Shown here: positions 1 through 64,000 of the stretch, in pieces
How positions within the stretch are numbered: the stretch's first letter is position 1
Layout of the letters: every line of letters starts with the position of its first letter
Origin: Escherichia coli
Lineage (GTDB): Bacteria; Pseudomonadota; Gammaproteobacteria; Enterobacterales; Enterobacteriaceae
Reading direction: 5' to 3' (one strand)
Length of the DNA: 64,000 nucleotides
Assembly (NCBI RefSeq): GCF_050320075.1
Contig: NZ_CP190018.1
Position numbers and translations under genes: made by a program
Notes under the pieces: generated by a model
The model's input: the letters and a program-made list of their open reading frames with translations, nothing else
What the model was told of the DNA's origin: nothing
Databases searched by the model: none

Positions 1-1437
1 ATTGCGATAAAGCTGGGTTAATACCGAGCGTTCAAAACGGCTGGTGATTTCGTCCAGCGAACCTTCCATCGCATCTTCGCCCACGGCTACCGTTGCGGCG
101 TCATAATCCGGTAACAAAATATCCTGTGGACGCAGCTCATAACCGTCCAGTTGTGTCAGTGCGCGATAAATAGCGTTCTTTAACTGCCGCACATTTCCCG
201 GCCACGCATAACGCGTAAGTACAGTATTCAGGTCAGCGGCCAGTTTCGGACGCGGCACGCCCTGCTCGTCGGCAAAGCGGGCGACGAACAGCTCGGTTAA
301 CGGCATGATGTCCTGCGGACAGTCACGTAGCGGCGGCAGATTAAGCGTCAACACGTTCAGACGATAATAAAGATCTTCACGGAACACGCCTTTTTGCACC
401 AGTTCGACAAGATTCTTCTGCGTCGCGCAAATCACCCGCACATCGACATGCACCTCATGGTCTTCGCCAACCCGACGGAAAGTGCCATCATTAAGGAAAC
501 GCAGTAATTTCGCCTGCATCCGTGGTGACATCTCACCTATTTCATCCAACAGCACCGAACCACCGTTCGCCTGCTCAAAGAACCCTTTCTTCCCTTCCGG
601 AGCATGACCAAACAGTTCACTCTCGACCGCATCTTCCGGTATAGACGCACAGTTCAGCGCCAGATAGGGTTTGCCCGCGCGTGGGCTTGCCTGATGACAG
701 GCATATGCAAAGAGATCTTTTCCGGTGCCGGTATCACCGGTTATCAGCAATGGCGCGCTTAGCATCGCCAGTTTCTGCGCCTGTTCGACAACATGCTTCA
801 TTTTCGGGCTGACGGCGACAATTTGACTGAAGGCGCTGACGTCCTGGGCGGCGACATTTTGCAACTGACGACCCATACGAATCGTTGATCGCAACATCAC
901 CACCGCACCGGTCAGGACGTGTTGATCATTTTCATCCTGAAGATAAACAGGCGTAATCTCCATCAGGAAATTCTGTCCATTAATAACGACATGCTCGTTA
1001 TGGGAATCCTGCGGTTCGCTTTCCAGCCAGCGTAAAAAATTAAAGCCGTTAATCAATTGCGCGGCGGTATGGTTGCGCAGGCGATCCAATTTTTGCCCAA
1101 AAAGCTGACAGCTCGCCGGGTTCGCCATATCCACTTTGCTTTTCATATCGACAGAGAGCACAGGTTCAGGCAACGCTTCCAGTAACGCGCTCAACGCCAG
1201 ATGCTCACGTTCAGAAGGCATCCACGGGACAGTACGGACATCGGTAACACCTGCAATACGGCGTATTTCGGCCATCAGACTGCTGAAACTCTCAAACTCC
1301 AGTTCAGCAAAATTGAGGTAGATTCGCCCAATGGGATCAATCTCAATACCGCGTAAATCAATGCCTCTTAGCACGAGTAGATCGAGTAATTCGCGGGTCA
1401 GACCGAGTCGGTCTTCACAAAAGACTTCCAGACGCAT
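1..1437 (-). CDS. tyrR: Transcriptional regulator TyrR, sigma-54-interaction-domain family; N-terminal ~479 codons, 3' end lies beyond the window start
   Basis: Reverse-strand translation from the ATG near 1437 reads MRLEVFCEDRLGLTRELLDLLVLRGIDLRG..., matching the TyrR N-terminus; the frame stays open to position 1; position upstream of ycjF matches K-12 synteny. Confidence 0.9.
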   Translation of the reverse strand, partial: MRLEVFCEDRLGLTRELLDLLVLRGIDLRGIEIDPIGRIYLNFAELEFESFSSLMAEIRRIAGVTDVRTVPWMPSEREHLALSALLEALPEPVLSVDMKSKVDMANPASCQLFGQKLDRLRNHTAAQLINGFNFLRWLESEPQDSHNEHVVINGQNFLMEITPVYLQDENDQHVLTGAVVMLRSTIRMGRQLQNVAAQDVSAFSQIVAVSPKMKHVVEQAQKLAMLSAPLLITGDTGTGKDLFAYACHQASPRAGKPYLALNCASIPEDAVESELFGHAPEGKKGFFEQANGGSVLLDEIGEMSPRMQAKLLRFLNDGTFRRVGEDHEVHVDVRVICATQKNLVELVQKGVFREDLYYRLNVLTLNLPPLRDCPQDIMPLTELFVARFADEQGVPRPKLAADLNTVLTRYAWPGNVRQLKNAIYRALTQLDGYELRPQDILLPDYDAATVAVGEDAMEGSLDEITSRFERSVLTQLYRN

Positions 1438-1507
1438 GGGAACCTTCACCTGAAAAAAGAACAATTAATATGATGATATGACACTATTTGGATAGCAGGA
1501 AGGTTTC

Positions 1508-1525
1508 TGTCAACAATCATTGACA
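1508..1525. promoter_or_regulatory. Candidate TyrR box (TGTCAA-N6-TTGACA palindrome) in the tyrR promoter region
   Basis: Palindrome tgtcaacaatcattgaca seen in the tyrR–ycjF gap; resembles the TGTAAA-N6-TTTACA TyrR-box consensus; tyrR is known to be autoregulated. Coordinates approximate. Confidence 0.5.
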
Positions 1526-1584
1526 CAAAGACGGAAAAACGGGCACTTCGGCGTAAAGATATCCGGTCAGCACCCGATATTGCA

Positions 1585-2646
1585 TTATTTTTCGCTGGGC
1601 GTTTTGCCTTTTTGCAGAGTTTCTTTCACCTGACCGATAAGCTGACGACGGAAATCCCCGAGGCGTGGCTTGTCATCGTCAATCCACGGCAGCGGGCGGC
1701 AAAGCTCCATAGCTTTAATCCCCAGTCGTGCCGTCAGAAGTCCTGCACCAATCCCCTGAGCTGCGCGGGTAGACAAACGCGCAGCGAGATCTTGCGACAT
1801 CCAGTCCATCCCCACTTCGCGAACCAGTTCGCTGGCTCCGGCGAAAGCGATATTCAGCAATACCAGCTTGAACAGGCGCAAACGGCTGTAATACCCCAGT
1901 TCAATGCCATACAGCGTGGCGATGCGATTAATCAAACGCAGATTGCGCCAGGCGATAAATGCCATATCCACCAGCGCCAGCGGGCTAACGGCGATCATTA
2001 ACGTTGATTCCGCTGCCGAACGGCTGATTTCGCGCCGTGCCTGGGCATCTAAAACCGGCTGGACCAGATGAGCATACAGGCTGACCACTTCACGATCGTT
2101 CTGCGTTTCATGGATTGAGGCATACCAGCGTTGCAGCGCCGGATGCGACTGATCAATACCCGCCTGCTGCGCCAGTTTTTCGCAGAATGCACGGCCTTTA
2201 CCCGTGCCGTGACTGTGCAACAAATCGCGCGCTTCGTCGCGTTCATGGGCGCGCTGTCGCAAGCGCCATAAGCGCCGCCACTCTGTTACCACAGAACCTA
2301 CGCCAGCGCCGATAATCAATGCCCCAGCGGCACATCCACCCAGCGCCACCCAGTCCTGGGTTTGCCAGGCGTTCATTGTCCACTGTACACCCTGCCCGAC
2401 AACGCTTGCGCCAAACAGAGCCAACCCGCCCATCACCATTTTGCGCCACAGGCTGCGTTTCGGACGTAACGCTGCATCCATTACCGCTTCAACTTGCCCC
2501 TCTTCTTCCTGCGCTTCATCGAGCGTGGCCGGGGCAAAATTTTGCGCCTGATTTTCGTCAAAGGTCTGCTGCACCCTGAATTTTGGATTCTGATCGACCT
2601 CCAGTGGACCGTCGAAATCAATACGTGGTTTTAACGGTTCGGTCAT
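1585..2646 (-). CDS. ycjF: UPF0283 inner-membrane protein YcjF
   Basis: 353-aa ORF, same length and N-terminus ([13 protein letters not shown]...) as K-12 YcjF; overlaps the ycjX stop by 4 nt. Confidence 0.9.
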
Positions 2647-4040
2647 CGCAATTTATCTCCTATTAAAAATTCCAGCGCAGCATCAAGGCGAATATGCGGC
2701 AGCGGTTTGTCGACATCCATCACCTGCGGACGAAACGCCTCAAACTGGAAGCCTTGCTTATCCCAGAACGCCTGACCAGGCAAACGTGCGGGAACTTCGC
2801 CAGGATAAACAGTGAGCGGTGCGCCATCACTGAGTCGATTACCGCGCAGCGCCGGGATTTTCTCACCGTTAACATCAATAATGCCGCTGGTGGTCGCCTG
2901 AACTGACGCCAGCCCCAGGCAGTCCATGCTGATCCCTTCGAACGCCGCATTTTGCCAGGCATCCTGAATTAGTTGTTGCAGTAATGAAACCATATTGGCG
3001 TGCTGATCGATGGTCACATGGTCTGCTTTAGTCGCAGCAAACAATAGCTTATCGATAACCGGCGAAAACAAACGCCGGAACAGGGTTCGCTGCCCGTAGT
3101 GGAAACTTTGCATCAGCTGCGTCAGCGCCAGACGCATATCATTAAATGCCTGTGGCCCACTGTTGAGAGGCTGCAGGCAATCCACCAGCACAATCTGGCG
3201 GTCAAAGCGCAGAAAATGATTCTTATAGAACCCCTTCACCACCTTCTCGCAATAATAATTAAAGCGCTCGCGCAGCATTCCGGCATTGGTATGCTTATCG
3301 GCCTGCGCCAGTTTGGACTCGCCCCAGGCATCGACATCCGGCCACGGGAAGAATTGCAGCGCGGGTGCTCCTGCCATATCTCCCGGCAAGACAAAGCGCC
3401 CAGGCTGAATAAAGTGCAACCCCTGCTGTTTGCAGTGGTGGAGATACTCGGTCCAGGCGGCGGCAATGTCTGCCAGCCGGTTTTCGTCGGCAGGCGCTAG
3501 CGGGTCCAGCCCTTCGCACATCATTCGCCATTTCGCCGACCATTCGCCGCGCTGACCATTGAGTAAGCCCGTCATCTGGCGCGACCAGCTTAAATAGTCC
3601 TGCGCCAGCATCGGCAGGTCGAGCAACCATTCGCCGGGGTAATCCACAATTTCCAGATACAGCGTGGAGGTGTCCTTAAAGTGGCGTAGCAGCGAATCGT
3701 TCGATTTAAAACGTAACGCCAGGCGAATTTCACTGACGCCGCGCGTAGGCGTCGGCCAGGCGGGAGGATCGCCATATAACTGCGCCAACCCTTCATCATA
3801 GGTGAAGCGCGGAATGCCAAAGTCACGCTGGGGAATGCGTTTTACGCCCAGCAGGCGCTCTTCACGCACCGCACTTAAAAGCGGCAAACGTGCTCCGGCA
3901 TGAATATTGAGCAACTGATTAACCATCGCGGTGATAAACGCTGTTTTGCCGCTGCGGCTAAGTCCGGTTACAGCGAGGCGCAGATGTCTGTCGACACCCC
4001 GATTCACCAGCGCATTAAGTTCATTTTTAAGTCGCTTCAT
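2643..4040 (-). CDS. ycjX: P-loop NTPase YcjX (DUF463)
   Basis: 465-aa ORF; Walker A motif GLSRSGKT near the N-terminus; synteny with ycjF. Confidence 0.9.
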
Positions 4041-4158
4041 TGCTGTCCTGTGCCAGAAAGCTGTAGAAAGGATTAGATACTGGAGATAATAATGTGGGTT
4101 AATTTTGATTTATCAAATGAGTAAGCGGCGTTGTTTACACCGCTCAATAAGTAATTTG

Positions 4159-4473
4159 TTAACCTTTGACCTTCGGCATTGCGATGTCTTTCAGGCCGCC
4201 GGCGTTCTCAACGTGGGTATATCCCATCTCGCTAAGGATCTCTTTTGCCTGCCCTGACTGGCGTCCGGCATTGCAATACACTTTCACGGTGTCGTTTTTA
4301 TCCGGAACGGCGGTGGCAATGCGCTCTTTCACTTCCTTCAGGGGAATATTGATGGCTCCCTGAACGTGCTCTTGCTGATACTGCTCTGGAACACGAACAT
4401 CGATCCAGTGTTCAGCGGCGAAAACGGGCAGTGAAAACACCAGTGTCAGAGCAAGTAAGCCTTTTTTAAACAT
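4159..4473 (-). CDS. pspE: Periplasmic rhodanese (thiosulfate sulfurtransferase) PspE
   Basis: 104-aa ORF with signal peptide and rhodanese active-site region (VYCNAGRQS); last gene of the psp cluster. Confidence 0.9.
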   Translation of the reverse strand: MFKKGLLALTLVFSLPVFAAEHWIDVRVPEQYQQEHVQGAINIPLKEVKERIATAVPDKNDTVKVYCNAGRQSGQAKEILSEMGYTHVENAGGLKDIAMPKVKG

Positions 4474-4547
4474 GTAAGCGTCCTTCTATGGATGAAAATT
4501 GCCATCCATAATATGCCTTAGCTTTAACAATTTTTGCGAAACTCCCC

Positions 4548-4769
4548 TCACCTTTTATAACGCTGCGCCAGTTTATTGGCAGCCCGACTTAACAGCGGTT
4601 CCAGCGCCACGGCCAGCAACATTTTCAGTGGTCGGCGAGCAACTGATTTTATCGCCCAGCCAGCTACACCCGCCGGGCCATAGCGCAGTGCGGTAAGAAG
4701 TACCAGCTTGCCTGCTAATTTGAAACCAGGCTTCACCTTTTGCCCGGCCTGTTGCCAGCGAGTATTCAT
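4548..4769 (-). CDS. pspD: Phage-shock protein D
   Basis: In-frame start at [20 protein letters not shown]... gives 73 aa, matching K-12 PspD. Confidence 0.85.
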
Positions 4770-4777
4770 AACTTTCC

Positions 4778-5137
4778 TCACAGTTGACGGAAACGGCTAC
4801 GTAACGTGAAAGTATCGGAAGTGACATAACGTTCCATCTCGCGTAAACGCGTTTCACTTGCCGCCAGTTCACGGTCGACTTCATCCAGCAATTCACTGCT
4901 GGAAGGTAGCTGCTCACCAAAGGCCATGTTGTCCGGCATTGGATCAAGCGCAAATGACAAAATGATGTAAGCAACCAGGGTAAACAGCGCCAGACCGAAG
5001 AAAATCGACAGCACCACCAGGATACGCACCAGTTTTACTGGTACATCAAAATAGTTGGCAATCCCGGCGCAGACGCCACGGACCATGCCCTGCTGTGGAA
5101 TACGCCATAATTTTTTATTGAGATTAATGCCCGCCAT
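4778..5137 (-). CDS. pspC: Phage-shock protein C
   Basis: 119 aa, [30 protein letters not shown]...; PspC domain. Confidence 0.9.
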
Positions 5138-5361
5138 TAGCGATCCCTCCAGTTCGGATGTTCTGCATCAAGAATGGATTCCAGCGCCTGAATACGTTCG
5201 CGCATCCGTTTTGCTTCATCAGCCAGTTGCGCTAATCGCTGCTGCTCACTTTGCGACAATTCACTGCGACCAGAACGATTGCTGTAATGCAGCCATAACC
5301 AGATCGGTAAAACAAACAGCACAAAAATGGTTAACGGAATAGCCAGAAATAGCGCGCTCAT
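5137..5361 (-). CDS. pspB: Phage-shock protein B
   Basis: 74 aa, MSALFLAIPLTIFVLFVLPIWLWLHY...; overlaps the pspC start. Confidence 0.9.
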   Translation of the reverse strand: MSALFLAIPLTIFVLFVLPIWLWLHYSNRSGRSELSQSEQQRLAQLADEAKRMRERIQALESILDAEHPNWRDR

Positions 5362-5414
5362 AAGGACTCCTTAGACGATGAGCGGCGGCGCGTTCAGACG
5401 CCGCCTGGATGTTA

Positions 5415-6155
<741 letters not shown>

Positions 6156-6249
6156 TTATCTTTTTGATTTATAAAGATCTGATTGAAGAATCAACAGCAA
6201 CATGCCAGGATGAGTTAGCGAATTACACTAACAAGTGGCGAATTTCATC

Positions 6250-7227
6250 ATGGCAGAATACAAAGATAATTTACTCGGTGAGGCGAACAGCTTTCTCGAA
6301 GTGCTGGAACAGGTTTCGCATCTCGCACCGCTGGACAAACCGGTGCTCATCATCGGCGAGCGCGGCACAGGTAAAGAGCTGATTGCCAGCCGTCTGCATT
6401 ATCTCTCCTCCCGTTGGCAGGGGCCGTTTATTTCCCTTAACTGCGCGGCGTTAAATGAAAATCTGCTGGATTCCGAACTGTTTGGTCACGAAGCGGGCGC
6501 GTTTACCGGTGCGCAAAAACGTCATCCAGGGAGATTTGAACGTGCCGACGGCGGTACGCTATTTCTTGATGAACTCGCTACGGCACCGATGATGGTGCAG
6601 GAGAAATTATTGCGCGTGATTGAGTACGGTGAACTGGAGCGCGTTGGCGGCAGCCAGCCATTGCAGGTGAATGTGCGGTTGGTATGCGCGACGAATGCCG
6701 ATCTCCCGGCGATGGTCAATGAAGGTACTTTTCGCGCTGACCTGCTCGACCGGCTGGCTTTCGATGTAGTGCAACTGCCGCCCCTGCGCGAGCGCGAAAG
6801 CGACATTATGCTGATGGCAGAACACTTTGCCATTCAGATGTGTCGGGAAATCAAGCTGCCTCTGTTCCCGGGGTTTACGGAGCGCGCCAGAGAAACATTG
6901 CTGAATTATCGCTGGCCGGGAAATATTCGTGAATTGAAAAACGTGGTGGAACGTTCAGTATATCGCCACGGCACCAGCGATTATCCGCTTGATGACATTA
7001 TTATTGATCCCTTTAAACGGCGTCCGCCTGAAGACGCTATCGCCGTTTCAGAAACCACCTCGCTTCCAACACTGCCGCTGGATTTACGTGAGTTTCAGAT
7101 GCAGCAGGAAAAAGAGTTGCTGCAACTCAGTTTGCAACAAGGGAAATATAACCAGAAGCGCGCAGCTGAATTGCTGGGGTTAACCTATCATCAGTTCCGC
7201 GCGTTGTTGAAAAAGCACCAGATTTAG
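6250..7227 (+). CDS. pspF: Sigma-54-dependent activator PspF (AAA+ enhancer-binding protein)
   Basis: Track ORF 6235..7227 begins at a GTG; the in-frame ATG at 6250 (MAEYKDNLLGEANSFLEV...) gives 325 aa as in K-12; GAFTGA motif present; divergent from pspA. Confidence 0.9.
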   Translation: MAEYKDNLLGEANSFLEVLEQVSHLAPLDKPVLIIGERGTGKELIASRLHYLSSRWQGPFISLNCAALNENLLDSELFGHEAGAFTGAQKRHPGRFERADGGTLFLDELATAPMMVQEKLLRVIEYGELERVGGSQPLQVNVRLVCATNADLPAMVNEGTFRADLLDRLAFDVVQLPPLRERESDIMLMAEHFAIQMCREIKLPLFPGFTERARETLLNYRWPGNIRELKNVVERSVYRHGTSDYPLDDIIIDPFKRRPPEDAIAVSETTSLPTLPLDLREFQMQQEKELLQLSLQQGKYNQKRAAELLGLTYHQFRALLKKHQI

Positions 7228-7248
7228 CGAAGTTGGGCAATACAACTT

Positions 7249-7330
7249 GCCGGATGCGGCGTGAATGCTTTGTCCGGCATACATAATCAATACGTCGTTT
7301 GCAGGCCTGATAAGCGCAGCGCATCAGACA
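7249..7330. repeat. Two REP (repetitive extragenic palindromic) units forming a BIME between pspF and puuE
   Basis: gccggatgcggcgtgaatgctttgtccggcatac and gcaggcctgataagcgcagcgcatcag match the canonical E. coli REP consensus in opposite orientations. Coordinates approximate. Confidence 0.7.
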
Positions 7331-7346
7331 TTATTGCGTTGGGCTA

Positions 7347-8612
7347 TTAATCGTTCAGCGCATCCTGCAATATTTTCATTGCCGCATCGAATTGCGCATC
7401 CGGGATGGTCAGCGGATACAGGAAACGAATCACGTTGCCGTATGCGCCACAGGTCAGCAGAAGCAGCCCCTGCGCCAGCGCGCGTTGCTGGATTTTCTGT
7501 GCAATCGCCGCTGACGGCTCGCCCGTTTGCGGATCGTTAAACTCTGCCGCAATCATAGACCCCAGACCGCGTACCGCCGCGATGGACGGAACGCTTTCTT
7601 TGGCATCAATCAGCGTGTTTGTCAGACGCTGGCCCAGTTGATTCGCGCGTTCGCAGAGTGATTCTTTGTCGATAATGTTGAGCACCGCGTGCGCGGCAGC
7701 CACCGCCAGCGGGTTCCCGGCGTAGGTACCACCAAGCCCGCCCGGCGCGGGTGCGTCCATAATGTTGGCATTACCGACCACGCCCGAAAGCGGCATCCCG
7801 CCCGCGAGGCTTTTCGCCATCGTCATTAAATCCGGCTTATCGGCGTAGTGATCCATGGCAAACAGTTTACCGGTACGCGCAAAGCCGCTTTGCACTTCAT
7901 CGGCAATCATCACAATGCCGTGATCGTCGCACAGGCGGCGAATGGCGGCAACCAGCTCTTTTGGTGCAACGTTGAAACCGCCTTCGCCCTGCACCGGTTC
8001 GAAAATAATCGCCGCCACCTGCTTCGCTTCAATGTCCGATTTAAACAAGCGTTCGATGGCGTCGAGGGAGTCCTGCGTTGAAATGCCGTGTAAATCTGAC
8101 GGATAAGGTACGTGATATACCGAACCGGGGAACGGGCCGAAGCCGATTTTGTACGGCGCGACCTTTCCGGTCAGCGCCATAGTCATATATGTACGACCGT
8201 GGAAGCCGCCGCTAAACGCAATCACGCCAGGGCGTCCGGTATGGGCGCGGGCGATTTTCACCGCGTTCTCAACCGCTTCCGCACCGGTGGTGAAGAACGC
8301 AGTTTTAGCCTGCCCGCTCACCGGGGCAAGGGCGTTAATTTTCTCCGCCAGCGTGACGTAGCTTTCGTACGGCACAATCTGATACGCCGTGTGGGTAAAC
8401 TGTTGCAATTGCTGCTCCACCGCCGCGACCAGATCAGGGTGGCGATGCCCGGTATTCAGCACCGCAATGCCTGCGGCGAAATCGATATATTCGTTGCCCT
8501 CTACATCCTTCAGCGTAGCGTTTTCTGCCGACTGGGCGAAGAAGTTACACATCACGCCAACCCCGCGTGGGGTAGCAGAAAGACGACGCTGATGGAATTC
8601 ATTGTTGCTCAT
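7347..8612 (-). CDS. puuE: 4-aminobutyrate aminotransferase (PLP-dependent), putrescine utilisation pathway
   Basis: 421 aa, MSNNEFHQRRLSATPRGVGVM...; class-III aminotransferase; position after puuB. Confidence 0.9.
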   Translation of the reverse strand: MSNNEFHQRRLSATPRGVGVMCNFFAQSAENATLKDVEGNEYIDFAAGIAVLNTGHRHPDLVAAVEQQLQQFTHTAYQIVPYESYVTLAEKINALAPVSGQAKTAFFTTGAEAVENAVKIARAHTGRPGVIAFSGGFHGRTYMTMALTGKVAPYKIGFGPFPGSVYHVPYPSDLHGISTQDSLDAIERLFKSDIEAKQVAAIIFEPVQGEGGFNVAPKELVAAIRRLCDDHGIVMIADEVQSGFARTGKLFAMDHYADKPDLMTMAKSLAGGMPLSGVVGNANIMDAPAPGGLGGTYAGNPLAVAAAHAVLNIIDKESLCERANQLGQRLTNTLIDAKESVPSIAAVRGLGSMIAAEFNDPQTGEPSAAIAQKIQQRALAQGLLLLTCGAYGNVIRFLYPLTIPDAQFDAAMKILQDALND

Positions 8613-8649
8613 GTTTCACACCTTTTGACTCTTCACTGTTAATCGGAAA

Positions 8650-9930
8650 TTAAACGCCCAGACGATCGCGCAGGCTGTAATAAGCCGCGCCCATCGCGGT
8701 AAACGGAACGCGCAGCGTGCGCCCGCCGGGGAACGGGTAATGCGGCAGATTGGCGAAGGCGTCGAAGCGTTCGGCGTCACCGCGCAGCAGTTCAACAATC
8801 AAACGCCCGGCAAGATGGGTACAGGTGACGCCGTGGCCGCTGTAACCCTGCATGTAATAGATGTTGGTATCAAGGCGACCGAACTGCGGCATGCGCGACA
8901 AGGTCAGCAGGAAGTTGCCCGTCCAGCGGTAATCAATTTTCACGCCCTTCAGCTGCGGGAAGGTTTTCAGCAGTTTCGGCACCACAAGGCGCTCAACGTC
9001 ATCCGGGTCGCGCGCGCCGTAGACCACACCGCCGCCGTACAGCAGGCGGTTATCGGCGGTAAGACGGTAGTAATCAAGCAGATAGTTACAGTCTTCCACA
9101 CAGTAGTTTTTCGGGATCAGCGAACGGGCTAAATCTTCCGACAGCCGTTCAGTGGTGATCACCTGCGTGCCGCACGGCATGCTGCGTTTCGCCAGTTCCG
9201 GCTCTACTTTATCGCCCAGATACGCATTCCCGGCGACAATCACATACTTCGCCGTCACCTGACCATTGGCAGTCCGCACCACGGCTGGCGTGGTGTGCTG
9301 GATCTGCGTCACGGCGGAAAGCTCATACACGCGCCCTCCGTTCAGGCGGATGGCATCGGCTTCACCAATGGCGAGGTTTAGCGGGTGAATATGCCCACCG
9401 CTGTGATCCAGAAGCGCACCAGTGTAGCGATCGCTGGCGACCTCGCGGCGAATAGCGTTGGCGTCCAGCAGCTCCAGCTGTTTATTGCCGTAGCGTTCCC
9501 AGTTCTCTTTCTGCTCTTCCAGAGTCGCGAGCTGTTTATCATTCATCGCCACAAACAGGCCGCCGGGGCGGTAGTCGCAATCAATCTGATAACGTTTGAT
9601 ACGTTCGCGGATGATCTCGCCGCCTTCGAACATCATGCTGCCGAGCATACGGGCGGTGTCCATGCCGTAGCTTTTTTCAATGACGTCGATGTCGCGGCTG
9701 TAGGAGTTCACAAGCTGCCCGCCGTTGCGTCCGCTTGCGCCGAAGCCGATGCGTGAGGCTTCAAGAACCACCACGTCAAAGCCCGCTTCCGCCAGATGCA
9801 GCGCGGAGGAAAGCCCGGTATAGCCGCCGCCGACCACGCAAACATCGCAGGAAATCGACTCATTCAGCGTGTCGAATGGTGCGTATTTATTCGCACTGGC
9901 GGCGTAATAACTGCTGGTATGTTCGGTCAT
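8650..9930 (-). CDS. puuB: Gamma-glutamylputrescine oxidase (FAD-dependent)
   Basis: 426 aa with N-terminal FAD-binding motif VCVVGGGYTGLSSA. Confidence 0.9.
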   Translation of the reverse strand: MTEHTSSYYAASANKYAPFDTLNESISCDVCVVGGGYTGLSSALHLAEAGFDVVVLEASRIGFGASGRNGGQLVNSYSRDIDVIEKSYGMDTARMLGSMMFEGGEIIRERIKRYQIDCDYRPGGLFVAMNDKQLATLEEQKENWERYGNKQLELLDANAIRREVASDRYTGALLDHSGGHIHPLNLAIGEADAIRLNGGRVYELSAVTQIQHTTPAVVRTANGQVTAKYVIVAGNAYLGDKVEPELAKRSMPCGTQVITTERLSEDLARSLIPKNYCVEDCNYLLDYYRLTADNRLLYGGGVVYGARDPDDVERLVVPKLLKTFPQLKGVKIDYRWTGNFLLTLSRMPQFGRLDTNIYYMQGYSGHGVTCTHLAGRLIVELLRGDAERFDAFANLPHYPFPGGRTLRVPFTAMGAAYYSLRDRLGV

Positions 9931-9931
9931 T

Positions 9932-11419
9932 TCAGGCCTCCAGGCTTATCCAGATAGTTTTCAGTTCGGTGAATTTTTCAAGGGCGTGCAGGGATTTGTC
10001 GCGACCATTGCCGCTCTGCTTATAGCCGCCAAACGGCACGGTCATATCGCCGTCGTTGTAGTTATTGACAAAGACGGAACCGGCTTTCAGGCGACGGCTC
10101 ATGCGGTGCGCGCGGGAGAGGTCGCGCGTCCATACTGCCGCGCCAAGTCCGTACTGGCTGTCGTTAGCAAGCTGTAGCGCCTGTTCTTCTGATGTGAAAC
10201 GCGTGACCACCAGCACTGGACCGAAAATCTCTTCGCGGCTTAAGGACGCATTCGGGTCTACATCCACAAAGATCGTCGGGCCGATGGCGGCAGCCAGCTC
10301 GGCGTTACGGCCATCCAGCAGCAGTTGCCCTTTGCTTTCGCCTTCACGAATAAAGCTATGGACCGAGTCGGCGTGGGCGCAGTCGATTAAGGTGCCCATG
10401 GTGGTTGCGGGATCAAGTGGATGGCCCGGCTGCCAGTTTTGCGCCTGCTGTTTTAACAGGTCTAAGAATTCATCGGCGATGCTCTCTTCCAGCAACAGGC
10501 GCGTTCCGGCGATACACACCTGCCCCTGGTTGTAGAAGATGCCTGCTGCGGTCGCGCTCGCCGCTTTTTGCAAATCCGGACAGTCAGCGAAAACGATGTT
10601 GGCGCTTTTGCCGCCCGCTTCCAGCCAGACGCGTTTCATGTTGCTGTCGCCTGCATCTTTCAGCAGCTGTTTCCCGGTACGGGTCGAACCGGTAAAGGCG
10701 ATGGCATCGATATCGTTATGACGCGACAGCGCCTGCCCCGCTTCATGACCAAAACCCGTCACCACGTTCAACACGCCATCCGGCAGACCTGCTTCTTTCG
10801 CCAGCCCGGCGAGACGAATCGCACTGAGCGGTGATTTTTCAGACGGTTTTAGGATCACGCTGTTTCCCGCCGCCAGCGCCGGGCCGAGTTTCCAGCAAGT
10901 CAGCAGCAGCGGGAAGTTCCACGGCACGATGGCGGCAATCACGCCGACCGGTTCACGCACGATCATCGCCAGCTCATGGCTACTGGTGGTCGCCACTTCG
11001 CCATACACTTTGTCGATAGCCTCGGTGTACCAGCGAATGGCGCGCGCCGCGCCGGGAATATCATCACGCAGGCTGTGACGAATCGGTTTGCCGGTGTCGA
11101 GCGTTTCCAGCAGCGCCAGCTCTTCGGCGTTGGCTTCCATAAAATCGGCGAGTTTATTCAGTACCGCTTTACGTTTAGCCGGAGAAGAGAGTGACCAGTC
11201 GCCGCGTTCAAATACGCCGCGTGCTGCGCTCACCGCACGGTCGATATCGACGCTCTTGCCGCGGGCAATTTTCGCCAGCGGTGCCTGGGTGACCGGATCA
11301 ACGGTTTCAAAAGTTTCATTTTCCGCCGCAGCAGTATATTCACCGTTAATAAATAAGCGGGTTTCAATGGCGAGACTTAACGCTTTATCCTGCCAGTAAG
11401 CCAGATGATGAAAATTCAT
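9932..11419 (-). CDS. puuC: Gamma-glutamyl-gamma-aminobutyraldehyde dehydrogenase (NAD(P)-dependent aldehyde dehydrogenase)
   Basis: Track ORF extends to 11515, but the in-frame ATG at 11419 (MNFHHLAYWQDKALSLAIETRLFINGEY...) gives 495 aa as in K-12 PuuC. Confidence 0.9.
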   Translation of the reverse strand: MNFHHLAYWQDKALSLAIETRLFINGEYTAAAENETFETVDPVTQAPLAKIARGKSVDIDRAVSAARGVFERGDWSLSSPAKRKAVLNKLADFMEANAEELALLETLDTGKPIRHSLRDDIPGAARAIRWYTEAIDKVYGEVATTSSHELAMIVREPVGVIAAIVPWNFPLLLTCWKLGPALAAGNSVILKPSEKSPLSAIRLAGLAKEAGLPDGVLNVVTGFGHEAGQALSRHNDIDAIAFTGSTRTGKQLLKDAGDSNMKRVWLEAGGKSANIVFADCPDLQKAASATAAGIFYNQGQVCIAGTRLLLEESIADEFLDLLKQQAQNWQPGHPLDPATTMGTLIDCAHADSVHSFIREGESKGQLLLDGRNAELAAAIGPTIFVDVDPNASLSREEIFGPVLVVTRFTSEEQALQLANDSQYGLGAAVWTRDLSRAHRMSRRLKAGSVFVNNYNDGDMTVPFGGYKQSGNGRDKSLHALEKFTELKTIWISLEA

Positions 11420-11568
11420 TATGACTCCTGTTTCACGTCTATCAGATATATGCAGTTTGTGAACGTCAGGGCGCAGAGATCCCCGGGCCGTATGCCCGTT
11501 TATTTCTGGCGACATTCTTTATAGATTGCCGGGCGCATTGCGCTTACCCGGCTTACAGAACAAAAAGA

Positions 11569-12126
11569 TTAAAACGTGGTGGGCGTATGGGCGCTGATAA
11601 TTCGGCAAATACCTGCCGACGTATTACTGAAACTGTGCGGGATGCCGGTATTAATGGCATAACTTTGCCCCGCGACGAGGTGGTAATCCTGACCATTAAT
11701 CGTCAGAACAATTTCACCTTCCAGTACAGTGCCTATTTCCTCACCCTGATGCTTAATTCTTTCCCCAGTGGTTGTGCCCGGCTGGTAAGTTTCAAAGATC
11801 ATCGCCAGCGTGCGATTCGGGTTACCGTTATGAACCAGCTTCATTGACACACCCTGACTGCCCATCTCAATTAAGTCGTCCTGATTAATGACGACCTGCG
11901 GCTCATCAGGTTTTTCCGGCTCGGAAAAGAATTCCGAGAGTGACAGACCATACACCTTCAGCAGCTTTTGCAGCGTACTGATGGCAGGGCTGACTTTATC
12001 TTGTTCTATCGTACTGATAGCACTGTGAGTCAGCCCGGAGAGTTCGGCGGCACGACGTTGTGAAAGCCCCTGCTGCTGGCGGATTTCCGACAAGCGTTTT
12101 CCTGGCGCCAGTCCCTCATCACTCAT
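11569..12126 (-). CDS. puuR: HTH/cupin repressor of the puu genes
   Basis: 185 aa, N-terminal XRE-type HTH (LSQRRAAELSGLTHSAISTIEQ) plus C-terminal cupin; synteny. Confidence 0.9.
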   Translation of the reverse strand: MSDEGLAPGKRLSEIRQQQGLSQRRAAELSGLTHSAISTIEQDKVSPAISTLQKLLKVYGLSLSEFFSEPEKPDEPQVVINQDDLIEMGSQGVSMKLVHNGNPNRTLAMIFETYQPGTTTGERIKHQGEEIGTVLEGEIVLTINGQDYHLVAGQSYAINTGIPHSFSNTSAGICRIISAHTPTTF

Positions 12127-12152
12127 ATTTGCATTTCCTTAAACTGTAGTGG

Positions 12153-12917
12153 TCAGAGTCGCTGTTTTTCAGCGATATGGTGCTGACAAGCGGTGATAAA
12201 GCCCTCGAACAATATACGCGAAAGCGCGTACTCGCTACTGTTCCATTCCGGGTGCCACTGTACGCCCAGCGCAAAAGGATGATTGATGACGCTAACCGCC
12301 TCAACTAAGCCATCCGGCGAGCGAGCTTCAACACGCAACCGTGGGCTAACGACCTTTGCCCCTTGTCCATGCAGAGAGTTTACCCAAAAGTTGCTACATT
12401 CAGGTAACAACGCAGACAGTAATCCCCCCTCTTCAACCAGAACTTCATGCGACGGCGCATATTGCTGCTCCACCGGCAGTTCGGGATCTTCCCGATGTTC
12501 CAGCAATTCAGGCTGTTCGCACAGCTTGCGATGCAACGAACCACCGGTTGCCACCACCAGTTCCTGTAAACCCCGGCAGATGGCGAAAATGGGGATGCGC
12601 CTTTCGAGTGCGGCATTAATTAACGCCATGCTCAGAAGATCACGCCCGGGATCGGCGTCAGGCTCATCGCCGTTTTCACCATATAGGTGCGGCTGCACAT
12701 TGCTGGGACTACCAGGAAGATAAATACCATCGAGTTTCGGCAAAAGTTGTTCAAGTAATGACGGTTCCGCCAGCGCATGTGGCAGCGCAATTGGCAAGCC
12801 GCCTGCGTGGATGATGGCATTCAGGTACTTTTCTTGCAGAGTCTGGGTCGCATGACCCTTAAGCCTGTTCCTGCACATTACGACACCGATAACCGGATTG
12901 TTCATTATATTTTCCAT
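12153..12917 (-). CDS. puuD: Gamma-glutamyl-GABA hydrolase (class-I glutamine amidotransferase-like)
   Basis: In-frame ATG at 12917 (MENIMNNPVIGVV...) gives 254 aa. Confidence 0.9.
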   Translation of the reverse strand: MENIMNNPVIGVVMCRNRLKGHATQTLQEKYLNAIIHAGGLPIALPHALAEPSLLEQLLPKLDGIYLPGSPSNVQPHLYGENGDEPDADPGRDLLSMALINAALERRIPIFAICRGLQELVVATGGSLHRKLCEQPELLEHREDPELPVEQQYAPSHEVLVEEGGLLSALLPECSNFWVNSLHGQGAKVVSPRLRVEARSPDGLVEAVSVINHPFALGVQWHPEWNSSEYALSRILFEGFITACQHHIAEKQRL

Positions 12918-13128
12918 GCTCAATCTCACAAAGTGGACTAAATTATCGCCATTACTGCGCTTTAAATGACCTTTATGTTCAATATTTTTTCAATCTAGCA
13001 GTGGGTTTTCATTTTTGCAAACTCAATTTAACATTTGACAAACATTTAGTTTGCATACAGATTCGAATGGTGGTCATTATATTTTACGCTTTGATAACGA
13101 GCGGAAAACAAACCAAAGGCGAAGAATC

Positions 13129-14547
13129 ATGGAAACCAATATCGTTGAAGTAGAGAACTTTGTTCAGCAGTCAGAAGAGAGGCGGGGTAGCGCCTTTACG
13201 CAGGAAGTGAAACGCTACCTGGAGCGCTACCCGAATACACAATATGTTGATGTTTTACTTACCGATTTGAATGGTTGCTTCCGTGGAAAACGTATTCCTG
13301 TTTCAAGCCTTAAGAAGCTCGAGAAAGGGTGTTATTTCCCGGCCTCGGTATTTGCAATGGATATTCTGGGTAATGTAGTAGAAGAAGCGGGCCTGGGTCA
13401 GGAAATGGGCGAGCCGGATCGTACCTGTGTTCCTGTTCTCGGTTCCTTAACCCCTTCTGCCGCCGATCCAGAGTTTATAGGTCAGATGCTCCTGACCATG
13501 GTCGATGAAGATGGCGCTCCCTTTGACGTTGAGCCGCGGAACGTTCTTAACCGCCTGTGGCAGCAGCTGCGCCAGCGCGGATTGTTCCCGGTCGTAGCGG
13601 TAGAGCTGGAGTTCTATTTACTGGATCGCCAGCGCGACGCTGAAGGGTATCTGCAACCGCCCTGCGCGCCCGGCACCGATGACCGCAATACACAAAGCCA
13701 GGTTTACTCCGTTGATAACCTCAACCACTTCGCCGACGTGCTCAATGATATTGATGAGCTGGCGCAGTTACAGCTGATTCCGGCAGATGGCGCGGTCGCC
13801 GAGGCCTCGCCAGGTCAGTTTGAAATCAATCTTTACCATACCGATAACGTGCTGGAAGCTTGCGATGATGCGCTGGCACTAAAACGCCTGGTGCGTCTGA
13901 TGGCAGAAAAGCATAAGATGCACGCCACTTTTATGGCGAAGCCGTATGAAGAGCACGCGGGCAGCGGGATGCATATCCATATCAGTATGCAAAATAACCG
14001 TGGCGAGAACGTGCTTTCTGACGCGGAAGGCGAAGATTCGCCGCTGCTGAAAAAGATGCTCGCCGGGATGATTGACCTGATGCCGTCATCAATGGCGTTG
14101 CTGGCACCAAACGTGAACTCGTATCGCCGCTTCCAGCCGGGAATGTATGTGCCGACGCAGGCGTCGTGGGGCCATAACAACCGCACCGTCGCCCTGCGTA
14201 TTCCCTGCGGCGATCGCCATAATCACCGCGTGGAATATCGCGTGGCGGGTGCCGATGCCAACCCGTATCTGGTGATGGCGGCGATTTTTGCCGGTATTTT
14301 GCATGGCCTTGATAACGAACTGCCATTACAGGAAGAAGTCGAAGGCAACGGGCTGGAACAGGAAGGCTTACCCTTCCCGATTCGCCAGAGCGATGCCCTG
14401 GGTGAGTTTATCGAGAATGATCACCTGCGCCGCTATTTAGGCGAACGCTTCTGCCATGTCTATCACGCCTGTAAAAATGATGAGCTGTTGCAGTTTGAGC
14501 GCCTCATCACAGAAACAGAAATTGAGTGGATGTTGAAAAACGCGTAA
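13129..14547 (+). CDS. puuA: Glutamate–putrescine ligase (glutamine-synthetase family)
   Basis: Track ORF starts at a TTG at 13051; the in-frame ATG at 13129 (METNIVEVENFVQQ...) preceded by a purine-rich stretch gives 472 aa; divergent from puuD. Confidence 0.9.
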   Translation: METNIVEVENFVQQSEERRGSAFTQEVKRYLERYPNTQYVDVLLTDLNGCFRGKRIPVSSLKKLEKGCYFPASVFAMDILGNVVEEAGLGQEMGEPDRTCVPVLGSLTPSAADPEFIGQMLLTMVDEDGAPFDVEPRNVLNRLWQQLRQRGLFPVVAVELEFYLLDRQRDAEGYLQPPCAPGTDDRNTQSQVYSVDNLNHFADVLNDIDELAQLQLIPADGAVAEASPGQFEINLYHTDNVLEACDDALALKRLVRLMAEKHKMHATFMAKPYEEHAGSGMHIHISMQNNRGENVLSDAEGEDSPLLKKMLAGMIDLMPSSMALLAPNVNSYRRFQPGMYVPTQASWGHNNRTVALRIPCGDRHNHRVEYRVAGADANPYLVMAAIFAGILHGLDNELPLQEEVEGNGLEQEGLPFPIRQSDALGEFIENDHLRRYLGERFCHVYHACKNDELLQFERLITETEIEWMLKNA

Positions 14548-14849
14548 TACCCCTTGCGGGGTTGTTTCATCGGCCTGAGCGGAGCCAGGCCTGACATTTG
14601 CTGGTAATCCAGACATTTCCCGGATGTCGCGTTATGGAGCGCAGGCGGCAACGGGCTTCCGTTAACGATTAAGACTGTGACGAGGAAATGAGATGATGCC
14701 GATGATTAAATCCCCGCATGGCGAGGGAGGCTGCGTATGCGCCCCTCCTGCGACTGACTGGACTCCGCCCCCTTTGCTTCCCTTGCTAAACAGGTTTGAT
14801 TTCAGGTCGACACGACCGCAAACCTTATTACGCAGGGGAGGCAGCAACT

Positions 14850-16235
14850 ATGGCTATTAATTCATCACTGACTATTGCTGCGCAATCTGGCAAAACCCGT
14901 CTGCGAAAATCACTGAAATTGTGGCAGGTGGTGATGATGGGTCTGGCCTATCTCACGCCGATGACCGTATTTGATACTTTTGGTATTGTCTCCGGCATTA
15001 GCGACGGTCACGTTCCGGCGTCCTATTTGCTGGCGCTGGCGGGCGTGCTGTTTACCGCTATCAGCTACGGCAAACTGGTTCGCCAGTTTCCGGAGGCCGG
15101 TTCGGCCTATACCTACGCGCAAAAGTCGATTAACCCGCACGTCGGATTTATGGTCGGCTGGTCATCACTGCTGGATTATCTCTTTTTGCCAATGATCAAC
15201 GTTTTGTTGGCGAAAATCTATCTCTCCGCCCTCTTCCCGGAAGTGCCGCCGTGGGTGTGGGTGGTAACCTTCGTCGCCATTTTAACCGCCGCGAATCTGA
15301 AGAGCGTCAACCTGGTCGCTAACTTCAATACCCTGTTTGTACTGGTGCAAATCTCCATCATGGTGGTGTTTATCTTCCTGGTGGTTCAGGGACTGCATAA
15401 AGGAGAAGGCGTTGGCACCGTCTGGTCACTTCAGCCGTTTATCAGCGAGAACGCGCACCTGATCCCGATTATTACCGGGGCGACGATTGTCTGTTTCTCC
15501 TTCCTCGGTTTCGATGCGGTGACCACGCTTTCGGAAGAGACGCCGGACGCCGCACGCGTGATCCCGAAAGCCATCTTCCTGACGGCGGTATACGGCGGCG
15601 TTATCTTTATCGCTGCGTCGTTCTTTATGCAGCTGTTCTTTCCCGATATCAGCCGCTTTAAAGACCCGGACGCCGCACTGCCTGAAATTGCGCTATACGT
15701 CGGCGGCAAGCTCTTCCAGTCGATTTTCCTCTGTACCACGTTTGTGAACACGTTAGCGTCTGGCCTGGCGTCGCACGCCAGCGTGTCGCGTCTGCTGTAT
15801 GTGATGGGGCGTGACAATGTGTTTCCGGAGCGCGTGTTTGGCTATGTGCACCCGAAATGGCGGACTCCGGCACTGAACGTCATTATGGTCGGGATTGTCG
15901 CGTTGTCAGCGCTGTTCTTTGATTTAGTCACCGCGACAGCATTGATTAACTTCGGTGCTCTGGTGGCATTTACCTTCGTAAATCTGTCGGTGTTTAATCA
16001 TTTCTGGCGGCGTAAAGGAATGAATAAAAGCTGGAAGGATCACTTCCACTATTTGCTGATGCCGCTGGTTGGCGCGCTGACGGTGGGTGTGCTGTGGGTT
16101 AATCTCGAGTCAACGTCACTGACACTCGGTCTGGTATGGGCTTCGTTAGGCGGCGCATATTTGTGGTATCTGATCCGCCGCTATCGCAAAGTGCCGTTGT
16201 ATGATGGTGACAGAGCGCCGGTGAGCGAAACGTAA
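14850..16235 (+). CDS. puuP: Putrescine importer (APC-family amino-acid/polyamine permease)
   Basis: In-frame ATG at 14850 ([22 protein letters not shown]...) preceded by aggggagg gives 461 aa; multi-TM hydrophobic protein. Confidence 0.9.
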
Positions 16236-16368
16236 TAGTCGGATGCGCGGCGCATTATCCTGCCTGAGGGTAATGCACCGCGCCATTAACTATAAAAAGA
16301 TGTATGACCCGGATCACGAGTGCTATCATCCGCCCTTATGCTTAGCGCATTAACCCCAGGGGGAAATA

Positions 16369-16614
16369 ATGAACCACGATATCCCGCTAAAATATTTTGA
16401 TATTGCCGATGAGTACGCGACCGAATGCGCAGAGCCTGTCGCAGACGCTGAACGCACACCGCTGGCCCTCTACTTCCAGTTACTGCTCACCCGTTTGATG
16501 AACAATGAAGAGATCAGCGAAGAAGCCCAACATGAAATGGCTGCTGAAGCGGGGATTAATCCCGTACGCATTGATGAGATCGCAGAGTTTTTGAATCAAT
16601 GGGGTAATGAGTAA
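16369..16614 (+). CDS. ymjA: Small protein YmjA (DUF2543)
   Basis: 81 aa, [40 protein letters not shown]...; synteny between puuP and sapA. Confidence 0.8.
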
Positions 16615-16647
16615 TTATTTCATTGCAGACGCTCGGTCAGTATCGTT

Positions 16648-16679
16648 GCCCGGATAAAGCGTTCACGCCGCATCCGGCT
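16648..16679. repeat. REP element downstream of ymjA
   Basis: gcccggataaagcgttcacgccgcatccggc matches the REP consensus. Coordinates approximate. Confidence 0.65.
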
Positions 16680-16926
16680 AACAATGACGCGCACTGCAGC
16701 GTGCTTTAATGGGTTTCTCACGATCGTACCGCTCTGCTCCTCGCTAAGTTGTTCTGTGAGTTATAGTTATAGAGAAATCACGGGTACGAATGTTGAACAG
16801 ATGGCGACGTCACCTGTTCAACGACCAACCACACGGCCCTCATTACGACCCCTGAACACAAACGGTAATGGCAAATGTCATTAAATATTAGTAAGATAGC
16901 CTCTTTACATAAAATCCATTAATATT

Positions 16927-18570
16927 ATGCGCCAGGTATTATCGTCTCTTTTGGTGATTGCTGGACTTGTGAGTGGTCAGGCAATCGCCGCGCCTGAATC
17001 CCCCCCGCATGCTGATATCCGCGATAGCGGTTTTGTCTATTGCGTCAGCGGGCAAGTCAACACCTTTAACCCATCCAAAGCGAGCAGTGGGTTAATTGTC
17101 GATACCCTTGCCGCCCAGTTTTATGATCGACTGCTGGATGTCGATCCCTATACCTATCGCCTGATGCCGGAACTTGCCGAAAGCTGGGAAGTTCTCGACA
17201 ACGGCGCGACCTATCGCTTCCACCTGCGTCGCGATGTTCCGTTTCAAAAAACCGACTGGTTTACTCCCACTCGTAAAATGAATGCCGACGATGTGGTGTT
17301 TACCTTCCAGCGAATTTTTGACCGCAACAACCCGTGGCATAACGTCAACGGCAGCAACTTCCCCTACTTCGACAGCCTGCAATTTGCCGATAACGTGAAA
17401 AGCGTCCGCAAACTGGATAATCATACGGTTGAGTTCCGACTCGCCCAGCCGGATGCTTCTTTTTTGTGGCACCTGGCGACCCATTATGCATCGGTCATGT
17501 CGGCAGAATATGCCCGGAAGTTAGAGAAAGAAGATCGTCAGGAACAACTCGACCGTCAGCCGGTCGGCACTGGACCGTATCAGTTGTCGGAATACCGCGC
17601 CGGGCAATATATTCGCTTACAACGTCATGATGATTTCTGGCGTGGTAAGCCGTTGATGCCACAAGTGGTGGTGGATTTAGGCTCTGGCGGTACCGGACGT
17701 CTGTCGAAACTCCTGACCGGGGAGTGCGACGTTCTGGCCTGGCCTGCTGCCAGTCAGCTATCCATTTTGCGTGACGACCCACGCTTGCGTTTAACGCTGC
17801 GTCCTGGGATGAACGTCGCCTATCTGGCATTCAACACCGCCAAACCGCCGCTAAATAATCCCGCTGTCCGCCATGCGCTGGCACTGGCGATTAATAACCA
17901 GCGTCTGATGCAATCCATCTATTATGGTACGGCTGAAACGGCAGCCTCTATTTTACCGCGCGCCTCGTGGGCCTATGACAACGAGGCTAAAATTACTGAA
18001 TATAATCCGGCGAAATCGCGCGAACAGTTGAAGGCGTTGGGGCTGGAAAACTTAACGCTGAAACTGTGGGTACCAACACGTTCGCAGGCGTGGAACCCCA
18101 GTCCACTGAAAACTGCCGAATTGATTCAGGCGGATATGGCACAGGTTGGCGTAAAAGTGGTGATTGTGCCGGTAGAAGGTCGCTTTCAGGAGGCGCGGTT
18201 GATGGATATGAGCCATGATCTGACGTTATCCGGTTGGGCGACTGACAGTAACGACCCGGACAGTTTCTTCCGTCCGTTACTGAGCTGCGCGGCAATTCAT
18301 TCGCAGACCAACCTCGCCCACTGGTGCGATCCGAAATTCGACAGCGTGTTGCGTAAGGCGCTCTCCTCGCAGCAGCTGGCGGCGCGTATTGAAGCCTATG
18401 ACGAAGCGCAGAGTATTCTGGCGCAGGAATTACCCATTCTGCCGCTGGCGTCGTCATTGCGCTTGCAGGCCTATCGGTATGATATCAAAGGTCTGGTACT
18501 TAGTCCGTTTGGTAACGCCTCCTTTGCTGGGGTGTATCGCGAGAAACCGGATGAGGTGAAAAAACCATGA
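16927..18570 (+). CDS. sapA: ABC transporter periplasmic substrate-binding protein SapA
   Basis: 547 aa with signal peptide ([21 protein letters not shown]); family-5 solute-binding protein; first of sapABCDF. Confidence 0.9.
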
Positions 18571-19532
18571 TTATCTTCACCTTACGCCGCATTTTGTTAT
18601 TGATTGTCACCTTGTTCCTGCTGACCTTCGTTGGCTTCAGCTTGAGCTATTTCACTCCACACGCGCCGTTACAAGGCGCGTCACTGTGGAATGCCTGGGT
18701 GTTCTGGTTTAATGGCCTGATCCACTGGGATTTTGGTGTTTCCAGCATTAACGGTCAACCGATTGCCGAACAGTTAAAAGAGGTCTTCCCGGCGACGATG
18801 GAACTGTGCATCCTCGCCTTCGGTTTTGCGCTGATTGTTGGCATCCCCGTGGGGATGATTGCCGGGATTACGCGCCATAAGTGGCAGGATAACTTGATCA
18901 ACGCCATCGCCTTACTGGGCTTTTCAATCCCGGTGTTCTGGCTGGCGCTTCTGTTGACGCTGTTTTGTTCACTCACGCTAGGTTGGTTGCCCGTTTCAGG
19001 GCGTTTCGATCTGCTCTACGAAGTGAAACCGATTACCGATTTTGCGTTGATTGATGCCTGGCTTTCGGACTCACCATGGCGGGATGAAATGGTCATGAGC
19101 GCAATCCGCCATATGATATTGCCCGTGATCACCCTGTCGGTTGCGCCAACAACTGAAGTGATCCGACTGATGCGTATCAGCACTATCGAAGTGTATGACC
19201 AGAACTATGTTAAAGCAGCGGCGACCCGCGGTTTGTCGCGCTTTACTATCTTGCGTCGCCACGTTCTGCATAACGCGTTACCTCCGGTTATTCCTCGCCT
19301 GGGCTTACAGTTTTCTACCATGCTGACGCTGGCGATGATCACCGAAATGGTTTTTAGCTGGCCGGGTTTAGGGCGCTGGTTAATTAACGCCATCCGCCAG
19401 CAGGATTACGCAGCCATTTCCGCCGGAGTGATGGTGTGTGGCTCACTGGTCATTATTGTTAACGTGATTTCTGATATTTTGGGTGCCATGGCTAACCCTC
19501 TGAAACATAAGGAATGGTATGCCTTACGATAG
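18567..19532 (+). CDS. sapB: ABC transporter permease SapB
   Basis: 321-aa hydrophobic ORF overlapping the sapA stop; synteny. Confidence 0.9.
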
Positions 19533-20409
19533 CGTATACAGCGAAAAGCGCCCGCCGGGCACGCTGCGTACCGCCTGGCGCAAATTTTATAGTGACGCCT
19601 CTGCGATGGTCGGCCTGTACGGCTGCGCGGGGCTGGCTGTACTGTGTATTTTTGGCGGCTGGTTTGCGCCTTACGGCATCGATCAGCAATTTCTCGGTTA
19701 TCAATTATTGCCGCCGTCATGGTCGCGCTATGGCGAAGTTTCTTTCTTCCTTGGGACTGACGACCTGGGACGCGATGTTTTAAGCCGTTTACTGAGCGGA
19801 GCTGCGCCAACCGTAGGCGGCGCATTTGTGGTGACGCTTGCCGCGACGATCTGCGGCCTGATACTGGGCACCTTCGCCGGCGCGACGCACGGCCTACGCT
19901 CAGCGGTGCTTAACCATATTCTGGATACCTTACTGGCGATCCCTTCCCTACTGCTGGCAATTATCGTTGTAGCGTTTGCCGGACCGAGTTTGTCTCACGC
20001 CATGTTTGCCGTCTGGCTGGCGCTGCTGCCTCGTATGGTACGTTCGATTTACAGCATGGTGCATGACGAACTGGAAAAAGAGTACGTTATCGCTGCCCGT
20101 CTGGATGGCGCATCAACGCTGAATATTCTCTGGTTTGCTGTGATGCCAAACATCACCGCCGGGCTGGTCACCGAGATCACCCGCGCACTGTCGATGGCAA
20201 TTCTCGATATCGCCGCGCTGGGCTTTCTCGATCTCGGCGCACAACTCCCCTCGCCTGAATGGGGAGCGATGCTCGGTGATGCGCTGGAACTGATTTATGT
20301 CGCCCCGTGGACTGTCATGCTGCCAGGTGCGGCAATTATGATTAGCGTGCTGTTGGTTAACCTCCTTGGCGACGGTGTCCGTCGTGCAATTATTGCGGGG
20401 GTGGAATAA
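19519..20409 (+). CDS. sapC: ABC transporter permease SapC
   Basis: 296-aa membrane ORF; synteny. Confidence 0.9.
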
Positions 20410-21401
20410 TGCCATTACTCGATATTCGTAACCTGACCATTGAATTTAAAACCGGTGATGAGTGGGTTAAAGCCGTCGACCGCGTAAGTATGACCTTAAC
20501 CGAAGGTGAAATCCGCGGTCTTGTTGGCGAATCCGGTTCCGGCAAAAGTTTGATTGCGAAAGCAATTTGTGGGGTGAATAAAGATAACTGGCGTGTTACA
20601 GCTGATCGTATGCGTTTTGATGATATCGATTTGCTGCGTCTCTCCGCACGCGAACGGCGCAAGCTGGTTGGTCACAACGTGTCGATGATTTTCCAGGAAC
20701 CGCAGTCGTGTCTTGATCCTTCAGAACGAGTGGGTCGCCAGTTGATGCAAAACATCCCAGCCTGGACCTATAAAGGCCGTTGGTGGCAGCGTTTTGGCTG
20801 GCGCAAACGCCGTGCCATTGAACTGCTGCACCGCGTGGGGATTAAAGATCACAAAGATGCGATGCGCAGTTTTCCCTATGAGTTGACCGAAGGCGAATGT
20901 CAGAAAGTGATGATAGCCATTGCACTGGCGAATCAACCGCGTCTGCTGATTGCTGACGAACCGACAAACTCAATGGAGCCAACAACCCAGGCGCAAATCT
21001 TTCGCCTCCTGACGCGTCTCAACCAAAACAGCAATACCACTATTTTGCTTATCAGCCATGACTTACAAATGCTTAGCCAATGGGCGGATAAAATTAACGT
21101 GCTTTACTGCGGTCAAACTGTGGAAACCGCGCCAAGTAAGGAGTTGGTGACGATGCCACATCATCCTTATACCCAGGCGCTGATCCGCGCGATACCAGAC
21201 TTCGGCAGCGCGATGCCGCATAAAAGTCGCCTCAATACGCTGCCCGGCGCTATCCCACTGCTGGAACAGTTACCGATTGGGTGTCGTCTGGGGCCGCGTT
21301 GCCCGTATGCACAACGAGAATGCATTGTGACGCCACGTTTGACGGGGGCGAAAAATCATCTCTATGCCTGTCATTTCCCGCTGAACATGGAGAAAGAGTG
21401 A
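20409..21401 (+). CDS. sapD: ABC transporter ATP-binding protein SapD
   Basis: 330 aa, Walker A GESGSGKS. Confidence 0.9.
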
Positions 21402-21402
21402 G

Positions 21403-22209
21403 ATGATCGAAACGCTGCTTGAAGTGCGTAATTTAAGTAAAACGTTCCGCTACCGGACCGGTTGGTTTCGTCGTCAGACCGTAGAAGCGGTAAAACCCTT
21501 GAGCTTTACGCTACGTGAAGGCCAGACACTGGCGATTATTGGCGAGAATGGTTCGGGTAAATCCACGCTGGCAAAAATGCTGGCGGGAATGATAGAACCT
21601 ACCAGCGGCGAGTTATTGATTGACGATCATCCGCTGCATTTTGGCGATTATTCCTTCCGCAGTCAGCGTATTCGCATGATTTTTCAGGATCCTTCGACCT
21701 CGTTGAATCCCCGTCAACGTATCTCGCAAATCCTGGATTTTCCACTGCGTCTGAACACCGACCTGGAACCGGAACAGCGTCGCAAACAGATTATTGAAAC
21801 GATGCGTATGGTTGGGCTGCTACCGGATCACGTCAGTTACTATCCGCATATGTTGGCACCCGGGCAAAAACAGCGTCTGGGGCTGGCGCGCGCGCTGATA
21901 TTGCGCCCAAAAGTCATTATTGCCGATGAAGCCCTCGCCTCACTGGATATGTCGATGCGTTCGCAGTTGATTAATCTGATGCTTGAGTTACAGGAAAAAC
22001 AGGGCATTTCGTATATTTATGTTACCCAGCATATCGGAATGATGAAGCACATTAGCGACCAGGTGCTGGTGATGCATCAGGGCGAGGTTGTCGAGCGAGG
22101 CAGCACCGCCGATGTGCTGGCATCGCCGCTGCATGAACTCACCAAACGGCTGATCGCCGGTCATTTTGGCGAGGCATTGACGGCGGATGCGTGGCGTAAG
22201 GACCGTTAG
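21403..22209 (+). CDS. sapF: ABC transporter ATP-binding protein SapF
   Basis: 268 aa, Walker A GENGSGKST. Confidence 0.9.
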   Translation: MIETLLEVRNLSKTFRYRTGWFRRQTVEAVKPLSFTLREGQTLAIIGENGSGKSTLAKMLAGMIEPTSGELLIDDHPLHFGDYSFRSQRIRMIFQDPSTSLNPRQRISQILDFPLRLNTDLEPEQRRKQIIETMRMVGLLPDHVSYYPHMLAPGQKQRLGLARALILRPKVIIADEALASLDMSMRSQLINLMLELQEKQGISYIYVTQHIGMMKHISDQVLVMHQGEVVERGSTADVLASPLHELTKRLIAGHFGEALTADAWRKDR

Positions 22210-22216
22210 TGTTCTG

Positions 22217-22253
22217 CACCTCATCCTGACAGGGCCCCCCTCAGGATGAGGTG
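22217..22253. terminator. Bidirectional intrinsic terminator shared by sapF and the convergent MFS gene
   Basis: Perfect 13-bp inverted repeat cacctcatcctga / tcaggatgaggtg around an 11-nt GC-rich loop, lying exactly between the two convergent stop codons. Confidence 0.6.
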
Positions 22254-22257
22254 TTCA

Positions 22258-23421
22258 TTACTTTTGATTGTCGATTCTGGTGAGAGCAACCAGCAATGCC
22301 AGCGTATAACACACCGTAATTGCCAGACTCATTTTTAACAGTGTTTCTCCGCCAAACCCCGACAATGGCGCGGCTATACCGCCGAAGACAAACATGCTCA
22401 TCCCCATCAACGCAGACGCCGTTCCAGATTCCTGCGTCCCTACTCCACTCATAGCCTCTGCCCCGCCAACAGTGCCGATGCCGCTACAAAATGCAATAGT
22501 GAAAAATAATGCCACCAGTGCCGGAATGGGCAATTGTGTCCATGCGCATAAGACCGTGAGCAATGCACACAAAATTGCCGCTATCAGGCCACCTCGCAAC
22601 AATGTCATCGCGTTAATCCGTCGCGCCAGGCGCGAGAAGATCCATGAAGCAATGATAAGTCCGATGCCGTTAAGGCCAAACACCAGGCTAAATTGCATTG
22701 GACTAAAGCCAAATTCCTTCTGCAACACGAACGACGAAGAGCCGATATATGCAAACAAACCGGCCAGCATAAAACTTTGAATCAGGCAAAAGCGCATAAA
22801 ACGGCGGTTCTGCACCACGCTTCGTCCGGTTAATAGCAATGATGAGCCCCTTTTATTTTCTGGCAAGGTCTCATTAATAAATAACAGGCAGCCCAGCAAC
22901 AGTACGGTGCTAATTTCAGCCATTACCCAGAATAAAGTGCGCCAGTCAAAAGTGCTGACAATGTACCCGCCCAGCACTGGCGACAACACCGGTGCCAGGC
23001 CATTCACCGTCATTAACAGCGCAAAAAACTGGGTCAACGTTACTCCCTGATATTTGTCACGAGCAATAGAACGAGAGAGCACCGAACCACCCGCCCCCGC
23101 GATCCCTTGAATAAAACGCCAGACCACCAGCCAGTAAATATTGTTCGTTGTCGCGCACAAAATGGAAGAAACAATAAACAATAGCAACGACAAGATTAAC
23201 GGACGTTTACGCCCTATTTTGTCGCTCAGAGGGCCAAATAACAGTTGTCCGACGCCAAGACCGATCAGCGATGCGGTCAGGGTTAATTGCGTTATGGTCG
23301 TGGTTGCCGCCAGTTGCTCAGACATCTCCGGCAAAGCCGGCAAATAAAGATCGGTACACATCGGGCCGATACCGGCTAAAAGACCAAGAATCAATGCCCA
23401 TGAAAGAGAGACTCTAGCCAT
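22258..23421 (-). CDS. MFS drug:H+ antiporter, Bcr/CflA (DHA1) family
   Basis: 387-aa, ~12-TM hydrophobic ORF; N-terminal motif region (…DLYLPALP…; …GPLSDKIGRKRP…) resembles E. coli Bcr as I recall it; begins 8 nt after the OMF stop. Not part of the K-12 sapF–fabI interval as I remember it. Confidence 0.75.
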   Translation of the reverse strand: MARVSLSWALILGLLAGIGPMCTDLYLPALPEMSEQLAATTTITQLTLTASLIGLGVGQLLFGPLSDKIGRKRPLILSLLLFIVSSILCATTNNIYWLVVWRFIQGIAGAGGSVLSRSIARDKYQGVTLTQFFALLMTVNGLAPVLSPVLGGYIVSTFDWRTLFWVMAEISTVLLLGCLLFINETLPENKRGSSLLLTGRSVVQNRRFMRFCLIQSFMLAGLFAYIGSSSFVLQKEFGFSPMQFSLVFGLNGIGLIIASWIFSRLARRINAMTLLRGGLIAAILCALLTVLCAWTQLPIPALVALFFTIAFCSGIGTVGGAEAMSGVGTQESGTASALMGMSMFVFGGIAAPLSGFGGETLLKMSLAITVCYTLALLVALTRIDNQK

Positions 23422-23429
23422 ATTATTCC

Positions 23430-24803
23430 TTACTTGAGTGATGACATGCCGCCGCCCAGCGACTGCCAGAGCGTGATTCGGTTTGTAAAATCAGTCAGTT
23501 GTAGTGCCAGCAGCGCCTGCTGTGCGCTCCACAAGCTGCGCTGCGCCGTCAACACGGTCAGGTAATCACCAACACCCGCCTGATAGCGACGCAAGCCAAC
23601 ATCGACCGTTTGTTGCTCAGCTTTAACATACTGGCGCTGTGCATCCAGTTGCTCTTCAAGCGTGGTCCGCCGCGCCAGTGCGTTAGCGACATCTTTAAAT
23701 GCGCTCTGAACGGTTTTTTCATAGGTGGCAATGAGTCCACGCTTTTGTGCTTCTGCGTAACGAAGCTGCGCCAGATTACTTCCGCCAGTGAACAGCGGTA
23801 ATGTGACCGATGGCGTAAATGACCAGATCTGCATTCCGTGGCTGAACAACGACGACAATGCTTCACTGCCAACACCAGCGCTGGCAGTCAGCGAAATCGT
23901 CGGAAAAAAGTTAGCCCGCGCCGCGCCAATATCGGCATTGGCGCTCTTCAAATTATGTTCCGCTTCCTGGATATCCGGGCGACGCAGCAGAACGTCAGAT
24001 GACACTCCCGCAGGAACCAGACTTATCATCTGTTCCGGCAGGCTTTCCAGTGTTCCCGGTAGCAAATTTTCCTCAAGCGTTGTACCTGCCAGTAAGTTCA
24101 GCGCATTTTTATCCTGCATCACGTGTGTCTGATAGCTGGCAACGCTGGCGCGCGCTTGCTGATAAACACTCATCGCCTCACTGACATCTGTCGCTGCCGC
24201 CGTGCCAACCTGTTGCTGGCGCTGGATAATTTTCAATGAGTTTTCTGCACTGGCCATCGTTTCTTTTGCCAGGGCCAGGTTGCTGTTATCAGCCGCCAGT
24301 GTCAGCCAGGCGGTGCTGATTTCAGCAATCAGCGTTAAACGAGTGTTCTGGGCTGTAAATTCACTGGCAAGCCAGGTTTCCCGCGCCGCCCGAGATAAAC
24401 TCTGATTACGACCAAACAGATCTAACGTAAAACTGGACACCGTGCCGTCAGCCTCGGCAGTGGTTTCCGTACCATTCGCCAGCGAACGACTGCGGGTTGA
24501 ACTTAAGGCCGCATTCACCGTCGGGAATAACGACGCATTAGTTTGCCCATAGAGCGCCCGTGCTGAGTCAATATCAGCAATCGCTTTTTGCACATCGCGG
24601 TTACTGTTCAGTGCAATAGTCACCACCTGCTGCAATCGGGGATCGTGGATCACCTGCTGCCAGTCATGGCTGATTGCCTTTCCCTGGCCCTGTGCTCCCG
24701 GCAAGGTCGCCGGGATTGGGGATTCAGGCGTGCTGTAGTGGGGCTCGAGCGAGACACATCCCGCACTCAACAGCACCAGAAAAATAAGAGAACGACGCAA
24801 CAT
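23430..24803 (-). CDS. Outer-membrane efflux lipoprotein, OprM/NodT (TolC-superfamily) type
   Basis: 457 aa; lipoprotein signal with lipobox (MLRRSLIFLVLLSAGC); length and composition typical of OprM-type outer-membrane factors; begins 3 nt after the RND stop. Confidence 0.8.
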   Translation of the reverse strand: MLRRSLIFLVLLSAGCVSLEPHYSTPESPIPATLPGAQGQGKAISHDWQQVIHDPRLQQVVTIALNSNRDVQKAIADIDSARALYGQTNASLFPTVNAALSSTRSRSLANGTETTAEADGTVSSFTLDLFGRNQSLSRAARETWLASEFTAQNTRLTLIAEISTAWLTLAADNSNLALAKETMASAENSLKIIQRQQQVGTAAATDVSEAMSVYQQARASVASYQTHVMQDKNALNLLAGTTLEENLLPGTLESLPEQMISLVPAGVSSDVLLRRPDIQEAEHNLKSANADIGAARANFFPTISLTASAGVGSEALSSLFSHGMQIWSFTPSVTLPLFTGGSNLAQLRYAEAQKRGLIATYEKTVQSAFKDVANALARRTTLEEQLDAQRQYVKAEQQTVDVGLRRYQAGVGDYLTVLTAQRSLWSAQQALLALQLTDFTNRITLWQSLGGGMSSLK

Positions 24804-24806
24804 AAC

Positions 24807-27800
24807 TTACTCCTGACGGCGCGGTTTACCGGCAAACAAACGTTTCACCAGTACAAAAAACAGAGGAACAAAGAAAATAGCCAGCAACGTAGCGGTCAGC
24901 GTACCGCCAATAATGCCCGTACCAATGGCGATGCGGCTGTTCGCCCCTGCGCCGGTTGCTATCGCCAGCGGCATTACCCCCGCAATAAACGCCAGCGAGG
25001 TCATGATGATTGGGCGTAAACGAGTCTGCGCCGCGCGTAATGCCGCACGACTCAAGGAATAGCCCTCTGCAACCGCCGCTTCAGCAAATTCCACAATCAG
25101 AATGGCGTTTTTCGACGACAAGCCGATAGTGGTTAATAGCGCCACCTGGAAGTAAACATCGTTGTTTAAATCACGCATCCAGGCCGCCAGCGCCGCGCCA
25201 AGAAGCCCCAGAGGGATCACCAGAATGACCGAGAACGGGACTGACCAGCTTTCGTACAGTGCTGCAAGGCAGAGGAAAACCACCAGAATAGAAACTGCAT
25301 ACAGACTCAATGCCTGACCGCTGGCCAGTTTCTCCTGCAATGACAAACCACTCCAGGCCCAGGTTGTTCCCGCAGGAAGACTGTTTGCCAGTTCCTCCAT
25401 TTTTGTCATTGCATCGCCGGAACTAAAGCCAGTCGCATTTTCCCCCTGAATTTCATAGGCTGCAGAACCGTTGTAGCGCACCAGTCTTTCCGGTCCATAC
25501 AGCCAGCGGGTGGTTGCAAAAGCAGAGAATGGTGTCATGGCGTTATCGCTACCGCGCACAAACCATTTACCTAAGTCTGACGGCGTGGAACGAAATTCAC
25601 TGTCGCCCTGAATGTAGACTTTTTTCACACGACCACGGTCAATAAAGTCATTCACATAAGTACCGCCCCACGCACTGGACAGGGTGTCGGTGACATCATT
25701 CAAACTCAACCCTAATGACACCGCTTTATTACTATCAATATCTACCTGCAATTGCGGCATTTGTGGCAAATCATTGGCACGCACAGAATGTAACTCCGGA
25801 CTTTGATTCGCTTTTTCTATCAACTGATTACGCATTTGCAGTAGTGTTTCGCGATCGGTTCCACCGTTAGCTAACAATTCAAACGTAAAACCATTGCTTT
25901 GCCCCAGCCCATCAACGGCTGGCGGCGTCATCGCAAATACCGTGGCATCACGAATTGTGCCCAGCTCTTTGGTTGCCCGTAGGGCGATAGCCTGGGCGGT
26001 GTTTTCTGCCCCTTTACGTTGAGACCAGTTTTTCAACGAAACAAACGCCATCCCGGTGTTCTGTCCGCTGCCGCTAAAACTGAAACCATCAACGGTAAAA
26101 ATGACATCGGTATTTGCTTTCTCATTAATCAGGAACCAGTCAACAATCTGGCGATTCACTTCTGCTGTACGGGCAGCGGTCGCCCCGGCCGGCAGCGTGT
26201 ACTGCACCATGATTTCGCCCTGGTCTTCAGTGGGTAAGAAACTGCCCGGCAGTTTCCACATCATCAGGGCCATTCCACCACCCAGTACGACATAAAGCCC
26301 CATCGTTCGAGCAGCACGGCGCAGGACATAAATTACGCCTCGCTGATATTTATCTTCAGTACGGCGGTAAAAGCGGTTAAATGCGCCGAAAAAGCCTTTT
26401 TTATGTGGCGGAACATGCTGGAGGACGGAACCGCACAGGGCGGGAGTCAAGGTCAATGCCACTACCACGGAAAGCAGCATTGCGGAGATAATGGTTATCG
26501 AAAACTGACGATAAATTACCCCCGTAGATCCCCCAAAGAAGGCCATAGGCAGGAATACGGCTGACAACACCAGCGCAATGGCAACCAGTGCGCCAGAAAT
26601 CTCGCCCATTGATTTTTCCGTGGCTTCACGCGCGGGCAACCCTTCGTCACGCATAATACGTTCGACGTTCTCCACCACCACAATGGCATCGTCCACCAGC
26701 AAGCCGATCGCCAGCACCATTGCAAACAACGTCAGGGTATTAATCGAATAGCCAAACAACGCAAGAACGCCGAATGTGCCCAGCAAAACGACGGGGACAG
26801 CTAACGCCGGAATCAGTGTGGCACGCAGGTTTTGCAGGAATAAATACATCACGCAAACCACCAATACGATGGCTTCAAACAGCGTCTGAATTACGTCCTC
26901 TACAGAGATTTTAATAAATTCAGTGCTGTCTTTCGGGTATGCGATGTCGTATCCCTGCGGCATGTTCCGCTGGAATTCGGCAATCTTATCCTTGACCAGC
27001 GTCGCCGTATTCAGCGCATTCGCACCGGGCGAAAGCATTACAGCAACCCCGGCAGACGGGTGACCGTTAAGTTTGCCGATAGCGGTATAATCTTCACTGC
27101 CCATCTCAACGCGAGCCACATCTTTTATACGAACAACTGCGCCGTCTGACTGGCTTTTCACGATAATATTTTTGAACTGATCCACCGTCTGCAAGCGAGA
27201 CTGCGCACGTACCGTTGCGGTCAGTTGCTGAGTATTCGGTGAAGGCAATGCCCCTATTTTCCCGGCAGTAACCTGCACGTTTTGCGCTTCAATAGCACTT
27301 TGCACGTCTGAAGGCATTAGCGAGTAAGACGCCAGTTTGGCCGGGTCAAGCCAGATGCGCATAGCGTATTCCGCGCCAAAGACTTGCAGACTCCCCACAC
27401 CTTCAACACGCGCCAGCGGATCCTGAACGTTACTAACCAACCAGTCGGCGATATCCGAACTGGAGGCTTTGTCAGTGGTGTCATACACGGCAGCAATCAG
27501 CAAAAAGTTGCTTTGTGATTTCTCCACCGTAACACCCGTTTGCTGCACTTCGCTGGGTAGACGCGACTCCGCCTGCTGAATTTTATTCTGCACCTGAACC
27601 TGTGCAGTATCTGGATCGGTACCTTGTTCAAAGGTCACATTAATACTGACCGAACCATCAGAGCTGCTGGTTGAGCTGAAATAGAGTAAATTATCAAGCC
27701 CAGTGAGTTGTTGCTCGATAACCTGAGTCACGCTGTTCTCCAGCGTTTCGGCAGAAGCACCAGTATAAGTGGCTGAAATTTTAATGGTCGGTGGCGCAAC

Positions 27801-27914
27801 GTCAGGATATTGCGCGACGGGCAATGTGCGAATAGCCAGAATCCCCGCCAACATAATCAAAATGGCGATAACCCAGGCAAAGACCGGGCGGCGAACAAAA
27901 AAGCGCGAAAACAT
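24807..27914 (-). CDS. RND multidrug efflux permease, HAE1 family (AcrB/MexB-like paralog)
   Basis: 1035 aa; long blocks recognisably similar to AcrB (e.g. AVPVVLLGTFGVLALFGYSINTLT…LLVDDAIVVVENVERIM…; …LYESWSVPFSVILVIPLGLLGAALAA…); start overlaps the MFP stop by 1 nt. Confidence 0.9.
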   Translation of the reverse strand: MFSRFFVRRPVFAWVIAILIMLAGILAIRTLPVAQYPDVAPPTIKISATYTGASAETLENSVTQVIEQQLTGLDNLLYFSSTSSSDGSVSINVTFEQGTDPDTAQVQVQNKIQQAESRLPSEVQQTGVTVEKSQSNFLLIAAVYDTTDKASSSDIADWLVSNVQDPLARVEGVGSLQVFGAEYAMRIWLDPAKLASYSLMPSDVQSAIEAQNVQVTAGKIGALPSPNTQQLTATVRAQSRLQTVDQFKNIIVKSQSDGAVVRIKDVARVEMGSEDYTAIGKLNGHPSAGVAVMLSPGANALNTATLVKDKIAEFQRNMPQGYDIAYPKDSTEFIKISVEDVIQTLFEAIVLVVCVMYLFLQNLRATLIPALAVPVVLLGTFGVLALFGYSINTLTLFAMVLAIGLLVDDAIVVVENVERIMRDEGLPAREATEKSMGEISGALVAIALVLSAVFLPMAFFGGSTGVIYRQFSITIISAMLLSVVVALTLTPALCGSVLQHVPPHKKGFFGAFNRFYRRTEDKYQRGVIYVLRRAARTMGLYVVLGGGMALMMWKLPGSFLPTEDQGEIMVQYTLPAGATAARTAEVNRQIVDWFLINEKANTDVIFTVDGFSFSGSGQNTGMAFVSLKNWSQRKGAENTAQAIALRATKELGTIRDATVFAMTPPAVDGLGQSNGFTFELLANGGTDRETLLQMRNQLIEKANQSPELHSVRANDLPQMPQLQVDIDSNKAVSLGLSLNDVTDTLSSAWGGTYVNDFIDRGRVKKVYIQGDSEFRSTPSDLGKWFVRGSDNAMTPFSAFATTRWLYGPERLVRYNGSAAYEIQGENATGFSSGDAMTKMEELANSLPAGTTWAWSGLSLQEKLASGQALSLYAVSILVVFLCLAALYESWSVPFSVILVIPLGLLGAALAAWMRDLNNDVYFQVALLTTIGLSSKNAILIVEFAEAAVAEGYSLSRAALRAAQTRLRPIIMTSLAFIAGVMPLAIATGAGANSRIAIGTGIIGGTLTATLLAIFFVPLFFVLVKRLFAGKPRRQE

Positions 27915-29035
27915 CAGGCGTTGCCTCCATTAGCCTGAACTTCAACAGCCTTGACGGTCTGCCCTGAAGTGACTTTGGCAGAACCTTCAACAATCAGTCG
28001 GTCGCCGTTGTGCAGGCCGTTCAGCACCAGCCATTTATCACCATACGTTTCTCCCGTTTCGAGCGTTCGCTGCTCTACTTTATTGTCTTTATTCACCACC
28101 AGCGCAGTTGCATTGCCTTTAGCATCGCGCGTGACGCCCTGTTGCGGCGCGAGAATAGCGTCTTCCATCACGCCTTCATCGACACGAGCGCGAACAAACA
28201 TTCCCGGTAATAACTGCTGTTGTGGATTGGGGAAAATCGCCCGTAATGTCACCGAACCGGTAGACTCATCTACAGCGACTTCGGTGAGTTCCAGACGCCC
28301 TTTTTCGCTGTAGGTTGTGCCATCTTCCAGAATAAGTGAGACGCTCATGGTGTCACTGTTGGTCGCCAGTGACTGTTTACGCAGACGTAATAAATCGACA
28401 CTGGAGCGAGTGAGGTCGACATACATTGTATCCAGACCACGAACAGTCGTTAACGCTGTATCTTGCGACGCGGTCACCAGTGCGCCAGGGGTTACCGACG
28501 AAATGCCAATGCGCCCTGAAATCGGTGCGGTTACCGTGGTCCAGTCAAGATTAATGCGCGCAGTTTCCAGTGCGGCTTTTTTCGCCTCTACACTGGCTTT
28601 ATCTTGTGCACAGGTAGACTGAGCATCATCAGCATCCTGTTGTGAAACACCGTTCTCTTTCACCAGTCGGGCATAACGCTGCGCTTTCTGGCAATCGGCT
28701 TTTACCAGTGCCTGTGCTTGTTGTAATGCTGCCCGAGCTTCATTCCATGCAGCCTGATAACTGGCCGCATCAATCTGGTAGAGCGGCTGTCCAGCCTTGA
28801 CCAGATCACCTTCCTTAAATAAGCGTTTCTGGATAATTCCCCCAACCTGCGGACGTACTTCAGCACTGAGCGCAGCACTGGTGCGTCCGGTTAATTCACT
28901 GACTACCGAAACCGGTTGAGATTTGACTGTAACAACGCCGACTTCTGTTTCTGACGGGGATGAATTGTTACTTTGCGTATTATCACAACCCGATAAGAGC
29001 AGCATTGCCACTACAGATGTTGCTATATACTTCAT
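27914..29035 (-). CDS. Periplasmic adaptor (membrane-fusion protein) of the RND pump, AcrA/MexA-like lipoprotein
   Basis: Track ORF extends to 29068; the in-frame ATG at 29035 gives MKYIATSVVAMLLLSGCDN… (lipoprotein signal) with ggag 7–10 nt upstream. Confidence 0.8.
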   Translation of the reverse strand: MKYIATSVVAMLLLSGCDNTQSNNSSPSETEVGVVTVKSQPVSVVSELTGRTSAALSAEVRPQVGGIIQKRLFKEGDLVKAGQPLYQIDAASYQAAWNEARAALQQAQALVKADCQKAQRYARLVKENGVSQQDADDAQSTCAQDKASVEAKKAALETARINLDWTTVTAPISGRIGISSVTPGALVTASQDTALTTVRGLDTMYVDLTRSSVDLLRLRKQSLATNSDTMSVSLILEDGTTYSEKGRLELTEVAVDESTGSVTLRAIFPNPQQQLLPGMFVRARVDEGVMEDAILAPQQGVTRDAKGNATALVVNKDNKVEQRTLETGETYGDKWLVLNGLHNGDRLIVEGSAKVTSGQTVKAVEVQANGGNA

Positions 29036-29183
29036 TATTTTCTCCAGGGTGAGAAATACCCTCCTCATTAAAATTAATGAGGATATGTCAGGGATATTCA
29101 GTTATAACGAACCCGCATCGCGAAATGAATTTCGCAATGAAATAAGGGGGATTAATATCCCCCGCTATTGGTTAATTCTGTTC

Positions 29184-29750
29184 TTATTTATTTATCAACA
29201 TACTAACAATATCCTGATATATTTCCTGCAGATGTTGTGGATCGCTTTTTTGCGGTGTTAAACGACGATAAACCGTACCTTCCATCATGGTAGCAAACAC
29301 TTCAACGCAGCAACGAATGTGCTCGTCGCTAAGATGGGGATGCATTCTTTTCATATGTGCACAACCGTTAGCGAACATTCTGGCGTCAGCTTCTTCAAGC
29401 ATTGCCATAACCCGCGGGTTGCGTGTGGCTTCTGCAGCCACTTCCAGCATCAGCGCGTCGTCGTCCTCATTTAAGGATTTACGCAAGGCAAGGACTTCCG
29501 GGAAGTGATCGGTACGCGCGTCAATGTCCATTTGGGCAATACGAAAGTCGATGATACGGCGAACCATCTCTTCAATAATGGCATCTTTGTTGGCGAAGTA
29601 ACGATATATCTGACCCACGCTAAGCTGAGCTTCGCTGGCAATTTGCGACATACTGGCGGCATGAAACCCGCAGCGACGAAAACACCGACGGGCGGCGTTA
29701 ATGATTTCATCCTGACGCTGTTTGTGGCGTATCTCCAGTTTGCTGGTCAT
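29184..29750 (-). CDS. TetR/AcrR-family transcriptional regulator
   Basis: Track ORF extends to 29849; the in-frame ATG at 29750 (MTSKLEIRHKQRQDEIINAARRCFRRCGFHAASMSQIASEAQLSVGQIYRYFANKDAI…) places the TetR HTH signature near the N-terminus, ~188 aa. Start choice is an inference. Confidence 0.7.
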   Translation of the reverse strand: MTSKLEIRHKQRQDEIINAARRCFRRCGFHAASMSQIASEAQLSVGQIYRYFANKDAIIEEMVRRIIDFRIAQMDIDARTDHFPEVLALRKSLNEDDDALMLEVAAEATRNPRVMAMLEEADARMFANGCAHMKRMHPHLSDEHIRCCVEVFATMMEGTVYRRLTPQKSDPQHLQEIYQDIVSMLINK

Positions 29751-30227
29751 TTCTGTCTCCTGGCCTATCACTTGGTGAGAATGATCGTTCTCATTTTTGC
29801 TGATTATACGTTTCTCCAAAGTAATGGAAAGTATTTTTATCTTATTCATGGTGCATATTCTGATAATGAAGAGATTGTGGAGATTCTGTGAAGATAGTTG
29901 ACAATATTAAGTTGGGGTCAATTCATCAGAAAGGCTGCTACTTGTTGTCGCCAGTTCTGTTTTCATCATCAAACTTATCGGAGCTAATACGAATAGTTTC
30001 AGAGTCAGATTCTATAAGATATTCCCCCAACCTACCCCTTGCAGGCGTCAAGAGTAGATAACGCAAAATGCTCTGTACCTCAGCTTCTCTCCGGTACAGA
30101 AAGCGCAACTATAGCCACCCACAGCCAGGTTGATTATAATAACCGTTTATCTGTTCGTACTGTTTACTAAAACGACGAATCGCCTGATTTTCAGGCACAA
30201 CAAGCATCAACAATAAGGATTAAAGCT

Positions 30228-31016
30228 ATGGGTTTTCTTTCCGGTAAGCGCATTCTGGTAACCGGTGTTGCCAGCAAACTGTCCATCGCCTACGGTATCG
30301 CTCAGGCGATGCACCGCGAAGGAGCTGAACTGGCATTCACCTACCAGAACGACAAACTGAAAGGCCGCGTAGAAGAATTTGCCGCTCAATTGGGTTCTGA
30401 CATCGTTCTGCAGTGCGATGTTGCAGAAGATGCCAGCATCGACACCATGTTCGCTGAACTGGCGAAAGTTTGGCCGAAATTTGACGGTTTCGTACACTCT
30501 ATTGGTTTTGCACCTGGCGATCAACTGGATGGTGACTATGTTAATGCCGTTACCCGTGAAGGCTTCAAAATTGCCCACGACATCAGCTCCTACAGCTTCG
30601 TTGCAATGGCAAAAGCTTGCCGCTCCATGCTGAATCCGGGTTCTGCCCTGCTGACCCTTTCCTACCTTGGCGCTGAGCGCGCTATCCCGAACTACAACGT
30701 TATGGGTCTGGCAAAAGCGTCTCTGGAAGCAAACGTGCGCTATATGGCGAACGCGATGGGTCCGGAAGGTGTGCGTGTTAACGCCATCTCTGCGGGTCCG
30801 ATCCGTACTCTGGCGGCTTCCGGTATCAAAGACTTCCGCAAAATGCTGGCTCATTGCGAAGCCGTTACCCCGATTCGCCGTACCGTTACCATTGAAGATG
30901 TGGGTAACTCTGCGGCATTCCTGTGCTCCGATCTCTCTGCCGGTATCTCCGGTGAAGTGGTCCACGTTGACGGCGGTTTCAGCATCGCTGCAATGAACGA
31001 ACTCGAACTGAAATAA
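30228..31016 (+). CDS. fabI: Enoyl-[acyl-carrier-protein] reductase (NADH), FabI
   Basis: 262 aa, [51 protein letters not shown]…; SDR fold. Confidence 0.95.
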
Positions 31017-31159
31017 TCGTTCTGTTGGTCAAGACGGGCGGCGTTCTGCCGCCCGTTATCTCTGTTATACCTTTCTGATATTTGTTATCGCCGATCCGTC
31101 TTTCTCCCCTTCCCGCCTTGCGTCAGGATAACGATTTCCTTTACGACCAAGGAGCGCCC

Positions 31160-32287
31160 ATGGAACAACGCCACATCACCGGCAAAAGCCACTGGTATCA
31201 TGAAACGCAATCCAGTACTGCGGAATATGACGTTCTGCCTCTGGTCCCGGAAGCCGCAAAGGTCAGCGATCCCTTTCTGCTCGACGTGATCCTTGATGAA
31301 GAAACGCTGGCCCCCTTCCTTTCATGGCTGGTCCCTGCGCGCGTTCTTGCAGTGGAGTTGTTCCCTGACCCGCTTACCGTGACCCGTTCACAGACCTTCA
31401 CCGCTTATGAACGCTTGTCGACGGCCCTGACGGTTGCTCAGGTTTGCGGCGTCCAACGGTTATGTAACTACTATTCGGCGCGACTTACGCCGCTCCCCGG
31501 GCCTGATTCCTCCAGGGAAAGTAATCATCGGTTGGCACAAATCACGCAATATGCCCGCCAACTGGCTAGCTCGCCTTCTATTATCGACAACCGATCGCGC
31601 CAGCATCTGAATGACGTCGGTCTTACTGTCTGGGACTGTGTGATCATTAATCAAATCATTGGTTTTATTGGCTTTCAGGCGCGGACCATTGCGACATTTC
31701 AGGCTTATCTCGGGCATCCGGTACGCTGGTTACCCGGTCTGGAGATACAAAACTATGCCGACGCGTCACTGTTTGCTGATGAATCAATACGCTGGCGAAG
31801 CAGCTATGAGGTGGAAAAACTACCTGAAGAGTACACAAAAAGTTCAACTACAGAACTTTGCCAACTGGCCGAAACACTCTCTCTCCACCCTATTTCACTT
31901 TCCCTTCTCGAAAAGTTGTTAAACAGCACACGGGTTAATACACAGCCGGATAATCAGCTTGCGGCGTTGATATGCGCGCGGATAAATGGCAGTCCTGCTT
32001 GTTTTGCCGCCTGTATGGATTCATCAAATGAATATAAAAAAATCAGCCCCCTTCTGCGCAAGGGCGAAAATGAAATTAACCAATGGGCTGACCGTCATTC
32101 TGTTGAGCGCGCTACCGTTCAGGCGATACAATGGCTGACCCGAGCACCCGATCGCTTTAGCGCCGCCCAGTTCAGCCCTTTACTCGAACACGAAAAATCA
32201 TCAACGCAGATTATTAATCTGCTGGTATGGAGCGGGCTGTGTGGCTGGATAAATCGCTTAGAAATCGCGTTGGGTGAGACATATTAA
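31160..32287 (+). CDS. yciW: Putative peroxidase-related/oxidoreductase YciW
   Basis: In-frame ATG at 31160 preceded by aaggag gives 375 aa as in K-12 YciW; synteny between fabI and rnb. Confidence 0.8.
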
Positions 32288-32354
32288 CCTTGCCGCGTCA
32301 GACAGATTCGCGTAAAACTGTCAGCCGCTCTAATGGCCACCAAAATAGACAATT

Positions 32355-34289
32355 ATGTTTCAGGACAACCCGCTGCTAGCGCAGCTTAAACAGCAACTGC
32401 ATTCCCAGACGCCACGCGCTGAAGGGGTGGTAAAAGCCACAGAAAAAGGCTTTGGCTTCCTGGAAGTCGACGCGCAAAAAAGTTATTTCATTCCGCCGCC
32501 GCAGATGAAAAAAGTCATGCATGGCGACCGAATTATCGCGGTTATCCACAGTGAAAAAGAACGTGAATCCGCAGAGCCAGAAGAACTGGTTGAACCGTTC
32601 CTGACTCGTTTCGTGGGTAAAGTTCAGGGCAAAAATGACCGTCTGGCCATCGTTCCTGATCATCCACTCTTAAAAGACGCCATTCCTTGCCGCGCAGCCC
32701 GTGGCCTGAACCACGAGTTTAAAGAAGGCGACTGGGCAGTTGCCGAAATGCGCCGCCATCCGCTGAAAGGCGATCGTTCTTTCTATGCTGAACTGACACA
32801 ATACATCACTTTTGGTGACGACCACTTTGTACCGTGGTGGGTTACCCTTGCGCGCCATAATCTGGAAAAAGAAGCACCAGACGGCGTCGCTACCGAAATG
32901 CTCGATGAAGGTCTGGTTCGTGAAGATCTGACCGCGCTGGATTTTGTCACCATCGACAGTGCCAGCACAGAAGATATGGATGACGCCCTTTTCGCTAAGG
33001 CGTTGCCGGATGGCAAACTTCAGCTGATTGTGGCGATTGCCGATCCAACCGCGTGGATTGCTGAAGGCAGCAAGCTGGACAAAGCCGCGAAAATTCGCGC
33101 ATTCACCAACTATCTGCCTGGCTTCAACATCCCTATGCTGCCTCGCGAGCTTTCTGACGATCTCTGCTCACTGCGCGCCAATGAAGTCCGCCCGGTACTG
33201 GCATGCCGCATGACGCTCTCCGCTGATGGCACCATTGAAGATAATATCGAATTCTTTGCTGCCACCATCGAATCCAAAGCGAAGCTGGTGTATGACCTGG
33301 TTTCTGACTGGCTGGAAAATACCGGTGACTGGAAGCCTGAAAGTGAAGCAATTGCCGAACAAGTCCGTTTGTTAGCGCAAATTTGCCAACGCCGCGGCGA
33401 GTGGCGTCATAACCACGCACTGGTATTTAAAGATCGCCCGGATTACCGCTTTATTCTCGGTGAAAAAGGTGAAGTGCTGGATATCGTCGCCGAGCCTCGT
33501 CGCATTGCCAATCGTATCGTCGAAGAAGCGATGATTGCCGCTAACATTTGTGCGGCCCGCGTACTGCGCGATAAGCTCGGTTTTGGCATCTATAACGTGC
33601 ATATGGGCTTTGATCCGGCGAATGCCGACGCGCTGGCAGCGTTGCTGAAAACCCACGGTCTGCATATCGATGCCGAAGAAGTGCTCACGCTGGACGGTTT
33701 CTGCAAACTGCGTCGTGAACTGGATGCGCAACCAACTGGTTTCCTCGACAGCCGCATTCGTCGCTTCCAGTCATTTGCTGAAATTAGCACTGAACCCGGT
33801 CCTCACTTTGGCCTCGGTCTGGAGGCATACGCCACCTGGACTTCGCCGATCCGTAAATATGGCGACATGATCAACCACCGTCTGCTGAAAGCGGTTATCA
33901 AAGGCGAAACTGCGACGCGTCCGCAGGATGAAATCACTGTCCAAATGGCCGAGCGTCGCCGTCTCAACCGAATGGCAGAACGTGATGTTGGCGACTGGTT
34001 ATACGCACGCTTCCTGAAAGACAAAGCCGGGTCCGACACCCGTTTCGCGGCGGAAATTGTCGATATCAGCCGTGGCGGCATGCGTGTGCGTTTGGTTGAT
34101 AACGGCGCTATTGCCTTTATTCCGGCACCTTTCTTACACGCTGTGCGCGATGAACTGGTTTGCAGCCAGGAAAACGGCACTGTACAAATTAAAGGTGAAA
34201 CGGCTTACAAAGTGACTGACGTTATTGACGTCACCATTGCCGAAGTCCGCATGGAAACCCGCAGCATTATTGCGCGCCCGGTCGCGTAA
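32355..34289 (+). CDS. rnb: Exoribonuclease II (RNase II)
   Basis: 644 aa, [39 protein letters not shown]…; RNB catalytic domain plus S1 domain. Confidence 0.95.
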
Positions 34290-34523
34290 TCTCCTTTCAC
34301 GGCCCATTCCTCATGAATGGGCCGTTTATTTCCCCGCTCCACCTTCGTCATATCCCGGCAGATTTTTAACTGACTTTCGTTTGAAAACTGGCGTTTTTCC
34401 AAAACTGGATTACAAATAAATATATAAAAAAAACAATGCGTTTAGCCGCCGTTAATTTCATGTAAGTCATGTTGTTCCTTTTATTTAACCGCGGACTCCG
34501 CTGTTAACCGGAGGATATGCATC

Positions 34524-36509
34524 ATGAAAACCGTTAGGGAGTCCACAACGTTGTACAACTTTCTCGGATCGCACAATCCATACTGGCGGTTAACGGAAAG
34601 CAGCGATGTTTTGCGCTTTTCTACCACCGAAACCACAGAACCTGAACGTACGTTGCAGTTATCTGCCGAACAGGCTGCTCGCATCAGGGAAATGACAGTC
34701 ATCACTTCCAGTCTGATGATGAGTCTGACCGTCGATGAAAGCGATCTTTCTGTGCATCTGGTAGGACGAAAAATCAATAAACGGGAATGGGCTGGCAACG
34801 CGTCGGCATGGCATGACACACCGGCGGTTGCTCGTGATTTATCACACGGGCTTTCCTTTGCTGAGCAGGTAGTTTCTGAAGCACATTCCGCAATAGTGAT
34901 TCTCGACAGTCGGGGGAATATCCAGCGCTTCAATCGGTTATGTGAAGATTACACAGGGTTGAAAGAACACGACGTCATTGGGCAAAGCGTGTTTAAACTG
35001 TTTATGAGCCGTCGTGAAGCTGCGGCATCCAGGCGCAATAACCGTGTATTTTTTCGAAGCGGCAATGCATATGAAGTCGAACTGTGGATACCAACACGTA
35101 AAGGCCAGCGGCTGTTTCTGTTTCGCAATAAATTTGTCCACAGCGGCAGTGGCAAAAACGAGATTTTTTTAATCTGTTCCGGCACCGACATTACCGAAGA
35201 GCGCCGCGCTCAGGAGCGACTGCGCATTCTGGCAAATACCGACAGTATCACCGGACTGCCGAATCGTAACGCAATGCAGGAGTTAATCGATCACGCTATT
35301 AATCAGGCAGATAACAATAAAGTTGGGGTTGTGTATCTTGATTTGGATAATTTTAAAAAGGTCAACGACGCCTATGGGCATTTGTTTGGTGACCAGCTAT
35401 TACGCGACGTGTCATTGGCCATTTTAAGCTGTCTGGAGCATGACCAGGTTTTGGCGCGTCCAGGTGGCGATGAGTTTCTGGTACTGGCATCCAATACCTC
35501 ACAAAGCGCGCTGGAAGCAATGGCATCACGAATTTTGACTCGCTTACGACTCCCCTTCCGCATTGGTTTAATTGAAGTTTATACCAGCTGTTCAGTGGGT
35601 ATTTCACTCTCTCCCGAACATGGTTCGGACAGCGCGGCTATTATTCGTCACGCCGACACAGCAATGTACACAGCGAAGGAAGGCGGACGAGGACAATTTT
35701 GCGTTTTTACTCCAGAAATGAATCAGCGGGTATTTGAATATCTCTGGCTGGATACCAACTTGCGTAAAGCACTGGAAAACGATCAGTTGGTTATTCACTA
35801 TCAACCGAAAATCACCTGGCGTGGCGAAGTGCGCAGTCTGGAAGCTCTAGTACGTTGGCAGTCAACTGAACGTGGGTTGATTCCACCGTTGGACTTCATT
35901 TCCTACGCCGAAGAGTCAGGGCTCATTGTGCCTTTAGGCCGTTGGGTGATTCTCGATGTCGTACGCCAGGTGGCAAAGTGGCGGGATAAAGGTATTAACC
36001 TGCGAGTGGCGGTAAACATTTCTGCACGTCAGCTCGCCGATCAAACCATTTTCACCGCCCTGAAACAGGTTCTCCAGGAACTCAATTTTGAATACTGCCC
36101 TATTGATGTTGAACTGACGGAGAGCTGCCTGATTGAGAATGATGAACTGGCACTTTCTGTTATTCAACAATTTAGCCAACTAGGTGCGCAAGTGCATCTG
36201 GACGATTTTGGTACCGGCTACTCTTCACTTTCGCAACTGGCGCGCTTTCCGATCGATGCGATTAAACTTGACCAGGTTTTTGTTCGAGATATTCACAAAC
36301 AACCTGTATCGCAGTCGCTAGTCCGGACGATCGTCGCTGTGGCCCAGGCATTGAATCTTCAGGTGATCGCTGAAGGTGTGGAGAGTAAAAAGGAAGATGC
36401 TTTTTTAACCAAGAACGGGATCAATGAGCGGCAAGGATTTTTGTTTGCCAAACCGATGCCCGCCGTCGCCTTCGAACGTTGGTATAAACGCTATCTGAAG
36501 CGCGCATAA
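34524..36509 (+). CDS. pdeR: Cyclic-di-GMP phosphodiesterase PdeR (YciR/Gmr), PAS–GGDEF–EAL
   Basis: 661 aa; GGDEF-type region (…RPGGDEFLVL…) and EAL domain; synteny after rnb. Confidence 0.9.
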   Translation: MKTVRESTTLYNFLGSHNPYWRLTESSDVLRFSTTETTEPERTLQLSAEQAARIREMTVITSSLMMSLTVDESDLSVHLVGRKINKREWAGNASAWHDTPAVARDLSHGLSFAEQVVSEAHSAIVILDSRGNIQRFNRLCEDYTGLKEHDVIGQSVFKLFMSRREAAASRRNNRVFFRSGNAYEVELWIPTRKGQRLFLFRNKFVHSGSGKNEIFLICSGTDITEERRAQERLRILANTDSITGLPNRNAMQELIDHAINQADNNKVGVVYLDLDNFKKVNDAYGHLFGDQLLRDVSLAILSCLEHDQVLARPGGDEFLVLASNTSQSALEAMASRILTRLRLPFRIGLIEVYTSCSVGISLSPEHGSDSAAIIRHADTAMYTAKEGGRGQFCVFTPEMNQRVFEYLWLDTNLRKALENDQLVIHYQPKITWRGEVRSLEALVRWQSTERGLIPPLDFISYAEESGLIVPLGRWVILDVVRQVAKWRDKGINLRVAVNISARQLADQTIFTALKQVLQELNFEYCPIDVELTESCLIENDELALSVIQQFSQLGAQVHLDDFGTGYSSLSQLARFPIDAIKLDQVFVRDIHKQPVSQSLVRTIVAVAQALNLQVIAEGVESKKEDAFLTKNGINERQGFLFAKPMPAVAFERWYKRYLKRA

Positions 36510-36655
36510 GTAGATGAATATATATACTTAGCGATATATTCCGTCATTATATATCGTATTACTGGATGATAATTAGCCGTTGCTGTTAAACACTTCTCTT
36601 TTAGCGGCAATTTTTGCATTATTCCTTTTCCACTTTTGCTATAAGGATGTCCTTG

Positions 36656-36829
36656 ATGTCTGAATTTGATGCCCAGCGCGTTGCCGAACGTATTGATATT
36701 GTGTTAGATATCCTTGTGGCAGGCGATTACCACTCTGCGATCCATAATCTCGAGATACTTAAAGCAGAACTCTTGCGCCAGGTTGCTGAATCTACGCCAG
36801 ACATCCCGAAGGCACCGTGGGAGATTTAA
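36656..36829 (+). CDS. yciZ: UPF0509 small protein YciZ
   Basis: In-frame ATG at 36656 gives the 57-aa [40 protein letters not shown]… product. Confidence 0.8.
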
Positions 36830-36918
36830 CAATCGTGCCTTCAGGTTTTCCTATTTGAGGATGCCCGGCGCGTCAGTATTTTTTTATTTAGTATTATAAC
36901 GTTATAAGAATTACAGCG

Positions 36919-37668
36919 ATGAATTCCCGACAACAAACAATTCTACAGATGGTCATTGACCAGGGTCAGGTTAGCGTAACCGATCTGGCAAAAGCCACTG
37001 GAGTTTCTGAAGTTACCATTCGCCAGGATCTCAACACCCTCGAAAAACTGAGTTACCTCCGCCGTGCACATGGCTTTGCAGTATCGCTTGATAGTGATGA
37101 CGTCGAAACTCGTATGATGAGCAACTATACGCTGAAGCGTGAACTCGCCGAGTTTGCCGCGTCACTGGTTCAACCGGGCGAAACCATCTTTATCGAAAAT
37201 GGCAGCAGCAATGCCCTGCTCGCCCGGACTCTGGGCGAGCAGAAGAAAAATGTCACTATCATCACGGTCAGCAGCTACATCGCGCATTTGCTGAAAGACG
37301 CGCCTTGTGAAGTTATTTTGCTCGGTGGCGTGTACCAGAAAAATAGCGAAAGTATGGTTGGTCCTTTGACACGCCAGTGCATCCAACAGGTGCATTTCAG
37401 CAAAGCATTTATTGGTATTGATGGCTGGCAACCTGAAACTGGGTTTACCGGTCGCGATATGATGCGTACCGATGTGGTCAATGCCGTGCTGGAAAAAGAG
37501 TGCGAAGCGATAGTCCTGACTGACAGCTCGAAATTTGGTGCTGTACATTCATACTCCATCGGCCCCGTTGAGCGATTCAATCGCGTGATTACCGATTCGA
37601 AAATACGCGCCAGCGATCTGATGCATCTTGAGCACAGTAAACTCACCGTTCACGTCGTTGACATTTAA
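36919..37668 (+). CDS. yciT: DeoR-family transcriptional regulator YciT
   Basis: 249 aa; N-terminal DeoR-type HTH ([31 protein letters not shown]) and sugar-binding-type C-terminal domain. Confidence 0.9.
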
Positions 37669-37936
37669 CCATTTCCCTTCTCTACGGATGATTTGCTGTT
37701 TTGCAAATCATCCGCTCTAAGATGATTCCTGGTTGATAATTAAGACTATTTACCTGTTATTAACACTCTCAAGATATAAAATTATTATCAGCGATATAAC
37801 AGGAAGTCATTATCACCTGCGTGATATAACCCTGCGCGCGAGCGGATTTCACGGAATAATTTCACCAGGCTTATTCTTAGCTATTATAGTTATAGTGAGC
37901 TTACTTCCGTGAATCATAAATTCAGGAGAGAGTATT

Positions 37937-38155
37937 ATGTTTGTAACGAGCAAAAAAATGACCGCGGCTGTTCTGGCAATTACCCTGGCAATGTCTCTGA
38001 GTGCCTGTTCTAACTGGTCTAAACGAGACCGTAACACCGCAATTGGCGCGGGTGCAGGTGCATTAGGCGGTGCAGTACTGACCGATGGCAGTACGCTGGG
38101 TACATTAGGTGGTGCTGCCGTCGGTGGTGTTATTGGTCACCAGGTCGGTAAATAA
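37937..38155 (+). CDS. osmB: Osmotically inducible lipoprotein OsmB
   Basis: 72 aa, lipobox (LSAC) followed by a Gly/Ala-rich repeat body (GAGAGALGGAVLTDG…). Confidence 0.95.
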   Translation: MFVTSKKMTAAVLAITLAMSLSACSNWSKRDRNTAIGAGAGALGGAVLTDGSTLGTLGGAAVGGVIGHQVGK

Positions 38156-38251
38156 TCGTAAATAAATGTCGATTATCGACTCGCAATTATAATACGCTTG
38201 ATTCTGTTCAGTACGAAATAACTGAATAATACACACAGTAAAATATTCGAA

Positions 38252-38277
38252 AGCCACGGATATATCCGTGGCTTTTT
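38252..38277. terminator. Bidirectional intrinsic terminator between osmB and yciH
   Basis: Hairpin agccacgga-tata-tccgtggct followed by ttttt on the plus strand and an A/T-rich run on the minus strand. Coordinates approximate. Confidence 0.6.
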
Positions 38278-38280
38278 ATG

Positions 38281-38607
38281 TTAACCGCCTGCGAGTTTTA
38301 CCTTCATCCCTTTCGCTTCAAGTAGTGATTTTAATAAATCACGCTTATCGCCCTGGATTTCAATAACTCCATCTTTAACTGCTCCGCCGCAGCCGCATTT
38401 TTTCTTCAGTTCCGCTGCAAGTTTTGTCAGTTCGGCATCATCGAGATCGACACCGGTAATCAAGCAAACGCCCTTACCTTTACGTCCACTGGTCTGACGC
38501 TGAATACGCACCACACCGTCGCCTTTAGGGCGTACAGGGGCCGCTTTTGGCTCATCAATACGTCCGGTTTCCGTTGAGTAGACCAGACGGCTGTTGGAAT
38601 CACTCAT
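38281..38607 (-). CDS. yciH: SUI1/eIF1-family translation-associated protein YciH
   Basis: [21 protein letters not shown]… (108 aa from the second ATG; the track ORF starts one codon earlier at 38610). Confidence 0.85.
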   Translation of the reverse strand: MSDSNSRLVYSTETGRIDEPKAAPVRPKGDGVVRIQRQTSGRKGKGVCLITGVDLDDAELTKLAAELKKKCGCGGAVKDGVIEIQGDKRDLLKSLLEAKGMKVKLAGG

Positions 38608-39344
38608 CATGCACTCCGCTGTAAAGAGGCGTTGATCGCTTTCAGCGTCTGCGCTGGATCTACCGATTGCGTTATCGGGCGACCAATCACCATATAATCA
38701 ACACCAGCCGCCGACGCCTGTTCTGGCGTCATAATGCGGCGCTGGTCACCAGCTTCACTCCCCTGCGGACGAATGCCCGGCGTAACCAGTTTGAACTCCT
38801 GACCAAATACCTGTTTAAAGCGCGCAGCTTCCTGAGCAGAACACACCACACCATCAAGGCCACATTTTTGCGTCAGTGCTGCCAGACGTTCTGCATAATC
38901 TGCAGGTGACAGTGTCACGCCAAGATCGGCCAGGTCGCTGGCTTCCATGCTGGTCAATACTGTCACAGCAATCAAAAGCGGTGCATCTTTGCCAAACGGC
39001 ACCAGTGCCTCACGCGCTGCGGTCATCATACGCGCCCCACCGGAGGCATGAACATTCACCATCCACACGCCTAAGTCAGCTGCAGCAGCGACAGCGTGCG
39101 CTGCAGTGTTGGGAATATCGTGAAATTTCAGGTCGAGGAAGATATCAAAACCCCGTTGTTGAAGTTCGCGTACAAATTGAGGTCCAAACAGCGTAAACAT
39201 CTCTTTGCCGACTTTCAGACGACAATCGCGTGGGTCGATCTTGTCGACAAAGGCCAGCGCGTCATCACGATTATGATAATCAAGGGCAACAACCACAGGA
39301 GAATTCGTAACAGCGCGGGAAGAAGATGAAGCAGTTAACGTCAT
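38607..39344 (-). CDS. pyrF: Orotidine-5'-phosphate decarboxylase
   Basis: Track ORF extends to 39404; the in-frame start [33 protein letters not shown]… gives 245 aa. Confidence 0.9.
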
Positions 39345-39535
39345 GACCAGACCTTCTTGATGATGGGCACCGGAAGTGGCGCGAAACAGGTAAACGGCGA
39401 GCATTCTACCCGTGGAAATAAAAAATTAACAGTTGCGATTTCTCCCCTGGCAGGCTTTTCTGCGCCTGAGTTACCGGAGCACAATGGAACATCAACAATT
39501 AGTATGTTGTAACTAAAGTCGGATTTTTTTAAAAA

Positions 39536-40705
39536 TTACAGGCCATCAAGACCGCGAATCGGTTTAATGGTTGACCAGGCCCGACAAGACGGACAATGCC
39601 AGTAGAGAGCGTATGCGGTAAAACCACATTTCTGGCAGCGATAACGAGGCTTACTACGCACCTTCTCGCCAACCATGTCACGCAGCACCATCAGACTCTC
39701 TTTGGCACGCCCTTCTTCCGCTTCATTTAAGTGGTAATCCATAAGCTTATGGAACACACGCATGGTCGGATGACGCTGAAGCTGACGCGTAATATAGACC
39801 TGTGCGGCCTCACTACCGTCGCGCGCTTCGATGATGTCCGCAAGCATCAGTTCAGCATCGGCACCGGTGTTCTCTTCCACCGCGCGCTGCAGGAACTCTG
39901 CCCATTCGGCAGTTTTACCCAACTGCTGGTAGCAGGTTTGCAGCATTTCCAGCGTTTCGCTGACCAGTTCTCTGTCCTGGGATATCACGCGTTGCAGACT
40001 TTCGACGGCTTTGGCGTATTCTCCTTTCGCCATAAATACGCGTCCCATCATGATGGATACGCGGGCGCTGTTTTTATCTGCCGCCGCACCTTTTTTTAAC
40101 AAGGCCATGGCACGATCGAGATCGTCGCTGGCCATATGCTGCAGGGCTAACTCACAGTAGAAATGGGCAATTTCGACGCGCTGTTTATCTTTACCCAGCT
40201 TCACCAGGCGTTCGGCAACATCAATTGCTTTCTGCCACTCGCTGGTAGCCTGGTAGATTTGTAGCAACTGTTGCAGCGCGCCAATGCGGAAGTCAGTTTC
40301 ATCGGTCAGCTGATTGAACATGTCTTCCGCGCGGTCGTATAACCCGGCGGCCATGTAATCACGCCCCAGTTGTTGAATCGCCAACAGACGCTGTTCATAG
40401 GTCAGCGAGGCGCTTTCCATTAGGGTCTGATGGATGCGAATAGCGCGATCAACTTCGCCACGCGAACGGAACAGGTTTCCGAGCGTAAGGTGGGCTTCAA
40501 CGGTACCCGTATCCTCTTTAAGCATATCGAGAAACAGGTCTACCGCTTTATCCTGTTGATTACTAAGCAGAAAGTTAACCCCCGCTACGTAATCACGCGA
40601 CAAGCGGTTGGCTTCATCTTGCTTGTTTTGTTGCGCACTTCTGCGGCCCATATACCAGCCATAGGCAGCGGCTACAGGCAAAAGCAGAAACAACAACTCC
40701 AGCAT
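39536..40705 (-). CDS. lapB: LPS assembly regulator LapB (YciM): TPR repeats plus C-terminal rubredoxin-like zinc finger
   Basis: 389 aa; N-terminal TM segment, TPR region, C-terminal CQKCGF…CPSC motif. Confidence 0.9.
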   Translation of the reverse strand: MLELLFLLLPVAAAYGWYMGRRSAQQNKQDEANRLSRDYVAGVNFLLSNQQDKAVDLFLDMLKEDTGTVEAHLTLGNLFRSRGEVDRAIRIHQTLMESASLTYEQRLLAIQQLGRDYMAAGLYDRAEDMFNQLTDETDFRIGALQQLLQIYQATSEWQKAIDVAERLVKLGKDKQRVEIAHFYCELALQHMASDDLDRAMALLKKGAAADKNSARVSIMMGRVFMAKGEYAKAVESLQRVISQDRELVSETLEMLQTCYQQLGKTAEWAEFLQRAVEENTGADAELMLADIIEARDGSEAAQVYITRQLQRHPTMRVFHKLMDYHLNEAEEGRAKESLMVLRDMVGEKVRSKPRYRCQKCGFTAYALYWHCPSCRAWSTIKPIRGLDGL

Positions 40706-40711
40706 AGAAAG

Positions 40712-41020
40712 TTATTCCTTCGCCGCTGACGAATGCGGCGCTACAGCCACGTCAGTCGCGGGTGAAAGCTGGTTTTCCAGTCGCTTTATTTTACGTTCAG
40801 CGCGCGCCAGGGAAACACGAACTCGCAGCCAGAACAGACCGCAAATCAGCCAACCGATAGCAAACCCCGCAGCAAACAATACCGCCAGCAATGTGGAAAT
40901 ACGGTACTCCCCTTGCGCTAACAGATAATTAAACGTCACCTGTTGATCGTTCTGCGCACCTAACGTGACCGAAATCACGAAGATCGCTAACACCAGTAAG
41001 AAAATGAGTAAATATTTCAC
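40712..41020 (-). CDS. lapA: LPS assembly protein LapA (YciS)
   Basis: 102-aa two-TM ORF (MKYLLIFLLVLAIFVISVTLGAQNDQQVTFNYLLAQGEYRIST…) immediately upstream of lapB. Confidence 0.9.
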   Translation of the reverse strand: MKYLLIFLLVLAIFVISVTLGAQNDQQVTFNYLLAQGEYRISTLLAVLFAAGFAIGWLICGLFWLRVRVSLARAERKIKRLENQLSPATDVAVAPHSSAAKE

Positions 41021-41168
41021 ATTACTTCCCGTTATGTGGTTAGAGCGAATAAATTATGGTCAACTTACCGCAATAGCCCTTTAAAGTACCATTTTCGCGC
41101 CGTCTGCGAAATGGCATCCACGCGCATTGTTGATGATTTAAGGGCTAAATTCGGAAAATCAACCAGCG

Positions 41169-41933
41169 TTAACTTTCTTGTTCTCGTTGTGCAATTTCGC
41201 GATTTTCTTCCACAGGTGGTGTTAATGGCCCACAAATTCGTTGCGCAAGCCACGTTGCCACCGCCACCAGCGCCCACGAAATCAACGTAGCTACCACCAG
41301 ATCGCGTGGCCAATGCATCCCGAGCAGCAGGCGGCTTCCCATGACTCCCGTTGCCCAGACCAACAAGATAGCAATGGTTAACGTTCGACGACGCGGCCAC
41401 AGCAAACCAACGGCCAGCAGAGCCCAACTGGCAGCAAACATCGTGTGACCGGAAGGAAAGGCAAACCCCGTCTCTTTTTGCCAGTGTGAACGCAAATATT
41501 GTGGGATATTTTTCTCTTCAGCCAACTGTTCTTTCACTAGATTTCCGCGTTCTGCTCGCTTTAAAGTGTAGAACTCATCAACCGGAATATGATGTATTTT
41601 TTCCAGCCAGATAACAAAAGGTCGTGGTTCCTGGACTTTGTCTTTGATCCAGGATTTAACTCCTTGTCCCACAAGGATTGCCGCCGCCAGAATGGCAAAT
41701 AACATAATGGCAGCCTTAATGCGAAAACGCAGACACCAGAGAAACCAGCCGAATAAAATCAAATGTGTAATGACGCCCCAGGGCTGGGTGACAGTTTCAG
41801 TAACCCAAAAAGCCGCTTTTAGTAGCCAACTTTGTTCTCCAGGTTGCCAACGCCAGCCAGAAATCCATACGGCTACTGGCATAACAAGCAATAGTGCAGC
41901 TCCCACTGCGGTACGTCTGGCAATCGAACGCAT
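41169..41933 (-). CDS. pgpB: Phosphatidylglycerophosphatase B (PAP2 family)
   Basis: 254-aa membrane ORF; contains PSGH, a PAP2-type phosphatase motif; divergent from ribA. Confidence 0.9.
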   Translation of the reverse strand: MRSIARRTAVGAALLLVMPVAVWISGWRWQPGEQSWLLKAAFWVTETVTQPWGVITHLILFGWFLWCLRFRIKAAIMLFAILAAAILVGQGVKSWIKDKVQEPRPFVIWLEKIHHIPVDEFYTLKRAERGNLVKEQLAEEKNIPQYLRSHWQKETGFAFPSGHTMFAASWALLAVGLLWPRRRTLTIAILLVWATGVMGSRLLLGMHWPRDLVVATLISWALVAVATWLAQRICGPLTPPVEENREIAQREQES

Positions 41934-42102
41934 GGCCTCTCCTTTTTGATAAGTCCCACAATCATAACTGAAAATGCCAGTTCCAGGAAAAATTGACAGA
42001 TTTGTGCCATTCCGTGAACGATCGACGCGTCGTGATTAGGTGAACCCCTTCTCGTTATGGCAAAATAAGCCAATACAGAACCAGCATTATCTGGAGAATT
42101 TC

Positions 42103-42693
42103 ATGCAGCTTAAACGTGTGGCAGAAGCCAAACTGCCAACCCCATGGGGCGATTTCCTGATGGTGGGATTTGAAGAACTGGCAACCGGACACGATCATGT
42201 CGCGCTAGTCTATGGCGATATTTCCGGGCATACCCCGGTACTTGCGCGCGTCCATTCCGAATGTCTGACCGGTGACGCCCTGTTCAGCTTGCGCTGCGAT
42301 TGTGGCTTCCAGCTCGAAGCGGCACTGACGCAAATTGCCGAAGAAGGCCGTGGTATTTTGCTGTATCACCGTCAGGAAGGTCGTAACATTGGTCTGCTGA
42401 ATAAAATCCGCGCTTATGCACTGCAGGATCAAGGTTACGATACCGTAGAGGCTAACCACCAGTTAGGCTTCGCCGCTGATGAGCGCGACTTCACTCTTTG
42501 CGCTGATATGTTCAAACTCCTTGGCGTCAATGAAGTCCGCTTGTTAACCAATAACCCGAAAAAAGTCGAAATTCTGACCGAAGCAGGGATTAATATTGTT
42601 GAACGCGTACCGTTGATTGTAGGTCGTAACCCCAATAACGAACATTATCTCGATACCAAAGCCGAGAAAATGGGTCATTTGCTGAACAAATAA
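42103..42693 (+). CDS. ribA: GTP cyclohydrolase II
   Basis: In-frame ATG at 42103 ([25 protein letters not shown]…) gives 196 aa; zinc-binding CxxC…C region ([18 protein letters not shown]). Confidence 0.95.
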
Positions 42694-42715
42694 CCCTCTT
42701 GCATTGTGTAATTCA

Positions 42716-42750
42716 TTTGCTTGCCGGAAGCAAAATAACCGGCAAGCAAA
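42716..42750. terminator. Bidirectional terminator between ribA and acnA
   Basis: 12-bp perfect inverted repeat tttgcttgccgg / ccggcaagcaaa between the convergent stop codons. Coordinates approximate. Confidence 0.6.
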
Positions 42751-42756
42751 TACTCG

Positions 42757-45432
42757 TTACTTCAACATATTACGAATGACATAATGCAAAATGCCGTCGT
42801 TCTGGTAGTAGGTCAACTCCGTCGCGGTGTCGATACGACAACGGCAGGGTACGACTTCCTGGCTACCATCCGCGCGCGTAAACGTCACCGGAACCGTCGC
42901 GCCGGGTTGTAGACTTTGCAGATCGACAATATCAATCTTCTCTTCCCCGATTAGCCCTAACGTTTTACGCGTCACGCCTTGCGGAAATTCTAGCGGCAGG
43001 ATGCCCATGCCAATTAAATTCGAACGGTGAATTCGTTCAAACGATTCGGCAATCACCACACGAATTCCAAGCAGACGAGGACCTTTTGCCGCCCAGTCAC
43101 GGCTGGAGCCTGATCCATACTCTTTCCCGGCAATCACCGCCAGCGGCGTTTGCTCCTGCTTATAGCGCATCGCGGCATCATAAATAGAGATGACCTCGCT
43201 GTCAGGTAAATGCCGCGTCATCCCCCCTTCAACGCCAGGCACCATTTCATTACGGATGCGAATATTGGCGAAGGTGCCGCGCATCATCACTTCATGGTTA
43301 CCACGCCGCGAACCGTAGGAGTTAAAGTCTTTTCGCTCAACACCCCGGCCTTGTAGATATCGACCCGCTGGGCTGTCGGGCTTAATACTGCCCGCCGGAG
43401 AGATATGGTCAGTGGTGACTGAATCCCCAAGCATTGCGAGGATCCGCGCACCGTGAATATCTTCCACAGGTGCTGGTGTTGCCTGCATTTCATCAAAGAA
43501 AGGCGATAAGCGAATATAGGTTGAATCCTCCTGCCAACCGTAGGTATCGGATCGTGCGACGTTAATTTCCTTCCACTCTGCTATGCCTTCAAAAACTTCT
43601 GCGTACTCTTTACGGAACATTTCTGTGGAGACTTGTTCTACCGCACGGGCAATTTCTTGTGCCGATGGCCAGATATCTTTCAGATATACCGGATCGCCTT
43701 TGCGATCGTGACCAATAGGCTCAGATGCGAGGTTGATATTCATATTTCCCGCCAGCGCATAGGCAACCACCAGCGGCGGCGAGGCCAGCCAGTTGGTTTT
43801 AACCAGCGGATGGATACGGCCTTCAAAGTTACGGTTGCCGGACAGCACTGCACCGACGGTTAAATCGCCTTTTTTGATTGCCGTTTCGATAGGATCGGGC
43901 AGCGGCCCAGAGTTACCAATACAGGTGGTACAACCATATCCCACAAGGTTAAACCCCAGTTCGTCGAGATACGGTGTCAATTTCGCTTTTGCCAGATAGT
44001 CAGAAACAACTTTCGAGCCTGGTGCCAGCGACGCTTTGACCCACGGTTGCCGCTTGAGGCCCAGAGTTACGGCTTTTTTCGCCAGCAAGCCTGCGGCCAT
44101 CAGCACACTTGGGTTAGAGGTATTGGTGCACGACGTTATCGCTGCAATGACCACAGCGCCATCAGGTAACTGATACTGATGTCCGTTCATAACATAATCG
44201 ACCGGCTGGCGATCTTTATGCGTGGCATTTACTTCCAGTTCGTTACTGGCGGCAAATGCTTTTGGTACATCGGGCAGTGCAACGCGATCCTGTGGGCGTT
44301 TTGGCCCTGCCAGGCTCGCTTCAACGTCATTCATATCCAGTTCTAACGTACTGGTAAAAATCGGTTCATCGCCCGGGTTACGCCACATGCCCTGCGCTTT
44401 GGCGTATTTTTCGACCAACTCGACCTGATCTTCACTGCGCCCGCTTAAACGCATGTAATCGAGGGTGACAGCATCGATTGGGAAGAAGCCACAGGTGGCA
44501 CCATATTCTGGCGACATATTGGCAATGGTGGCGCGATCCGCCAACGGTAGTGAATCCAGACCATCACCATAAAATTCGACGAATTTCCCCACCACGCCAT
44601 GTTTGCGCAGCATTTGGGTAACGGTGAGAACCAGGTCTGTGGCGGTAATACCTTCACGTAATTTTCCGGTGAGTTTAAAGCCCACTACGTCCGGGATAAG
44701 CATGGAAACCGGCTGACCTAACATTGCGGCTTCTGCTTCGATCCCCCCCACGCCCCACCCCAGCACGCCAAGGCCGTTGATCATGGTGGTGTGCGAGTCA
44801 GTACCAACGAGTGTATCCGGATAAGCAATCCATTCACCGTCCTGCAATTCGCTCCACACTGCTTTGCCGAGATATTCGAGGTTAACCTGATGGCAAATGC
44901 CTGTGCCTGGCGGCACGACGCTAAAACGACTGAACGCCTGCTTTCCCCATTTCAGGAACACATAACGTTCGTGGTTGCGCTCCATTTCCAGGCGCACGTT
45001 TTCTTCAAATGCCTCATCATCACCAAAACGATCGACGGTCACCGAGTGGTCAATGACCAGGTCGACCGGTGAGAGCGGGTTAACCTTTGCAGTATCGCCG
45101 CCGAGGCGTTTAACCGCTTCGCGCATTGCCGCCAGATCAACAACGGCAGGTACGCCGGTAAAGTCCTGCATCAGCACCCTTGCCGGGCGGTAGGCAATTT
45201 CACGGTCAGCATGGGCATTTTTCAGCCATCCCGCCAGCGCGTAGATATCCTCTTCGGTAACCGAGTTACCATCCTGCCAGCGCAGCAGGTTTTCGAGCAA
45301 AACTTTGAGTGACTTAGGCAAACGGGTGATATCGCCCAGTGATTTGGCAGCAAGCGGCAGGCTGTAGTAGTGGTAAGTTTTATCTTTGGCCTGCAACGTG
45401 TCCTTACTGGCTTCTCGTAGGGTTGACGACAT
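42757..45432 (-). CDS. acnA: Aconitate hydratase A
   Basis: 891 aa, [34 protein letters not shown]…. Confidence 0.95.
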
Positions 45433-45595
45433 AGCTCCTCCTTAATGACAGGGTTGCGAAGCCCTGATTCTCTTCAGGGTGAATATTAAAGATAACACAA
45501 ACATCGCGTAACGATTTGATAACAACCCAAATTGATAAAAGAGGAGAAAGCTTGTGGCAAAACAAATGAAAACCCCGCCGCAGCGGGGTCAGGGA

Positions 45596-45691
45596 TCAGT
45601 GAGTAATGATCCAGAGGAGTTCGGCCCAGAAGAGCATCGACAGAGAAAATGCGCCCATCCAGGACCAATATTTCATATTTGTGTTGATCAT
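45596..45691 (-). CDS. Candidate 31-aa hydrophobic small protein (MINTNMKYWSWMGAFSLSMLFWAELLWIITH)
   Basis: Short ORF below the track's length cut-off, found by hand in the acnA upstream region; an AAGGTG-like motif lies ~7 nt upstream; single predicted TM helix. Whether it is translated is unknown. Confidence 0.35.
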   Translation of the reverse strand: MINTNMKYWSWMGAFSLSMLFWAELLWIITH

Positions 45692-45804
45692 AGGCTACAC
45701 CTTTAACGGTTATTACTTTGTGTTGAGATAACTCAACCTGTTATTGCTGCGGTGTATTAAAAGCCCTGTAATTCATTAAAAATGGGTAATAAGAATGATG
45801 ATAA

Positions 45805-45972
45805 TTATTGTTTCGGCTGATCATCTTCAGCAAACAGTTCTATAAAGGCTTGCTGCTGCGATGTTAGTTGCCAGTCGTCTGGAATAACGACGGAACATTC
45901 CCGTTTCGTTTCTGTTTCATTGTCACTATGCTGGCATAATGGTGACGACTCCAGTTGCTCCTGACCGACCAT
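45805..45972 (-). CDS. yciX: Small protein YciX
   Basis: The in-frame start MVGQEQLESSPLCQHSDNETETKRE… gives 55 aa, the K-12 YciX length as I recall it; position between cysB and acnA. Symbol assignment is from memory. Confidence 0.6.
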   Translation of the reverse strand: MVGQEQLESSPLCQHSDNETETKRECSVVIPDDWQLTSQQQAFIELFAEDDQPKQ

Positions 45973-45974
45973 AG

Positions 45975-46115
45975 TTATCCCCACACTTTCCAAATCAGCA
46001 GTGCGACAACCACCCAGAAAAGTGCAGAACCAAGAAAAACCGCCAGCCAGGCTTTACGTTTTAATTCAGGATCGCGGCGGGGTTCCTGATTTCCAGAAGG
46101 CATTGCTAACCTCAT
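45975..46115 (-). CDS. ymiA: Small membrane protein YmiA (46 aa)
   Basis: Hand-found ORF MRLAMPSGNQEPRRDPELKRKAWLAVFLGSALFWVVVALLIWKVWG with one TM helix; ends 3 nt before the yciX start. Symbol assignment is from memory. Confidence 0.55.
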   Translation of the reverse strand: MRLAMPSGNQEPRRDPELKRKAWLAVFLGSALFWVVVALLIWKVWG

Positions 46116-46433
46116 ATAATCGCCATCACTTATCAGAAAGACGTTGAACGATTGGTGTAATTAATCATACGATGAGACAAATCCTAAAGAAACTTTAGTC
46201 AAAAATCCAGCGAATTTACGAATCGTCTCCAGTGAATAATTCAATCTTTTGACCTGAAATAGATATTTGAAAACTGGAGTTTGCGAGGCGGGTAATTAGA
46301 CACTACTTTACAGGTAATTTACCCTATAAATATGAGGGATAAAAATATTGTGCACGGTATACAAATAAGCAACAAAAGAGAATATATTCCGGCACCTTCG
46401 CTACATAAAAGGTGCCGAAAATAACGCAAGAAA

Positions 46434-47432
<999 letters not shown>

Positions 47433-47562
47433 TCAGAACATCGTTTTTTCGTCACACCTGGCGGGTGACTAATACGATTTAATAATAAAAAAGGTGCTAA
47501 CTATAACCACTATATCATTTATAGCCTTAGTGTATAGGTGTGAAGAAAAAATAATATGCAAT

Positions 47563-47590
47563 AAAAAAGGGCCGCTTTCGCGACCCTTTG
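47563..47590 (-). terminator. Intrinsic terminator of topA
   Basis: On the minus strand, hairpin aagggtcgc-gaaa-gcggccctt followed by a T-run, ~30 nt after the topA stop. Coordinates approximate. Confidence 0.6.
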
Positions 47591-47617
47591 TTTATAAAAA
47601 CCTGACAGAATTAAAGG

Positions 47618-50215
47618 TTATTTTTTTCCTTCAACCCATTTGCCATCAACATAAAATGCTGACCAGCCAGTCGCCTTTCCGTCTTTTTCCGAAGAGACAT
47701 ATTGCTGTTTGGTTTTACGGCTAAAGCGAACCATGGTCTTATTACCTTCCGGATCCTGCTGTGGCGCATCGGCCAGATAACGCAGTTTTTCCGGCAGACG
47801 GTCGCGGAAGCGATAAAGCTCTTCCACCAGTGGCGCACGTGTTTCACGCGATTTCGGGAAGGTATTGGCCGCCAGGAACACACCGGCAGCACCGTCACGC
47901 AGCACGAAATAAGCATCTGATTTTTCGCACGGCAGCTCCGGTAATGGCACCGGATCTTCTTTCGGTGGTGCCACTTCGCCGTTACGTAAAATCTTACGCG
48001 TGTTTTTACACTCTTCGTTAGTGCAGGCCATGTATTTACCGAAACGCCCCATTTTCAGGTGCATTTCAGAGCCACATTTTTCACACTCAACGATCGGGCC
48101 GTCATAACCTTTAATGCGGAATTCGCCCTCTTCGATCTCGTAACCGTCGCAGGTTGGGTTATTACCACAGACATGCAACTTACGTTTCGGATCGATGAGA
48201 TAGCTGTCCATCGCCGTGCCGCATTTCGGGCAACGACGTTTTGCGCGCAGCGCGTTGGTTTCAGCGTCTTCGCCTTCCAGCACGTTCAGCACTTCGTTTT
48301 CCGGCACCAGGTTAATGGTGGTTTTGCAACGCTCTTTCGGCGGCAGCGCATAGCCAGAACAGCCAAGGAATACCCCGGTGCTCGCTGTGCGAATCCCCAT
48401 TTTGCGACCACAAGTCGGGCAGTCAATGCTGGTCAGAACCATCTGGTTCGGGCGCATCCCCCCCTCTTCCGGATCTTTTTCAGCTTTATCTAACTGCTGG
48501 GTGAAATCCGAGAAGAAGTGATCCAGTACAGCTTTCCACTCTGCTTCGTGATTTGCCACCTGGTCGAGGCTGTTTTCCATCTGTGCGGTGAAGTCGTAGT
48601 TCATTAACTCATGGAAATTTTCTTCAAGGCGATCGGTGACAATTTCACCCATTTTTTCCGCGTAGAAACGACGATTTTCTACTCGCACATAGCCACGATC
48701 CTGAATGGTCGAAATGATCGACGCATAGGTAGACGGACGACCGATGCCGCGTTTTTCCAGCTCTTTAACCAACGATGCTTCACTGAAACGCGCTGGCGGC
48801 TTGGTAAAGTGCTGGGCTGGTGTCAGTTCAACGAGTGTCAAAGCATCGCCTTTATCGACTGCCGGTAAGATACGATCTTCATCGCCTTTACGCAGCGCAG
48901 GCATCACTTTCGTCCAGCCATCAAAGCGCAAAATACGACCGCGTGCTTTCAGGCGGAAATCGCCCGCACCAACGGTCAGCGTCGTGGAGTCATATTTCGC
49001 TGGGGTCATCTGGCAGGCAACGAACTGACGCCAGATTAACTGGTACAGTTTCTGCGCATCTGCTTCCATATCCTTCAGCGATTCCGCCATCACATTGACG
49101 TCAGAAGGACGAATCGCTTCGTGCGCTTCCTGTGAGTTTTCTTTGCTGGCGTACTGATTCGGACTTTCCGGCAGATATTTCTTACCAAAATTATCGCTGA
49201 TATAACCGCGAACCATATTTACCGCGTCCTGACTCAGGTTGGTGGAGTCGGTACGCATGTATGTGATATAGCCAGCTTCATACAAACGCTGCGCCATCAT
49301 CATGGTTTTTTTCACGCCAAAACCAAGACGGGTGCTGGCAGCTTGTTGCAGCGTAGAGGTAATAAAAGGAGCGCCAGGTTTACTGGTTGTCGGTTTGTCT
49401 TCACGTTCCAGCACGCTGTAGCGCGCTTTTTCCAGCAGACTTACCGCAGCCTGAGTTTGTTCTTTGTTGACCGGACGGAACGGTTTGTCGTTCTGATGAG
49501 TCACCTGCAACGCCAACGCTTCACCAGATGGCGTGGTCGTGCTGGCATCGACTTCCCAGAACTCTTCCGGTACGAACGCTTTAATTTCACGCTCACGCTC
49601 GACCACCAGGCGGACCGCCACCGACTGCACACGACCGGCAGACAGACCACGAGCGATCTTTTTCCACAGCAGCGGCGAAACCATATACCCCACCACGCGG
49701 TCCATAAAGCGACGCGCCTGCTGGGCATTAACACGATCAATATTCAGCTCACCTGGTTTGTTAAATGCCTGGCGGATCGCGTTTTTAGTAATTTCGTTAA
49801 ACACCACTCGGCTATAGCGCGCATCATCACCACCAATCACTTCCCGCAGGTGCCATGCAATGGCTTCCCCTTCGCGGTCAAGGTCGGTTGCGAGATAGAT
49901 GTGGTCGGCTTTTTCAGCCAGTTGTTTCAGTTCAGAGACGACCTTCTCTTTACCAGGCAACACTTCATAGTGCGCCTCCCAATTGTGCCACGGGTCAACC
50001 CCCATACGGTTGACGAGAGCGCCACGTTCATCCTTTTTAGGCTTTTTAGCCGTCTTGGTGGAGGTAGAGTCGGCACTCTTTTTGGCAGCTGAGCCACTGG
50101 TCGGCAAATCGCGGATGTGACCGACGCTGGATTTCACCACGTAGTCACTACCCAGATACTTGTTGATCGTTTTGGCTTTTGCCGGGGACTCAACGATGAC
50201 AAGAGCTTTACCCAT
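47618..50215 (-). CDS. topA: DNA topoisomerase I
   Basis: Track ORF starts at an upstream GTG; the in-frame ATG ([27 protein letters not shown]…) gives 865 aa; C-terminal zinc-ribbon Cys clusters present. Confidence 0.95.
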
Positions 50216-50594
50216 ATTCACCTTACCTAATTTGATTCTTCCAGGAATGCGTCGCACGTTGATAAACCTTCCACTGGCAACGAGTTACCGATATGGACTC
50301 GCTCTCTGCGGATATCAACCCCTTGTCGTGACTCTGTTCACGAAAATTCAGGTGACTGAGTTAACAGGTCTTGGCCTACAGGCGCTATAGCACGACGGAA
50401 TTTTGGTCGAATGTCAAGCAAATCTATTGCCAGATTGACGAAAGCGTCACACTGTACCTGATAAAATCCGATACGCAACTTTATTAGCATGCAAAATCCA
50501 AAGTTGCCAGTAAGGCGCTCTTGCCACCAGCGTGGTATATTTGTCTGCAAGCCATGCCTGGCGTAGACTAATGTCCTTGTTTAAGGAGTAAATA

Positions 50595-50846
50595 ATGAAC
50601 AAAGAGACACAACCCATCGACCGCGAGACGCTGTTGAAAGAGGCCAACAAAATCATTCGTGAGCATGAGGATACGCTCGCAGGGATTGAAGCCACCGGCG
50701 TCACGCAGCGTAATGGCGTGCTGGTATTTACCGGCGACTACTTTTTAGATGAACAAGGATTGCCAACAGCCAAAAGCACCGCGGTGTTTAATATGTTCAA
50801 ACACCTGGCCCATGTGCTTTCAGAAAAATATCACCTGGTTGATTAA
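50595..50846 (+). CDS. yciN: Small protein YciN (DUF2498)
   Basis: 83 aa, [36 protein letters not shown]…; aggag upstream. Confidence 0.85.
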
Positions 50847-50881
50847 AGCAAAACGCGAGGTCTTAGCCTCGCGTTTGTCTT

Positions 50882-51931
50882 TTACATCAATGGCTTTTGA
50901 CCCCGCTGCCACCAGCGTAGCAACAATCGATCGGCGCTCTCTGCCGCGCTGCCGGTGAATCGGTCAATGAGTCGTTTACGCTGCATATAGCGTACATTGA
51001 CCACTTCACGGCCTTCCATCAGGCTAAGAATAACTTCATCACTGGTGTTGATTTCATCAACCAGGCCTTTCTCTACCGCCTGTTGTCCGTACCAGTGTTC
51101 ACCCGTTGCCACCTGTTCAATATCCAGAGACGGACGCATACGCTTCACAAAATCTTTAAATAACTGATGCGTTTCGTTCAGCTCTTCGCGGAATTTCTCC
51201 CGCCCTTCTTCGGTATTTTCACCCAGCAACGTCAGCGTGCGCTTATACTGCCCGGCGGTGTGCAGTTCGATATCAATATCTTTGCTTTTCAGGAAGCGGT
51301 TAAAGTTGGGCATTTGCGCCACCACGCCAATAGAACCCACAATAGCAAACGGTGCGGAAACAATTTTGTCTGCCACACAGGCCATCATGTAACCGCCACT
51401 GGCAGCAACTTTGTCTACCGTAACAGTTAAAGGAATGTTTTTATCACGCAGACGCTGCAGCTGCGAAGCCGCCAGCCCGTAACCATGCACCATGCCACCA
51501 GGGCTTTCCAGACGTAGCACAACCTGATCCTGCGGTTTGAATGCTGCGAGTACCGCCGTTATCTCTTCACGTAGCGAGTTCACTTCATGGGCGTCCATGC
51601 TGCCTTTAAAATCCAGCACCCAGACGCGAGGTTTACTGTCAGTTGCCACCTCGCCCAGTTTGGCTTTCGCTTTTGCTGCTTTCGCTTCTTGTTTGTGCTT
51701 TTTCTTCTGCGTTTTGTGCCACTGTTTTTGCTGATGAGTGTCCATCAGCGCCGCAGCCAGTTCTTCTTTCATCTCCTTATACTGTTCGCTGATATTGTTG
51801 ACCCGTAACTCGCCACGCTGGCGTTTATTACGTTGAGCAACATTGACAATAATGGCGGCAATCGCCGCAATCGCTAGCACAACGGTAACGATTTTCGCCA
51901 AAAACAAACCATATTCAGACAACAATTCCAC
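50882..51931 (-). CDS. sohB: S49-family periplasmic protease SohB
   Basis: 349 aa; N-terminal TM segment, Lys-rich linker, ClpP/SppA-type peptidase domain. Confidence 0.9.
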   Translation of the reverse strand: MELLSEYGLFLAKIVTVVLAIAAIAAIIVNVAQRNKRQRGELRVNNISEQYKEMKEELAAALMDTHQQKQWHKTQKKKHKQEAKAAKAKAKLGEVATDSKPRVWVLDFKGSMDAHEVNSLREEITAVLAAFKPQDQVVLRLESPGGMVHGYGLAASQLQRLRDKNIPLTVTVDKVAASGGYMMACVADKIVSAPFAIVGSIGVVAQMPNFNRFLKSKDIDIELHTAGQYKRTLTLLGENTEEGREKFREELNETHQLFKDFVKRMRPSLDIEQVATGEHWYGQQAVEKGLVDEINTSDEVILSLMEGREVVNVRYMQRKRLIDRFTGSAAESADRLLLRWWQRGQKPLM

Positions 51932-52150
51932 GAGTCCCCACCTTGGTTAAACAACGCTTTGGCTCACAGTTTACAACAGGCATGTTAAGCCGTCTCGCAG
52001 AGATGTTATTGCAGCGAAAGTATGACAAAGTATCCATTTTGCGGTGTTATCGCCCCAGGCTGATTGAAATGCCCTTCTGTTTCAGGCATAAAGCCCCAAA
52101 GTCATAAAGTACACTGGCAGCGCGACAGACAACGTCGTTGAGGAGTAGCC

Positions 52151-52909
52151 ATGCATTACCAGCCAAAACAAGATTTACTCAATGATCGCATTATCCTAGT
52201 GACGGGAGCCAGCGATGGTATTGGCCGTGAAGCCGCGATGACGTATGCACGCTATGGTGCGACAGTGATTCTGTTGGGCCGTAATGAAGAAAAATTACGT
52301 CAGGTAGCCAGCCACATAAACGAAGAAACTGGACGTCAGCCACAGTGGTTTATTCTCGATTTGCTGACCTGCACGTCCGAAGATTGCCAACAACTGGCAC
52401 AGCGCATTGCCGTTAATTATCCGCGTCTGGATGGTGTTTTGCATAATGCCGGATTGCTCGGCGATGTTTGCCCAATGAGCGAACAAAATCCGCAGGTCTG
52501 GCAGGACGTCATGCAGGTCAACGTTAATGCCACCTTTATGCTCACCCAGGCACTGCTTCCTTTATTACTCAAATCGGACGCCGGTTCACTGGTCTTTACT
52601 TCATCAAGCGTTGGACGTCAGGGACGAGCCAACTGGGGCGCATATGCAGCGTCGAAATTTGCCACCGAAGGGATGATGCAGGTACTGGCCGATGAATATC
52701 AGCAGCGCCTGCGCGTCAACTGCATTAACCCAGGCGGTACGCGCACCGCAATGCGGGCCAGCGCCTTCCCGACCGAAGATCCACAGAAACTTAAAACACC
52801 CGCTGATATCATGCCGCTCTACCTCTGGCTGATGGGCGATGACAGCCGCCGTAAAACCGGCATGACCTTTGACGCCCAACCGGGCCGTAAACCAGGAATT
52901 TCCCAATGA
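52151..52909 (+). CDS. yciK: Short-chain dehydrogenase/reductase YciK
   Basis: 252 aa; Rossmann motif VTGASDGIGRE and catalytic YxxxK (YAASK). Confidence 0.9.
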   Translation: MHYQPKQDLLNDRIILVTGASDGIGREAAMTYARYGATVILLGRNEEKLRQVASHINEETGRQPQWFILDLLTCTSEDCQQLAQRIAVNYPRLDGVLHNAGLLGDVCPMSEQNPQVWQDVMQVNVNATFMLTQALLPLLLKSDAGSLVFTSSSVGRQGRANWGAYAASKFATEGMMQVLADEYQQRLRVNCINPGGTRTAMRASAFPTEDPQKLKTPADIMPLYLWLMGDDSRRKTGMTFDAQPGRKPGISQ

Positions 52910-53496
52910 GTGATGAACGCTACCAACAGCGTCAGCAGCGAGTGAAAGAAAAAGTCGATGCTCGTGTGGCCCAGGCCCAGGATGAACGCGGTATTATCAT
53001 CGTTTTTACCGGCAATGGAAAAGGCAAAACCACCGCGGCATTTGGTACGGCAACTCGTGCAGTAGGCCATGGCAAAAAAGTGGGTATCGTGCAGTTTATT
53101 AAAGGCACCTGGCCTAATGGCGAGCGCAATCTACTGGAGCCACATGGCGTTGAGTTTCAGGTGATGGCAACGGGCTTTACCTGGGATACACAAAATCGCG
53201 AATCTGATACCGCGGCCTGCCGTGAAGTCTGGCAACATGCCAAACGAATGCTGGCCGATCCTTCACTGGATATGGTTTTGCTCGATGAGCTGACTTATAT
53301 GGTGGCGTATGATTATTTGCCACTTGAAGAAGTGGTGAAGGCGTTAAATGAACGTCCACATCAGCAAACCGTCATTATTACGGGTCGTGGTTGTCATCGG
53401 GATATACTTGAACTGGCGGATACGGTAAGTGAATTACGCCCCGTGAAACATGCGTTTGATGCCGGTGTAAAAGCGCAGATAGGGATTGACTACTAA
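52906..53496 (+). CDS. btuR: Cob(I)yrinic acid a,c-diamide adenosyltransferase
   Basis: 196 aa; P-loop GNGKGKTTAAFG; overlaps the yciK stop. Confidence 0.9.
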   Translation: MSDERYQQRQQRVKEKVDARVAQAQDERGIIIVFTGNGKGKTTAAFGTATRAVGHGKKVGIVQFIKGTWPNGERNLLEPHGVEFQVMATGFTWDTQNRESDTAACREVWQHAKRMLADPSLDMVLLDELTYMVAYDYLPLEEVVKALNERPHQQTVIITGRGCHRDILELADTVSELRPVKHAFDAGVKAQIGIDY

Positions 53497-53501
53497 GTGA
53501 A

Positions 53502-53531
53502 AGCACCTCAAAAGAAGCCTCTTGAGGTGCT
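53502..53531 (+). terminator. btuR intrinsic terminator hairpin
   Basis: Perfect 10-bp stem agcacctcaa / ttgaggtgct with an 11-nt loop, followed by ttt; the IS1 end starts about 6 bp downstream. Confidence 0.6.
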
Positions 53532-53592
53532 TTAATCGGTAATGGTGCCAACTTACTGATTTAGTGTATGATGGTGTTTTTGAGGTGCTCCC

Positions 53593-53868
53593 GTGGCTTC
53601 CATCTCCATCAGTTGTCCCTCCTGCTCAGCTACTGAAGGCGTGGTGCGTAACGGTAAAAGTACTGCCGGACATCAGCGCTATCTCTGCTCTCACTGCCGT
53701 AAAACATGGCAACTGCAGTTCACTTACACCGCTTCTCAACCCGGTACACACCAGAAAATCATTGATATGGCCATGAATGGTGTTGGATGCCGGGCAACCG
53801 CCCGCATTATGGGCGTTGGCCTCAACACGATTTTACGTCACTTAAAAAACTCAGGCCGCAGTCGGTAA
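53593..53868 (+). CDS. insA: IS1 InsA (transposition inhibitor / N-terminal part of the transposase)
   Basis: 91 aa, [43 protein letters not shown]…; differs at a few positions from the InsA sequence I recall (V4I, D15E). Confidence 0.9.
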
Positions 53869-54290
53869 CCTCGCGCATACAGCCGGGCAGTGATGTGATT
53901 GTCTGCGCTGAAATGGACGAACAGTGGGGCTACGTCGGTGCTAAATCACGTCAGCGCTGGCTGTTTTACGCGTATGACAGGATACGGAGGACGGTTGTGG
54001 CGCACGTCTTCGGTGAACGCACTCTGGCCACACTGGAGCGTCTTCTGAGCCTGCTGTCGGCCTTTGAGGTCGTGGTATGGATGACGGATGGCTGGCCGCT
54101 GTATGAATCCCGCCTGAAGGGAAAGCTGCACGTAATCAGCAAGCGTTACACTCAGCGCATTGAGCGACATAACCTGAATCTGAGACAACATCTGGCAAGG
54201 CTGGGACGGAAGTCACTGTCGTTCTCAAAATCGGTGGAGCTGCATGACAAAGTCATCGGGCATTATCTGAACATAAAACACTATCAGTAA
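53787..54290 (+). CDS. insB: IS1 InsB (transposase C-terminal part, expressed as an InsAB' fusion by -1 frameshift)
   Basis: 167-aa ORF in the -1 frame relative to insA; contains the A-run region where IS1 frameshifting is known to occur. Confidence 0.85.
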
Positions 54291-54358
54291 GTTGGAGTCA
54301 TTACCGCTTCAAATGAAGAAAAGGCCCCGCAGGGCCTTTATTTTATACTTATCTTAAA

Positions 54359-55234
54359 TTAACCGTTATTATTACGTCCACCAGAACGACGACCGCCGCT
54401 CACCTGACTGTGACGCTTAACCGCTCGACGAATCTGATTCGCCTTCATACGACGACGGTCTTTTTCTACAGCGACTTTAGAGCTGGTTTCTGGCGGTAGC
54501 TCCACCAGTTCGCGCAGATAGTTAGTCTGGGCGAGGTCCAGCTCCGTCCAGCCACCGCGTGGCAGACCTTTCGGCAGTGGGATATCACCGTAACGAACAC
54601 GGATCAGGCGGCTTACCTGCACACCAACCGCTTCCCAAAGACGACGAACTTCACGGTTACGGCCTTCGGTCAGAGTAACGTTGTACCACTGGTTGATCCC
54701 TTCGCCGCCGCTGAACTTGATGGTTTTAAAGGCTGCCGGACCATCTTCCAACTGCACGCCACGACTCAAATCACGCAGTTTCGCGTCGTCAACCTGACCA
54801 AATACACGCACGGCATATTCACGTTCAACTTCACGGCTTGGATGCATTAAGCGGTTTGCCAGTTCACCGTCGGTGGTAAACAGCAGCAGACCGCAGGTAT
54901 TAACGTCCAGACGACCCACGGCAATCCAGCGCGCACCGCGCAGCTTTGGCAGACGGTCAAACACCGTTGGACGCCCTTCCGGATCGTTACGGGTACACAA
55001 CTCACCTTCCGGTTTGTAATAGGCCAGAACGCGACAAATTTGTTCAGCGGACTCACGTACCGAAATAAGGTGACCATCGATACGGATTTTCAATCCAGGG
55101 GTAACTTCAACGCGATCGCCGAGTTTAGCAATTTTGCCATCAACACTCACACGACCGGCTTCAATAATAGATTCGATTTCACGGCGAGAACCGTGGCCGG
55201 CACGCGCCAGCACTTTCTGTAGCTTTTCGCTCAT
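54359..55234 (-). CDS. rluB: 23S rRNA pseudouridine(2605) synthase RluB
   Basis: The in-frame start [34 protein letters not shown]… gives 291 aa; S4 domain plus RsuA-family catalytic domain; Arg/Gly-rich C-terminus. Confidence 0.9.
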
Positions 55235-55444
55235 AGAGCTTCCTTTTGGTGTCGCCTTCCCAGGCGTCTGATATGCTTTTGTGCAACAGTGAGTCAGAAC
55301 TGACATCTGACTCACTGATAGTAAAGTCTGTTTGAACTCTTCAGGCCTTAAGTAAACGACTCGACGTTTATCGGCCTGGCTTTGAGGCGCAACATACTAC
55401 ACTATCTTTATGGTTAAAGCTTGTTTCGATTAACGTCGATTTGG

Positions 55445-57340
55445 TTACCAACCACCACCGCCTCCGCCACCCGCACCGCCGCCAGCACCACCACCGGAAT
55501 AGCTTCGCCCCAACAAACTGGTATAGGCCCCGCAACTCAGGTGCGTCTGCAATGAGAATAAAACGCCACTACGGGCAATTTCCGGGGCGCTAACAGCCGC
55601 TGTGAGTGATGGGGTGATACGTTCTGCCCATTCTCTACCAAGGTTTGCCGAGACCGCCCAACCTAACAACGCGTAATCCAGTTTCCGTGTTTCCCCTTTC
55701 CGCCGCCGCCCACTGTGTGTTGCCGCCTCTTTACGCGCAAGATAGTTAACGATAGCTTCACCGTGGGCATAACGTTGCTGCCCAGTTTGGGTAAACTTTG
55801 GCAGAAAAATATACCCCATGCCAGTGAGATAACCGGTCAGGACAACAGCGCTAAAATAACCCGCTGGCATATACCAGTAAAAGAATACATCTCCGACATT
55901 GATATAGAGAGAATAGAAGGCCACACCTGAACAAATCAGTGGTAAAAACAAAGTGATGATTACACGATTAACGCAAGGCTTGTCATCATCGCGGGCAAAC
56001 AAAAGCTCAAGGGAACAAAATAAAAAAGGAAGAAGCCAGCAGATCATAATAAACATATCGCCCACCAGACTCATTCCTGCCCAGCCTACGGGACTCAGGT
56101 TACCGTAGAGAATGACCGCCAATATTGCCATTCCGCCCCATTGCAAAAACGCATCAGGTCGGTAAAACGAAGACTTTTTACGCGGCAGATAAAATTTCTG
56201 CATCCGTAAAAATGCCCTGCGTAACACTCTGTTGCGTCTCCCCGTAAGAACGACCTTATCGCCTTTACGAAATAACGCTTCCAGTAATAACTGCTCTGCG
56301 GGCAGTAATACCGCATTATTTCTGGTCGCGCCTTCATTAACACGAATCAGGATTTGCTGGTTCTTGTCATACTGATCTTCCAGATGAATTTTGCCTTTCA
56401 CAATCAGATTTACGATATCGGCACAAAAACCTTTATCGTCGTAAACCAGCTTCGCATCGAGACGTAACATGCCGGGCGTGTAATCTGGCGGAATGACATC
56501 GGTTTCAATCACATCTACCGGCGTAAATTGCGGCCTGCGCTTCCAGAGATATAACCATCCACAAACCATGAGCAGACACGGAAACCAAATTAACAACGAT
56601 GACGTGGAGGGTAAAAGAAGATGGCTGAAAATATTCGTCGTTTGTAGAGCCGGGGCATTGCTAAGTAAAGCGTGAGGCCAGCGATAGAGGACCGTGAAGT
56701 CTTCACGATAAAACGGATCGCGGGATTCAATTCTTCCGTCCTCAAGGATGCGGCCATTTCGATATGTGTCGCCCTCTTCTCCGGTAAAGAGATCAATTTC
56801 GCTAAATGGATTACCCGCAATATTAGAGATCTGGAGAGAAAATCGGGTCTTATAAATTTCAAACGGCCACTTGTTACCGGTCACGTTCCAGATTAACAGA
56901 TCAGAATCTCCCTCACGCAGGAAAGCATTTTTAACCTGATAATGAATTTGATAATGATAGTCACCTTGAGGCAAGAAACGTTGTTTATCGCCCACGACAA
57001 TACTCATTAAACCGATATGCCAGTCAAGATGCCAGGGTTCAGGAACACCATCACGGGTGACGCCAACAATATGATAGTTCAGCAGTGCAGCGTCACCATC
57101 AGGCTGCATCCATAGTCGTGGTAAATCACGATAAAATCCGTGCTTAATCTGCTGATTTCGCGCCTGAAAATGAATGTTCTCTTTGATGTCGAGCACCCCA
57201 TCCAGTTGCAGGGTGGCTTCAACATCAAAGAGCGAGATCCCTTCTTCATAAGAAGGGATCTCCGTGTTTTCTGCATAACTTAGAGATGATACAAACAGCC
57301 CTGCTATCAACAGCAAAATGCAGCGAAACTTCCCTGCCAT
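55445..57340 (-). CDS. yciQ: Inner-membrane protein YciQ (DUF2207)
   Basis: 631 aa; signal/TM N-terminus, several TM helices, C-terminal Gly-rich tail (SYSGGGAGGGAGGGGGGGW). Confidence 0.85.
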   Translation of the reverse strand: MAGKFRCILLLIAGLFVSSLSYAENTEIPSYEEGISLFDVEATLQLDGVLDIKENIHFQARNQQIKHGFYRDLPRLWMQPDGDAALLNYHIVGVTRDGVPEPWHLDWHIGLMSIVVGDKQRFLPQGDYHYQIHYQVKNAFLREGDSDLLIWNVTGNKWPFEIYKTRFSLQISNIAGNPFSEIDLFTGEEGDTYRNGRILEDGRIESRDPFYREDFTVLYRWPHALLSNAPALQTTNIFSHLLLPSTSSLLIWFPCLLMVCGWLYLWKRRPQFTPVDVIETDVIPPDYTPGMLRLDAKLVYDDKGFCADIVNLIVKGKIHLEDQYDKNQQILIRVNEGATRNNAVLLPAEQLLLEALFRKGDKVVLTGRRNRVLRRAFLRMQKFYLPRKKSSFYRPDAFLQWGGMAILAVILYGNLSPVGWAGMSLVGDMFIMICWLLPFLFCSLELLFARDDDKPCVNRVIITLFLPLICSGVAFYSLYINVGDVFFYWYMPAGYFSAVVLTGYLTGMGYIFLPKFTQTGQQRYAHGEAIVNYLARKEAATHSGRRRKGETRKLDYALLGWAVSANLGREWAERITPSLTAAVSAPEIARSGVLFSLQTHLSCGAYTSLLGRSYSGGGAGGGAGGGGGGGW

Positions 57341-57367
57341 AGTCTTCCATCCGTGGAACGCAATTTG

Positions 57368-57988
57368 TTATAAGAAAGGCTTCACATCACCTACGCCTTC
57401 ACGCACCACGACCGGCGTATCATCAGTAAGATCAATAACCGTTGTTGGTTTCTGCCCGAGATAGCCGCCGTGAATAATCAAATCTACCTGTTTTTCCAGA
57501 CGGTCTTTAATTTCTTCCGGATCGGATTCGGTAAATTCGCTACCTGGCAGCATCAGTGATGTGGAAAGCATCGGTTCGCCCAATGCTTCAAGCAGCGCCT
57601 GCGCAATCGGGTTAGAAGGCACACGCATACCGATGGTTTTGCGTTTTTCCTGCAACAGACGGCGTGGCACCTCCTTCGTCCCTTTCAGGATGAAGGTGTA
57701 GTTGCCCGGCGTGTTGTTTTTCATTAAACGAAACGCAACGTTATCCACGAATGAATAGGTCGAGAGCTCAGAAAGATCGCGACACATCAGGGTAAAGTTG
57801 TGACCGTCCGGCAGCTGGCGAATACGACAAATACGCTCCATGGCGTTTTTATCTTCAATTTTACAGCCGAGCGCATAGCCGGAATCAGTTGGATAAACAA
57901 TCACCCCGCCTTTACGCACGATCTCCACCGCCTGGTTGATCAGACGTTGCTGCGGGTTATCAGGATGAATATAAAAAAACTGGCTCAT
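57368..57988 (-). CDS. yciO: Sua5/YciO/YrdC-family dsRNA-binding protein YciO
   Basis: The in-frame start MSQFFYIHPDNPQQRLINQAVEIVRKGGVIVYPTDSGYALGC… gives 206 aa. Confidence 0.9.
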   Translation of the reverse strand: MSQFFYIHPDNPQQRLINQAVEIVRKGGVIVYPTDSGYALGCKIEDKNAMERICRIRQLPDGHNFTLMCRDLSELSTYSFVDNVAFRLMKNNTPGNYTFILKGTKEVPRRLLQEKRKTIGMRVPSNPIAQALLEALGEPMLSTSLMLPGSEFTESDPEEIKDRLEKQVDLIIHGGYLGQKPTTVIDLTDDTPVVVREGVGDVKPFL

Positions 57989-58866
57989 AATTCCCTCTCT
58001 GTGGTGTTCTGCGGCTGTTCCCATAGCTGCCAGACGCCTTCAACGCCTGCAGGCAGCCAGAGTTTACGACCCAGTTCAATCCACGGGCACGGCTGATGAA
58101 AATCAGATCCTTGTGATGCCCATAAATGATGCTGACGCGCAAGTGTGGCCAGCTGGGTGCGTTCATTGGGCGATTGCTGGCACTGCGCGACTTCCATCGC
58201 GTCGCCGTGGTGTTCGGCAAAATGCGCAACCAATCTTTTCAGCCATTTAGCACTAAGATTGTACCGCCCAGGATGAGCTAGCACCGCCTTACCGCCAGAA
58301 TGATGAATGACATCAATAGCTTGTTCTATTGTACACCACTGTGGCGGAACGTATCCGGTTTTCCCGCGCGCCAGATATTTTTTAAAGACATCCGCCATTG
58401 AACTGGCTTTGCCGCACTCCACAAGGAAACGCGCAAAATGACCGCGCGTCACCGCACCGCCCTGCGCCAGTCGTTGCGCGCCTTCCAGCGCCCCAGGTAT
58501 TTGCGCTTTTTCAAGTCTTTCAGCAATCAGCTGCGCCCGCTGATTGCGCCGTTCTGTCTGCTGCGCGAGGAACTCACACATTAGCGGATGAGTAATATCA
58601 ATATTCAGCCCGACAATATGAATTTCATGATTTTCCCAGACCGTGGAAATTTCCACGCCGGGAATAAGATTCAGCGCCAGTCCCGAACGTGAAATTTCCT
58701 CTCTTGCTGGTGAGATTGCAGCTGTGGTGTCATGGTCGGTGATCGCCAGGGTGCCGACGCGCATCTCGACTGCACGGTGCACCAATGCTTCTGGCGTCAG
58801 GCAGCCATCGGAAGCTGTGGTATGGCTGTGCAGGTCGTAAATCACTGCGTAATTCGTGTCGCTCAA
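57985..58866 (-). CDS. trpH: PHP-domain phosphoesterase TrpH (YciV)
   Basis: 293 aa, MSDTNYAVIYDLHSHTTASDGCLTPEALVHRAVEM…; overlaps the yciO start by 4 nt. Confidence 0.9.
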   Translation of the reverse strand: MSDTNYAVIYDLHSHTTASDGCLTPEALVHRAVEMRVGTLAITDHDTTAAISPAREEISRSGLALNLIPGVEISTVWENHEIHIVGLNIDITHPLMCEFLAQQTERRNQRAQLIAERLEKAQIPGALEGAQRLAQGGAVTRGHFARFLVECGKASSMADVFKKYLARGKTGYVPPQWCTIEQAIDVIHHSGGKAVLAHPGRYNLSAKWLKRLVAHFAEHHGDAMEVAQCQQSPNERTQLATLARQHHLWASQGSDFHQPCPWIELGRKLWLPAGVEGVWQLWEQPQNTTEREL

Positions 58867-58941
58867 GGCGCACTCCCGTTCTGGATAATGTTTTTTGCGC
58901 CGACATCATAACGGTTCTGGCAAATATTCTGAAATGAGCTG

Positions 58942-58980
58942 TTGACAATTAATCATCGAACTAGTTAACTAGTACGCAAG
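58942..58980 (+). promoter_or_regulatory. trp promoter (-35 TTGACA, -10 TTAACT) with overlapping TrpR operator
   Basis: gagctgTTGACAattaatcatCGAACTAGTTAACTAGTACGcaagttcacg is the classical trp promoter/operator; the operator is the palindrome around ACTAGTTAACTAGT. Confidence 0.9.
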
Positions 58981-59003
58981 TTCACGTAAAAAGGGTATCG
59001 ACA

Positions 59004-59048
59004 ATGAAAGCAATTTTCGTACTGAAAGGTTGGTGGCGCACTTCCTGA
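59004..59048 (+). CDS. trpL: trp operon leader peptide
   Basis: atgaaagcaattttcgtactgaaaggttggtggcgcacttcctga encodes [14 protein letters not shown] with the tandem Trp codons. Confidence 0.9.
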
Positions 59049-59089
59049 AACGGGCAGTGTATTCACCATGCGTAAAGCAATCAGATACC

Positions 59090-59118
59090 CAGCCCGCCTA
59101 ATGAGCGGGCTTTTTTTT
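59090..59118 (+). terminator. trp attenuator (3:4 terminator hairpin plus U-run)
   Basis: cagcccgcctaatgagcgggc followed by tttttttt, ~20 nt upstream of trpE. Confidence 0.9.
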
Positions 59119-59139
59119 GAACAAAATTAGAGAATAACA

Positions 59140-60702
59140 ATGCAAACACAAAAACCGACTCTCGAACTGCTAACCTGCGAAGGCACTTATCGCGACAACC
59201 CGACTGCGCTTTTTCACCAGTTGTGTGGGAATCGTCCAGCAACGCTGCTGCTGGAATCCGCAGATATCGACAGCAAAGATGATTTAAAAAGCCTGCTGCT
59301 GATAGACAGTGCGCTGCGCATTACAGCATTAGGTGACACTGTCACAATTCAGGCACTTTCTGGCAATGGCGAAGCCCTGCTGGCACTACTGGATAACGCC
59401 CTGCCTGCGGGTGTGGAAAGTGAACAATCACCAAACTGCCGTGTGCTGCGCTTCCCCCCTGTCAGTCCACTGCTGGATGAAGACGCCCGCTTATGCTCCC
59501 TTTCTGTTTTTAACGCTTTCCGTTTATTGCAGAATCTGTTGAATGTACCGAAGGAAGAACGAGAAGCCATGTTCTTCGGCGGCCTGTTCTCTTATGACCT
59601 TGTGGCGGGATTTGAAGATTTACCGCAACTGGCAGCGGAAAATAACTGTCCTGATTTCTGCTTTTATCTCGCAGAAACGCTGATGGTGATTGACCATCAG
59701 AAAAAAAGCACCCGCATTCAGGCCAGCCTGTTTGCTCCGAATGAAGAAGAAAAACAACGTCTCACTGCTCGCCTGAACGATCTTCGCCAGCAGCTGACCG
59801 AAGCCGCGCCACCGCTGCCGGTGGTTTCCGTGCCGCATATGCGTTGTGAATGTAATCAGAGCGATGAAGAGTTCGGTGGCGTAGTGCGTTTGTTGCAAAA
59901 AGCGATTCGCGCTGGAGAAATTTTCCAGGTGGTGCCATCTCGCCGTTTCTCTCTGCCCTGCCCGTCACCGCTGGCGGCCTATTACGTGCTGAAAAAGAGT
60001 AATCCCAGCCCGTACATGTTTTTTATGCAGGATAATGATTTCACCCTGTTTGGCGCGTCGCCGGAAAGTTCGCTCAAGTATGACGCCACCAGCCGCCAGA
60101 TTGAGATCTACCCGATTGCCGGAACACGCCCGCGCGGTCGTCGCGCCGATGGCTCGCTGGACAGAGACCTCGACAGCCGCATCGAACTGGAAATGCGTAC
60201 CGATCATAAAGAGCTTTCTGAACATCTGATGCTGGTGGATCTCGCCCGTAATGATCTGGCACGCATTTGCACCCCCGGCAGCCGCTACGTCGCCGATCTC
60301 ACCAAAGTTGACCGTTACTCTTACGTGATGCACCTGGTCTCCCGCGTGGTCGGTGAGCTGCGCCACGATCTCGACGCCCTGCACGCTTACCGCGCCTGTA
60401 TGAATATGGGGACGTTAAGCGGTGCGCCGAAAGTACGCGCTATGCAGTTAATTGCCGAGGCGGAAGGTCGTCGCCGCGGCAGCTACGGCGGCGCGGTAGG
60501 TTATTTCACCGCGCATGGCGATCTCGACACCTGCATTGTGATCCGCTCGGCGCTGGTGGAAAACGGTATCGCCACCGTGCAAGCCGGTGCTGGCGTGGTA
60601 CTTGATTCTGTTCCGCAGTCGGAAGCCGACGAAACCCGTAATAAAGCCCGCGCTGTACTGCGCGCTATTGCCACCGCGCATCATGCACAGGAGACGTTCT
60701 GA
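59140..60702 (+). CDS. trpE: Anthranilate synthase component I
   Basis: 520 aa, [30 protein letters not shown]…. Confidence 0.95.
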
Positions 60703-62297
60703 TGGCTGACATTCTGCTGCTCGATAATATCGACTCTTTTACTTACAACCTGGCAGATCAGTTGCGCAGCAATGGTCATAACGTGGTGATTTACCGCAAC
60801 CATATTCCGGCGCAGACCTTAATTGAACGCCTGGCGACAATGAGCAATCCGGTGCTGATGCTTTCTCCTGGCCCCGGTGTGCCAAGTGAAGCCGGTTGTA
60901 TGCCGGAACTCCTCACCCGCCTGCGCGGCAAGCTGCCAATTATTGGCATTTGCCTCGGTCATCAGGCGATTGTCGAAGCTTATGGGGGGTATGTCGGTCA
61001 AGCGGGCGAAATTCTTCACGGTAAAGCCTCCAGCATTGAACATGACGGTCAGGCGATGTTTGCCGGATTAACAAACCCGCTGCCAGTGGCGCGTTATCAC
61101 TCGCTGGTTGGCAGTAACATTCCGGCCGGTTTAACCATCAACGCCCATTTTAATGGCATGGTGATGGCGGTGCGTCACGATGCAGATCGCGTTTGTGGAT
61201 TCCAGTTCCATCCGGAATCCATTCTTACTACCCAGGGCGCTCGCCTGCTGGAACAAACATTGGCCTGGGCGCAGCAGAAACTGGAACCGACTAACACGCT
61301 GCAACCGATTCTGGAAAAACTGTATCAGGCGCAGACGCTTAGCCAGCAAGAAAGCCACCAGCTGTTTTCAGCGGTGGTGCGTGGCGAGCTGAAGCCAGAA
61401 CAGCTCGCGGCGGCGCTGGTGAGCATGAAAATTCGCGGCGAGCACCCGAACGAAATCGCCGGGGCAGCAACTGCCCTTCTGGAAAATGCTGCGCCATTCC
61501 CGCGCCCGGATTATCTGTTTGCCGATATCGTCGGCACCGGTGGTGACGGCAGCAACAGTATCAATATTTCTACCGCCAGTGCGTTTGTCGCCGCGGCCTG
61601 TGGGCTGAAAGTGGCGAAACACGGCAACCGTAGTGTCTCCAGTAAATCCGGTTCGTCGGATCTGCTGGCGGCATTCGGTATTAATCTTGATATGAACGCC
61701 GATAAATCGCGCCAGGCGCTGGATGAGTTAGGCGTCTGTTTCCTCTTTGCGCCGAAATATCACACCGGATTTCGCCACGCGATGCCGGTTCGCCAGCAAC
61801 TGAAAACCCGCACCCTGTTCAACGTGCTGGGGCCACTGATTAACCCGGCGCATCCTCCGCTGGCGTTAATTGGTGTTTATAGTCCGGAACTGGTGCTACC
61901 GATTGCCGAAACCTTGCGCGTGCTGGGGTATCAACGCGCGGCAGTGGTGCACAGCGGCGGGATGGATGAAGTTTCATTACACGCGCCGACAATCGTTGCC
62001 GAACTGCATGACGGCGAAATTAAGAGCTATCAATTGACCGCTGAAGATTTTGGCCTGACCCCCTACCACCAGGAGCAACTGGCAGGTGGAACACCGGAAG
62101 AAAACCGTGACATTTTAACACGCTTGTTACAAGGTAAAGGCGACGCCGCCCATGAAGCAGCCGTCGCGGCGAATGTCGCCATGTTAATGCGCCTGCATGG
62201 CCATGAAGATCTGCAAGCCAATGCGCAAACTGTTCTTGAGGTACTGCGCAGTGGTTCCGCTTACGACAGAGTCACCGCACTGGCGGCACGAGGGTAA
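60702..62297 (+). CDS. trpD: Bifunctional anthranilate synthase component II / anthranilate phosphoribosyltransferase
   Basis: 531 aa; start overlaps the trpE stop (…TGATGG…); N-terminal glutamine amidotransferase plus PRTase domain. Confidence 0.95.
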
Positions 62298-63659
62298 ATG
62301 ATGCAAACCGTTTTAGCGAAAATCGTCGCAGACAAGGCGATTTGGGTAGAAACCCGCAAACAGCAGCAACCGCTGGCCAGTTTTCAGAATGAGATTCAGC
62401 CGAGCACGCGACATTTTTATGATGCGCTACAGGGTGCACGCACGGCGTTTATTCTTGAGTGCAAGAAAGCCTCGCCGTCAAAAGGCGTGATCCGTGATGA
62501 TTTCGATCCGGCACGCATTGCCGCCATTTATAAACATTACGCTTCGGCAATTTCGGTGCTGACTGATGAGAAATATTTTCAGGGGAGCTTTGATTTCCTC
62601 CCAATCGTCAGCCAAATCGCCCCGCAGCCGATTTTATGTAAAGACTTCATTATCGACCCTTACCAGATCTATCTGGCGCGCTATTACCAGGCCGATGCCT
62701 GCTTATTAATGCTTTCAGTACTGGATGACGAACAATATCGCCACCTTGCCGCCGTCGCCCACAGTCTGGAGATGGGCGTGCTTACCGAAGTCAGTAATGA
62801 AGAGGAACTGGAGCGCGCCATTGCATTGGGGGCAAAGGTCGTTGGCATCAACAACCGCGATCTACGTGATTTGTCGATTGATCTCAACCGTACCCGCGAG
62901 CTTGCGCCGAAACTGGGGCACAACGTGACGGTAATCAGCGAATCCGGCATCAATACTTACGCTCAGGTGCGCGAGTTAAGCCACTTCGCTAACGGTTTTC
63001 TGATTGGTTCGGCGTTGATGGCCCATGACGATTTGAACGCCGCCGTGCGCCGGGTGTTGCTGGGTGAGAATAAAGTATGTGGCCTGACGCGTGGGCAAGA
63101 TGCTAGAGCCGCTTATGACGCGGGCGCGATTTACGGTGGGTTGATTTTTGTTACAACGTCACCGCGTTGCGTCAACGTTGAACAGGCGCAGGAAGTGATG
63201 GCTGCGGCACCGTTGCAGTATGTTGGCGTGTTCCGCAATCACGATATTGCCGATGTGGTGGACAAAGCTAAGGTGTTATCGCTGGCGGCAGTGCAACTGC
63301 ATGGTAATGAAGATCAGCTGTATATCGATACGCTGCGTGAAGCTCTGCCAGCACACGTTGCCATCTGGAAAGCATTAAGCGTCGGTGAAACCCTGCCCGC
63401 CCGCGAGCTTCAGCACGTTGATAAATATGTTTTAGACAACGGCCAGGGTGGAAGCGGTCAACGTTTCGACTGGTCACTGTTAAACGGTCAATCGCTTGGC
63501 AACGTTCTGCTGGCGGGGGGCTTAGGCGCAGATAACTGCGTGGAAGCGGCACAAACCGGCTGCGCCGGACTTGATTTTAATTCTGCTGTAGAGTCGCAAC
63601 CGGGCATCAAAGACGCACGTCTTTTGGCCTCGGTTTTCCAGACGCTGCGCGCATATTAA
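62298..63659 (+). CDS. trpC: Bifunctional indole-3-glycerol-phosphate synthase / phosphoribosylanthranilate isomerase
   Basis: 453 aa, [18 protein letters not shown]…. Confidence 0.95.
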
Positions 63660-63670
63660 GGAAAGGAACA

Positions 63671-64000
63671 ATGACAACATTACTTAACCCGTATTTTGGT
63701 GAGTTTGGCGGCATGTACGTGCCACAAATCCTGATGCCTGCTCTGCGCCAGCTGGAAGAAGCTTTTGTCAGCGCGCAAAAAGATCCTGAATTTCAGGCTC
63801 AGTTCAACGACCTGCTGAAAAACTATGCCGGGCGTCCAACCGCACTCACCAAATGCCAGAACATTACGGCTGGCACTAACACCACGCTGTATCTCAAGCG
63901 CGAAGATTTGCTGCACGGCGGCGCGCATAAAACCAACCAGGTGCTCGGCCAGGCTTTGCTGGCGAAGCGGATGGGTAAAACGGAAATCATCGCCGAAACC
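63671..64000 (+). CDS. trpB: Tryptophan synthase beta chain, N-terminal 110 codons (continues past the window end)
   Basis: ATG at 63671 preceded by aggaaagg; [32 protein letters not shown]…; truncated by the window edge. Confidence 0.9.

Follow-up and report, generated by a model that had tools for sequence, protein, structure and literature searches.

Three inverted repeats in the eefR–eefA spacer of the Escherichia coli eefRABCD efflux operon: probable RNA stem-loops of the operon transcript rather than TetR operators

When palindromes lie between a TetR-family repressor gene and the efflux genes that follow it on the same strand, are they binding sites for the repressor on DNA, or do they act in the transcript that runs through them? 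The eefRABCD efflux operon of Escherichia coli raises this question in a 64 000-nucleotide stretch of chromosome (NZ_CP190018.1, assembly GCF_050320075.1; hereafter the window), where sapF and fabI flank the five genes, all of them on the minus strand, and the 148-bp gap between the repressor gene eefR and the adaptor gene eefA contains three inverted repeats (Table 1). The gap is AT-rich, with a GC content of approximately 0.40 in the 400-nt bin that holds it vs approximately 0.5 for the operon.

A 1331-bp query comprising the gap, eefR and the upstream intergenic region is 100% identical to the sequence of many RefSeq E. coli chromosomes and was found at a coverage of at least 80% in 2037 of 5426 complete genomes, a share in keeping with the published finding that the operon is restricted to phylogroups B2, D, E, F and G (Microb Genom 2026, PMC12817139). 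The gap occurs once per genome in the 2040 eef-positive E. coli genomes (at least 99% identical in 1905 of them), and its single-copy status excludes a dispersed repeat of the REP/BIME or ERIC type. In E. coli strain razor3 (NZ_CP176051.1) the spacer matches in two separate places, the best of which covers only query positions 57–148, and this suggests an insertion or rearrangement within the eefR–eefA spacer. The longest open reading frame would start eefA at an alternative ATG at 29068, but this lies inside stem-loop i, lacks a Shine-Dalgarno sequence and is not conserved, and the RefSeq start at 29035 was retained. On the other side of eefR, the 477-bp intergenic region shared with the essential gene fabI carries back-to-back promoter-like sites.

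Table 1. Features of the eef locus, with coordinates counted from the first letter of the window except for the Klebsiella leaders, which are given in the coordinates of their own loci.
Feature	Position	Strand	Sequence or remarks
sapF	21403–22209		one flank of eefRABCD
eefD	22258–23421	minus	MFS transporter
eefC	23430–24803	minus	outer-membrane factor
eefB	24807–27914	minus	RND pump
eefA	27914–29035	minus	periplasmic adaptor (membrane-fusion protein); ATG at 29035
eefR–eefA gap	29036–29183		148 bp
Stem-loop iv (small, 6 bp)	29038–29055	minus	UUUCUC-ACCCUG-GAGAAA; overlaps the eefA Shine-Dalgarno GGAG (29042–29045)
Operator look-alike	29050–29067		TGAGAAATACCCTCCTCA; 11/12 half-site bases, no GATC core
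Repeat (i)	29062–29083		TCCTCATTAA-AA-TTAATGAGGA; 10+10 perfect, 2-nt centre
Stem-loop i	29062–29083	minus	UCCUCAUUA-AUUU-UAAUGAGGA; 9 bp, 27–48 nt upstream of the eefA AUG
Mini-ORF	29098–29118	minus	AUG CGG GUU CGU UAU AAC UGA; AUG at 29118–29116
Repeat (ii)	core 29120–29135; extended 29116–29139		11-nt arms, the one mismatch being a U.G wobble on the mRNA strand
Stem-loop ii	29116–29139	minus	CAUUGCGAAA-UUCA-UUUCGCGAUG; 10 bp including one U.G wobble
U-rich tail of stem-loop iii	29136–29145	minus	UUAUUUCAUU; distal part doubles as the 5′ arm of stem-loop ii
Repeat (iii)	29146–29163		GGGGGAT-TAAT-ATCCCCC; 7+7, 4-nt loop
Stem-loop iii	29146–29163	minus	GGGGGAU-AUUA-AUCCCCC on the mRNA; candidate leaky intrinsic terminator or 3′-end stabiliser
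eefR	29184–29750	minus	TetR-family repressor, 188 aa; stop codon 29184–29186
EefR operator	29776–29793		window strand TGAGAATGATCGTTCTCA; eef strand TGAGAACGATCATTCTCA
eefR promoter	29803–29830	minus	−35 TTTCCA (29830–29825), 16-nt spacer, −10 TATAAT (29808–29803); 10/12 match
Promoter-like site toward fabI	30112–30140	plus	TAGCCA-17-TATAAT
fabI	30228–31016		other flank of eefRABCD
Klebsiella orphan leader, L011	2240–2500		K. pneumoniae ATCC 13883
Klebsiella orphan leaders, L006, L007, L008, L034	~2204–2500		
Klebsiella orphan leader, L012	2080–2500		

Repeats and predicted stem-loops of the spacer

A sequence-only reading of the window had listed three inverted repeats in the gap, and all three are present with perfect cores in a spacer of the length that it gave. 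Repeat (i), which had been described with 9-bp arms and a 4-nt loop, takes that form as RNA, 27–48 nt upstream of the eefA ATG, and the core of repeat (ii) is exactly the 7+7 palindrome reported (GCGAAAT-GA-ATTTCGC). The hairpin of repeat (iii) does begin 20 nt after the eefR stop, although its arms had been given as 6+6 and are in fact longer. The clustering of these repeats is not due to chance. Of 41 perfect inverted repeats (arms of at least 7 and loops of at most 6 nt) in the window, three lie inside the gap, which is the only 148-nt stretch of the window to hold three, and when the gap was shuffled 20 000 times with dinucleotides preserved, just 4 shuffles reached this number. The gap transcript also folds more stably than expected (z = −3.67, with 0 of 200 shuffles folding as well; z = −4.35 for a slightly different span of the E. 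coli spacer), the single hairpins having z-scores from −2.8 to −3.6 each. As expected for palindromes, these minimum free energy (MFE) z-scores do not tell the two strands apart, so that the strand assignment rests on the counts of G.U vs A.C pairs given below.

Read along the mRNA, stem-loop iii comes first (−13.9 kcal/mol with flanks, z −3.26). Its stem of 7 bp (five of them G-C) closed by a 4-nt loop is GC-rich and starts 20 nt past the eefR stop codon, both as looked for in an intrinsic terminator, and its tail satisfies the scan rule of at least five T in eight, so that the element was flagged as terminator-like. The U tract is interrupted in E. coli (UUAUUUCA). Most eefR-containing genera have 5–7 U in the 8 nt after stem iii, with better tracts such as UUUUUGUCGU or UUUUUUGUCA; Phytobacter, UBA3516 and Escherichia albertii have only 2–4 U of 8 and retain the stem, and since the stem is kept where the U tract is poor, termination cannot be the sole role of this hairpin. 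The earlier proposal that repeat (iii) is a terminator or attenuator thus gains support from the GC-clamped stem, the U-rich tail, the position and the conservation with covariation, but termination there can be only partial because read-through is documented (see below).

Stem-loop ii (−10.9 kcal/mol) starts within the distal part of the tail of stem-loop iii. Stem-loop i (−11.6 kcal/mol, z −3.59) ends 26 nt before the eefA AUG and leaves the Shine-Dalgarno sequence outside. The latter is overlapped by the small stem-loop iv, which appears in both the MFE and the centroid folds and is strong only in mainstream E. coli; in this region TCTCAC of E. coli is replaced by GTTCAC in Escherichia whittamii and E. 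coli SCPM-O-B-8794 (a two-base difference in the stem-loop iv arm) and by ATTCAC in E. albertii.

A mini-ORF has its AUG at the base of stem-loop ii. It comprises 6 codons in E. coli, 1 in E. albertii, 6 in Raoultella and 12 in Enterobacter and Klebsiella pneumoniae, is absent in Kluyvera and extends to approximately 29 codons from a GUG in Phytobacter; with a length that is not conserved, a location inside stem ii and no spaced Shine-Dalgarno sequence, it was rejected as a leader peptide. A scan of 28800–30300 against Rfam 15 (E ≤ 10) returned nothing credible, the best hits having E = 2.6–8.5 and scores far below gathering.

The EefR operator and a look-alike in the spacer

The locus is that of the published E. 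coli eefRABCD (PMC12482432, PMC12817139), for which EMSA and mutagenesis have placed EefR on a palindrome upstream of eefR, TGAGAACGATCATTCTCA (Shen et al., 2025, Virulence, PMC12482432). In the window this operator lies at 29776–29793, 10 nt downstream of the −10 box of the eefR promoter, whose activity and repression by EefR were demonstrated with a GFP fusion. Deletion of the palindrome, or a single half-site change from TGAGAA to TGAGGA, abolished the EMSA shift (PMC12482432). The same study used as its 'nonspecific' cold competitor a fragment made with primers eefA-gel-F (ACAGAATTAACCAATAGCGG) and eefA-gel-R (TATTTTCTCCAGGGTGAGAAA). These primers map to window positions 29181 and 29036, so the competitor contains all three repeats, and it did not compete for EefR, the cold fragment being present at 1–2x only (PMC12482432). 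Furthermore, RT-PCR products were obtained across all junctions of the cluster, eefR–eefA included, and eefA mRNA increased 83-fold upon eefR inactivation (Shen et al., 2025); together these two results show read-through from the eefR promoter. The sequence-only reading had noted that the regulator is co-directional with the pump genes and had considered both read-through and a separate promoter: the former is borne out by the RT-PCR and the 83-fold increase, while for the latter hand inspection and a consensus scan (a weak test) predicted no sigma-70-like site on the eef strand within 29036–29183, the only good site on that strand being the one upstream of eefR.

A scan for EefA with one genome per species gave 79 loci. 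In 18 of them eefR precedes eefA on the same strand; represented among these are Escherichia (four lineages), Lelliottia, Pseudocitrobacter, Phytobacter, Kluyvera, Raoultella, Kosakonia, Enterobacter, Citrobacter and a MAG. One conserved copy of the operator TGAGAAYGATCRTTCTCA was found in 17 of these 18 loci (approximately 11 genera), 40–48 nt upstream of eefR, in most cases just past a conserved TATAAT and nowhere else in the ~6-kb locus. The exception, Escherichia sp. MOD1-EC7003 (L004), has one half-site change at the same operator position.

The repeats of the spacer are of another kind. None of the three matches the EefR motif TGAGAA-YGATCR-TTCTCA, and the proposal that repeats (i) and (ii) are operators for the TetR protein did not hold, given that the gap fragment failed to compete at 1–2x, that the true site is upstream of eefR, and that the repeats vary in sequence across genera with only their pairing kept whereas the true operator is conserved in sequence. 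It falls on the very grounds that the sequence-only reading had set against itself, i.e. a lack of binding to this region or transcription of the pump genes by read-through, because of the competition and co-transcription data. Palindromes i–iii should not be annotated as TetR operators.

One stretch of the spacer does approach the operator. Only two sites in the 64 kb have at most one mismatch to TGAGAA-N6-TTCTCA, namely the operator itself and the look-alike at 29050–29067, where 0.09 such extra sites would be expected. The look-alike is built from two RNA arms, the 3′ one of stem-loop i and the 5′ one of stem-loop iv, and selection at the RNA level can therefore explain it. It has no GATC core, which is invariant in the operators of all 18 loci, it carries the same A-to-G half-site change that abolished binding in print, and it sits inside the non-competing EMSA fragment. 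It is also absent from E. whittamii, E. albertii and the divergent E. coli loci, i.e. not conserved outside mainstream E. coli, in which it might serve as a weak auxiliary EefR site.

In both published studies (PMC12482432, PMC12817139) the eefR–eefA spacer appears only as the nonspecific EMSA control and its hairpins are not described, nor did we find a description of them, or any mapping of 3′ ends in the spacer, in the few relevant eef papers searched. The operon, its repressor and its operator are already published, and as far as these papers go the spacer hairpins are new for eefRABCD.

Conservation of pairing across genera and after loss of eefR

The eefR–eefA spacers share little sequence identity between genera, and independent single-sequence folds place hairpins at the same three positions in each of them, with spacer z-scores from −2.1 to −4.35 in all 15 eefR-containing lineages. 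A covariance model seeded on Raoultella and Enterobacter and rebuilt on 15 hits was used to align 21 orthologous spacers, that of the window among them, which represent more than 10 genera, with repeats iii, ii and i as helices 1, 2 and 3; the first-round model put Escherichia repeat ii on iii, and the second round aligned all three helices. Over the 21 sequences 92.8% of cells are paired, vs 42–60% with the partner slid by 1–3 columns, and changes on both sides occur in 19 of 23 pairs, the observed measures being reached by 0 of 500 shuffles. By helix, double-sided changes affect 7/7 pairs of helix 1 (iii) and 7/8 pairs of helix 3 (i), and 97% of cells are paired in helix 2 (ii). The alignment method itself has a bias towards pairing and G.U, and shared ancestry among the sequences means that these counts are not independent events; they are to be read as supportive rather than exact.

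RNAalifold on a structure-blind MAFFT alignment of 17 spacers recovers helix ii, with 6 of 9 pairs compensatory, and this helix only; helices i and iii are missed because differences in loop length mis-register them. On the eef mRNA strand there are 45 G.U vs 3 A.C pairs (any G.U in 13 pair columns, any A.C in 2). Examples are E. coli SCPM-O-B-8794, in which substitutions in stems iii and i result in G.U pairs, and stem ii of E. albertii, with a change from G-C to A-U plus a G.U. Compensatory change together with G.U pairs on the mRNA strand argues for RNA structure on the sense transcript, rather than for a protein site on duplex DNA or an antisense feature. As judged from these comparisons, the three repeats are RNA hairpins, conserved only as stem-loops and not in sequence.

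Klebsiella species have lost the eefR coding sequence and kept the promoter, operator and leader. Decay of hairpins iii and ii is seen in the K. oxytoca group and K. indica, where they retain only −0.1 to −2.8 kcal/mol and the spacer z-score is about 0, with hairpin i persisting at −7 to −10.4 kcal/mol. This links iii and ii with eefR, and i with eefA; the pattern rests on few independent losses, and K. pneumoniae, which lacks eefR yet keeps all three hairpins, is an exception to it. There the leader is a 5′ UTR with a good terminator (AGGAACAUCUGUGUUCCUUUUUUGU). Overexpression of eefA has been described in a K. pneumoniae mutant, in a paper that gives no causal mutation (PMC7331594).

The orphan eefR promoter of Klebsiella (TTTCCA…TATAAT) is accompanied by an intact operator with no repressor gene nearby, e.g. 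TGAGAATGATCATTCTCA at 2282–2299 of L011. This orphan promoter and operator, followed by the same leader, constitute a natural experiment on the leader without its repressor.

In Escherichia sp. MOD1-EC7003 an insertion of approximately 124 bp (2242–2366 of L004) lies between the eefR stop and stem-loop iii, and the hairpins remain. The insertion contains the ERIC1R and ERIC2 primer sequences, and we take it to be an ERIC/IRU element; sequences matching it at 90–95% identity occur at one or two sites of each of 2761 E. coli genomes. A divergent TetR gene is found in the relatives from Serratia, Dickeya, Brenneria and Pectobacterium (L026, L027, L030, L031 and L035); these loci carry, at about 2425–2470, a 24-bp palindrome (TTGAGAATGAACGTTCATTCTCAA) approximately 25 nt upstream of the start of the eefA-like pump gene.

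A model for the spacer, its alternatives and its known counterparts

The repeats are probably RNA stem-loops, formed in the untranslated spacer that the polycistronic eefRABCD mRNA carries between eefR and eefA, and not DNA operators, and this is the explanation that we prefer. Transcription would start at a single EefR-repressed promoter upstream of eefR and continue through the spacer into eefA, with stem-loop iii serving as a leaky intrinsic terminator and/or as a barrier to 3′ exonucleases. Some transcripts would end after eefR, leaving the repressor in excess over the pump, and the read-through transcripts would supply eefABCD. Stem-loop ii may form directly behind stem-loop iii. Stem-loops ii and i would belong to the eefA leader, in which i, together with the E. 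coli-specific iv, could provide a structured 5′ leader that most likely sets the stability and the rate of translation initiation of eefABCD. It is from this anatomy that we infer partial termination at iii and the roles in stability and translation.

Two other explanations would place the function of the palindromes in the DNA. One makes repeats (i) and/or (ii) EefR operators that control a separate eefA promoter in the gap; their operator-like size beside a TetR gene, and the statistically unexpected look-alike with its 11/12 half-site bases, speak for it. It is very improbable, since the gap fragment did not compete and a single A-to-G change such as that of the look-alike abolished the shift. 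The repeats differ from TGAGAA-N6-TTCTCA and vary between genera where the true operator is constant, and the look-alike is missing in E. whittamii, E. albertii and divergent E. coli. The gap has no predicted promoter-like site on the eef strand, and the co-transcription and 83-fold derepression stem from the upstream promoter. Another dimeric regulator or a nucleoid protein (e.g. H-NS) might use them, or they might flank an internal promoter: the spacer is AT-rich relative to the operon, H-NS silencing of eefABC is reported for Klebsiella aerogenes, and eefR-less Klebsiella still express eefA in some mutants. We consider this improbable, however, as one would expect the site of a sequence-specific protein to keep its sequence and here only pairing is conserved, while the strand-specific G.U wobbles amount to C/A mismatches in the symmetry of duplex DNA; the internal promoter finds neither a predicted sigma-70-like site on the eef strand in the gap nor agreement with the large EefR-dependent change in eefA, which speaks against a strong constitutive one.

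At the RNA level, the spacer could instead be a dedicated, signal-responsive cis-regulatory RNA (a conditional attenuator, a thermosensor, or a leader controlled by an sRNA or protein) that gates read-through or eefA translation independently of EefR. In such a second gate, stem-loop iii would end most transcripts unless a signal or factor intervened, i and iv would control eefA translation, and the look-alike would perhaps add a weak auxiliary EefR site. Compatible with it are a leader of 148 nt that holds three to four conserved hairpins and a terminator-like element ahead of the pump genes, the retention of this leader with a good terminator in K. pneumoniae after loss of eefR, the cryptic state of the pump under laboratory conditions and the covering of the Shine-Dalgarno sequence by stem-loop iv in E. 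coli. If true, it could contribute to an explanation of the cryptic state of EefABC in bacteria that have lost eefR, such as Klebsiella. We nevertheless hold it to be rather unlikely: no Rfam family matches, loops and stems are not conserved in sequence and so offer no core resembling a conserved ligand pocket, no conserved alternative (antiterminator) pairing was identified, and a mini-ORF of 1 to ~29 codons without a spaced Shine-Dalgarno sequence makes leader-peptide attenuation unlikely. That the hairpins are functionless leftovers kept by drift, whether of a rearrangement that brought eefR in front of eefA or of mobile elements, would fit the relatives with a divergent TetR gene, which are without the three-hairpin leader, and the ERIC insertion in one Escherichia lineage, from which the spacer appears to tolerate insertions. 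It is hardly credible, given that 19 of 23 pairs, compared over more than 10 genera, have compensatory changes, which imply that pairing is under selection, that the decay of iii and ii after eefR loss in the K. oxytoca group and K. indica is what would be expected if they are selected elsewhere, and that a gap with a single copy per genome is no dispersed repeat.

The preferred reading, stem-loops in the spacer of one polycistronic mRNA, bears on resistance. The operon encodes a seventh RND efflux system. It is found only in the E. coli phylogroups with the strongest association with infection, and its derepression can lead to multidrug resistance. Transcription gets to the pump genes solely by reading through a conserved structured spacer in which a terminator-like hairpin comes first, and this points to a post-initiation layer of control that could limit or tune pump expression and could be a target of resistance-selecting mutations.

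Among TetR-controlled pumps, CmeR-cmeABC of Campylobacter jejuni has a co-directional TetR gene directly upstream of the pump genes, with the operator in the regulator–pump intergenic region, an arrangement that the sequence-only reading implicitly took as its model. The eef locus shares this order of TetR, adaptor, RND and outer-membrane genes on one strand; unlike in CmeR-cmeABC, its operator is upstream of the regulator gene, so that eefR is autoregulated and the pump is expressed via read-through, and its regulator–pump spacer carries RNA structure instead. The Serratia, Dickeya, Brenneria and Pectobacterium loci encode a TetR protein approximately 47% identical to EefR and use the same half-sites, TGAGAA/TTCTCA, but differ from eef in a half-site spacing of N10 rather than N6, in a divergent regulator and in having no three-hairpin leader.

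Closer counterparts to the spacer are found in other kinds of operon. Internal leaky terminators set the ratios of operon genes, as do T1 between rpsU and dnaG in the E. coli rpsU-dnaG-rpoD operon and the rplL-rpoB attenuator. As in these cases, eef has a hairpin with a U-rich tail just after the upstream cistron of a co-transcribed operon, and by this analogy more product of the first gene than of the downstream genes would be expected, termination at stem-loop iii being putative; unlike them, eef has an imperfect U tract and two more conserved hairpins behind it. Intercistronic stem-loops can also act as stabilisers, e.g. the REP hairpins in malE-malF and the puf operon hairpins of Rhodobacter. 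In the same way the eef spacer hairpins could shield the upstream part of the mRNA from 3′ exonucleases or the downstream part from 5′-end-dependent decay, although the eef spacer, in contrast to REP/BIME elements, is single-copy and unrelated to REP in sequence. By analogy, then, the eefR–eefA spacer functionally resembles both the internal leaky terminators and the intercistronic stabiliser hairpins of other operons.

Follow-up and report, generated by a model that had tools for sequence, protein, structure and literature searches.

Within the window, the whole 64-kb stretch of E. coli DNA that we analysed, the start codon of a TetR-family gene on the minus strand ends at position 29750 and the ATG of fabI on the plus strand begins at 30228, leaving a single divergent gap of 477 bp (29751-30227). 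fabI itself (30228-31016; enoyl-ACP reductase, assigned from its ORF, RefSeq and NCBIfam) is followed by yciW, rnb and pdeR on the plus strand. The TetR-family gene belongs to a group of five co-directional minus-strand genes, the other four of which were assigned from the RefSeq annotation of an identical haplotype, NCBIfam matches and published names: eefD (MFS; 22258-23421), eefC (OMF; 23430-24803), eefB (RND permease; 24807-27914) and eefA (periplasmic adaptor, MFP; 27914-29035). The fifth, eefR (29184-29750), encodes a TetR-family autorepressor of 188 aa, as indicated by RefSeq, NCBIfam and residue numbering. A longer eefR ORF of 221 aa was rejected as an over-extension, because with the 188-aa RefSeq start Val45 and Arg50 fall at the positions where PMC12482432 numbers them. 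The eef genes have a GC content of about 52%, typical of E. coli, and sapF ends at 22209, before the eef segment.

Relative to a K-12-type strain, 658 bp comprising ycjD and the 244 bp 3' of it are exchanged for 7888 bp (22217-30104) that hold the five eef genes, and homology resumes at 30105, 123 bp before the fabI ATG. The first-pass annotation had reported a divergent fabI/TetR pair with 477 bp between the genes and had found ycjD missing; its coordinates proved exact, both genes flanking the one gap, and tblastn with K-12 YcjD against the whole window returned nothing better than E = 5. Searches by blastn (word size 7) for eef remnants in K-12 and for ycjD remnants in the window gave chance matches only (E >= 0.5), with the exception of the hairpin arms after sapF and the 123-bp block before fabI. 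At that word size the ycjD segment (L002, our K-12 locus, 3343-4000) and the eef segment also showed no significant similarity to each other; the conserved eef-operon fragments drawn for eef-negative strains in Fig. 3 of PMC12817139 may be an effect of forced global alignment. The left edge of the eef segment is a hairpin at 22217-22253 (CACCTCATCCTGA / TCAGGATGAGGTG) between the convergent stop codons of sapF (22207-22209) and eefD (22258-22260), probably a bidirectional terminator for the two genes. Its arms (CACCTCAT(C/T)CTGA) are common to both haplotypes and its loops differ (L002 3363-3405 in the K-12 arrangement); in K-12 the hairpin stands just before ycjD, the GTG start of which lies within the 3' arm.

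The arrangement as such is already known. A TetR-family gene, an RND adaptor, an RND permease, an outer-membrane factor and an MFS gene between sapF and fabI constitute eefRABCD, and its adjacency to fabI, its replacement by ycjD and the EefR operator have all been published. PMC12817139 (Microb Genom 2026) places eefRABCD always between fabI and sapF, conserved in phylogroups B2, D, E, F and G, with ycjD in its place in A, B1 and C, and already remarks on how near the eefR and fabI promoters are to each other. PMC12482432 (Virulence 2025) established by EMSA, GFP reporter and qRT-PCR that EefR is a repressor both of its own promoter and of eefABCD, which are co-transcribed with eefR. Compared with eefRABCD of ATCC 35218 and ATCC 25922, described in these two papers, the window agrees in gene order, in location between sapF and fabI, in operator sequence and position, in EefR residue numbering and in having ycjD as the K-12-type alternative; we found no difference of substance. 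The locus also resembles eefABC of K. aerogenes and K. pneumoniae, a homologous tripartite RND pump that is cryptic under laboratory conditions. It differs from the K. aerogenes operon, which PMC12817139 describes as H-NS-silenced and without eefR, in that it carries eefR.

We next asked how widespread the two arrangements are. Of 5426 complete E. coli genomes, 2034 carry the full 477 bp, O157:H7 Xuzhou21 and UTI isolates among them, and at least 2826 a K-12-type junction, while the last 123 bp (30105-30227) occur in 5420. The eef arrangement is thus a common haplotype, carried by about a third of E. coli, and not the oddity of a single strain. By megablast, about 560 of the 5420 genomes gave no match either to the full 477 bp of the eef type or to the 88-bp junction of the K-12 type; these may be ST69/ST182-type variants, may carry IS insertions, or may simply have no exact word of 28 bp. 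The eef arrangement is also found in E. albertii and another divergent Escherichia lineage (L004, L005), and the ycjD arrangement in E. ruysiae, so both states are old, and the suggestion in the first-pass annotation that fabI is "now" paired with a TetR gene is misleading. In most other Enterobacterales sampled, fabI directly follows sapF across a gap of 130-200 bp; both Escherichia states are therefore insertions relative to that order. Across Enterobacteriaceae, DNA seems to have inserted repeatedly between sapF and fabI.

We then aligned the intergenic region of E. coli with those of E. albertii and a third Escherichia lineage and, separately, compared seven E. coli haplotypes with one another. 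The roughly 170 bp nearest eefR (29751-29920) are conserved in all three lineages and have a GC content of 35%, against 51% for the whole window, within a region that is AT-rich throughout (35-43%). A consensus scan predicts an eefR promoter there on the minus strand (29803-29830), with a -35 element TTTCCA (29830-29825), a 16-nt spacer and a -10 element TATAAT (29808-29803). Just 3' of it, spanning about +4 to +21 of the predicted transcript, which is the usual place for a transcription-blocking repressor, lies the EefR operator, an 18-bp palindrome at 29776-29793 that reads TGAGAATGATCGTTCTCA on the plus strand and TGAGAACGATCATTCTCA on the minus strand. It is the one palindrome that EefR binds in PMC12482432, validated there by EMSA, and its only exact match in the window; in that paper a 316-bp fragment upstream of eefR drives EefR-repressible GFP. 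The operator arms are invariant in the seven E. coli haplotypes and the two other Escherichia lineages, and the operator spacer carries in the window, as in the published sequence, the G variant, other eef-positive strains having A. The consensus scan also picked out a second promoter-like element in the conserved block on the minus strand (29863-29892; TTCACA-18-CATTAT).

Upstream of the eefR promoter, in the conserved block, a 15-nt direct repeat (ATGGTGCATATTCTG / ATTGTGGAGATTCTG) at 29848-29862 and 29874-29888, 26 bp apart, could bind a second regulator of eef. A one-mismatch copy of the operator (TGAGAAATACCCTCCTCA) lies at 29050-29067, at the 5' end of eefA and within the 148-bp eefR-eefA gap, where chance alone would give about 0.3 matches of this kind across the window. 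In PMC12482432 a 148-bp fragment taken from downstream of eefR served as non-specific competitor DNA and did not compete; if that fragment is the eefR-eefA gap, the copy is probably not bound.

The next 180 bp or so (29921-30098) form a central spacer with indels between the species and little identity. It also has the highest SNP density within E. coli, accounting for 12 of the 17 variable columns among the seven haplotypes. No spacer indels occur among those seven, so some constraint on length within the species is possible. Three small ORFs in the gap (57, 56 and 43 aa) were rejected as genes because the spacer in which they lie has indels between species. We likewise set aside an inverted repeat, CTGTACC...GGTACAG (30074-30100): five of the seven E. 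coli haplotypes have a SNP in its right arm, and E. albertii has not retained it.

From about 30099 to the fabI ATG the sequence is nearly invariant across the aligned Escherichia. The predicted fabI promoter (30112-30140, plus strand; 10 of 12 consensus positions in the scan) has a -35 element TAGCCA (30112-30117), a 17-nt spacer and a -10 element TATAAT (30135-30140), invariant across Escherichia except for -35 SNPs in K-12, and is followed by a predicted 5'UTR of 87 nt. The block shared by the two haplotypes (30105-30227), which contains this core promoter and the 5'UTR, is 98% identical to K-12, and from GCAACTATAG onward the sequence is identical in all four haplotype representatives. Between the haplotype junction (30104/30105) and the fabI -35 hexamer downstream of it there are 7 bp, and therefore all DNA upstream of the -35 differs between the haplotypes.

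Taken together, the anatomy suggests that the interval represents the region between eefR and fabI in the eefRABCD haplotype and is built of three independent modules. The first would be the block beside eefR, with the eefR promoter or promoters and a single operator just 3' of the -10, where bound EefR blocks transcription of eefR and the co-transcribed eefABCD, a step demonstrated experimentally in PMC12482432. The second would be the central spacer, which shows no detectable constraint, and the third the 123 bp holding the fabI core promoter and 5'UTR, which eef-positive and eef-negative strains have in common. On this account one and the same core promoter would drive fabI in the two haplotypes, and EefR would have no site at which to act there; what the haplotype would change for fabI is the DNA upstream of the -35, with a FadR-type box in the ycjD form and none in the eef form. 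We consider it likely that the modules are arranged in this way and that the fabI core promoter, the same in both haplotypes, lies outside the reach of EefR.

If anything sets fabI of eef-positive strains apart, FadR is a better candidate than EefR. In K-12, a FadR-type box (CTCCGGTCGGACCTGGC; core GGTCNGACC) abuts the shared block 5 bp upstream of the fabI -35, and the K-12 counterpart of window 30070-30130 contains CTGCTCCGGTCGGACCTGGCAACTATAGC. Given the junction 7 bp upstream of the -35, this box belongs to the ycjD haplotype (A/B1/C and E. ruysiae), and in E. ruysiae it is identical although the sequence just upstream has diverged. The corresponding position in the window (30089-30106, plus strand) reads CTCCGGTACAGAAAGCGC, with the right half-site gone; most eef-positive strains read CTCCGCTACAG, and eef-type strains and E. 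albertii together read CTCC(G/T/C)(G/C)TAC(A/T)GAAAG. We scored these sequences with a matrix of nine 17-mers from upstream of K-12 fabA, fabB, fadB, fadI, fadL, fadD and fadE, picked by similarity to a remembered consensus (leave-one-out range 5.8-17.2 bits) and presumably in agreement with published FadR sites. The K-12 box scored 8.1 bits, a modest value of which about 0.2 matches are expected by chance in the K-12 spacer, and window 30000-30148 held no match of 4.7 bits or more. The ycjD haplotype thus resembles the FadR-activated promoters of fabA, fabB, fabHDG and K-12 fabI in having a FadR-type box beside the -35; unlike them, the eef haplotype of the window has no 17-bp box (core TGGTCNGACC) at or overlapping the fabI -35. 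Many other Enterobacterales carry a FadR-type box, GTGGTCGGATTAAC, 18 nt upstream of the fabI -10, and FadR control of fabI therefore looks ancient, but the K-12 box stands about 10 bp further from the -10 than in those genera. The reported effect of FadR on fab genes is, moreover, modest.

The passages of PMC8115981 and PMC6339880 that cite My et al. 2015 (J Bacteriol 197:1862) state that FadR activates fabI in K-12 and that RegulonDB lists a FadR site in its promoter, to which CTCCGGTCGGACCTGGC is a candidate match; on the same citation, K-12 fabI is reported to show FadR-dependent transcription responsive to long-chain acyl-CoA. PMC8115981 assigns the first base of that site to 1,345,411, where it gives a G>A change, but CP009273 (BW25113) has T there, on the genome strand 7 bp from the first G of the box. 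In BW25113 1,345,409-1,345,434 (L100 1010-1035) the nearest G residues are at 1,345,409, 415 and 418, the last of which begins GCCAGGTCCGACCGGAG, and the published coordinate is probably a slip. Literature searches with the box sequence returned nothing relevant, and a search for a fadR-mutant transcriptome in an eef-positive strain found none. Two overlapping FadR-like matches of about 9 bits do occur in the window, at 29972-29998. We rejected them as functional sites: they lie 115-140 bp upstream of the -35 in the variable spacer, do not occur in E. albertii or the third lineage, and carry a core SNP in two E. coli haplotypes.

On balance we find it possible, at somewhat less than an even chance, that fabI of eef-positive strains, lacking the K-12 FadR box, is uncoupled from direct control by FadR and long-chain acyl-CoA. 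In line with this, we hypothesize that, in the eef/ycjD polymorphism, the DNA upstream of the fabI -35 is exchanged and a probable FadR box with it, and this is the sole new lead to emerge from the interval. Only tentatively would we extend it to say that the box is missing from the eef haplotype at large, that is from B2/D/E/F/G, including O157 and UPEC, and from E. albertii. The same caution applies to the broader proposal that an old polymorphism also determines how an essential gene is controlled from upstream and places fabI of roughly a third of E. coli outside direct FadR/acyl-CoA control, which we regard as plausible and short of probable.

Beyond the two recent eef papers, the adjacency of eefR and fabI itself adds nothing. 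The practical consequence concerns K-12 maps of the fabI promoter (the FadR site and any upstream promoters in the ycjD-fabI spacer), which are not transferable to B2/D/E/F/G, the groups that include most extraintestinal pathogens and O157, because eef strains have different DNA upstream of the -35. If FadR activation is indeed missing there, the FabI level in those lineages would answer host fatty acids differently, and they might also differ in how susceptible they are at baseline to triclosan and other FabI inhibitors. In the K-12 ycjD-fabI spacer (L002 3757-4000) the 3' end of ycjD is partly duplicated (GGAGACGGTGCTGGAGAATATTC...), and a GC-rich repeat (CCCCTCTGGGGAGAGGGTTAGGGTGAGGGG) is also present; the E. 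ruysiae spacer (L097 2864-3127) has the GC-rich repeat and lacks the duplicate. Shimada et al. (PMC3946193) reported a constitutive fabI promoter, GTGAAA-17-GAGAAT, placed inside this duplicate, DNA that eef-positive strains do not have.

An indirect coupling of the two promoters appears unlikely. Here strong divergent transcription of the derepressed membrane-protein operon, or spreading of H-NS, would act on the fabI promoter by altering its supercoiling or its occupancy. Local supercoiling can respond to divergent transcription where the genes encode membrane proteins, the predicted eefR and fabI starts, near 29796 on the minus strand and 30147 on the plus strand, are divergent and 351 bp apart, and eef transcription rises 27- to 83-fold upon loss of EefR (PMC12482432). 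The AT-richness of the eefR-proximal block, together with the H-NS silencing of eefABC in K. aerogenes, means that H-NS spreading as a filament could in principle extend as far as the fabI promoter. Against this, the authors of PMC12817139 call silencing unlikely, fabI being essential, and the identity of the fabI core promoter in eef-negative strains suggests no special adaptation to such a neighbour.

Far less probable still is direct cross-talk, as proposed in the first-pass annotation, in which bound EefR would repress or activate fabI and inducers of efflux would thereby shift the FabI level and triclosan tolerance. eefR and fabI are adjacent and divergent, and EefR resembles the repressors of tetR-tetA and acrR-acrAB, systems in which a TetR-family autorepressor has a palindromic operator near its own promoter, the divergent neighbour is the target, and one intergenic operator, overlapping both promoters, governs both directions. 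Here, unlike in those systems, the target operon eefABCD is co-directional and co-transcribed with eefR, and the divergent fabI promoter lies some 280 bp off (281 bp from -35 to -35) without an operator. The sole operator, downstream of the eefR promoter, is centred 327 bp from the predicted fabI -35; no second operator-like sequence with three or fewer mismatches is present in 29794-30227, and the spacer between the promoter blocks is unconserved. In PMC12482432 single-base changes to the palindrome abolish binding (EMSA, point mutants), a genome-wide MAST scan yielded no further EefR site, and the available part of its account of the eefR-deletion RNA-seq (274 changed genes) does not mention fabI. 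With no EefR site at the fabI promoter, a target that is not the divergent gene and the same core promoter and 5'UTR in strains with and without eef, direct cross-talk is therefore very unlikely, judged from the anatomy. Of the original interpretation, the divergent pair, the single gap and the loss of ycjD stand; an effect of EefR on fabI, and the link to biocide tolerance drawn from it, find no support in the anatomy, and neither eef paper (PMC12482432, PMC12817139) contains triclosan assays. The eefR and fabI promoters look independent, in an arrangement that is real but ordinary.

Further observations concern fabI promoters and leaders in other genera. In Citrobacter, Enterobacter and Cedecea (L006, L008, L011, L013, L014, L021, L024, L033) we found a third type of fabI promoter, CGTGACAC...GTGGGATATAAT. 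It accompanies sapF-fabI inserts of 1-2 kb in Citrobacter and Enterobacter (L006, L008, L013, L014) and occurs without such an insert in L021; in L011, L024 and L033 sapF was not found upstream. Several of these loci share a CTGGTTGGATGAGG motif about 230-270 bp upstream.

The fabI 5'UTR in the window (30147-30227) contains a hairpin, GCCTGA-TTT-TCAGGC (30182-30196, plus strand), followed by a CA-rich tract and the Shine-Dalgarno sequence, and a counterpart is present in other Enterobacterales. An Rfam scan of 22000-37000 (E up to 1) gave no match in the interval, this hairpin included, and RNAalifold on the fabI 5'UTRs returned no structure, MAFFT having left the variable stems unaligned; the hairpins come from single-sequence folds (L015, L016, L018, L019, L023, L026, L027, L029, L030, L032, L035, L037, L049, L050, L058, L064 and L078). 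Their distance from the predicted 5' end is about 10-13 nt, and in the other genera they are found about 70-90 nt before fabI; their stems vary by genus and always pair: CGGCAG/CTGCCG, CGCTCG/CGAGCG, GCGGTTGC/GCAGCCGC, CGGTCGC/GCGACCG and CGATCATC/GATGATCG. Each is followed by a conserved unpaired CAACAACAATGA tract and AAGGATTA..GCTATG. One possibility is a stem-loop that stabilises the 5' end, another a regulatory element not yet described.

Follow-up and report, generated by a model that had tools for sequence, protein, structure and literature searches.

The 31-codon open reading frame between cysB and acnA of Escherichia coli is ymiC, an already annotated small membrane protein gene

Does the spacer between cysB and acnA of Escherichia coli hold an overlooked small protein, or does the short open reading frame (ORF) closest to acnA serve that gene as an upstream ORF (uORF)? 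The question arose from a reading of the letters alone (hereafter, the sequence-only reading) of a 64,000-nucleotide stretch of an E. coli genome, referred to as the window, which had picked out three small ORFs between the two genes, named two of them ymiA and yciX, and proposed that the third, of 31 codons, encodes a single-helix membrane peptide that was either unannotated or a uORF for acnA. All three ORFs are indeed present on the minus strand, and the names of the first two are right, as both identity to K-12 and annotation agree. The finding as a whole is real but ordinary: the 31-aa ORF is a genuine, already annotated small membrane protein. The first half of the proposal, a genuine single-helix membrane peptide, thus stands, while the unannotated status does not and the uORF role is unlikely.

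The spacer covers positions 45433..46433 of the window, and both flanking genes as well as everything between them lie on the minus strand, in the order cysB-ymiA-yciX-ymiC-acnA that is likewise found in K-12. Upstream of the spacer is cysB (46434..47408), and downstream is acnA (42757..45432), which by its ORF and the K-12 annotation encodes the 891-aa aconitate hydratase A. The ORF list and homology place ymiA, encoding a 46-aa single-pass membrane protein (K-12 b4522), at 45975..46115, and the ORF list together with K-12 identity places yciX, encoding a 55-aa acidic soluble small protein (K-12 b4523), at 45805..45972. The latter length counts from the ATG; the mechanical ORF list starts yciX at a TTG at 45993 instead. 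The gene of the 31-aa small membrane protein, ymiC (K-12 b4741), occupies 45596..45691, an assignment that draws on the ORF, Pfam and NCBIfam matches, selection and the literature, and its translation is exactly MINTNMKYWSWMGAFSLSMLFWAELLWIITH. Two distances had been given slightly wrong: the ymiA stop and the yciX ATG are separated by 2 nt (TAA-CT-ATG) rather than 3 nt, and the end and the start of ymiC lie at distances of 163 nt and 259 nt from the acnA ATG, not ∼100 nt upstream of it. The Shine-Dalgarno sequence considered plausible for the 31-codon frame can be read as AAGGTG (45698..45703, minus strand), 6 nt 5' of the ATG, and a GGTG or GGT element sits at the same site in most orthologs.

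The genes ymiA, yciX and ymiC are already-known E. coli small-protein genes. The supposedly unannotated ORF is ymiC, b4741 (YP_009518771.1) in K-12, and it is annotated across RefSeq E. coli, where the three genes carry the labels yciX, ymiA and “ymiC: small membrane protein YmiC”. Of 5,426 complete E. coli genomes, 5,421 contain the spacer region, with identities of 95-100%. YmiC matched the Pfam family PF23694 “YmiC-like” with 87.5 bits (cut-off 27) over positions 1-31 of 31 and the NCBIfam model NF041484 with 66.3 bits (cut-off 42); for YmiA, the corresponding scores were 125.9 bits against PF22868 (cut-off 27) and 96.8 bits against NF000536 (cut-off 30). YciX matched no Pfam or NCBIfam model. 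YmiA of the window is 100% identical to K-12 YmiA, as is YciX to the K-12 locus over 55 aa. Likewise, the window peptide is identical to K-12 YmiC, occupies the same place between yciX and acnA, and matches the curated models over their full length, while the K-12 locus shows just one synonymous difference within ymiC and a weaker T-tract in the terminator that follows it. As ymiC has been annotated in K-12 since 2018 and is covered by dedicated models in Pfam and NCBIfam, nothing is gained here in terms of gene finding, yet a reader working from raw sequence was able to pick out a genuine gene of 31 codons. What novelty remains resides in a polymorphism of the terminator and in the relationship between YmiA and YmiC. 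YciX orthologs diverge fast except for a C-terminal motif, W-x-L-[TS]-x-QQ-x-AFI-[DE]-x-F, and a Salmonella study placed yciX in the Cpx regulon.

An ORF of this size would not by itself be remarkable, given that the same 3.5 kb contain dozens of ORFs of 20-70 aa and that an ORF of ymiC's size alone is not above chance. What sets ymiC apart from a chance frame is its conservation in related genomes. Spacers between cysB and acnA were collected from a contig search with the AcnA N-terminus, which among the matches listed covered about ten Enterobacteriaceae and neither Salmonella nor Klebsiella, and the sample was enlarged with contigs encoding YmiC relatives. The ymiC frame was intact, with 31-33 codons, in 10 lineages, and the intact orthologs include those of Enterobacter cloacae, three other Enterobacter-labelled species, Pseudocitrobacter, Superficieibacter and three further genomes. 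Across the 25 codons that could be aligned, pN/pS averaged 0.37 in frame, whereas the two shifted frames gave 0.89 and 1.43; dN/dS ranged from 0.12 to 0.39 where it was computable, and third codon positions varied most. Frame conservation and dN/dS, which the sequence-only reading had put forward as a check on its candidate, hence speak for a coding region, and the substitution pattern rules out a chance ORF. Within an alignment of seven sequences, K7, Y8, W9, S10, W11, S18, L20, F21 and W22 of YmiC are invariant. The YmiC family is tiny: a set of 1.84 billion proteins contains just 17 representatives at 50% identity, each of which carries this same motif. Every genome in which a YmiC relative was found shows the synteny cysB-ymiA-(yciX)-ymiC-acnA. 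Together, the coding substitution pattern and the intact frame show that the YmiC peptide is under purifying selection and hence that the peptide itself is the functional product.

The distribution of the gene is patchy. Among the cysB-acnA spacers in the matches listed, those of two Citrobacter species, Mangrovibacter and E. albertii had no ymiC, and YmiA is kept in Citrobacter and Mangrovibacter. In the two Citrobacter species (L002 2213..2500; L005 2190..2500), ymiA and yciX are both retained, and their spacers lack ymiC as well as any plus-strand terminator ahead of acnA; judging by these two species, ymiC and its terminator appear to have been gained or lost as one module. The spacer of E. 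albertii NBRC 107761 (L003 2242..2500) measures just 259 nt and has lost ymiA, yciX and ymiC alike, and it keeps a fragment of the block upstream of ymiA as well as the terminator hairpin of ymiC. In E. coli EC261, ymiC is interrupted by an inserted IS1A (L083 2595..3452). The gene is therefore dispensable in nature, being missing in some species and split by IS1 in one E. coli strain, and the set of small genes between cysB and acnA is confined to part of the Enterobacteriaceae.

Expression evidence has been published for all three products, YmiA, YciX and YmiC. YmiC was detected by immunoblotting of a chromosomal SPA-tag fusion and was positive in tetracycline ribosome profiling, in the study that named the gene and listed the same sequence with the same neighbours (VanOrsdel 2018). 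The start of YmiA, at MRLAMP, was settled by ribosome profiling of initiation complexes, and the protein was detected by targeted mass spectrometry. More recently, a 2024-25 study identified 17 small proteins as induced under Mg2+ starvation, with YmiC and YmiA among them, reported a Ribo-RET signal for YmiC, and referred to ymiA-yciX-ymiC as an operon. In the same study, a reporter of the region upstream of ymiA was PhoQ-dependent and a reporter of the region just upstream of ymiC had negligible activity; since the low-Mg2+/PhoQP-driven promoter lies upstream of ymiA, ymiC, at the end of the operon, is controlled together with the two genes before it. GFP-YmiC and GFP-YmiA both localised to the cell periphery, the published work placing YmiA and YmiC in the inner membrane, in line with the proposal of a membrane peptide, though the best 19-aa hydropathy window of YmiC, at 1.54, is borderline for a transmembrane (TM) helix. 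At low Mg2+, neither deletion nor overexpression of ymiC led to a phenotype. Overexpression of YmiA slowed growth whereas that of YmiC did not.

Aligning eight Enterobacteriaceae revealed a conserved non-coding block 5' of ymiA (46161..46270, minus strand) with invariant runs that include TTTAGGATTT..TC and TCAAAAGATT, and presumably this block contains the operon promoter together with regulator sites. When the sequence and the alignment upstream of ymiA were inspected by eye for a canonical PhoP box, only the degenerate half-sites AGTTTC and GATTTG were found, and the paper reporting the PhoQ dependence mentions no PhoP box. A sigma-70 scan returned no minus-strand promoter in 45433..46433 and therefore can place neither the operon promoter nor any ymiC-proximal promoter. 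In several species, the block upstream of ymiA gives rise to look-alike spurious ORFs. A published information-theory scan predicted a strong cluster of Fur sites at acnA -371, corresponding to ∼45790..45810 on the minus strand of the window; this predicted cluster falls just past the yciX stop, where the AT-rich stretch AATAATTATCATCATTCTTATTA is found, and 5' of the 5' end of the Rfam element STnc180 discussed below.

At its other end, the unit is followed by a predicted intrinsic terminator (45559..45590, minus strand; terminator scan and folding), an 8-bp GC-rich stem, GACCCCGC/GCGGGGTT, with a T-rich tail. The stem begins 5 nt past the ymiC stop and folds with -16.4 kcal/mol. All 11 ymiC-bearing lineages examined have a comparable hairpin followed by a T-tail, and the consensus has nine pairs, four of them with compensatory changes. 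The gap between stop codon and stem amounts to 5-15 nt in nine of these 11 lineages; in the other two it is wider, with 37 nt (Pseudocitrobacter) and 63 nt (Enterobacter sp. Ag1). Beyond the terminator lies the P2 promoter region and 5' untranslated region (UTR) of acnA (45433..45545, minus strand), delineated by near-invariance and published mapping: a block of ∼110 nt 5' of acnA is nearly invariant in ten taxa, including those without ymiC. Published mapping puts the P2 start at -50/-51 and also identifies the -10 box, which in the window corresponds to a start site near 45482 and to GTTATCTT at 45489..45496; the 5' UTR contains a hairpin, CAGGG...CCCTG, at 45449..45466. The P2 start is located 113 nt downstream of the ymiC stop, and ymiC is not part of the P2 transcript. 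Judged from these sequence features, the terminator right after ymiC ends the unit just 5' of a separately conserved acnA P2.

Two other readings of the ymiC segment have to be weighed against that of a protein-coding gene. One takes its cue from Rfam, whose family STnc180 (RF02079) matches 45562..45764 on the minus strand, that is the ymiC leader, coding sequence and terminator, over model positions 1-208 of 208 and with 201.6 bits against a gathering score of 50. According to this reading, STnc180 is a non-coding, Hfq-binding small RNA (sRNA), or a dual-function RNA, in which the 31-codon ORF is incidental or secondary. The full-length match, the recovery of STnc180 by Hfq co-immunoprecipitation in Salmonella and the typical sRNA-like terminator at the end of the unit would all fit an sRNA. 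Against it, the discovery paper, which derived STnc180 from cDNA of Salmonella Hfq co-immunoprecipitates, saw only bands of 500-2000 nt and judged them likely processed mRNA species; the consensus of the Rfam model itself translates to an intact YmiC-like ORF, and its consensus structure consists only of separate hairpins. What lies at this element is a conserved ORF whose substitutions show codon periodicity and preserve the reading frame, rather than an RNA of the sRNA type assigned by Rfam. Moreover, the published work detected YmiC as a protein and found hardly any promoter activity directly upstream of its gene. A pure sRNA is ruled out by the evidence for translation, and we regard the reading in its broader form as very improbable. 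STnc180 and the ymiC segment are the same element end to end, yet typed as an sRNA in one case and evidenced as coding region, leader and terminator in the other; the most fitting view of STnc180 is that of a segment of the ymiC mRNA, which may have a base-pairing role beside coding, and the Rfam family would be better described as ymiC mRNA.

The other reading revives the uORF proposal and casts ymiC as primarily a cis-acting uORF or leader peptide for acnA: a ribosome ending at ymiC would mask the 5' arm of the terminator and so permit read-through, whereby ymiC translation would tune acnA on transcripts started upstream, either at the ymiA operon or at a distal acnA promoter, P1. The latter reportedly lies at about -407, and its transcript would contain ymiC within a long leader. 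That the stem follows the stop codon so closely in E. coli and most other lineages would suit such a device, and one study included ymiC-acnA in its list of potential, uncharacterised uORF pairs that have a 3' end <200 nt downstream (Adams et al. 2021). However, the 3' end recorded in that study maps to acnA +4, not to the ymiC terminator, and is not Rho-dependent; published ends near the acnA start codon comprise this 3' end and a 5' end at -5, and RNA processing may take place there. The mapped P2 start, a position that the sequence-only reading had singled out as telling, is downstream of both ymiC and the conserved terminator and counts against a uORF. Gaps as long as those in Pseudocitrobacter and Enterobacter sp. 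Ag1 exceed what a terminating ribosome could bridge to mask the stem, and this variable spacing rules out a strict ribosome-masking attenuator. Besides, YmiC is conserved at the amino-acid level over the full length of its helix and accumulates as a protein in the membrane, while Citrobacter and E. albertii, which are devoid of ymiC, keep an almost identical acnA promoter region. The P2 position, the variable spacing and the ymiC-less species with their acnA promoter block together speak against an obligatory leader-peptide role of ymiC for acnA. A useful comparison is mdtU-mdtJI, where premature termination depends on a uORF (Adams et al. 2021): as with ymiC, a small ORF precedes a larger gene on the same strand and a 3' end falls between the two, but ymiC encodes a conserved peptide that is targeted to the membrane, it precedes the main acnA promoter, and the spacing of its stop codon and terminator is not conserved. 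Overall, we deem a primarily cis-acting role of ymiC in acnA expression unlikely, albeit less so than the sRNA reading.

We are thus left, with considerable confidence, with the reading that the locus consists of the known genes ymiA, yciX and ymiC, that the YmiC peptide is the product, and that a PhoQP-responsive operon is ended by the terminator, with YmiC possibly tuning a partner protein. Here, low Mg2+ acts via PhoQP to drive transcription from the promoter upstream of ymiA through ymiC, and YmiC would insert into the inner membrane with its N-terminus in the cytoplasm. By analogy, YmiC might then bind a larger inner-membrane protein via its aromatic face, K-YWSW...S-LFW, and tune this partner during Mg2+ limitation or envelope stress, as MgrB and MgtS do with theirs. 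The terminator, for its part, would mainly insulate acnA from the ymiA-yciX-ymiC operon. MgrB and MgtS resemble YmiC in being small (31-47 aa), induced at low Mg2+ via PhoQP and located in the inner membrane; they differ in having defined partners and phenotypes, whereas deletion or overexpression of YmiC is without effect, and the likeness is one of size, regulation and location. Given the lack of a ymiC phenotype at low Mg2+, modulation of a larger membrane protein is proposed by analogy.

YmiA and YmiC have a TM motif in common, K-x2-W-x3-F-x2-S-x-LFW, and hhalign aligned the two families with a probability of 93% and a score of 30.7. As a control, 300 column-shuffled YmiA alignments gave a mean score of 10.1 (standard deviation 2.8; maximum 21.2), which places the YmiA-YmiC score ∼7 standard deviations above the shuffled controls. 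In Pfam, the two families are weak cross-hits of each other, this being the only non-self match for YmiC. The proteins are also alike in operon and localisation, and they differ in that YmiA carries a charged N-terminal tail of 20 residues and a WKxWG C-terminus. YmiA and YmiC are probably paralogs that arose by an old tandem duplication, bearing in mind that similarity between short TM segments can also stem from convergence. Given the common W-x3-F-x2-S-x-LFW core, YmiC would likely bind the partner of YmiA or one related to it. Paralogy would suggest studying the two small proteins jointly and might explain why the single deletion is without a phenotype.

The terminator, finally, is polymorphic within E. 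coli. Its T-tract reads TTTTCATTTGTTTT in the window, the stronger version, versus TTGTCATTTGCTTT in K-12, where two substitutions are found (L001 1995..2010). Besides, some strains lack 14 bp, and with them the 3' arm of the hairpin (L082, between 1690 and 1691); a junction-specific query detected this deletion allele in 1,138 of 5,426 complete E. coli genomes (21%); a longer query over the deletion junction had exact matches in ATCC 11775 and Nissle 1917. With the terminator weakened in K-12 and deleted in about a fifth of E. coli, strict insulation of acnA is not maintained. The terminator might therefore be an evolvable insulator: wherever the hairpin is missing, as in the strains with the 14-bp deletion, Nissle 1917 and the type strain among them, and in Citrobacter, PhoQP-driven transcription at low Mg2+ would read into acnA, and in strains with an intact hairpin, ymiC translation could modulate the read-through. 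We offer this as a tentative extension that is rather more doubtful than not; if true, the stress-stable aconitase would join the response to Mg2+ limitation in a lineage-specific manner. Either way, the deletion allele represents a natural experiment on the transcriptional coupling between a small-protein operon and acnA. A database variant of YmiC with 63 aa (P0001) can be traced to the same stretch of DNA, as here the stop is read through into the deleted-terminator sequence and the protein ends in ...FINLGCYQIVTRCLCYL.

Follow-up and report, generated by a model that had tools for sequence, protein, structure and literature searches.

Simple insertion of IS1 usually produces an 8-9-bp direct duplication of the target, and an IS copy that stands without one is best taken as a marker of lost or rearranged DNA, for which comparison with relatives can recover what went. 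IS-mediated adjacent deletion is said to have been first described by Reif and Saedler in 1975, for IS1 in the gal region, and was reportedly analysed for IS1 by Turlan and Chandler in 1995. IS copies that lack a target-site duplication (TSD) are commonly explained by such adjacent deletions or by recombination between two IS copies, and some movements of IS5 and IS481 have been proposed to come with large rearrangements and no duplications (PMC11708052). Transposition of IS1 itself is mainly replicative (PMC12428005). Here we describe an IS1 copy in a 64,000-nucleotide stretch of Escherichia coli DNA (the window, meaning the whole stretch analysed), which occupies exactly the place that a 1,447-bp islet has in other strains.

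The IS1 element and its surroundings

The window carries a complete IS1 of 768 bp at 53538-54305, in + orientation, between btuR and rluB, two convergent genes whose 3' ends both face the element (Table 1). For rluB, the list of open reading frames gives a longer, GTG-initiated frame. The initial annotation had described a complete IS1 with both terminal inverted repeats and intact insA and insB, and this description is borne out, with the ends now fixed exactly. Compared as inverted repeats, IRL and IRR agree at 20/23 positions, so that the element has the ~768 bp and the ~23-bp imperfect repeats of the IS1 family. InsA matches Zn_ribbon_InsA and HTH_Tnp_IS1, with both hits (PF03811 and PF12759) exceeding the Pfam cut-offs, and the insB frame scores 147.7 bits against the NCBIfam model transpos_IS1 (NF033558; cut-off 100). 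The A6C motif has a described role in the -1 frameshift that gives InsAB' (PMC12428005), and RefSeq annotates the identical locus of strain YZLc1-3 as 'IS1 family transposase, programmed frameshift', with a joined CDS. The promoter-like site overlapping IRL has the position described for the weak IS1 promoter, which partly overlaps this repeat (PMC12428005).

Table 1 Features of the btuR-rluB region in the window (strand given as + or -; a point marks features listed with no strand)
Feature	Position	Strand	Description or basis
btuR/cobO, cob(I)yrinic acid a,c-diamide adenosyltransferase	52906-53496	+	196-aa ORF; RefSeq cobO WP_001278881.1 in the identical record
btuR-side hairpin stem	53500-53533	.	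Inverted repeat; retained unchanged
Left flanking 9-mer GCTTTAATC	53529-53537	.	Final bases before the deletion/IS1 junction
IRL, GGTAATGGTGCCAACTTACTGAT	53538-53560	+	Left terminal inverted repeat
Promoter-like site (GTGCCA, 16-nt spacer, TATGAT)	53545-53572	+	Consensus scan; overlaps IRL
insA, 91 aa, zinc ribbon and helix-turn-helix	53593-53868	+	PF03811, 4.3e-21; PF12759, 4.7e-31
InsAB' fusion	53593-54290	+	insA and insB frames
insB frame, DDE domain	53787-54290	+	PF03400 (DDE_Tnp_IS1), 1-131 of 131 positions, E 1.3e-74
A6C -1 frameshift motif TTAAAAAAC	53842-53850	+	
IRR, ATCAGTAAGTTGGAGTCATTACC	54283-54305	+	Right terminal inverted repeat
Right flanking 9-mer GCTTCAAAT	54306-54314	.	Opening bases after the deletion/IS1 junction
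rluB 3'-end bidirectional intrinsic-terminator-like hairpin	54320-54339	.	Called on both strands, 8 pairs, 5 G-C; unchanged
rluB, 23S rRNA pseudouridine 2605 synthase	54359-55234	-	RefSeq, L001 4122-4997, identical record

The element shares with the IS1 family its terminal inverted repeats, the insA and insB frames, the A6C frameshift site and the DDE domain, but it belongs to a non-K-12 isoform: K-12 IS1A has the same length (768 bp) and is 93.2% identical, and in IRL the sequence GGTAATGGTGCC differs at three positions from the GGTGATGCTGCC of K-12 IS1A. The MG1655 copy of IS1A (NC_000913.3 19796-20563; L010 85-96 and 865-876) also stands without a flanking direct repeat, with GTAGTAATTGCT before it and TACCTCAATGTG after it. 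The IS1 of the window has 100% identical copies on many chromosomes and plasmids of E. coli, and copies with at least 99% identity are present in 749 records. Intact frames, together with identical copies at so many sites and replicons, suggest that this copy would be active in transposition.

Elsewhere in the window, puuP (APC family permease, putrescine import; 14960-16235) is a frameshifted pseudogene in the annotation of the identical YZLc1-3 record. Between sapF and fabI, at 22258-29750, lies a five-gene efflux cluster made up of a TetR regulator, an RND adaptor, an RND permease, an outer-membrane factor and an MFS transporter, which K-12 is not known to have at this place. Of the Rfam families, the window matches just the sRNA STnc180 (45562-45764, -) and the trp operon leader (59025-59118, +), both of them ordinary for this region.

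The replaced islet and the missing duplication

At the exact coordinates no direct repeat of 8-9 bp surrounds the IS1 of the window, in which it differs from a simple IS1 insertion. The adjoining 9-mers, GCTTTAATC and GCTTCAAAT, are identical at 6/9 positions, in agreement with the initial annotation, which had called the flanks similar without being identical, had named a perfect duplication at exact coordinates as an outcome that would tell against it, and had offered a degenerated duplication, an IS1-mediated rearrangement or deletion, or chance as explanations. Comparison with an IS1-free btuR-rluB region, which it had proposed as a check, decides between these. Strain CFSAN061763 carries 1,447 bp, with two annotated hypothetical genes, exactly between ...GCTTTAATC and GCTTCAAAT..., and outside this interval it equals the window without a mismatch over 591 bp (left) and 603 bp (right). 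At locus L005, where the islet occupies 592-2038, GCTTTAATC is followed by islet sequence beginning ATGATTAT, and islet sequence ending in CTATTTATCAT directly precedes GCTTCAAAT; all of this is absent from the window between 53537 and 54306. The coordinates of hits in other genomes imply an equal spacing of 1,447 bp. The islet has a G+C content of 36%, against 51% for the window. IS1 thus stands exactly in place of the islet, which lies between the two 9-mers in the intact allele. Of the options offered initially, IS1-mediated rearrangement or deletion proved correct, and the statement that IS1 was inserted between two terminators holds for the location and fails as an account of a simple insertion, as the two-gene interior of the spacer is gone.

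Both 9-mers are found unchanged in IS1-free genomes, 1,447 bp apart and each in its own context, and this is hard to reconcile with a simple insertion whose 9-bp duplication later decayed by point mutation, so that both 9-mers would descend from one. Agreement at six of nine positions does speak for a common origin, since random pairs of 9-mers reach it with p ~0.012-0.016. However, the 591 and 603 bp of flanking sequence carry no substitution at all, against which three substitutions within 9 bp are not credible, and when the flanks joined without IS1 were used as a query, no E. coli genome was found in which they are contiguous or joined through a single 9-mer. We therefore reject a degenerated duplication as next to impossible. 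Chance, as a cause of the missing duplication, is not borne out either, given that IS1 replaces 1,447 bp: the target duplication is a property of the simple insertion event and not of the IS1 element, and its absence is explained by the deletion.

The second resemblance that had been reported, a 10-mer occurring twice, is likewise real: TTGAGGTGCT is present at 53522, in the btuR-side hairpin, and at 53580, within IS1, where it contains the insA ribosome-binding region. It is native to the hairpin in ~938 IS1-free genomes and native to IS1 as well, its IS1 copy starts 42 bp from the joint at the IS1 terminus, and a common 10-mer arises in ~1.7% of flank shuffles, on which grounds we rejected it as a recombination trace or target signal. 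Since both resemblances, that of the 9-mers and that of the 10-mer, join sequences that exist independently elsewhere, they are coincidental, and neither is a trace of the event.

The genome screens covered 5,426 genomes, all of them complete. The left-flank allele is present in ~938 and the right-flank allele in ~1,236, and roughly one E. coli genome in five has the islet between the btuR-side hairpin and the rluB terminator. K-12 and most other genomes, strains A10 and 2013C-3181 among them, have instead a spacer of 39 bp that is unrelated and holds a single hairpin (TCTGTAAAAATGCCGGATATGACGTCCGGCATACTTTGAT), and no IS1. The possibility, raised with the initial annotation, that the same IS1 already stands at this site in K-12 is thereby rejected. 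HS-02 (NZ_CP172818.1; L004 800-1180) shows a 455-bp spacer that includes ~400 bp of near-pure poly-T with scattered other bases; we set it aside as a third allele, as this spacer is most likely an assembly or basecalling artefact.

The junctions of the window IS1 with its flanks, each alone and both together, occur in two of the 5,426 complete genomes, YZLc1-3, a chicken isolate from China, and Ec-U3, a human isolate. Positions 50238-57605 of the window equal YZLc1-3 locus L001 exactly, the window from 44000 to 64000 matches the YZLc1-3 record in one 100% piece, and the comparison as a whole covers 27,369 window bases in two overlapping stretches with no mismatch; Ec-U3 matches the window from 44000 to 64000 almost perfectly. 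From the restriction of the junctions to these two genomes it follows that the deletion allele is derived and confined to one lineage. The same pair of genomes bears on the possibility that an assembler collapsed the islet or misjoined its edges at the repeat. IS elements are common sites of misassembly and the HS-02 assembly is clearly corrupted at this very locus, but YZLc1-3 and Ec-U3 are independent complete assemblies that share both junctions exactly, and the joints lie precisely at the IS1 termini, so that an artefact is extremely improbable. The two chromosomes carry ~22 and ~26 IS1 ends, a genome-wide count that the initial annotation had suggested making, which is roughly twice the median of ~10-11 per genome.

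The two hairpins form the outer ends of the islet-bearing spacer allele, which measures 1,541 bp (41 + 1,447 + 53 bp) and in which the 3' end of the islet's 102-aa gene, too, is closely followed by the btuR-side hairpin. Their adjacency to IS1 had been seen correctly, at distances given as ~6 and ~15; the gaps are 4 nt from the btuR-side stem and 14 nt from the rluB-side stem. The RNA of the btuR-side hairpin has a predicted fold of -21 kcal/mol (z -4.4), and the same stem in the islet-bearing allele one of -19.3 kcal/mol (z -5.6). A consensus terminator scan did not call this hairpin, because its T-run (TTTAATC) is weak. For the rluB hairpin the predicted fold of -16.2 kcal/mol is identical with IS1 or the islet alongside. 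Since both hairpins keep their sequence, as do the bases just downstream of them, and their predicted folds hardly differ, altered 3'-end formation of btuR and rluB, which had been suggested initially, finds no support in the sequence and is unlikely; no polar or 3'-end effect on either gene would be expected.

We also observed that the 5' arm of the btuR-side hairpin, AGCACCTCAAAA (53502-53513), is complementary at 12/12 positions to TTTTGAGGTGCT in IS1 (53578-53589), a stretch that includes the insA ribosome-binding region. For a hypothetical RNA that reads through from 53497 to 53600, the 5' arm is predicted to pair with the IS1 copy of the 10-mer and not with its local partner (-33.1 kcal/mol, z -3.2). 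The juxtaposition of hairpin arm and IS1 arose by chance.

Routes by which the islet may have been lost

Precise IS termini, a missing duplication and the loss of adjacent DNA relative to otherwise identical relatives are together the signature of an IS-associated deletion. All three are found here: DNA present in close relatives is missing beside a retained IS1 that has no target-site duplication, and the joints lie exactly at the IS1 termini, as expected for joints made by a transposase. We consider it most likely, with a probability of about 0.8, that IS1 was inserted at one edge of the islet and that an adjacent deletion followed. In the first step, IS1 would have entered one islet edge with a normal 8-9-bp duplication; in the second, its transposase would have attacked a site at the opposite edge in an intramolecular replicative transposition, by which the intervening DNA would be lost as a circle and one IS1 copy would be joined to a new flank. 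Such a route is consistent with replicative transposition as the main pathway of IS1.

This route would pass through a precursor in which IS1 stands, with its duplication, at one or the other junction beside an intact islet. For an insertion on the btuR side followed by a rightward adjacent deletion (precursor A), the junction to be expected is GTTGGAGTCATTACC+GCTTTAATCATGATTAT, and for the reverse (precursor B), it is TATTTATCATGCTTCAAAT+GGTAATGGTGCC. Four junction queries for the two possible precursors found neither in the 5,426 complete genomes, and 39 further contigs, reached by a context look-up of the 102-aa protein, yielded none either. As no precursor was found, we infer the order of the two steps and the direction of the deletion, as well as the edge that was hit first and the sub-mechanism, and the mechanism is assigned by parsimony.

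What the precursor searches did return were independent insertions, in EC488 and MS 21-1. The EC488 element is of the identical IS1 isoform; it lies 31 bp further to the right, where it interrupts the T-run of the rluB terminator, and is flanked by a clean 8-bp duplication, TTATTTTA (L006 2590-3375). That of MS 21-1 is an IS1A inside the 333-aa gene of the islet, with a clean 9-bp duplication, AACTTAACA (L022 1780-2575). These clean duplications indicate that IS1 normally duplicates its target here. The 1.5-kb islet looks like a recurrent target of IS1. Three independent IS1 events in one AT-rich islet of this size fit the preference for AT-rich targets that is reported for IS1. Many database entries for the 333-aa protein that are marked 'partial' stop at the edge of a contig, as would fit a frequent breaking of draft assemblies by IS elements. 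The related strain FDAARGOS_1281, 98.2% identical over 20 kb, has an intact islet; in it, ymiC and yciX are separated by an IS1, and yciN and sohB by an IS200C (L007 1839-2536 and 7733-8191). The neighbourhood thus collects IS elements in several lineages.

The EC488 and MS 21-1 insertions have the same orientation, and this repeated targeting also favours an unlikely alternative, recombination between two IS1 copies. Here two direct-orientation copies, one per islet edge and each with its own duplication, would have recombined by a RecA-dependent route, deleting the islet and one copy and leaving a hybrid IS1 with one flank from each insertion; the junction types to be expected beforehand are IRR+GCTTTAATCATGATT and TTATCATGCTTCAAAT+IRL. 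The end sequence would be identical to that seen, the lineage is IS1-rich (~22-26 ends per chromosome), and recombination of this kind is a recognised cause of missing duplications (PMC11708052). Against it, one lineage would have had to receive two independent insertions less than 1.5 kb apart ahead of the deletion; neither of the single-insertion intermediates was seen in the 5,426 genomes, and the scheme is less parsimonious than one insertion followed by one transposase-mediated deletion. The window holds no further IS1 copy with which that at 53538-54305 might have recombined.

Finally, the missing precursor could mean that there never was one. In a single-step event, IS1 ends would have been joined to targets 1,447 bp apart, or insertion would have been coupled to deletion, and a duplication would never have existed. 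Failure to find a precursor in the 5,426 complete genomes and the 39 contigs is what this predicts, and the IS5 and IS481 movements cited above offer a proposed parallel. However, the absence of a transient intermediate among complete genomes weighs little, no such behaviour of IS1 was found in the literature we looked at, and all 14 of the 14 IS-plus-deletion events in a long-term evolution experiment proved, on earlier time points, to be multi-step adjacent deletions (PMC11708052). We regard a one-step origin as very unlikely; if true, the locus would show, in a natural strain and for IS1, the kind of TSD-less movement that has been proposed for IS5 and IS481. Adjacent deletion, recombination between IS1 copies and a single-step event would all leave the same sequence, and it is the parsimony of one insertion and one adjacent deletion that makes us favour the two-step route.

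The lost genes and comparison with described systems

The real change brought about by the event is that the YZLc1-3/Ec-U3 lineage has lost a lipoprotein-like gene and a small partner gene. The islet holds two minus-strand genes, encoding a lipoprotein-like protein of 333 aa and a protein of 102 aa (102-105 aa). Neither had a significant match in Pfam, NCBIfam, PADLOC, PHROGs or PDB sequences, and the databases name them only 'hypothetical protein' or 'lipoprotein'. An AlphaFold2 model made from a 12-sequence alignment is predicted to be mostly helical, at low confidence (pLDDT 49.8). The 333-aa protein has homologues in Escherichia, E. albertii and Citrobacter only, with identity down to 51%, and in Citrobacter sp. 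ANG330 the pair occupies the same rluB-cobO site, at 51% identity. Loci of the pair were recorded at L005 592-2038 and L023 4001-5320. As the pair is found at the same site in Citrobacter and in about a fifth of E. coli, the 39-bp spacer of K-12 may itself be the product of an older loss, and the pair, conserved in place from Citrobacter to Escherichia, may have a function worth finding.

Set beside the described systems, the locus most resembles an IS-mediated adjacent deletion: one IS copy is kept with precise ends, neighbouring DNA is missing, and the flanks, of which one is old and one new, carry no duplication. It differs from the adjacent deletions described so far in its small size (1.4 kb) and in that the precursor insertion is unobserved here, and what it took away is exactly one accessory islet, with the terminators on both sides left in place. 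Homologous recombination between IS copies gives the same product, a single IS with non-matching flanks, but needs two prior insertions, of which none was seen. With the TSD-less movement proposed for IS5 and IS481 the locus has in common that an IS lies in the middle of a deletion, lacks a duplication and has no precursor known for it; that proposal, however, concerns other IS families, and the precursor is absent here from a sparse natural sampling and not from a controlled time series. The significance of the locus beyond its correct annotation is small: the phenomenon is already known, and the btuR-rluB interval of this lineage is an ordinary, textbook case of IS-associated deletion.

Follow-up and report, generated by a model that had tools for sequence, protein, structure and literature searches.

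A conserved stem-loop in the 5′ leader of rluB in Escherichia coli and other Enterobacterales

Hairpins in front of Escherichia coli coding sequences have been described in several settings. The S10 leader attenuator, which is controlled by ribosomal protein L4, and the pyrBI attenuator control entry into the genes that follow them; the alpha operon is autoregulated by S4 through a mimic of rRNA; the 5′ stem-loop of ompA stabilizes its mRNA; and other leader structures are obstacles to RNase E scanning. Perfect palindromes in intergenic DNA are also the hallmark of the REP/BIME and ERIC elements. The hairpin analyzed here is likewise an intergenic perfect palindrome of E. coli but, unlike those elements, it is single-copy (across 5,426 complete E. 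coli genomes, the median number of places is one), belongs to no Rfam family, and keeps its position 5′ of one gene, rluB. Genes for rRNA-modification enzymes are usually regarded as unregulated housekeeping genes, and the literature searched contained no description of the rluB leader and no paper mentioning rluB together with yciQ, the gene upstream of it.

The hairpin and its place in the rluB transcript

The palindrome lies on the minus strand at 55287..55317 of the window, the whole stretch of 64,000 nucleotides of E. coli DNA that was analyzed. The repeat finder returned two perfect arms of 12 bp (55287–55298 and 55306–55317; CAGTGAGTCAGA / TCTGACTCACTG) with 7 nt between them, so that the inverted repeat of the original prediction is real, while its dimensions, given there as 11 bp around 9 nt, gain one A-U pair. 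In the RNA of the minus strand, the hairpin (HP3) reads CAGUGAGUCAGA-UGUCAGU-UCUGACUCACUG and is followed by UUGCACAAAAGC; half of its 12 pairs are G-C (six), and its folding energy is –20.1 kcal/mol (z = –4.5 relative to sequences shuffled by dinucleotide). In Markov-simulated sequences of 64 kb, perfect repeats with arms of 12 bp or more and 3–12 nt loops arose on average 0.055 times per sequence, and the hairpin pattern, with three mismatches allowed, had a single occurrence in the window and none in 100 shuffles. The copy of E. coli K-12 differs from that of the window in the loop only. When the region was scanned with Rfam 15, no family was recovered, the sole match being a chance snoRNA hit (E = 1.6; 17 bits, for a gathering score of 49).

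The hairpin is situated in the 210-bp spacer between two genes of the minus strand, yciQ (DUF2207; 55445..57340) and rluB (23S rRNA pseudouridine 2605 synthase; 54359..55234). It begins 128 nt past the yciQ stop codon (55445–55447) and lies 53–83 nt 5′ of the rluB ATG (55234), in agreement with the distances first proposed. In K-12, SMRT-Cappable-seq defined an rluB-only unit that runs from 1326700 to 1327761, and a second start site, 1326297, was placed within yciQ (PMC6131387 supplementary tables). By identity with K-12 position 1326700, the rluB transcription start site of the window is 55386 (minus strand). In K-12 this position is a C, located 8 nt past TAGTAT; it precedes the ATG by 152 nt and the hairpin by 69 nt, and the hairpin therefore occupies +70 to +100 of a 152-nt rluB leader. 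The original prediction had placed the repeat in this leader while allowing for a start site downstream of it; the mapped start is upstream.

The rluB leader promoter is inside the yciQ–rluB spacer. TAGTAT (55394..55399, minus strand) is its likely –10 hexamer, ending 8 nt before the position mapped in K-12, and other genera have conserved the homologous promoter motifs, GTGTAGTATGTGCG and TGTATACTACGCGG. We also observed that the equivalent place in other genera carries GGTTACA-N17-TATAAT, and that, within 55387–55399 (minus strand), the –10 hexamer is separated from the start site by the G+C-rich GTTGCGC. This stretch is reminiscent of the discriminators found in rRNA promoters under stringent control.

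Of the 37 reads that begin at 1326700 in M9 medium, 18 end at the rluB terminator and seven more reach or pass it (PMC6131387), figures that are compatible with a fraction of short, prematurely ended transcripts, since the method selects long molecules. In the accessible part of the Term-seq tables (PMC7815308), the 3′ end given for rluB is 1327761 and none is listed between K-12 positions 1326642 and 1326851, the yciQ–rluB spacer, a listing from which the 3′ ends of a poorly expressed gene could be missing if they are weak or unstable. MazF is reported to cut the leader of rluB 49 nt upstream of the start codon, at an ACA (PMC5001579 Table 1). The best-matching ACA is within UUGCACAAAAGC, directly 3′ of the hairpin and, if the match holds, the spacer 3′ of the stem is transcribed, single-stranded, and accessible. 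No rluB hybrids were found in the Hfq-CLASH tables, where only CpxQ, MgrR, and GadY were paired with yciQ. Of the CpxQ–yciQ hybrids, 45 map to the start region of yciQ (57300–57345) and six to its Gly-codon-rich 3′ end (55448–55500), which is also where the MgrR and GadY hybrids fall. The 5′ coding region of yciQ contains a palindrome of its own, with perfect arms of 13 bp around a 3-nt loop (57234–57262; GAGATCCCTTCTT-CAT-AAGAAGGGATCTC).

When the leader was folded from +1, the hairpin stayed an independent domain (z = –3.7). Upstream of it, the fold predicts a nested hairpin (HP1, +9 to +45; 55342..55378, minus strand; CAGGCC...GGCCUG around AAACG...CGUUU), which differs in length from one E. 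coli strain to another, and a weak one (HP2, +47 to +64; 55323..55340, minus strand; AGAGUU-CAAACA-GACUUU). A GC-rich hairpin at +121 to +134 is predicted near the Shine-Dalgarno sequence. The stretch between the start site and the hairpin is unconserved across genera. On the other side, the hairpin is followed by the spacer UUGCACAAAAGCAUAUCA (55269..55286, minus strand), which is homologous to UUUUUGAAAGUAUACCA in relatives and holds the ACA that best matches the reported MazF cut, by a GNRA-capped hairpin (55250..55268, minus strand), and, 5 nt further, by the rluB Shine-Dalgarno sequence AGGAAG (55239..55244, minus strand). In the predicted fold, the Shine-Dalgarno sequence and the AUG, 43–53 nt downstream, are unpaired with the hairpin, which gave no sign of a sequestering element or RNA thermometer.

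Two further candidates were considered for this region and discarded. A GUG in the 5′ arm and an AUG at the stem-loop junction (55304–55315, minus strand) are in frame with rluB here, in an ORF of 318 aa; neither an N-terminal extension of RluB nor an upstream ORF was retained, as the frame is not conserved—the loop of K-12 reads AUG-UAA—and for this reason the shared frame is probably meaningless. A search of the rluB leaders found no conserved upstream reading frame or leader peptide, and no conserved alternative pairing of the antiterminator kind; a factor acting in trans is conceivable. In several genera, TGTGTGACA repeats upstream of the hairpin raised the idea of a mobile-element end; the cargo varies by locus, and a leader-linked transposase was not found.

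Covariation, the U-run, and the two leader forms

The comparison included 80 rluB loci, with one genome per species, or 84 leaders when extra loci are counted; the RluB protein search gave close relatives only, and the leader comparison is accordingly one of Enterobacterales. About 27 leaders share a hairpin homologous to HP3, of the form (AU)CAGUGAGUUA - loop - UAACUC(G/A)UUG, located ~17 nt before the GNRA hairpin and ribosome-binding site. In an alignment of 26 of these leaders, ranging from E. coli to Yersinia, the 12-pair helix was 83% paired, compared with 28%–48% when the partner strand was slid. Nine of the 12 stem pairs had changed on both sides, and the observed covariation values were attained in none of 500 shuffles. 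The ten outer pairs of the helix contained 30 G·U cells versus three A·C cells, which means that the helix can form in the sense RNA of rluB but neither in RNA of the opposite strand nor as a symmetric DNA site. Covariation hence bears out, on the sense strand, the stable RNA stem-loop that had been proposed for the leader.

One Escherichia leader (L004) has two compensatory pairs (CAGUGGGGCAG / CUGCCCCACUG), and the common Escherichia alleles turn a G-C pair of the stem into G·U. The hairpin of a Klebsiella sp. (L087), a locus that also has a yciQ homolog, carries three further double changes and scored 68 bits with a covariance model built from the others. Loops vary freely in sequence and are 5–19 nt long among the orthologs. 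The two arms evolve differently: CAGUGAG in the 5′ arm is nearly constant, and the 3′ arm drifts via wobble pairs. The 5′ arm is somewhat more constant than pairing needs, which hints at sequence-specific recognition. In many genera, the whole hairpin is replaced by an unrelated one.

Directly 3′ of the E. coli stem there is no U-rich tract: the tail is UUGCACAAA, with two U in the eight nucleotides of UUGCACAA, and the terminator scanner made no call. UUUUU does follow the stem directly in Kosakonia, Leclercia, Enterobacter, Klebsiella, and a Pantoea strain (L037, L018, L067, and L087 are examples of orthologs with the U-tract), and the scanner called the Kosakonia copy (L037) terminator-like. 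A tail of the form UUUU(U)G(A/C)A(A)GUAUACCA leads to the GNRA hairpin in homologs of the Leclercia, Kosakonia, Enterobacter, and Klebsiella types and in one strain each of Pantoea and Mangrovibacter. Because the E. coli spacer UUGCACAAAAGCAUAUCA aligns with this U-run tail, with the run broken (UUGCAC), the U-run has been lost in E. coli. A crude count over the 84 leaders, based on contiguous stems, gave 15 with hairpin and U-run, 43 with a hairpin lacking the U-run, and 26 with no simple stable hairpin; a hairpin is therefore common at the site, and the terminator-like tail is confined to a subset. Since pairing persists in Escherichia after loss of the U-run, as in L004 and in the G·U alleles, it is the structure itself, not termination, that is selected there.

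The original prediction held that the repeat did not look like a simple intrinsic terminator, and this agrees both with the missing U-run and with the accessible Term-seq tables, in which the spacer has no listed 3′ end (PMC7815308). Its suggestion of an attenuator suits the U-run-bearing orthologs of other genera; it does not suit the E. coli copy. The element is, very probably, an RNA stem-loop of the sense strand in the rluB 5′ UTR. It would be maintained by selection, and its homologs in the leaders of other genera look like terminators.

Within E. coli, the leader exists in two forms. Of the 5,426 complete genomes, 3,976 (73%) have yciQ and the HP3 leader, while in 1,442 (27%) yciO is followed directly by a 100-bp spacer that shares the GNRA hairpin but has another hairpin (AAUGGCGC...GCGCCAUU, then GAUUCUCC) than HP3. 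The two forms split right past the yciO stop codon and rejoin at GACGCC. The present-or-absent segment comprises yciQ and ~176 nt of spacer, with the HP3 form of the leader (window 55270–57367; the counterpart is 1435–1500 of L002). The layout of yciO, ~100 bp, and rluB is also that of E. albertii, Citrobacter, Enterobacter, and others, and it is ancestral. No yciQ was detected outside E. coli by tblastn in the 80 Enterobacterales loci; a later protein search located it at the same locus in a Klebsiella sp., and its nearest relatives are from a few Klebsiella, at this same locus, with 55%–57% identity. Elsewhere the yciO–rluB gap carries IS3 fragments, Hcp with Tlde1, or an OprB porin. The hairpin accompanies rluB rather than yciQ or any other upstream gene, as it is conserved 5′ of rluB next to different upstream genes and where yciQ is absent. 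Its particular sequence is dispensable, given that another leader hairpin serves in 27% of E. coli genomes and in most other genera.

Some additional features of the locus were recorded. In short leaders of the ancestral type (L002 1460–1537; L005, L045, L049, and L050), a short ORF begins at an AUG within the hairpin's 5′ arm and ends either at a UGA in the GNRA loop or where AUGA overlaps the start codon of rluB; this AUG is missing from Enterobacter leaders. On the 3′ side of rluB, a complete IS1 of 768 bp (53538–54305; InsB ORF 53787–54290) separates it from the convergent btuR. The btuR–rluB gap of K-12 is only 40 bp, and the rluB terminator region differs between K-12 and the window strain.

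The most conserved element of the leader was not part of the original prediction. It is the GNRA hairpin 18 nt downstream of HP3, GACGCCUG[G/U]GAAGGCGACA, found in 84/84 leaders with the N of the GNRA as the sole variable base, save for one two-base variant (L064). Its stem consists of G-C, A·A, C-G, G-C, C-G, C-G, and U-A, closed by the GNRA tetraloop; it occurs once in the window and has no Rfam match. We take it to resemble, loosely, helix 93 of 23S rRNA, the RluB substrate, the comparison being between GA-CGCC-U[GNRA]A-GGCG-A-C and what we assume for helix 93, GAACGUC[GUGA]GAC-A-GUUC. Mimicry of helix 93 by the loop of HP3 itself (CAGUUC) was also considered and rejected, as K-12 has UAAGUUC and other orthologs differ. 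The rluF leader shares no motif with that of rluB.

Possible roles of the hairpin

The reading that we favor, at a probability of about one in two, is that of a conserved stem-loop acting in cis within the leader and derived from a hairpin of the attenuator kind; in E. coli it would no longer terminate and would protect or insulate the module downstream. The promoter in the yciQ–rluB spacer yields a 152-nt leader carrying the E. coli ortholog of the Enterobacterales hairpin, in which the U-run has mutated to UUGCAC and the stem has become longer and perfect. No longer stopping transcription, the hairpin would have been retained as a structural module of the mRNA, for which we infer a stabilizing or insulating role: it may be a stable obstacle that shields the translation-initiation module from 5′-to-3′ attack by RNase E, and may prevent the GNRA–Shine-Dalgarno unit from misfolding with the variable upstream leader. 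Some residual effect on pausing or attenuation could persist. The 26 of 84 leaders in which the crude criterion found no simple stable hairpin run counter to this reading. By itself, the hairpin is a modest, ordinary element, either a cis-acting leader hairpin or a decayed attenuator.

Residual attenuation or pausing is the main rival. A hairpin still working as an attenuator or pause site in E. coli, perhaps with NusA or NusG, and setting the level of rluB would agree with its place between promoter and gene and with the UUUUU-bearing orthologs of Kosakonia, Leclercia, Enterobacter, Klebsiella, and a Pantoea strain, one of them scored as terminator-like. The E. coli copy itself speaks for the opposite, with its U-poor tail, the silence of the scanner, the lack of a 3′ end for the spacer in the accessible Term-seq tables (PMC7815308), and the capped reads, most of which reach the end of rluB. 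Neither a conserved antiterminator pairing nor a leader peptide was found in the leaders, the AUG in the K-12 loop being followed by UAA. We thus regard this role as rather unlikely.

A protein-binding site is more doubtful still. RluB, via its S4 domain and in autoregulation, or a general binder of hairpins such as ProQ could recognize the hairpin, maybe jointly with the GNRA hairpin, and the near constancy of the CAGUGAG arm beside a 3′ arm drifting by wobble would fit such recognition. The near-invariance of the GNRA hairpin in 84 leaders also suggests specific recognition somewhere in the leader, and that hairpin has a presumed likeness to the RluB substrate. The loop of HP3, however, is free in sequence and length (5–19 nt), the CAGUUC motif that it would have in common with helix 93 is gone in K-12, many genera have an unrelated hairpin instead, and the rluF leader holds nothing similar. 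A bolder version, in which the GNRA hairpin mimics helix 93 without its target uridines and RluB represses its own translation or triggers termination at the upstream hairpin—HP3 being the transcriptional arm of this switch, decayed in E. coli—strikes us as improbable.

Three other roles are unlikely. The hairpin could belong to yciQ, as the 3′ end or the 3′-exonuclease block of yciQ transcripts that enter the spacer. There is no recognizable terminator between yciQ and rluB, and in RNA read through from yciQ the 210-nt spacer has a very stable fold (z = –5.25), in which the promoter region is paired beside the hairpin. Against this, the hairpin is conserved 5′ of rluB in species without yciQ and with different upstream genes, and the accessible Term-seq tables list no 3′ end there (PMC7815308), which leaves this role with a slim chance. 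Processing by RNase III, trimming the long leader at a perfect duplex within the 5′ UTR, seems to us very unlikely. The substrates of RNase III in E. coli are usually duplexes of some two helical turns, while this stem, with 12 bp, makes approximately one and is short for the enzyme, and the orthologous stems are weaker and rich in G·U pairs. That shortened leaders are compatible with polysome association is shown, in favor of this role, by the MazF cut reported just 3′ of the hairpin (PMC5001579). Finally, a palindromic operator for a dimeric transcription factor, for which a perfect inverted repeat downstream of a promoter might be taken, is hardly credible, as the arms evolve asymmetrically (30 G·U to three A·C cells), their spacing ranges from 5 to 19 bp among orthologs, and +70 to +100 is far from the polymerase binding site.

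Comparison with described leaders

A selected, structured leader would make rluB a tractable case for studying how ribosome-biogenesis factors are tuned. Its parts are a promoter with a G+C-rich stretch, a hairpin kept by compensatory changes, and a near-invariant GNRA hairpin at the ribosome-binding site, and the natural 73%/27% polymorphism of E. coli leaders offers a ready-made comparison.

The conserved stem-loop that we favor as protecting or insulating the downstream module recalls that of ompA, in that it is stable, conserved, and placed within a long leader upstream of the ribosome-binding site. A stabilizer of the ompA type, however, must be at the extreme 5′ end, while the rluB hairpin begins at +70 from the mapped start. 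With the attenuators of S10 and pyrBI, it shares a location downstream of the promoter and ahead of the coding sequence, here that of a translation-related gene, and, in many Enterobacterales orthologs, a U-run right after the stem; the E. coli copy differs from them by having neither the U-run nor a listed 3′ end, nor a recognized effector, leader peptide, or alternative pairing. Compared with the rRNA-mimic autoregulation of S4 and the alpha operon, feedback on rluB is hypothetical, and the presumed resemblance to helix 93 belongs to the GNRA hairpin and not to HP3; the likeness lies in the S4 RNA-binding domain of RluB and in the invariant GNRA hairpin, with its presumed resemblance to the substrate of the enzyme, that adjoins the rluB Shine-Dalgarno sequence.
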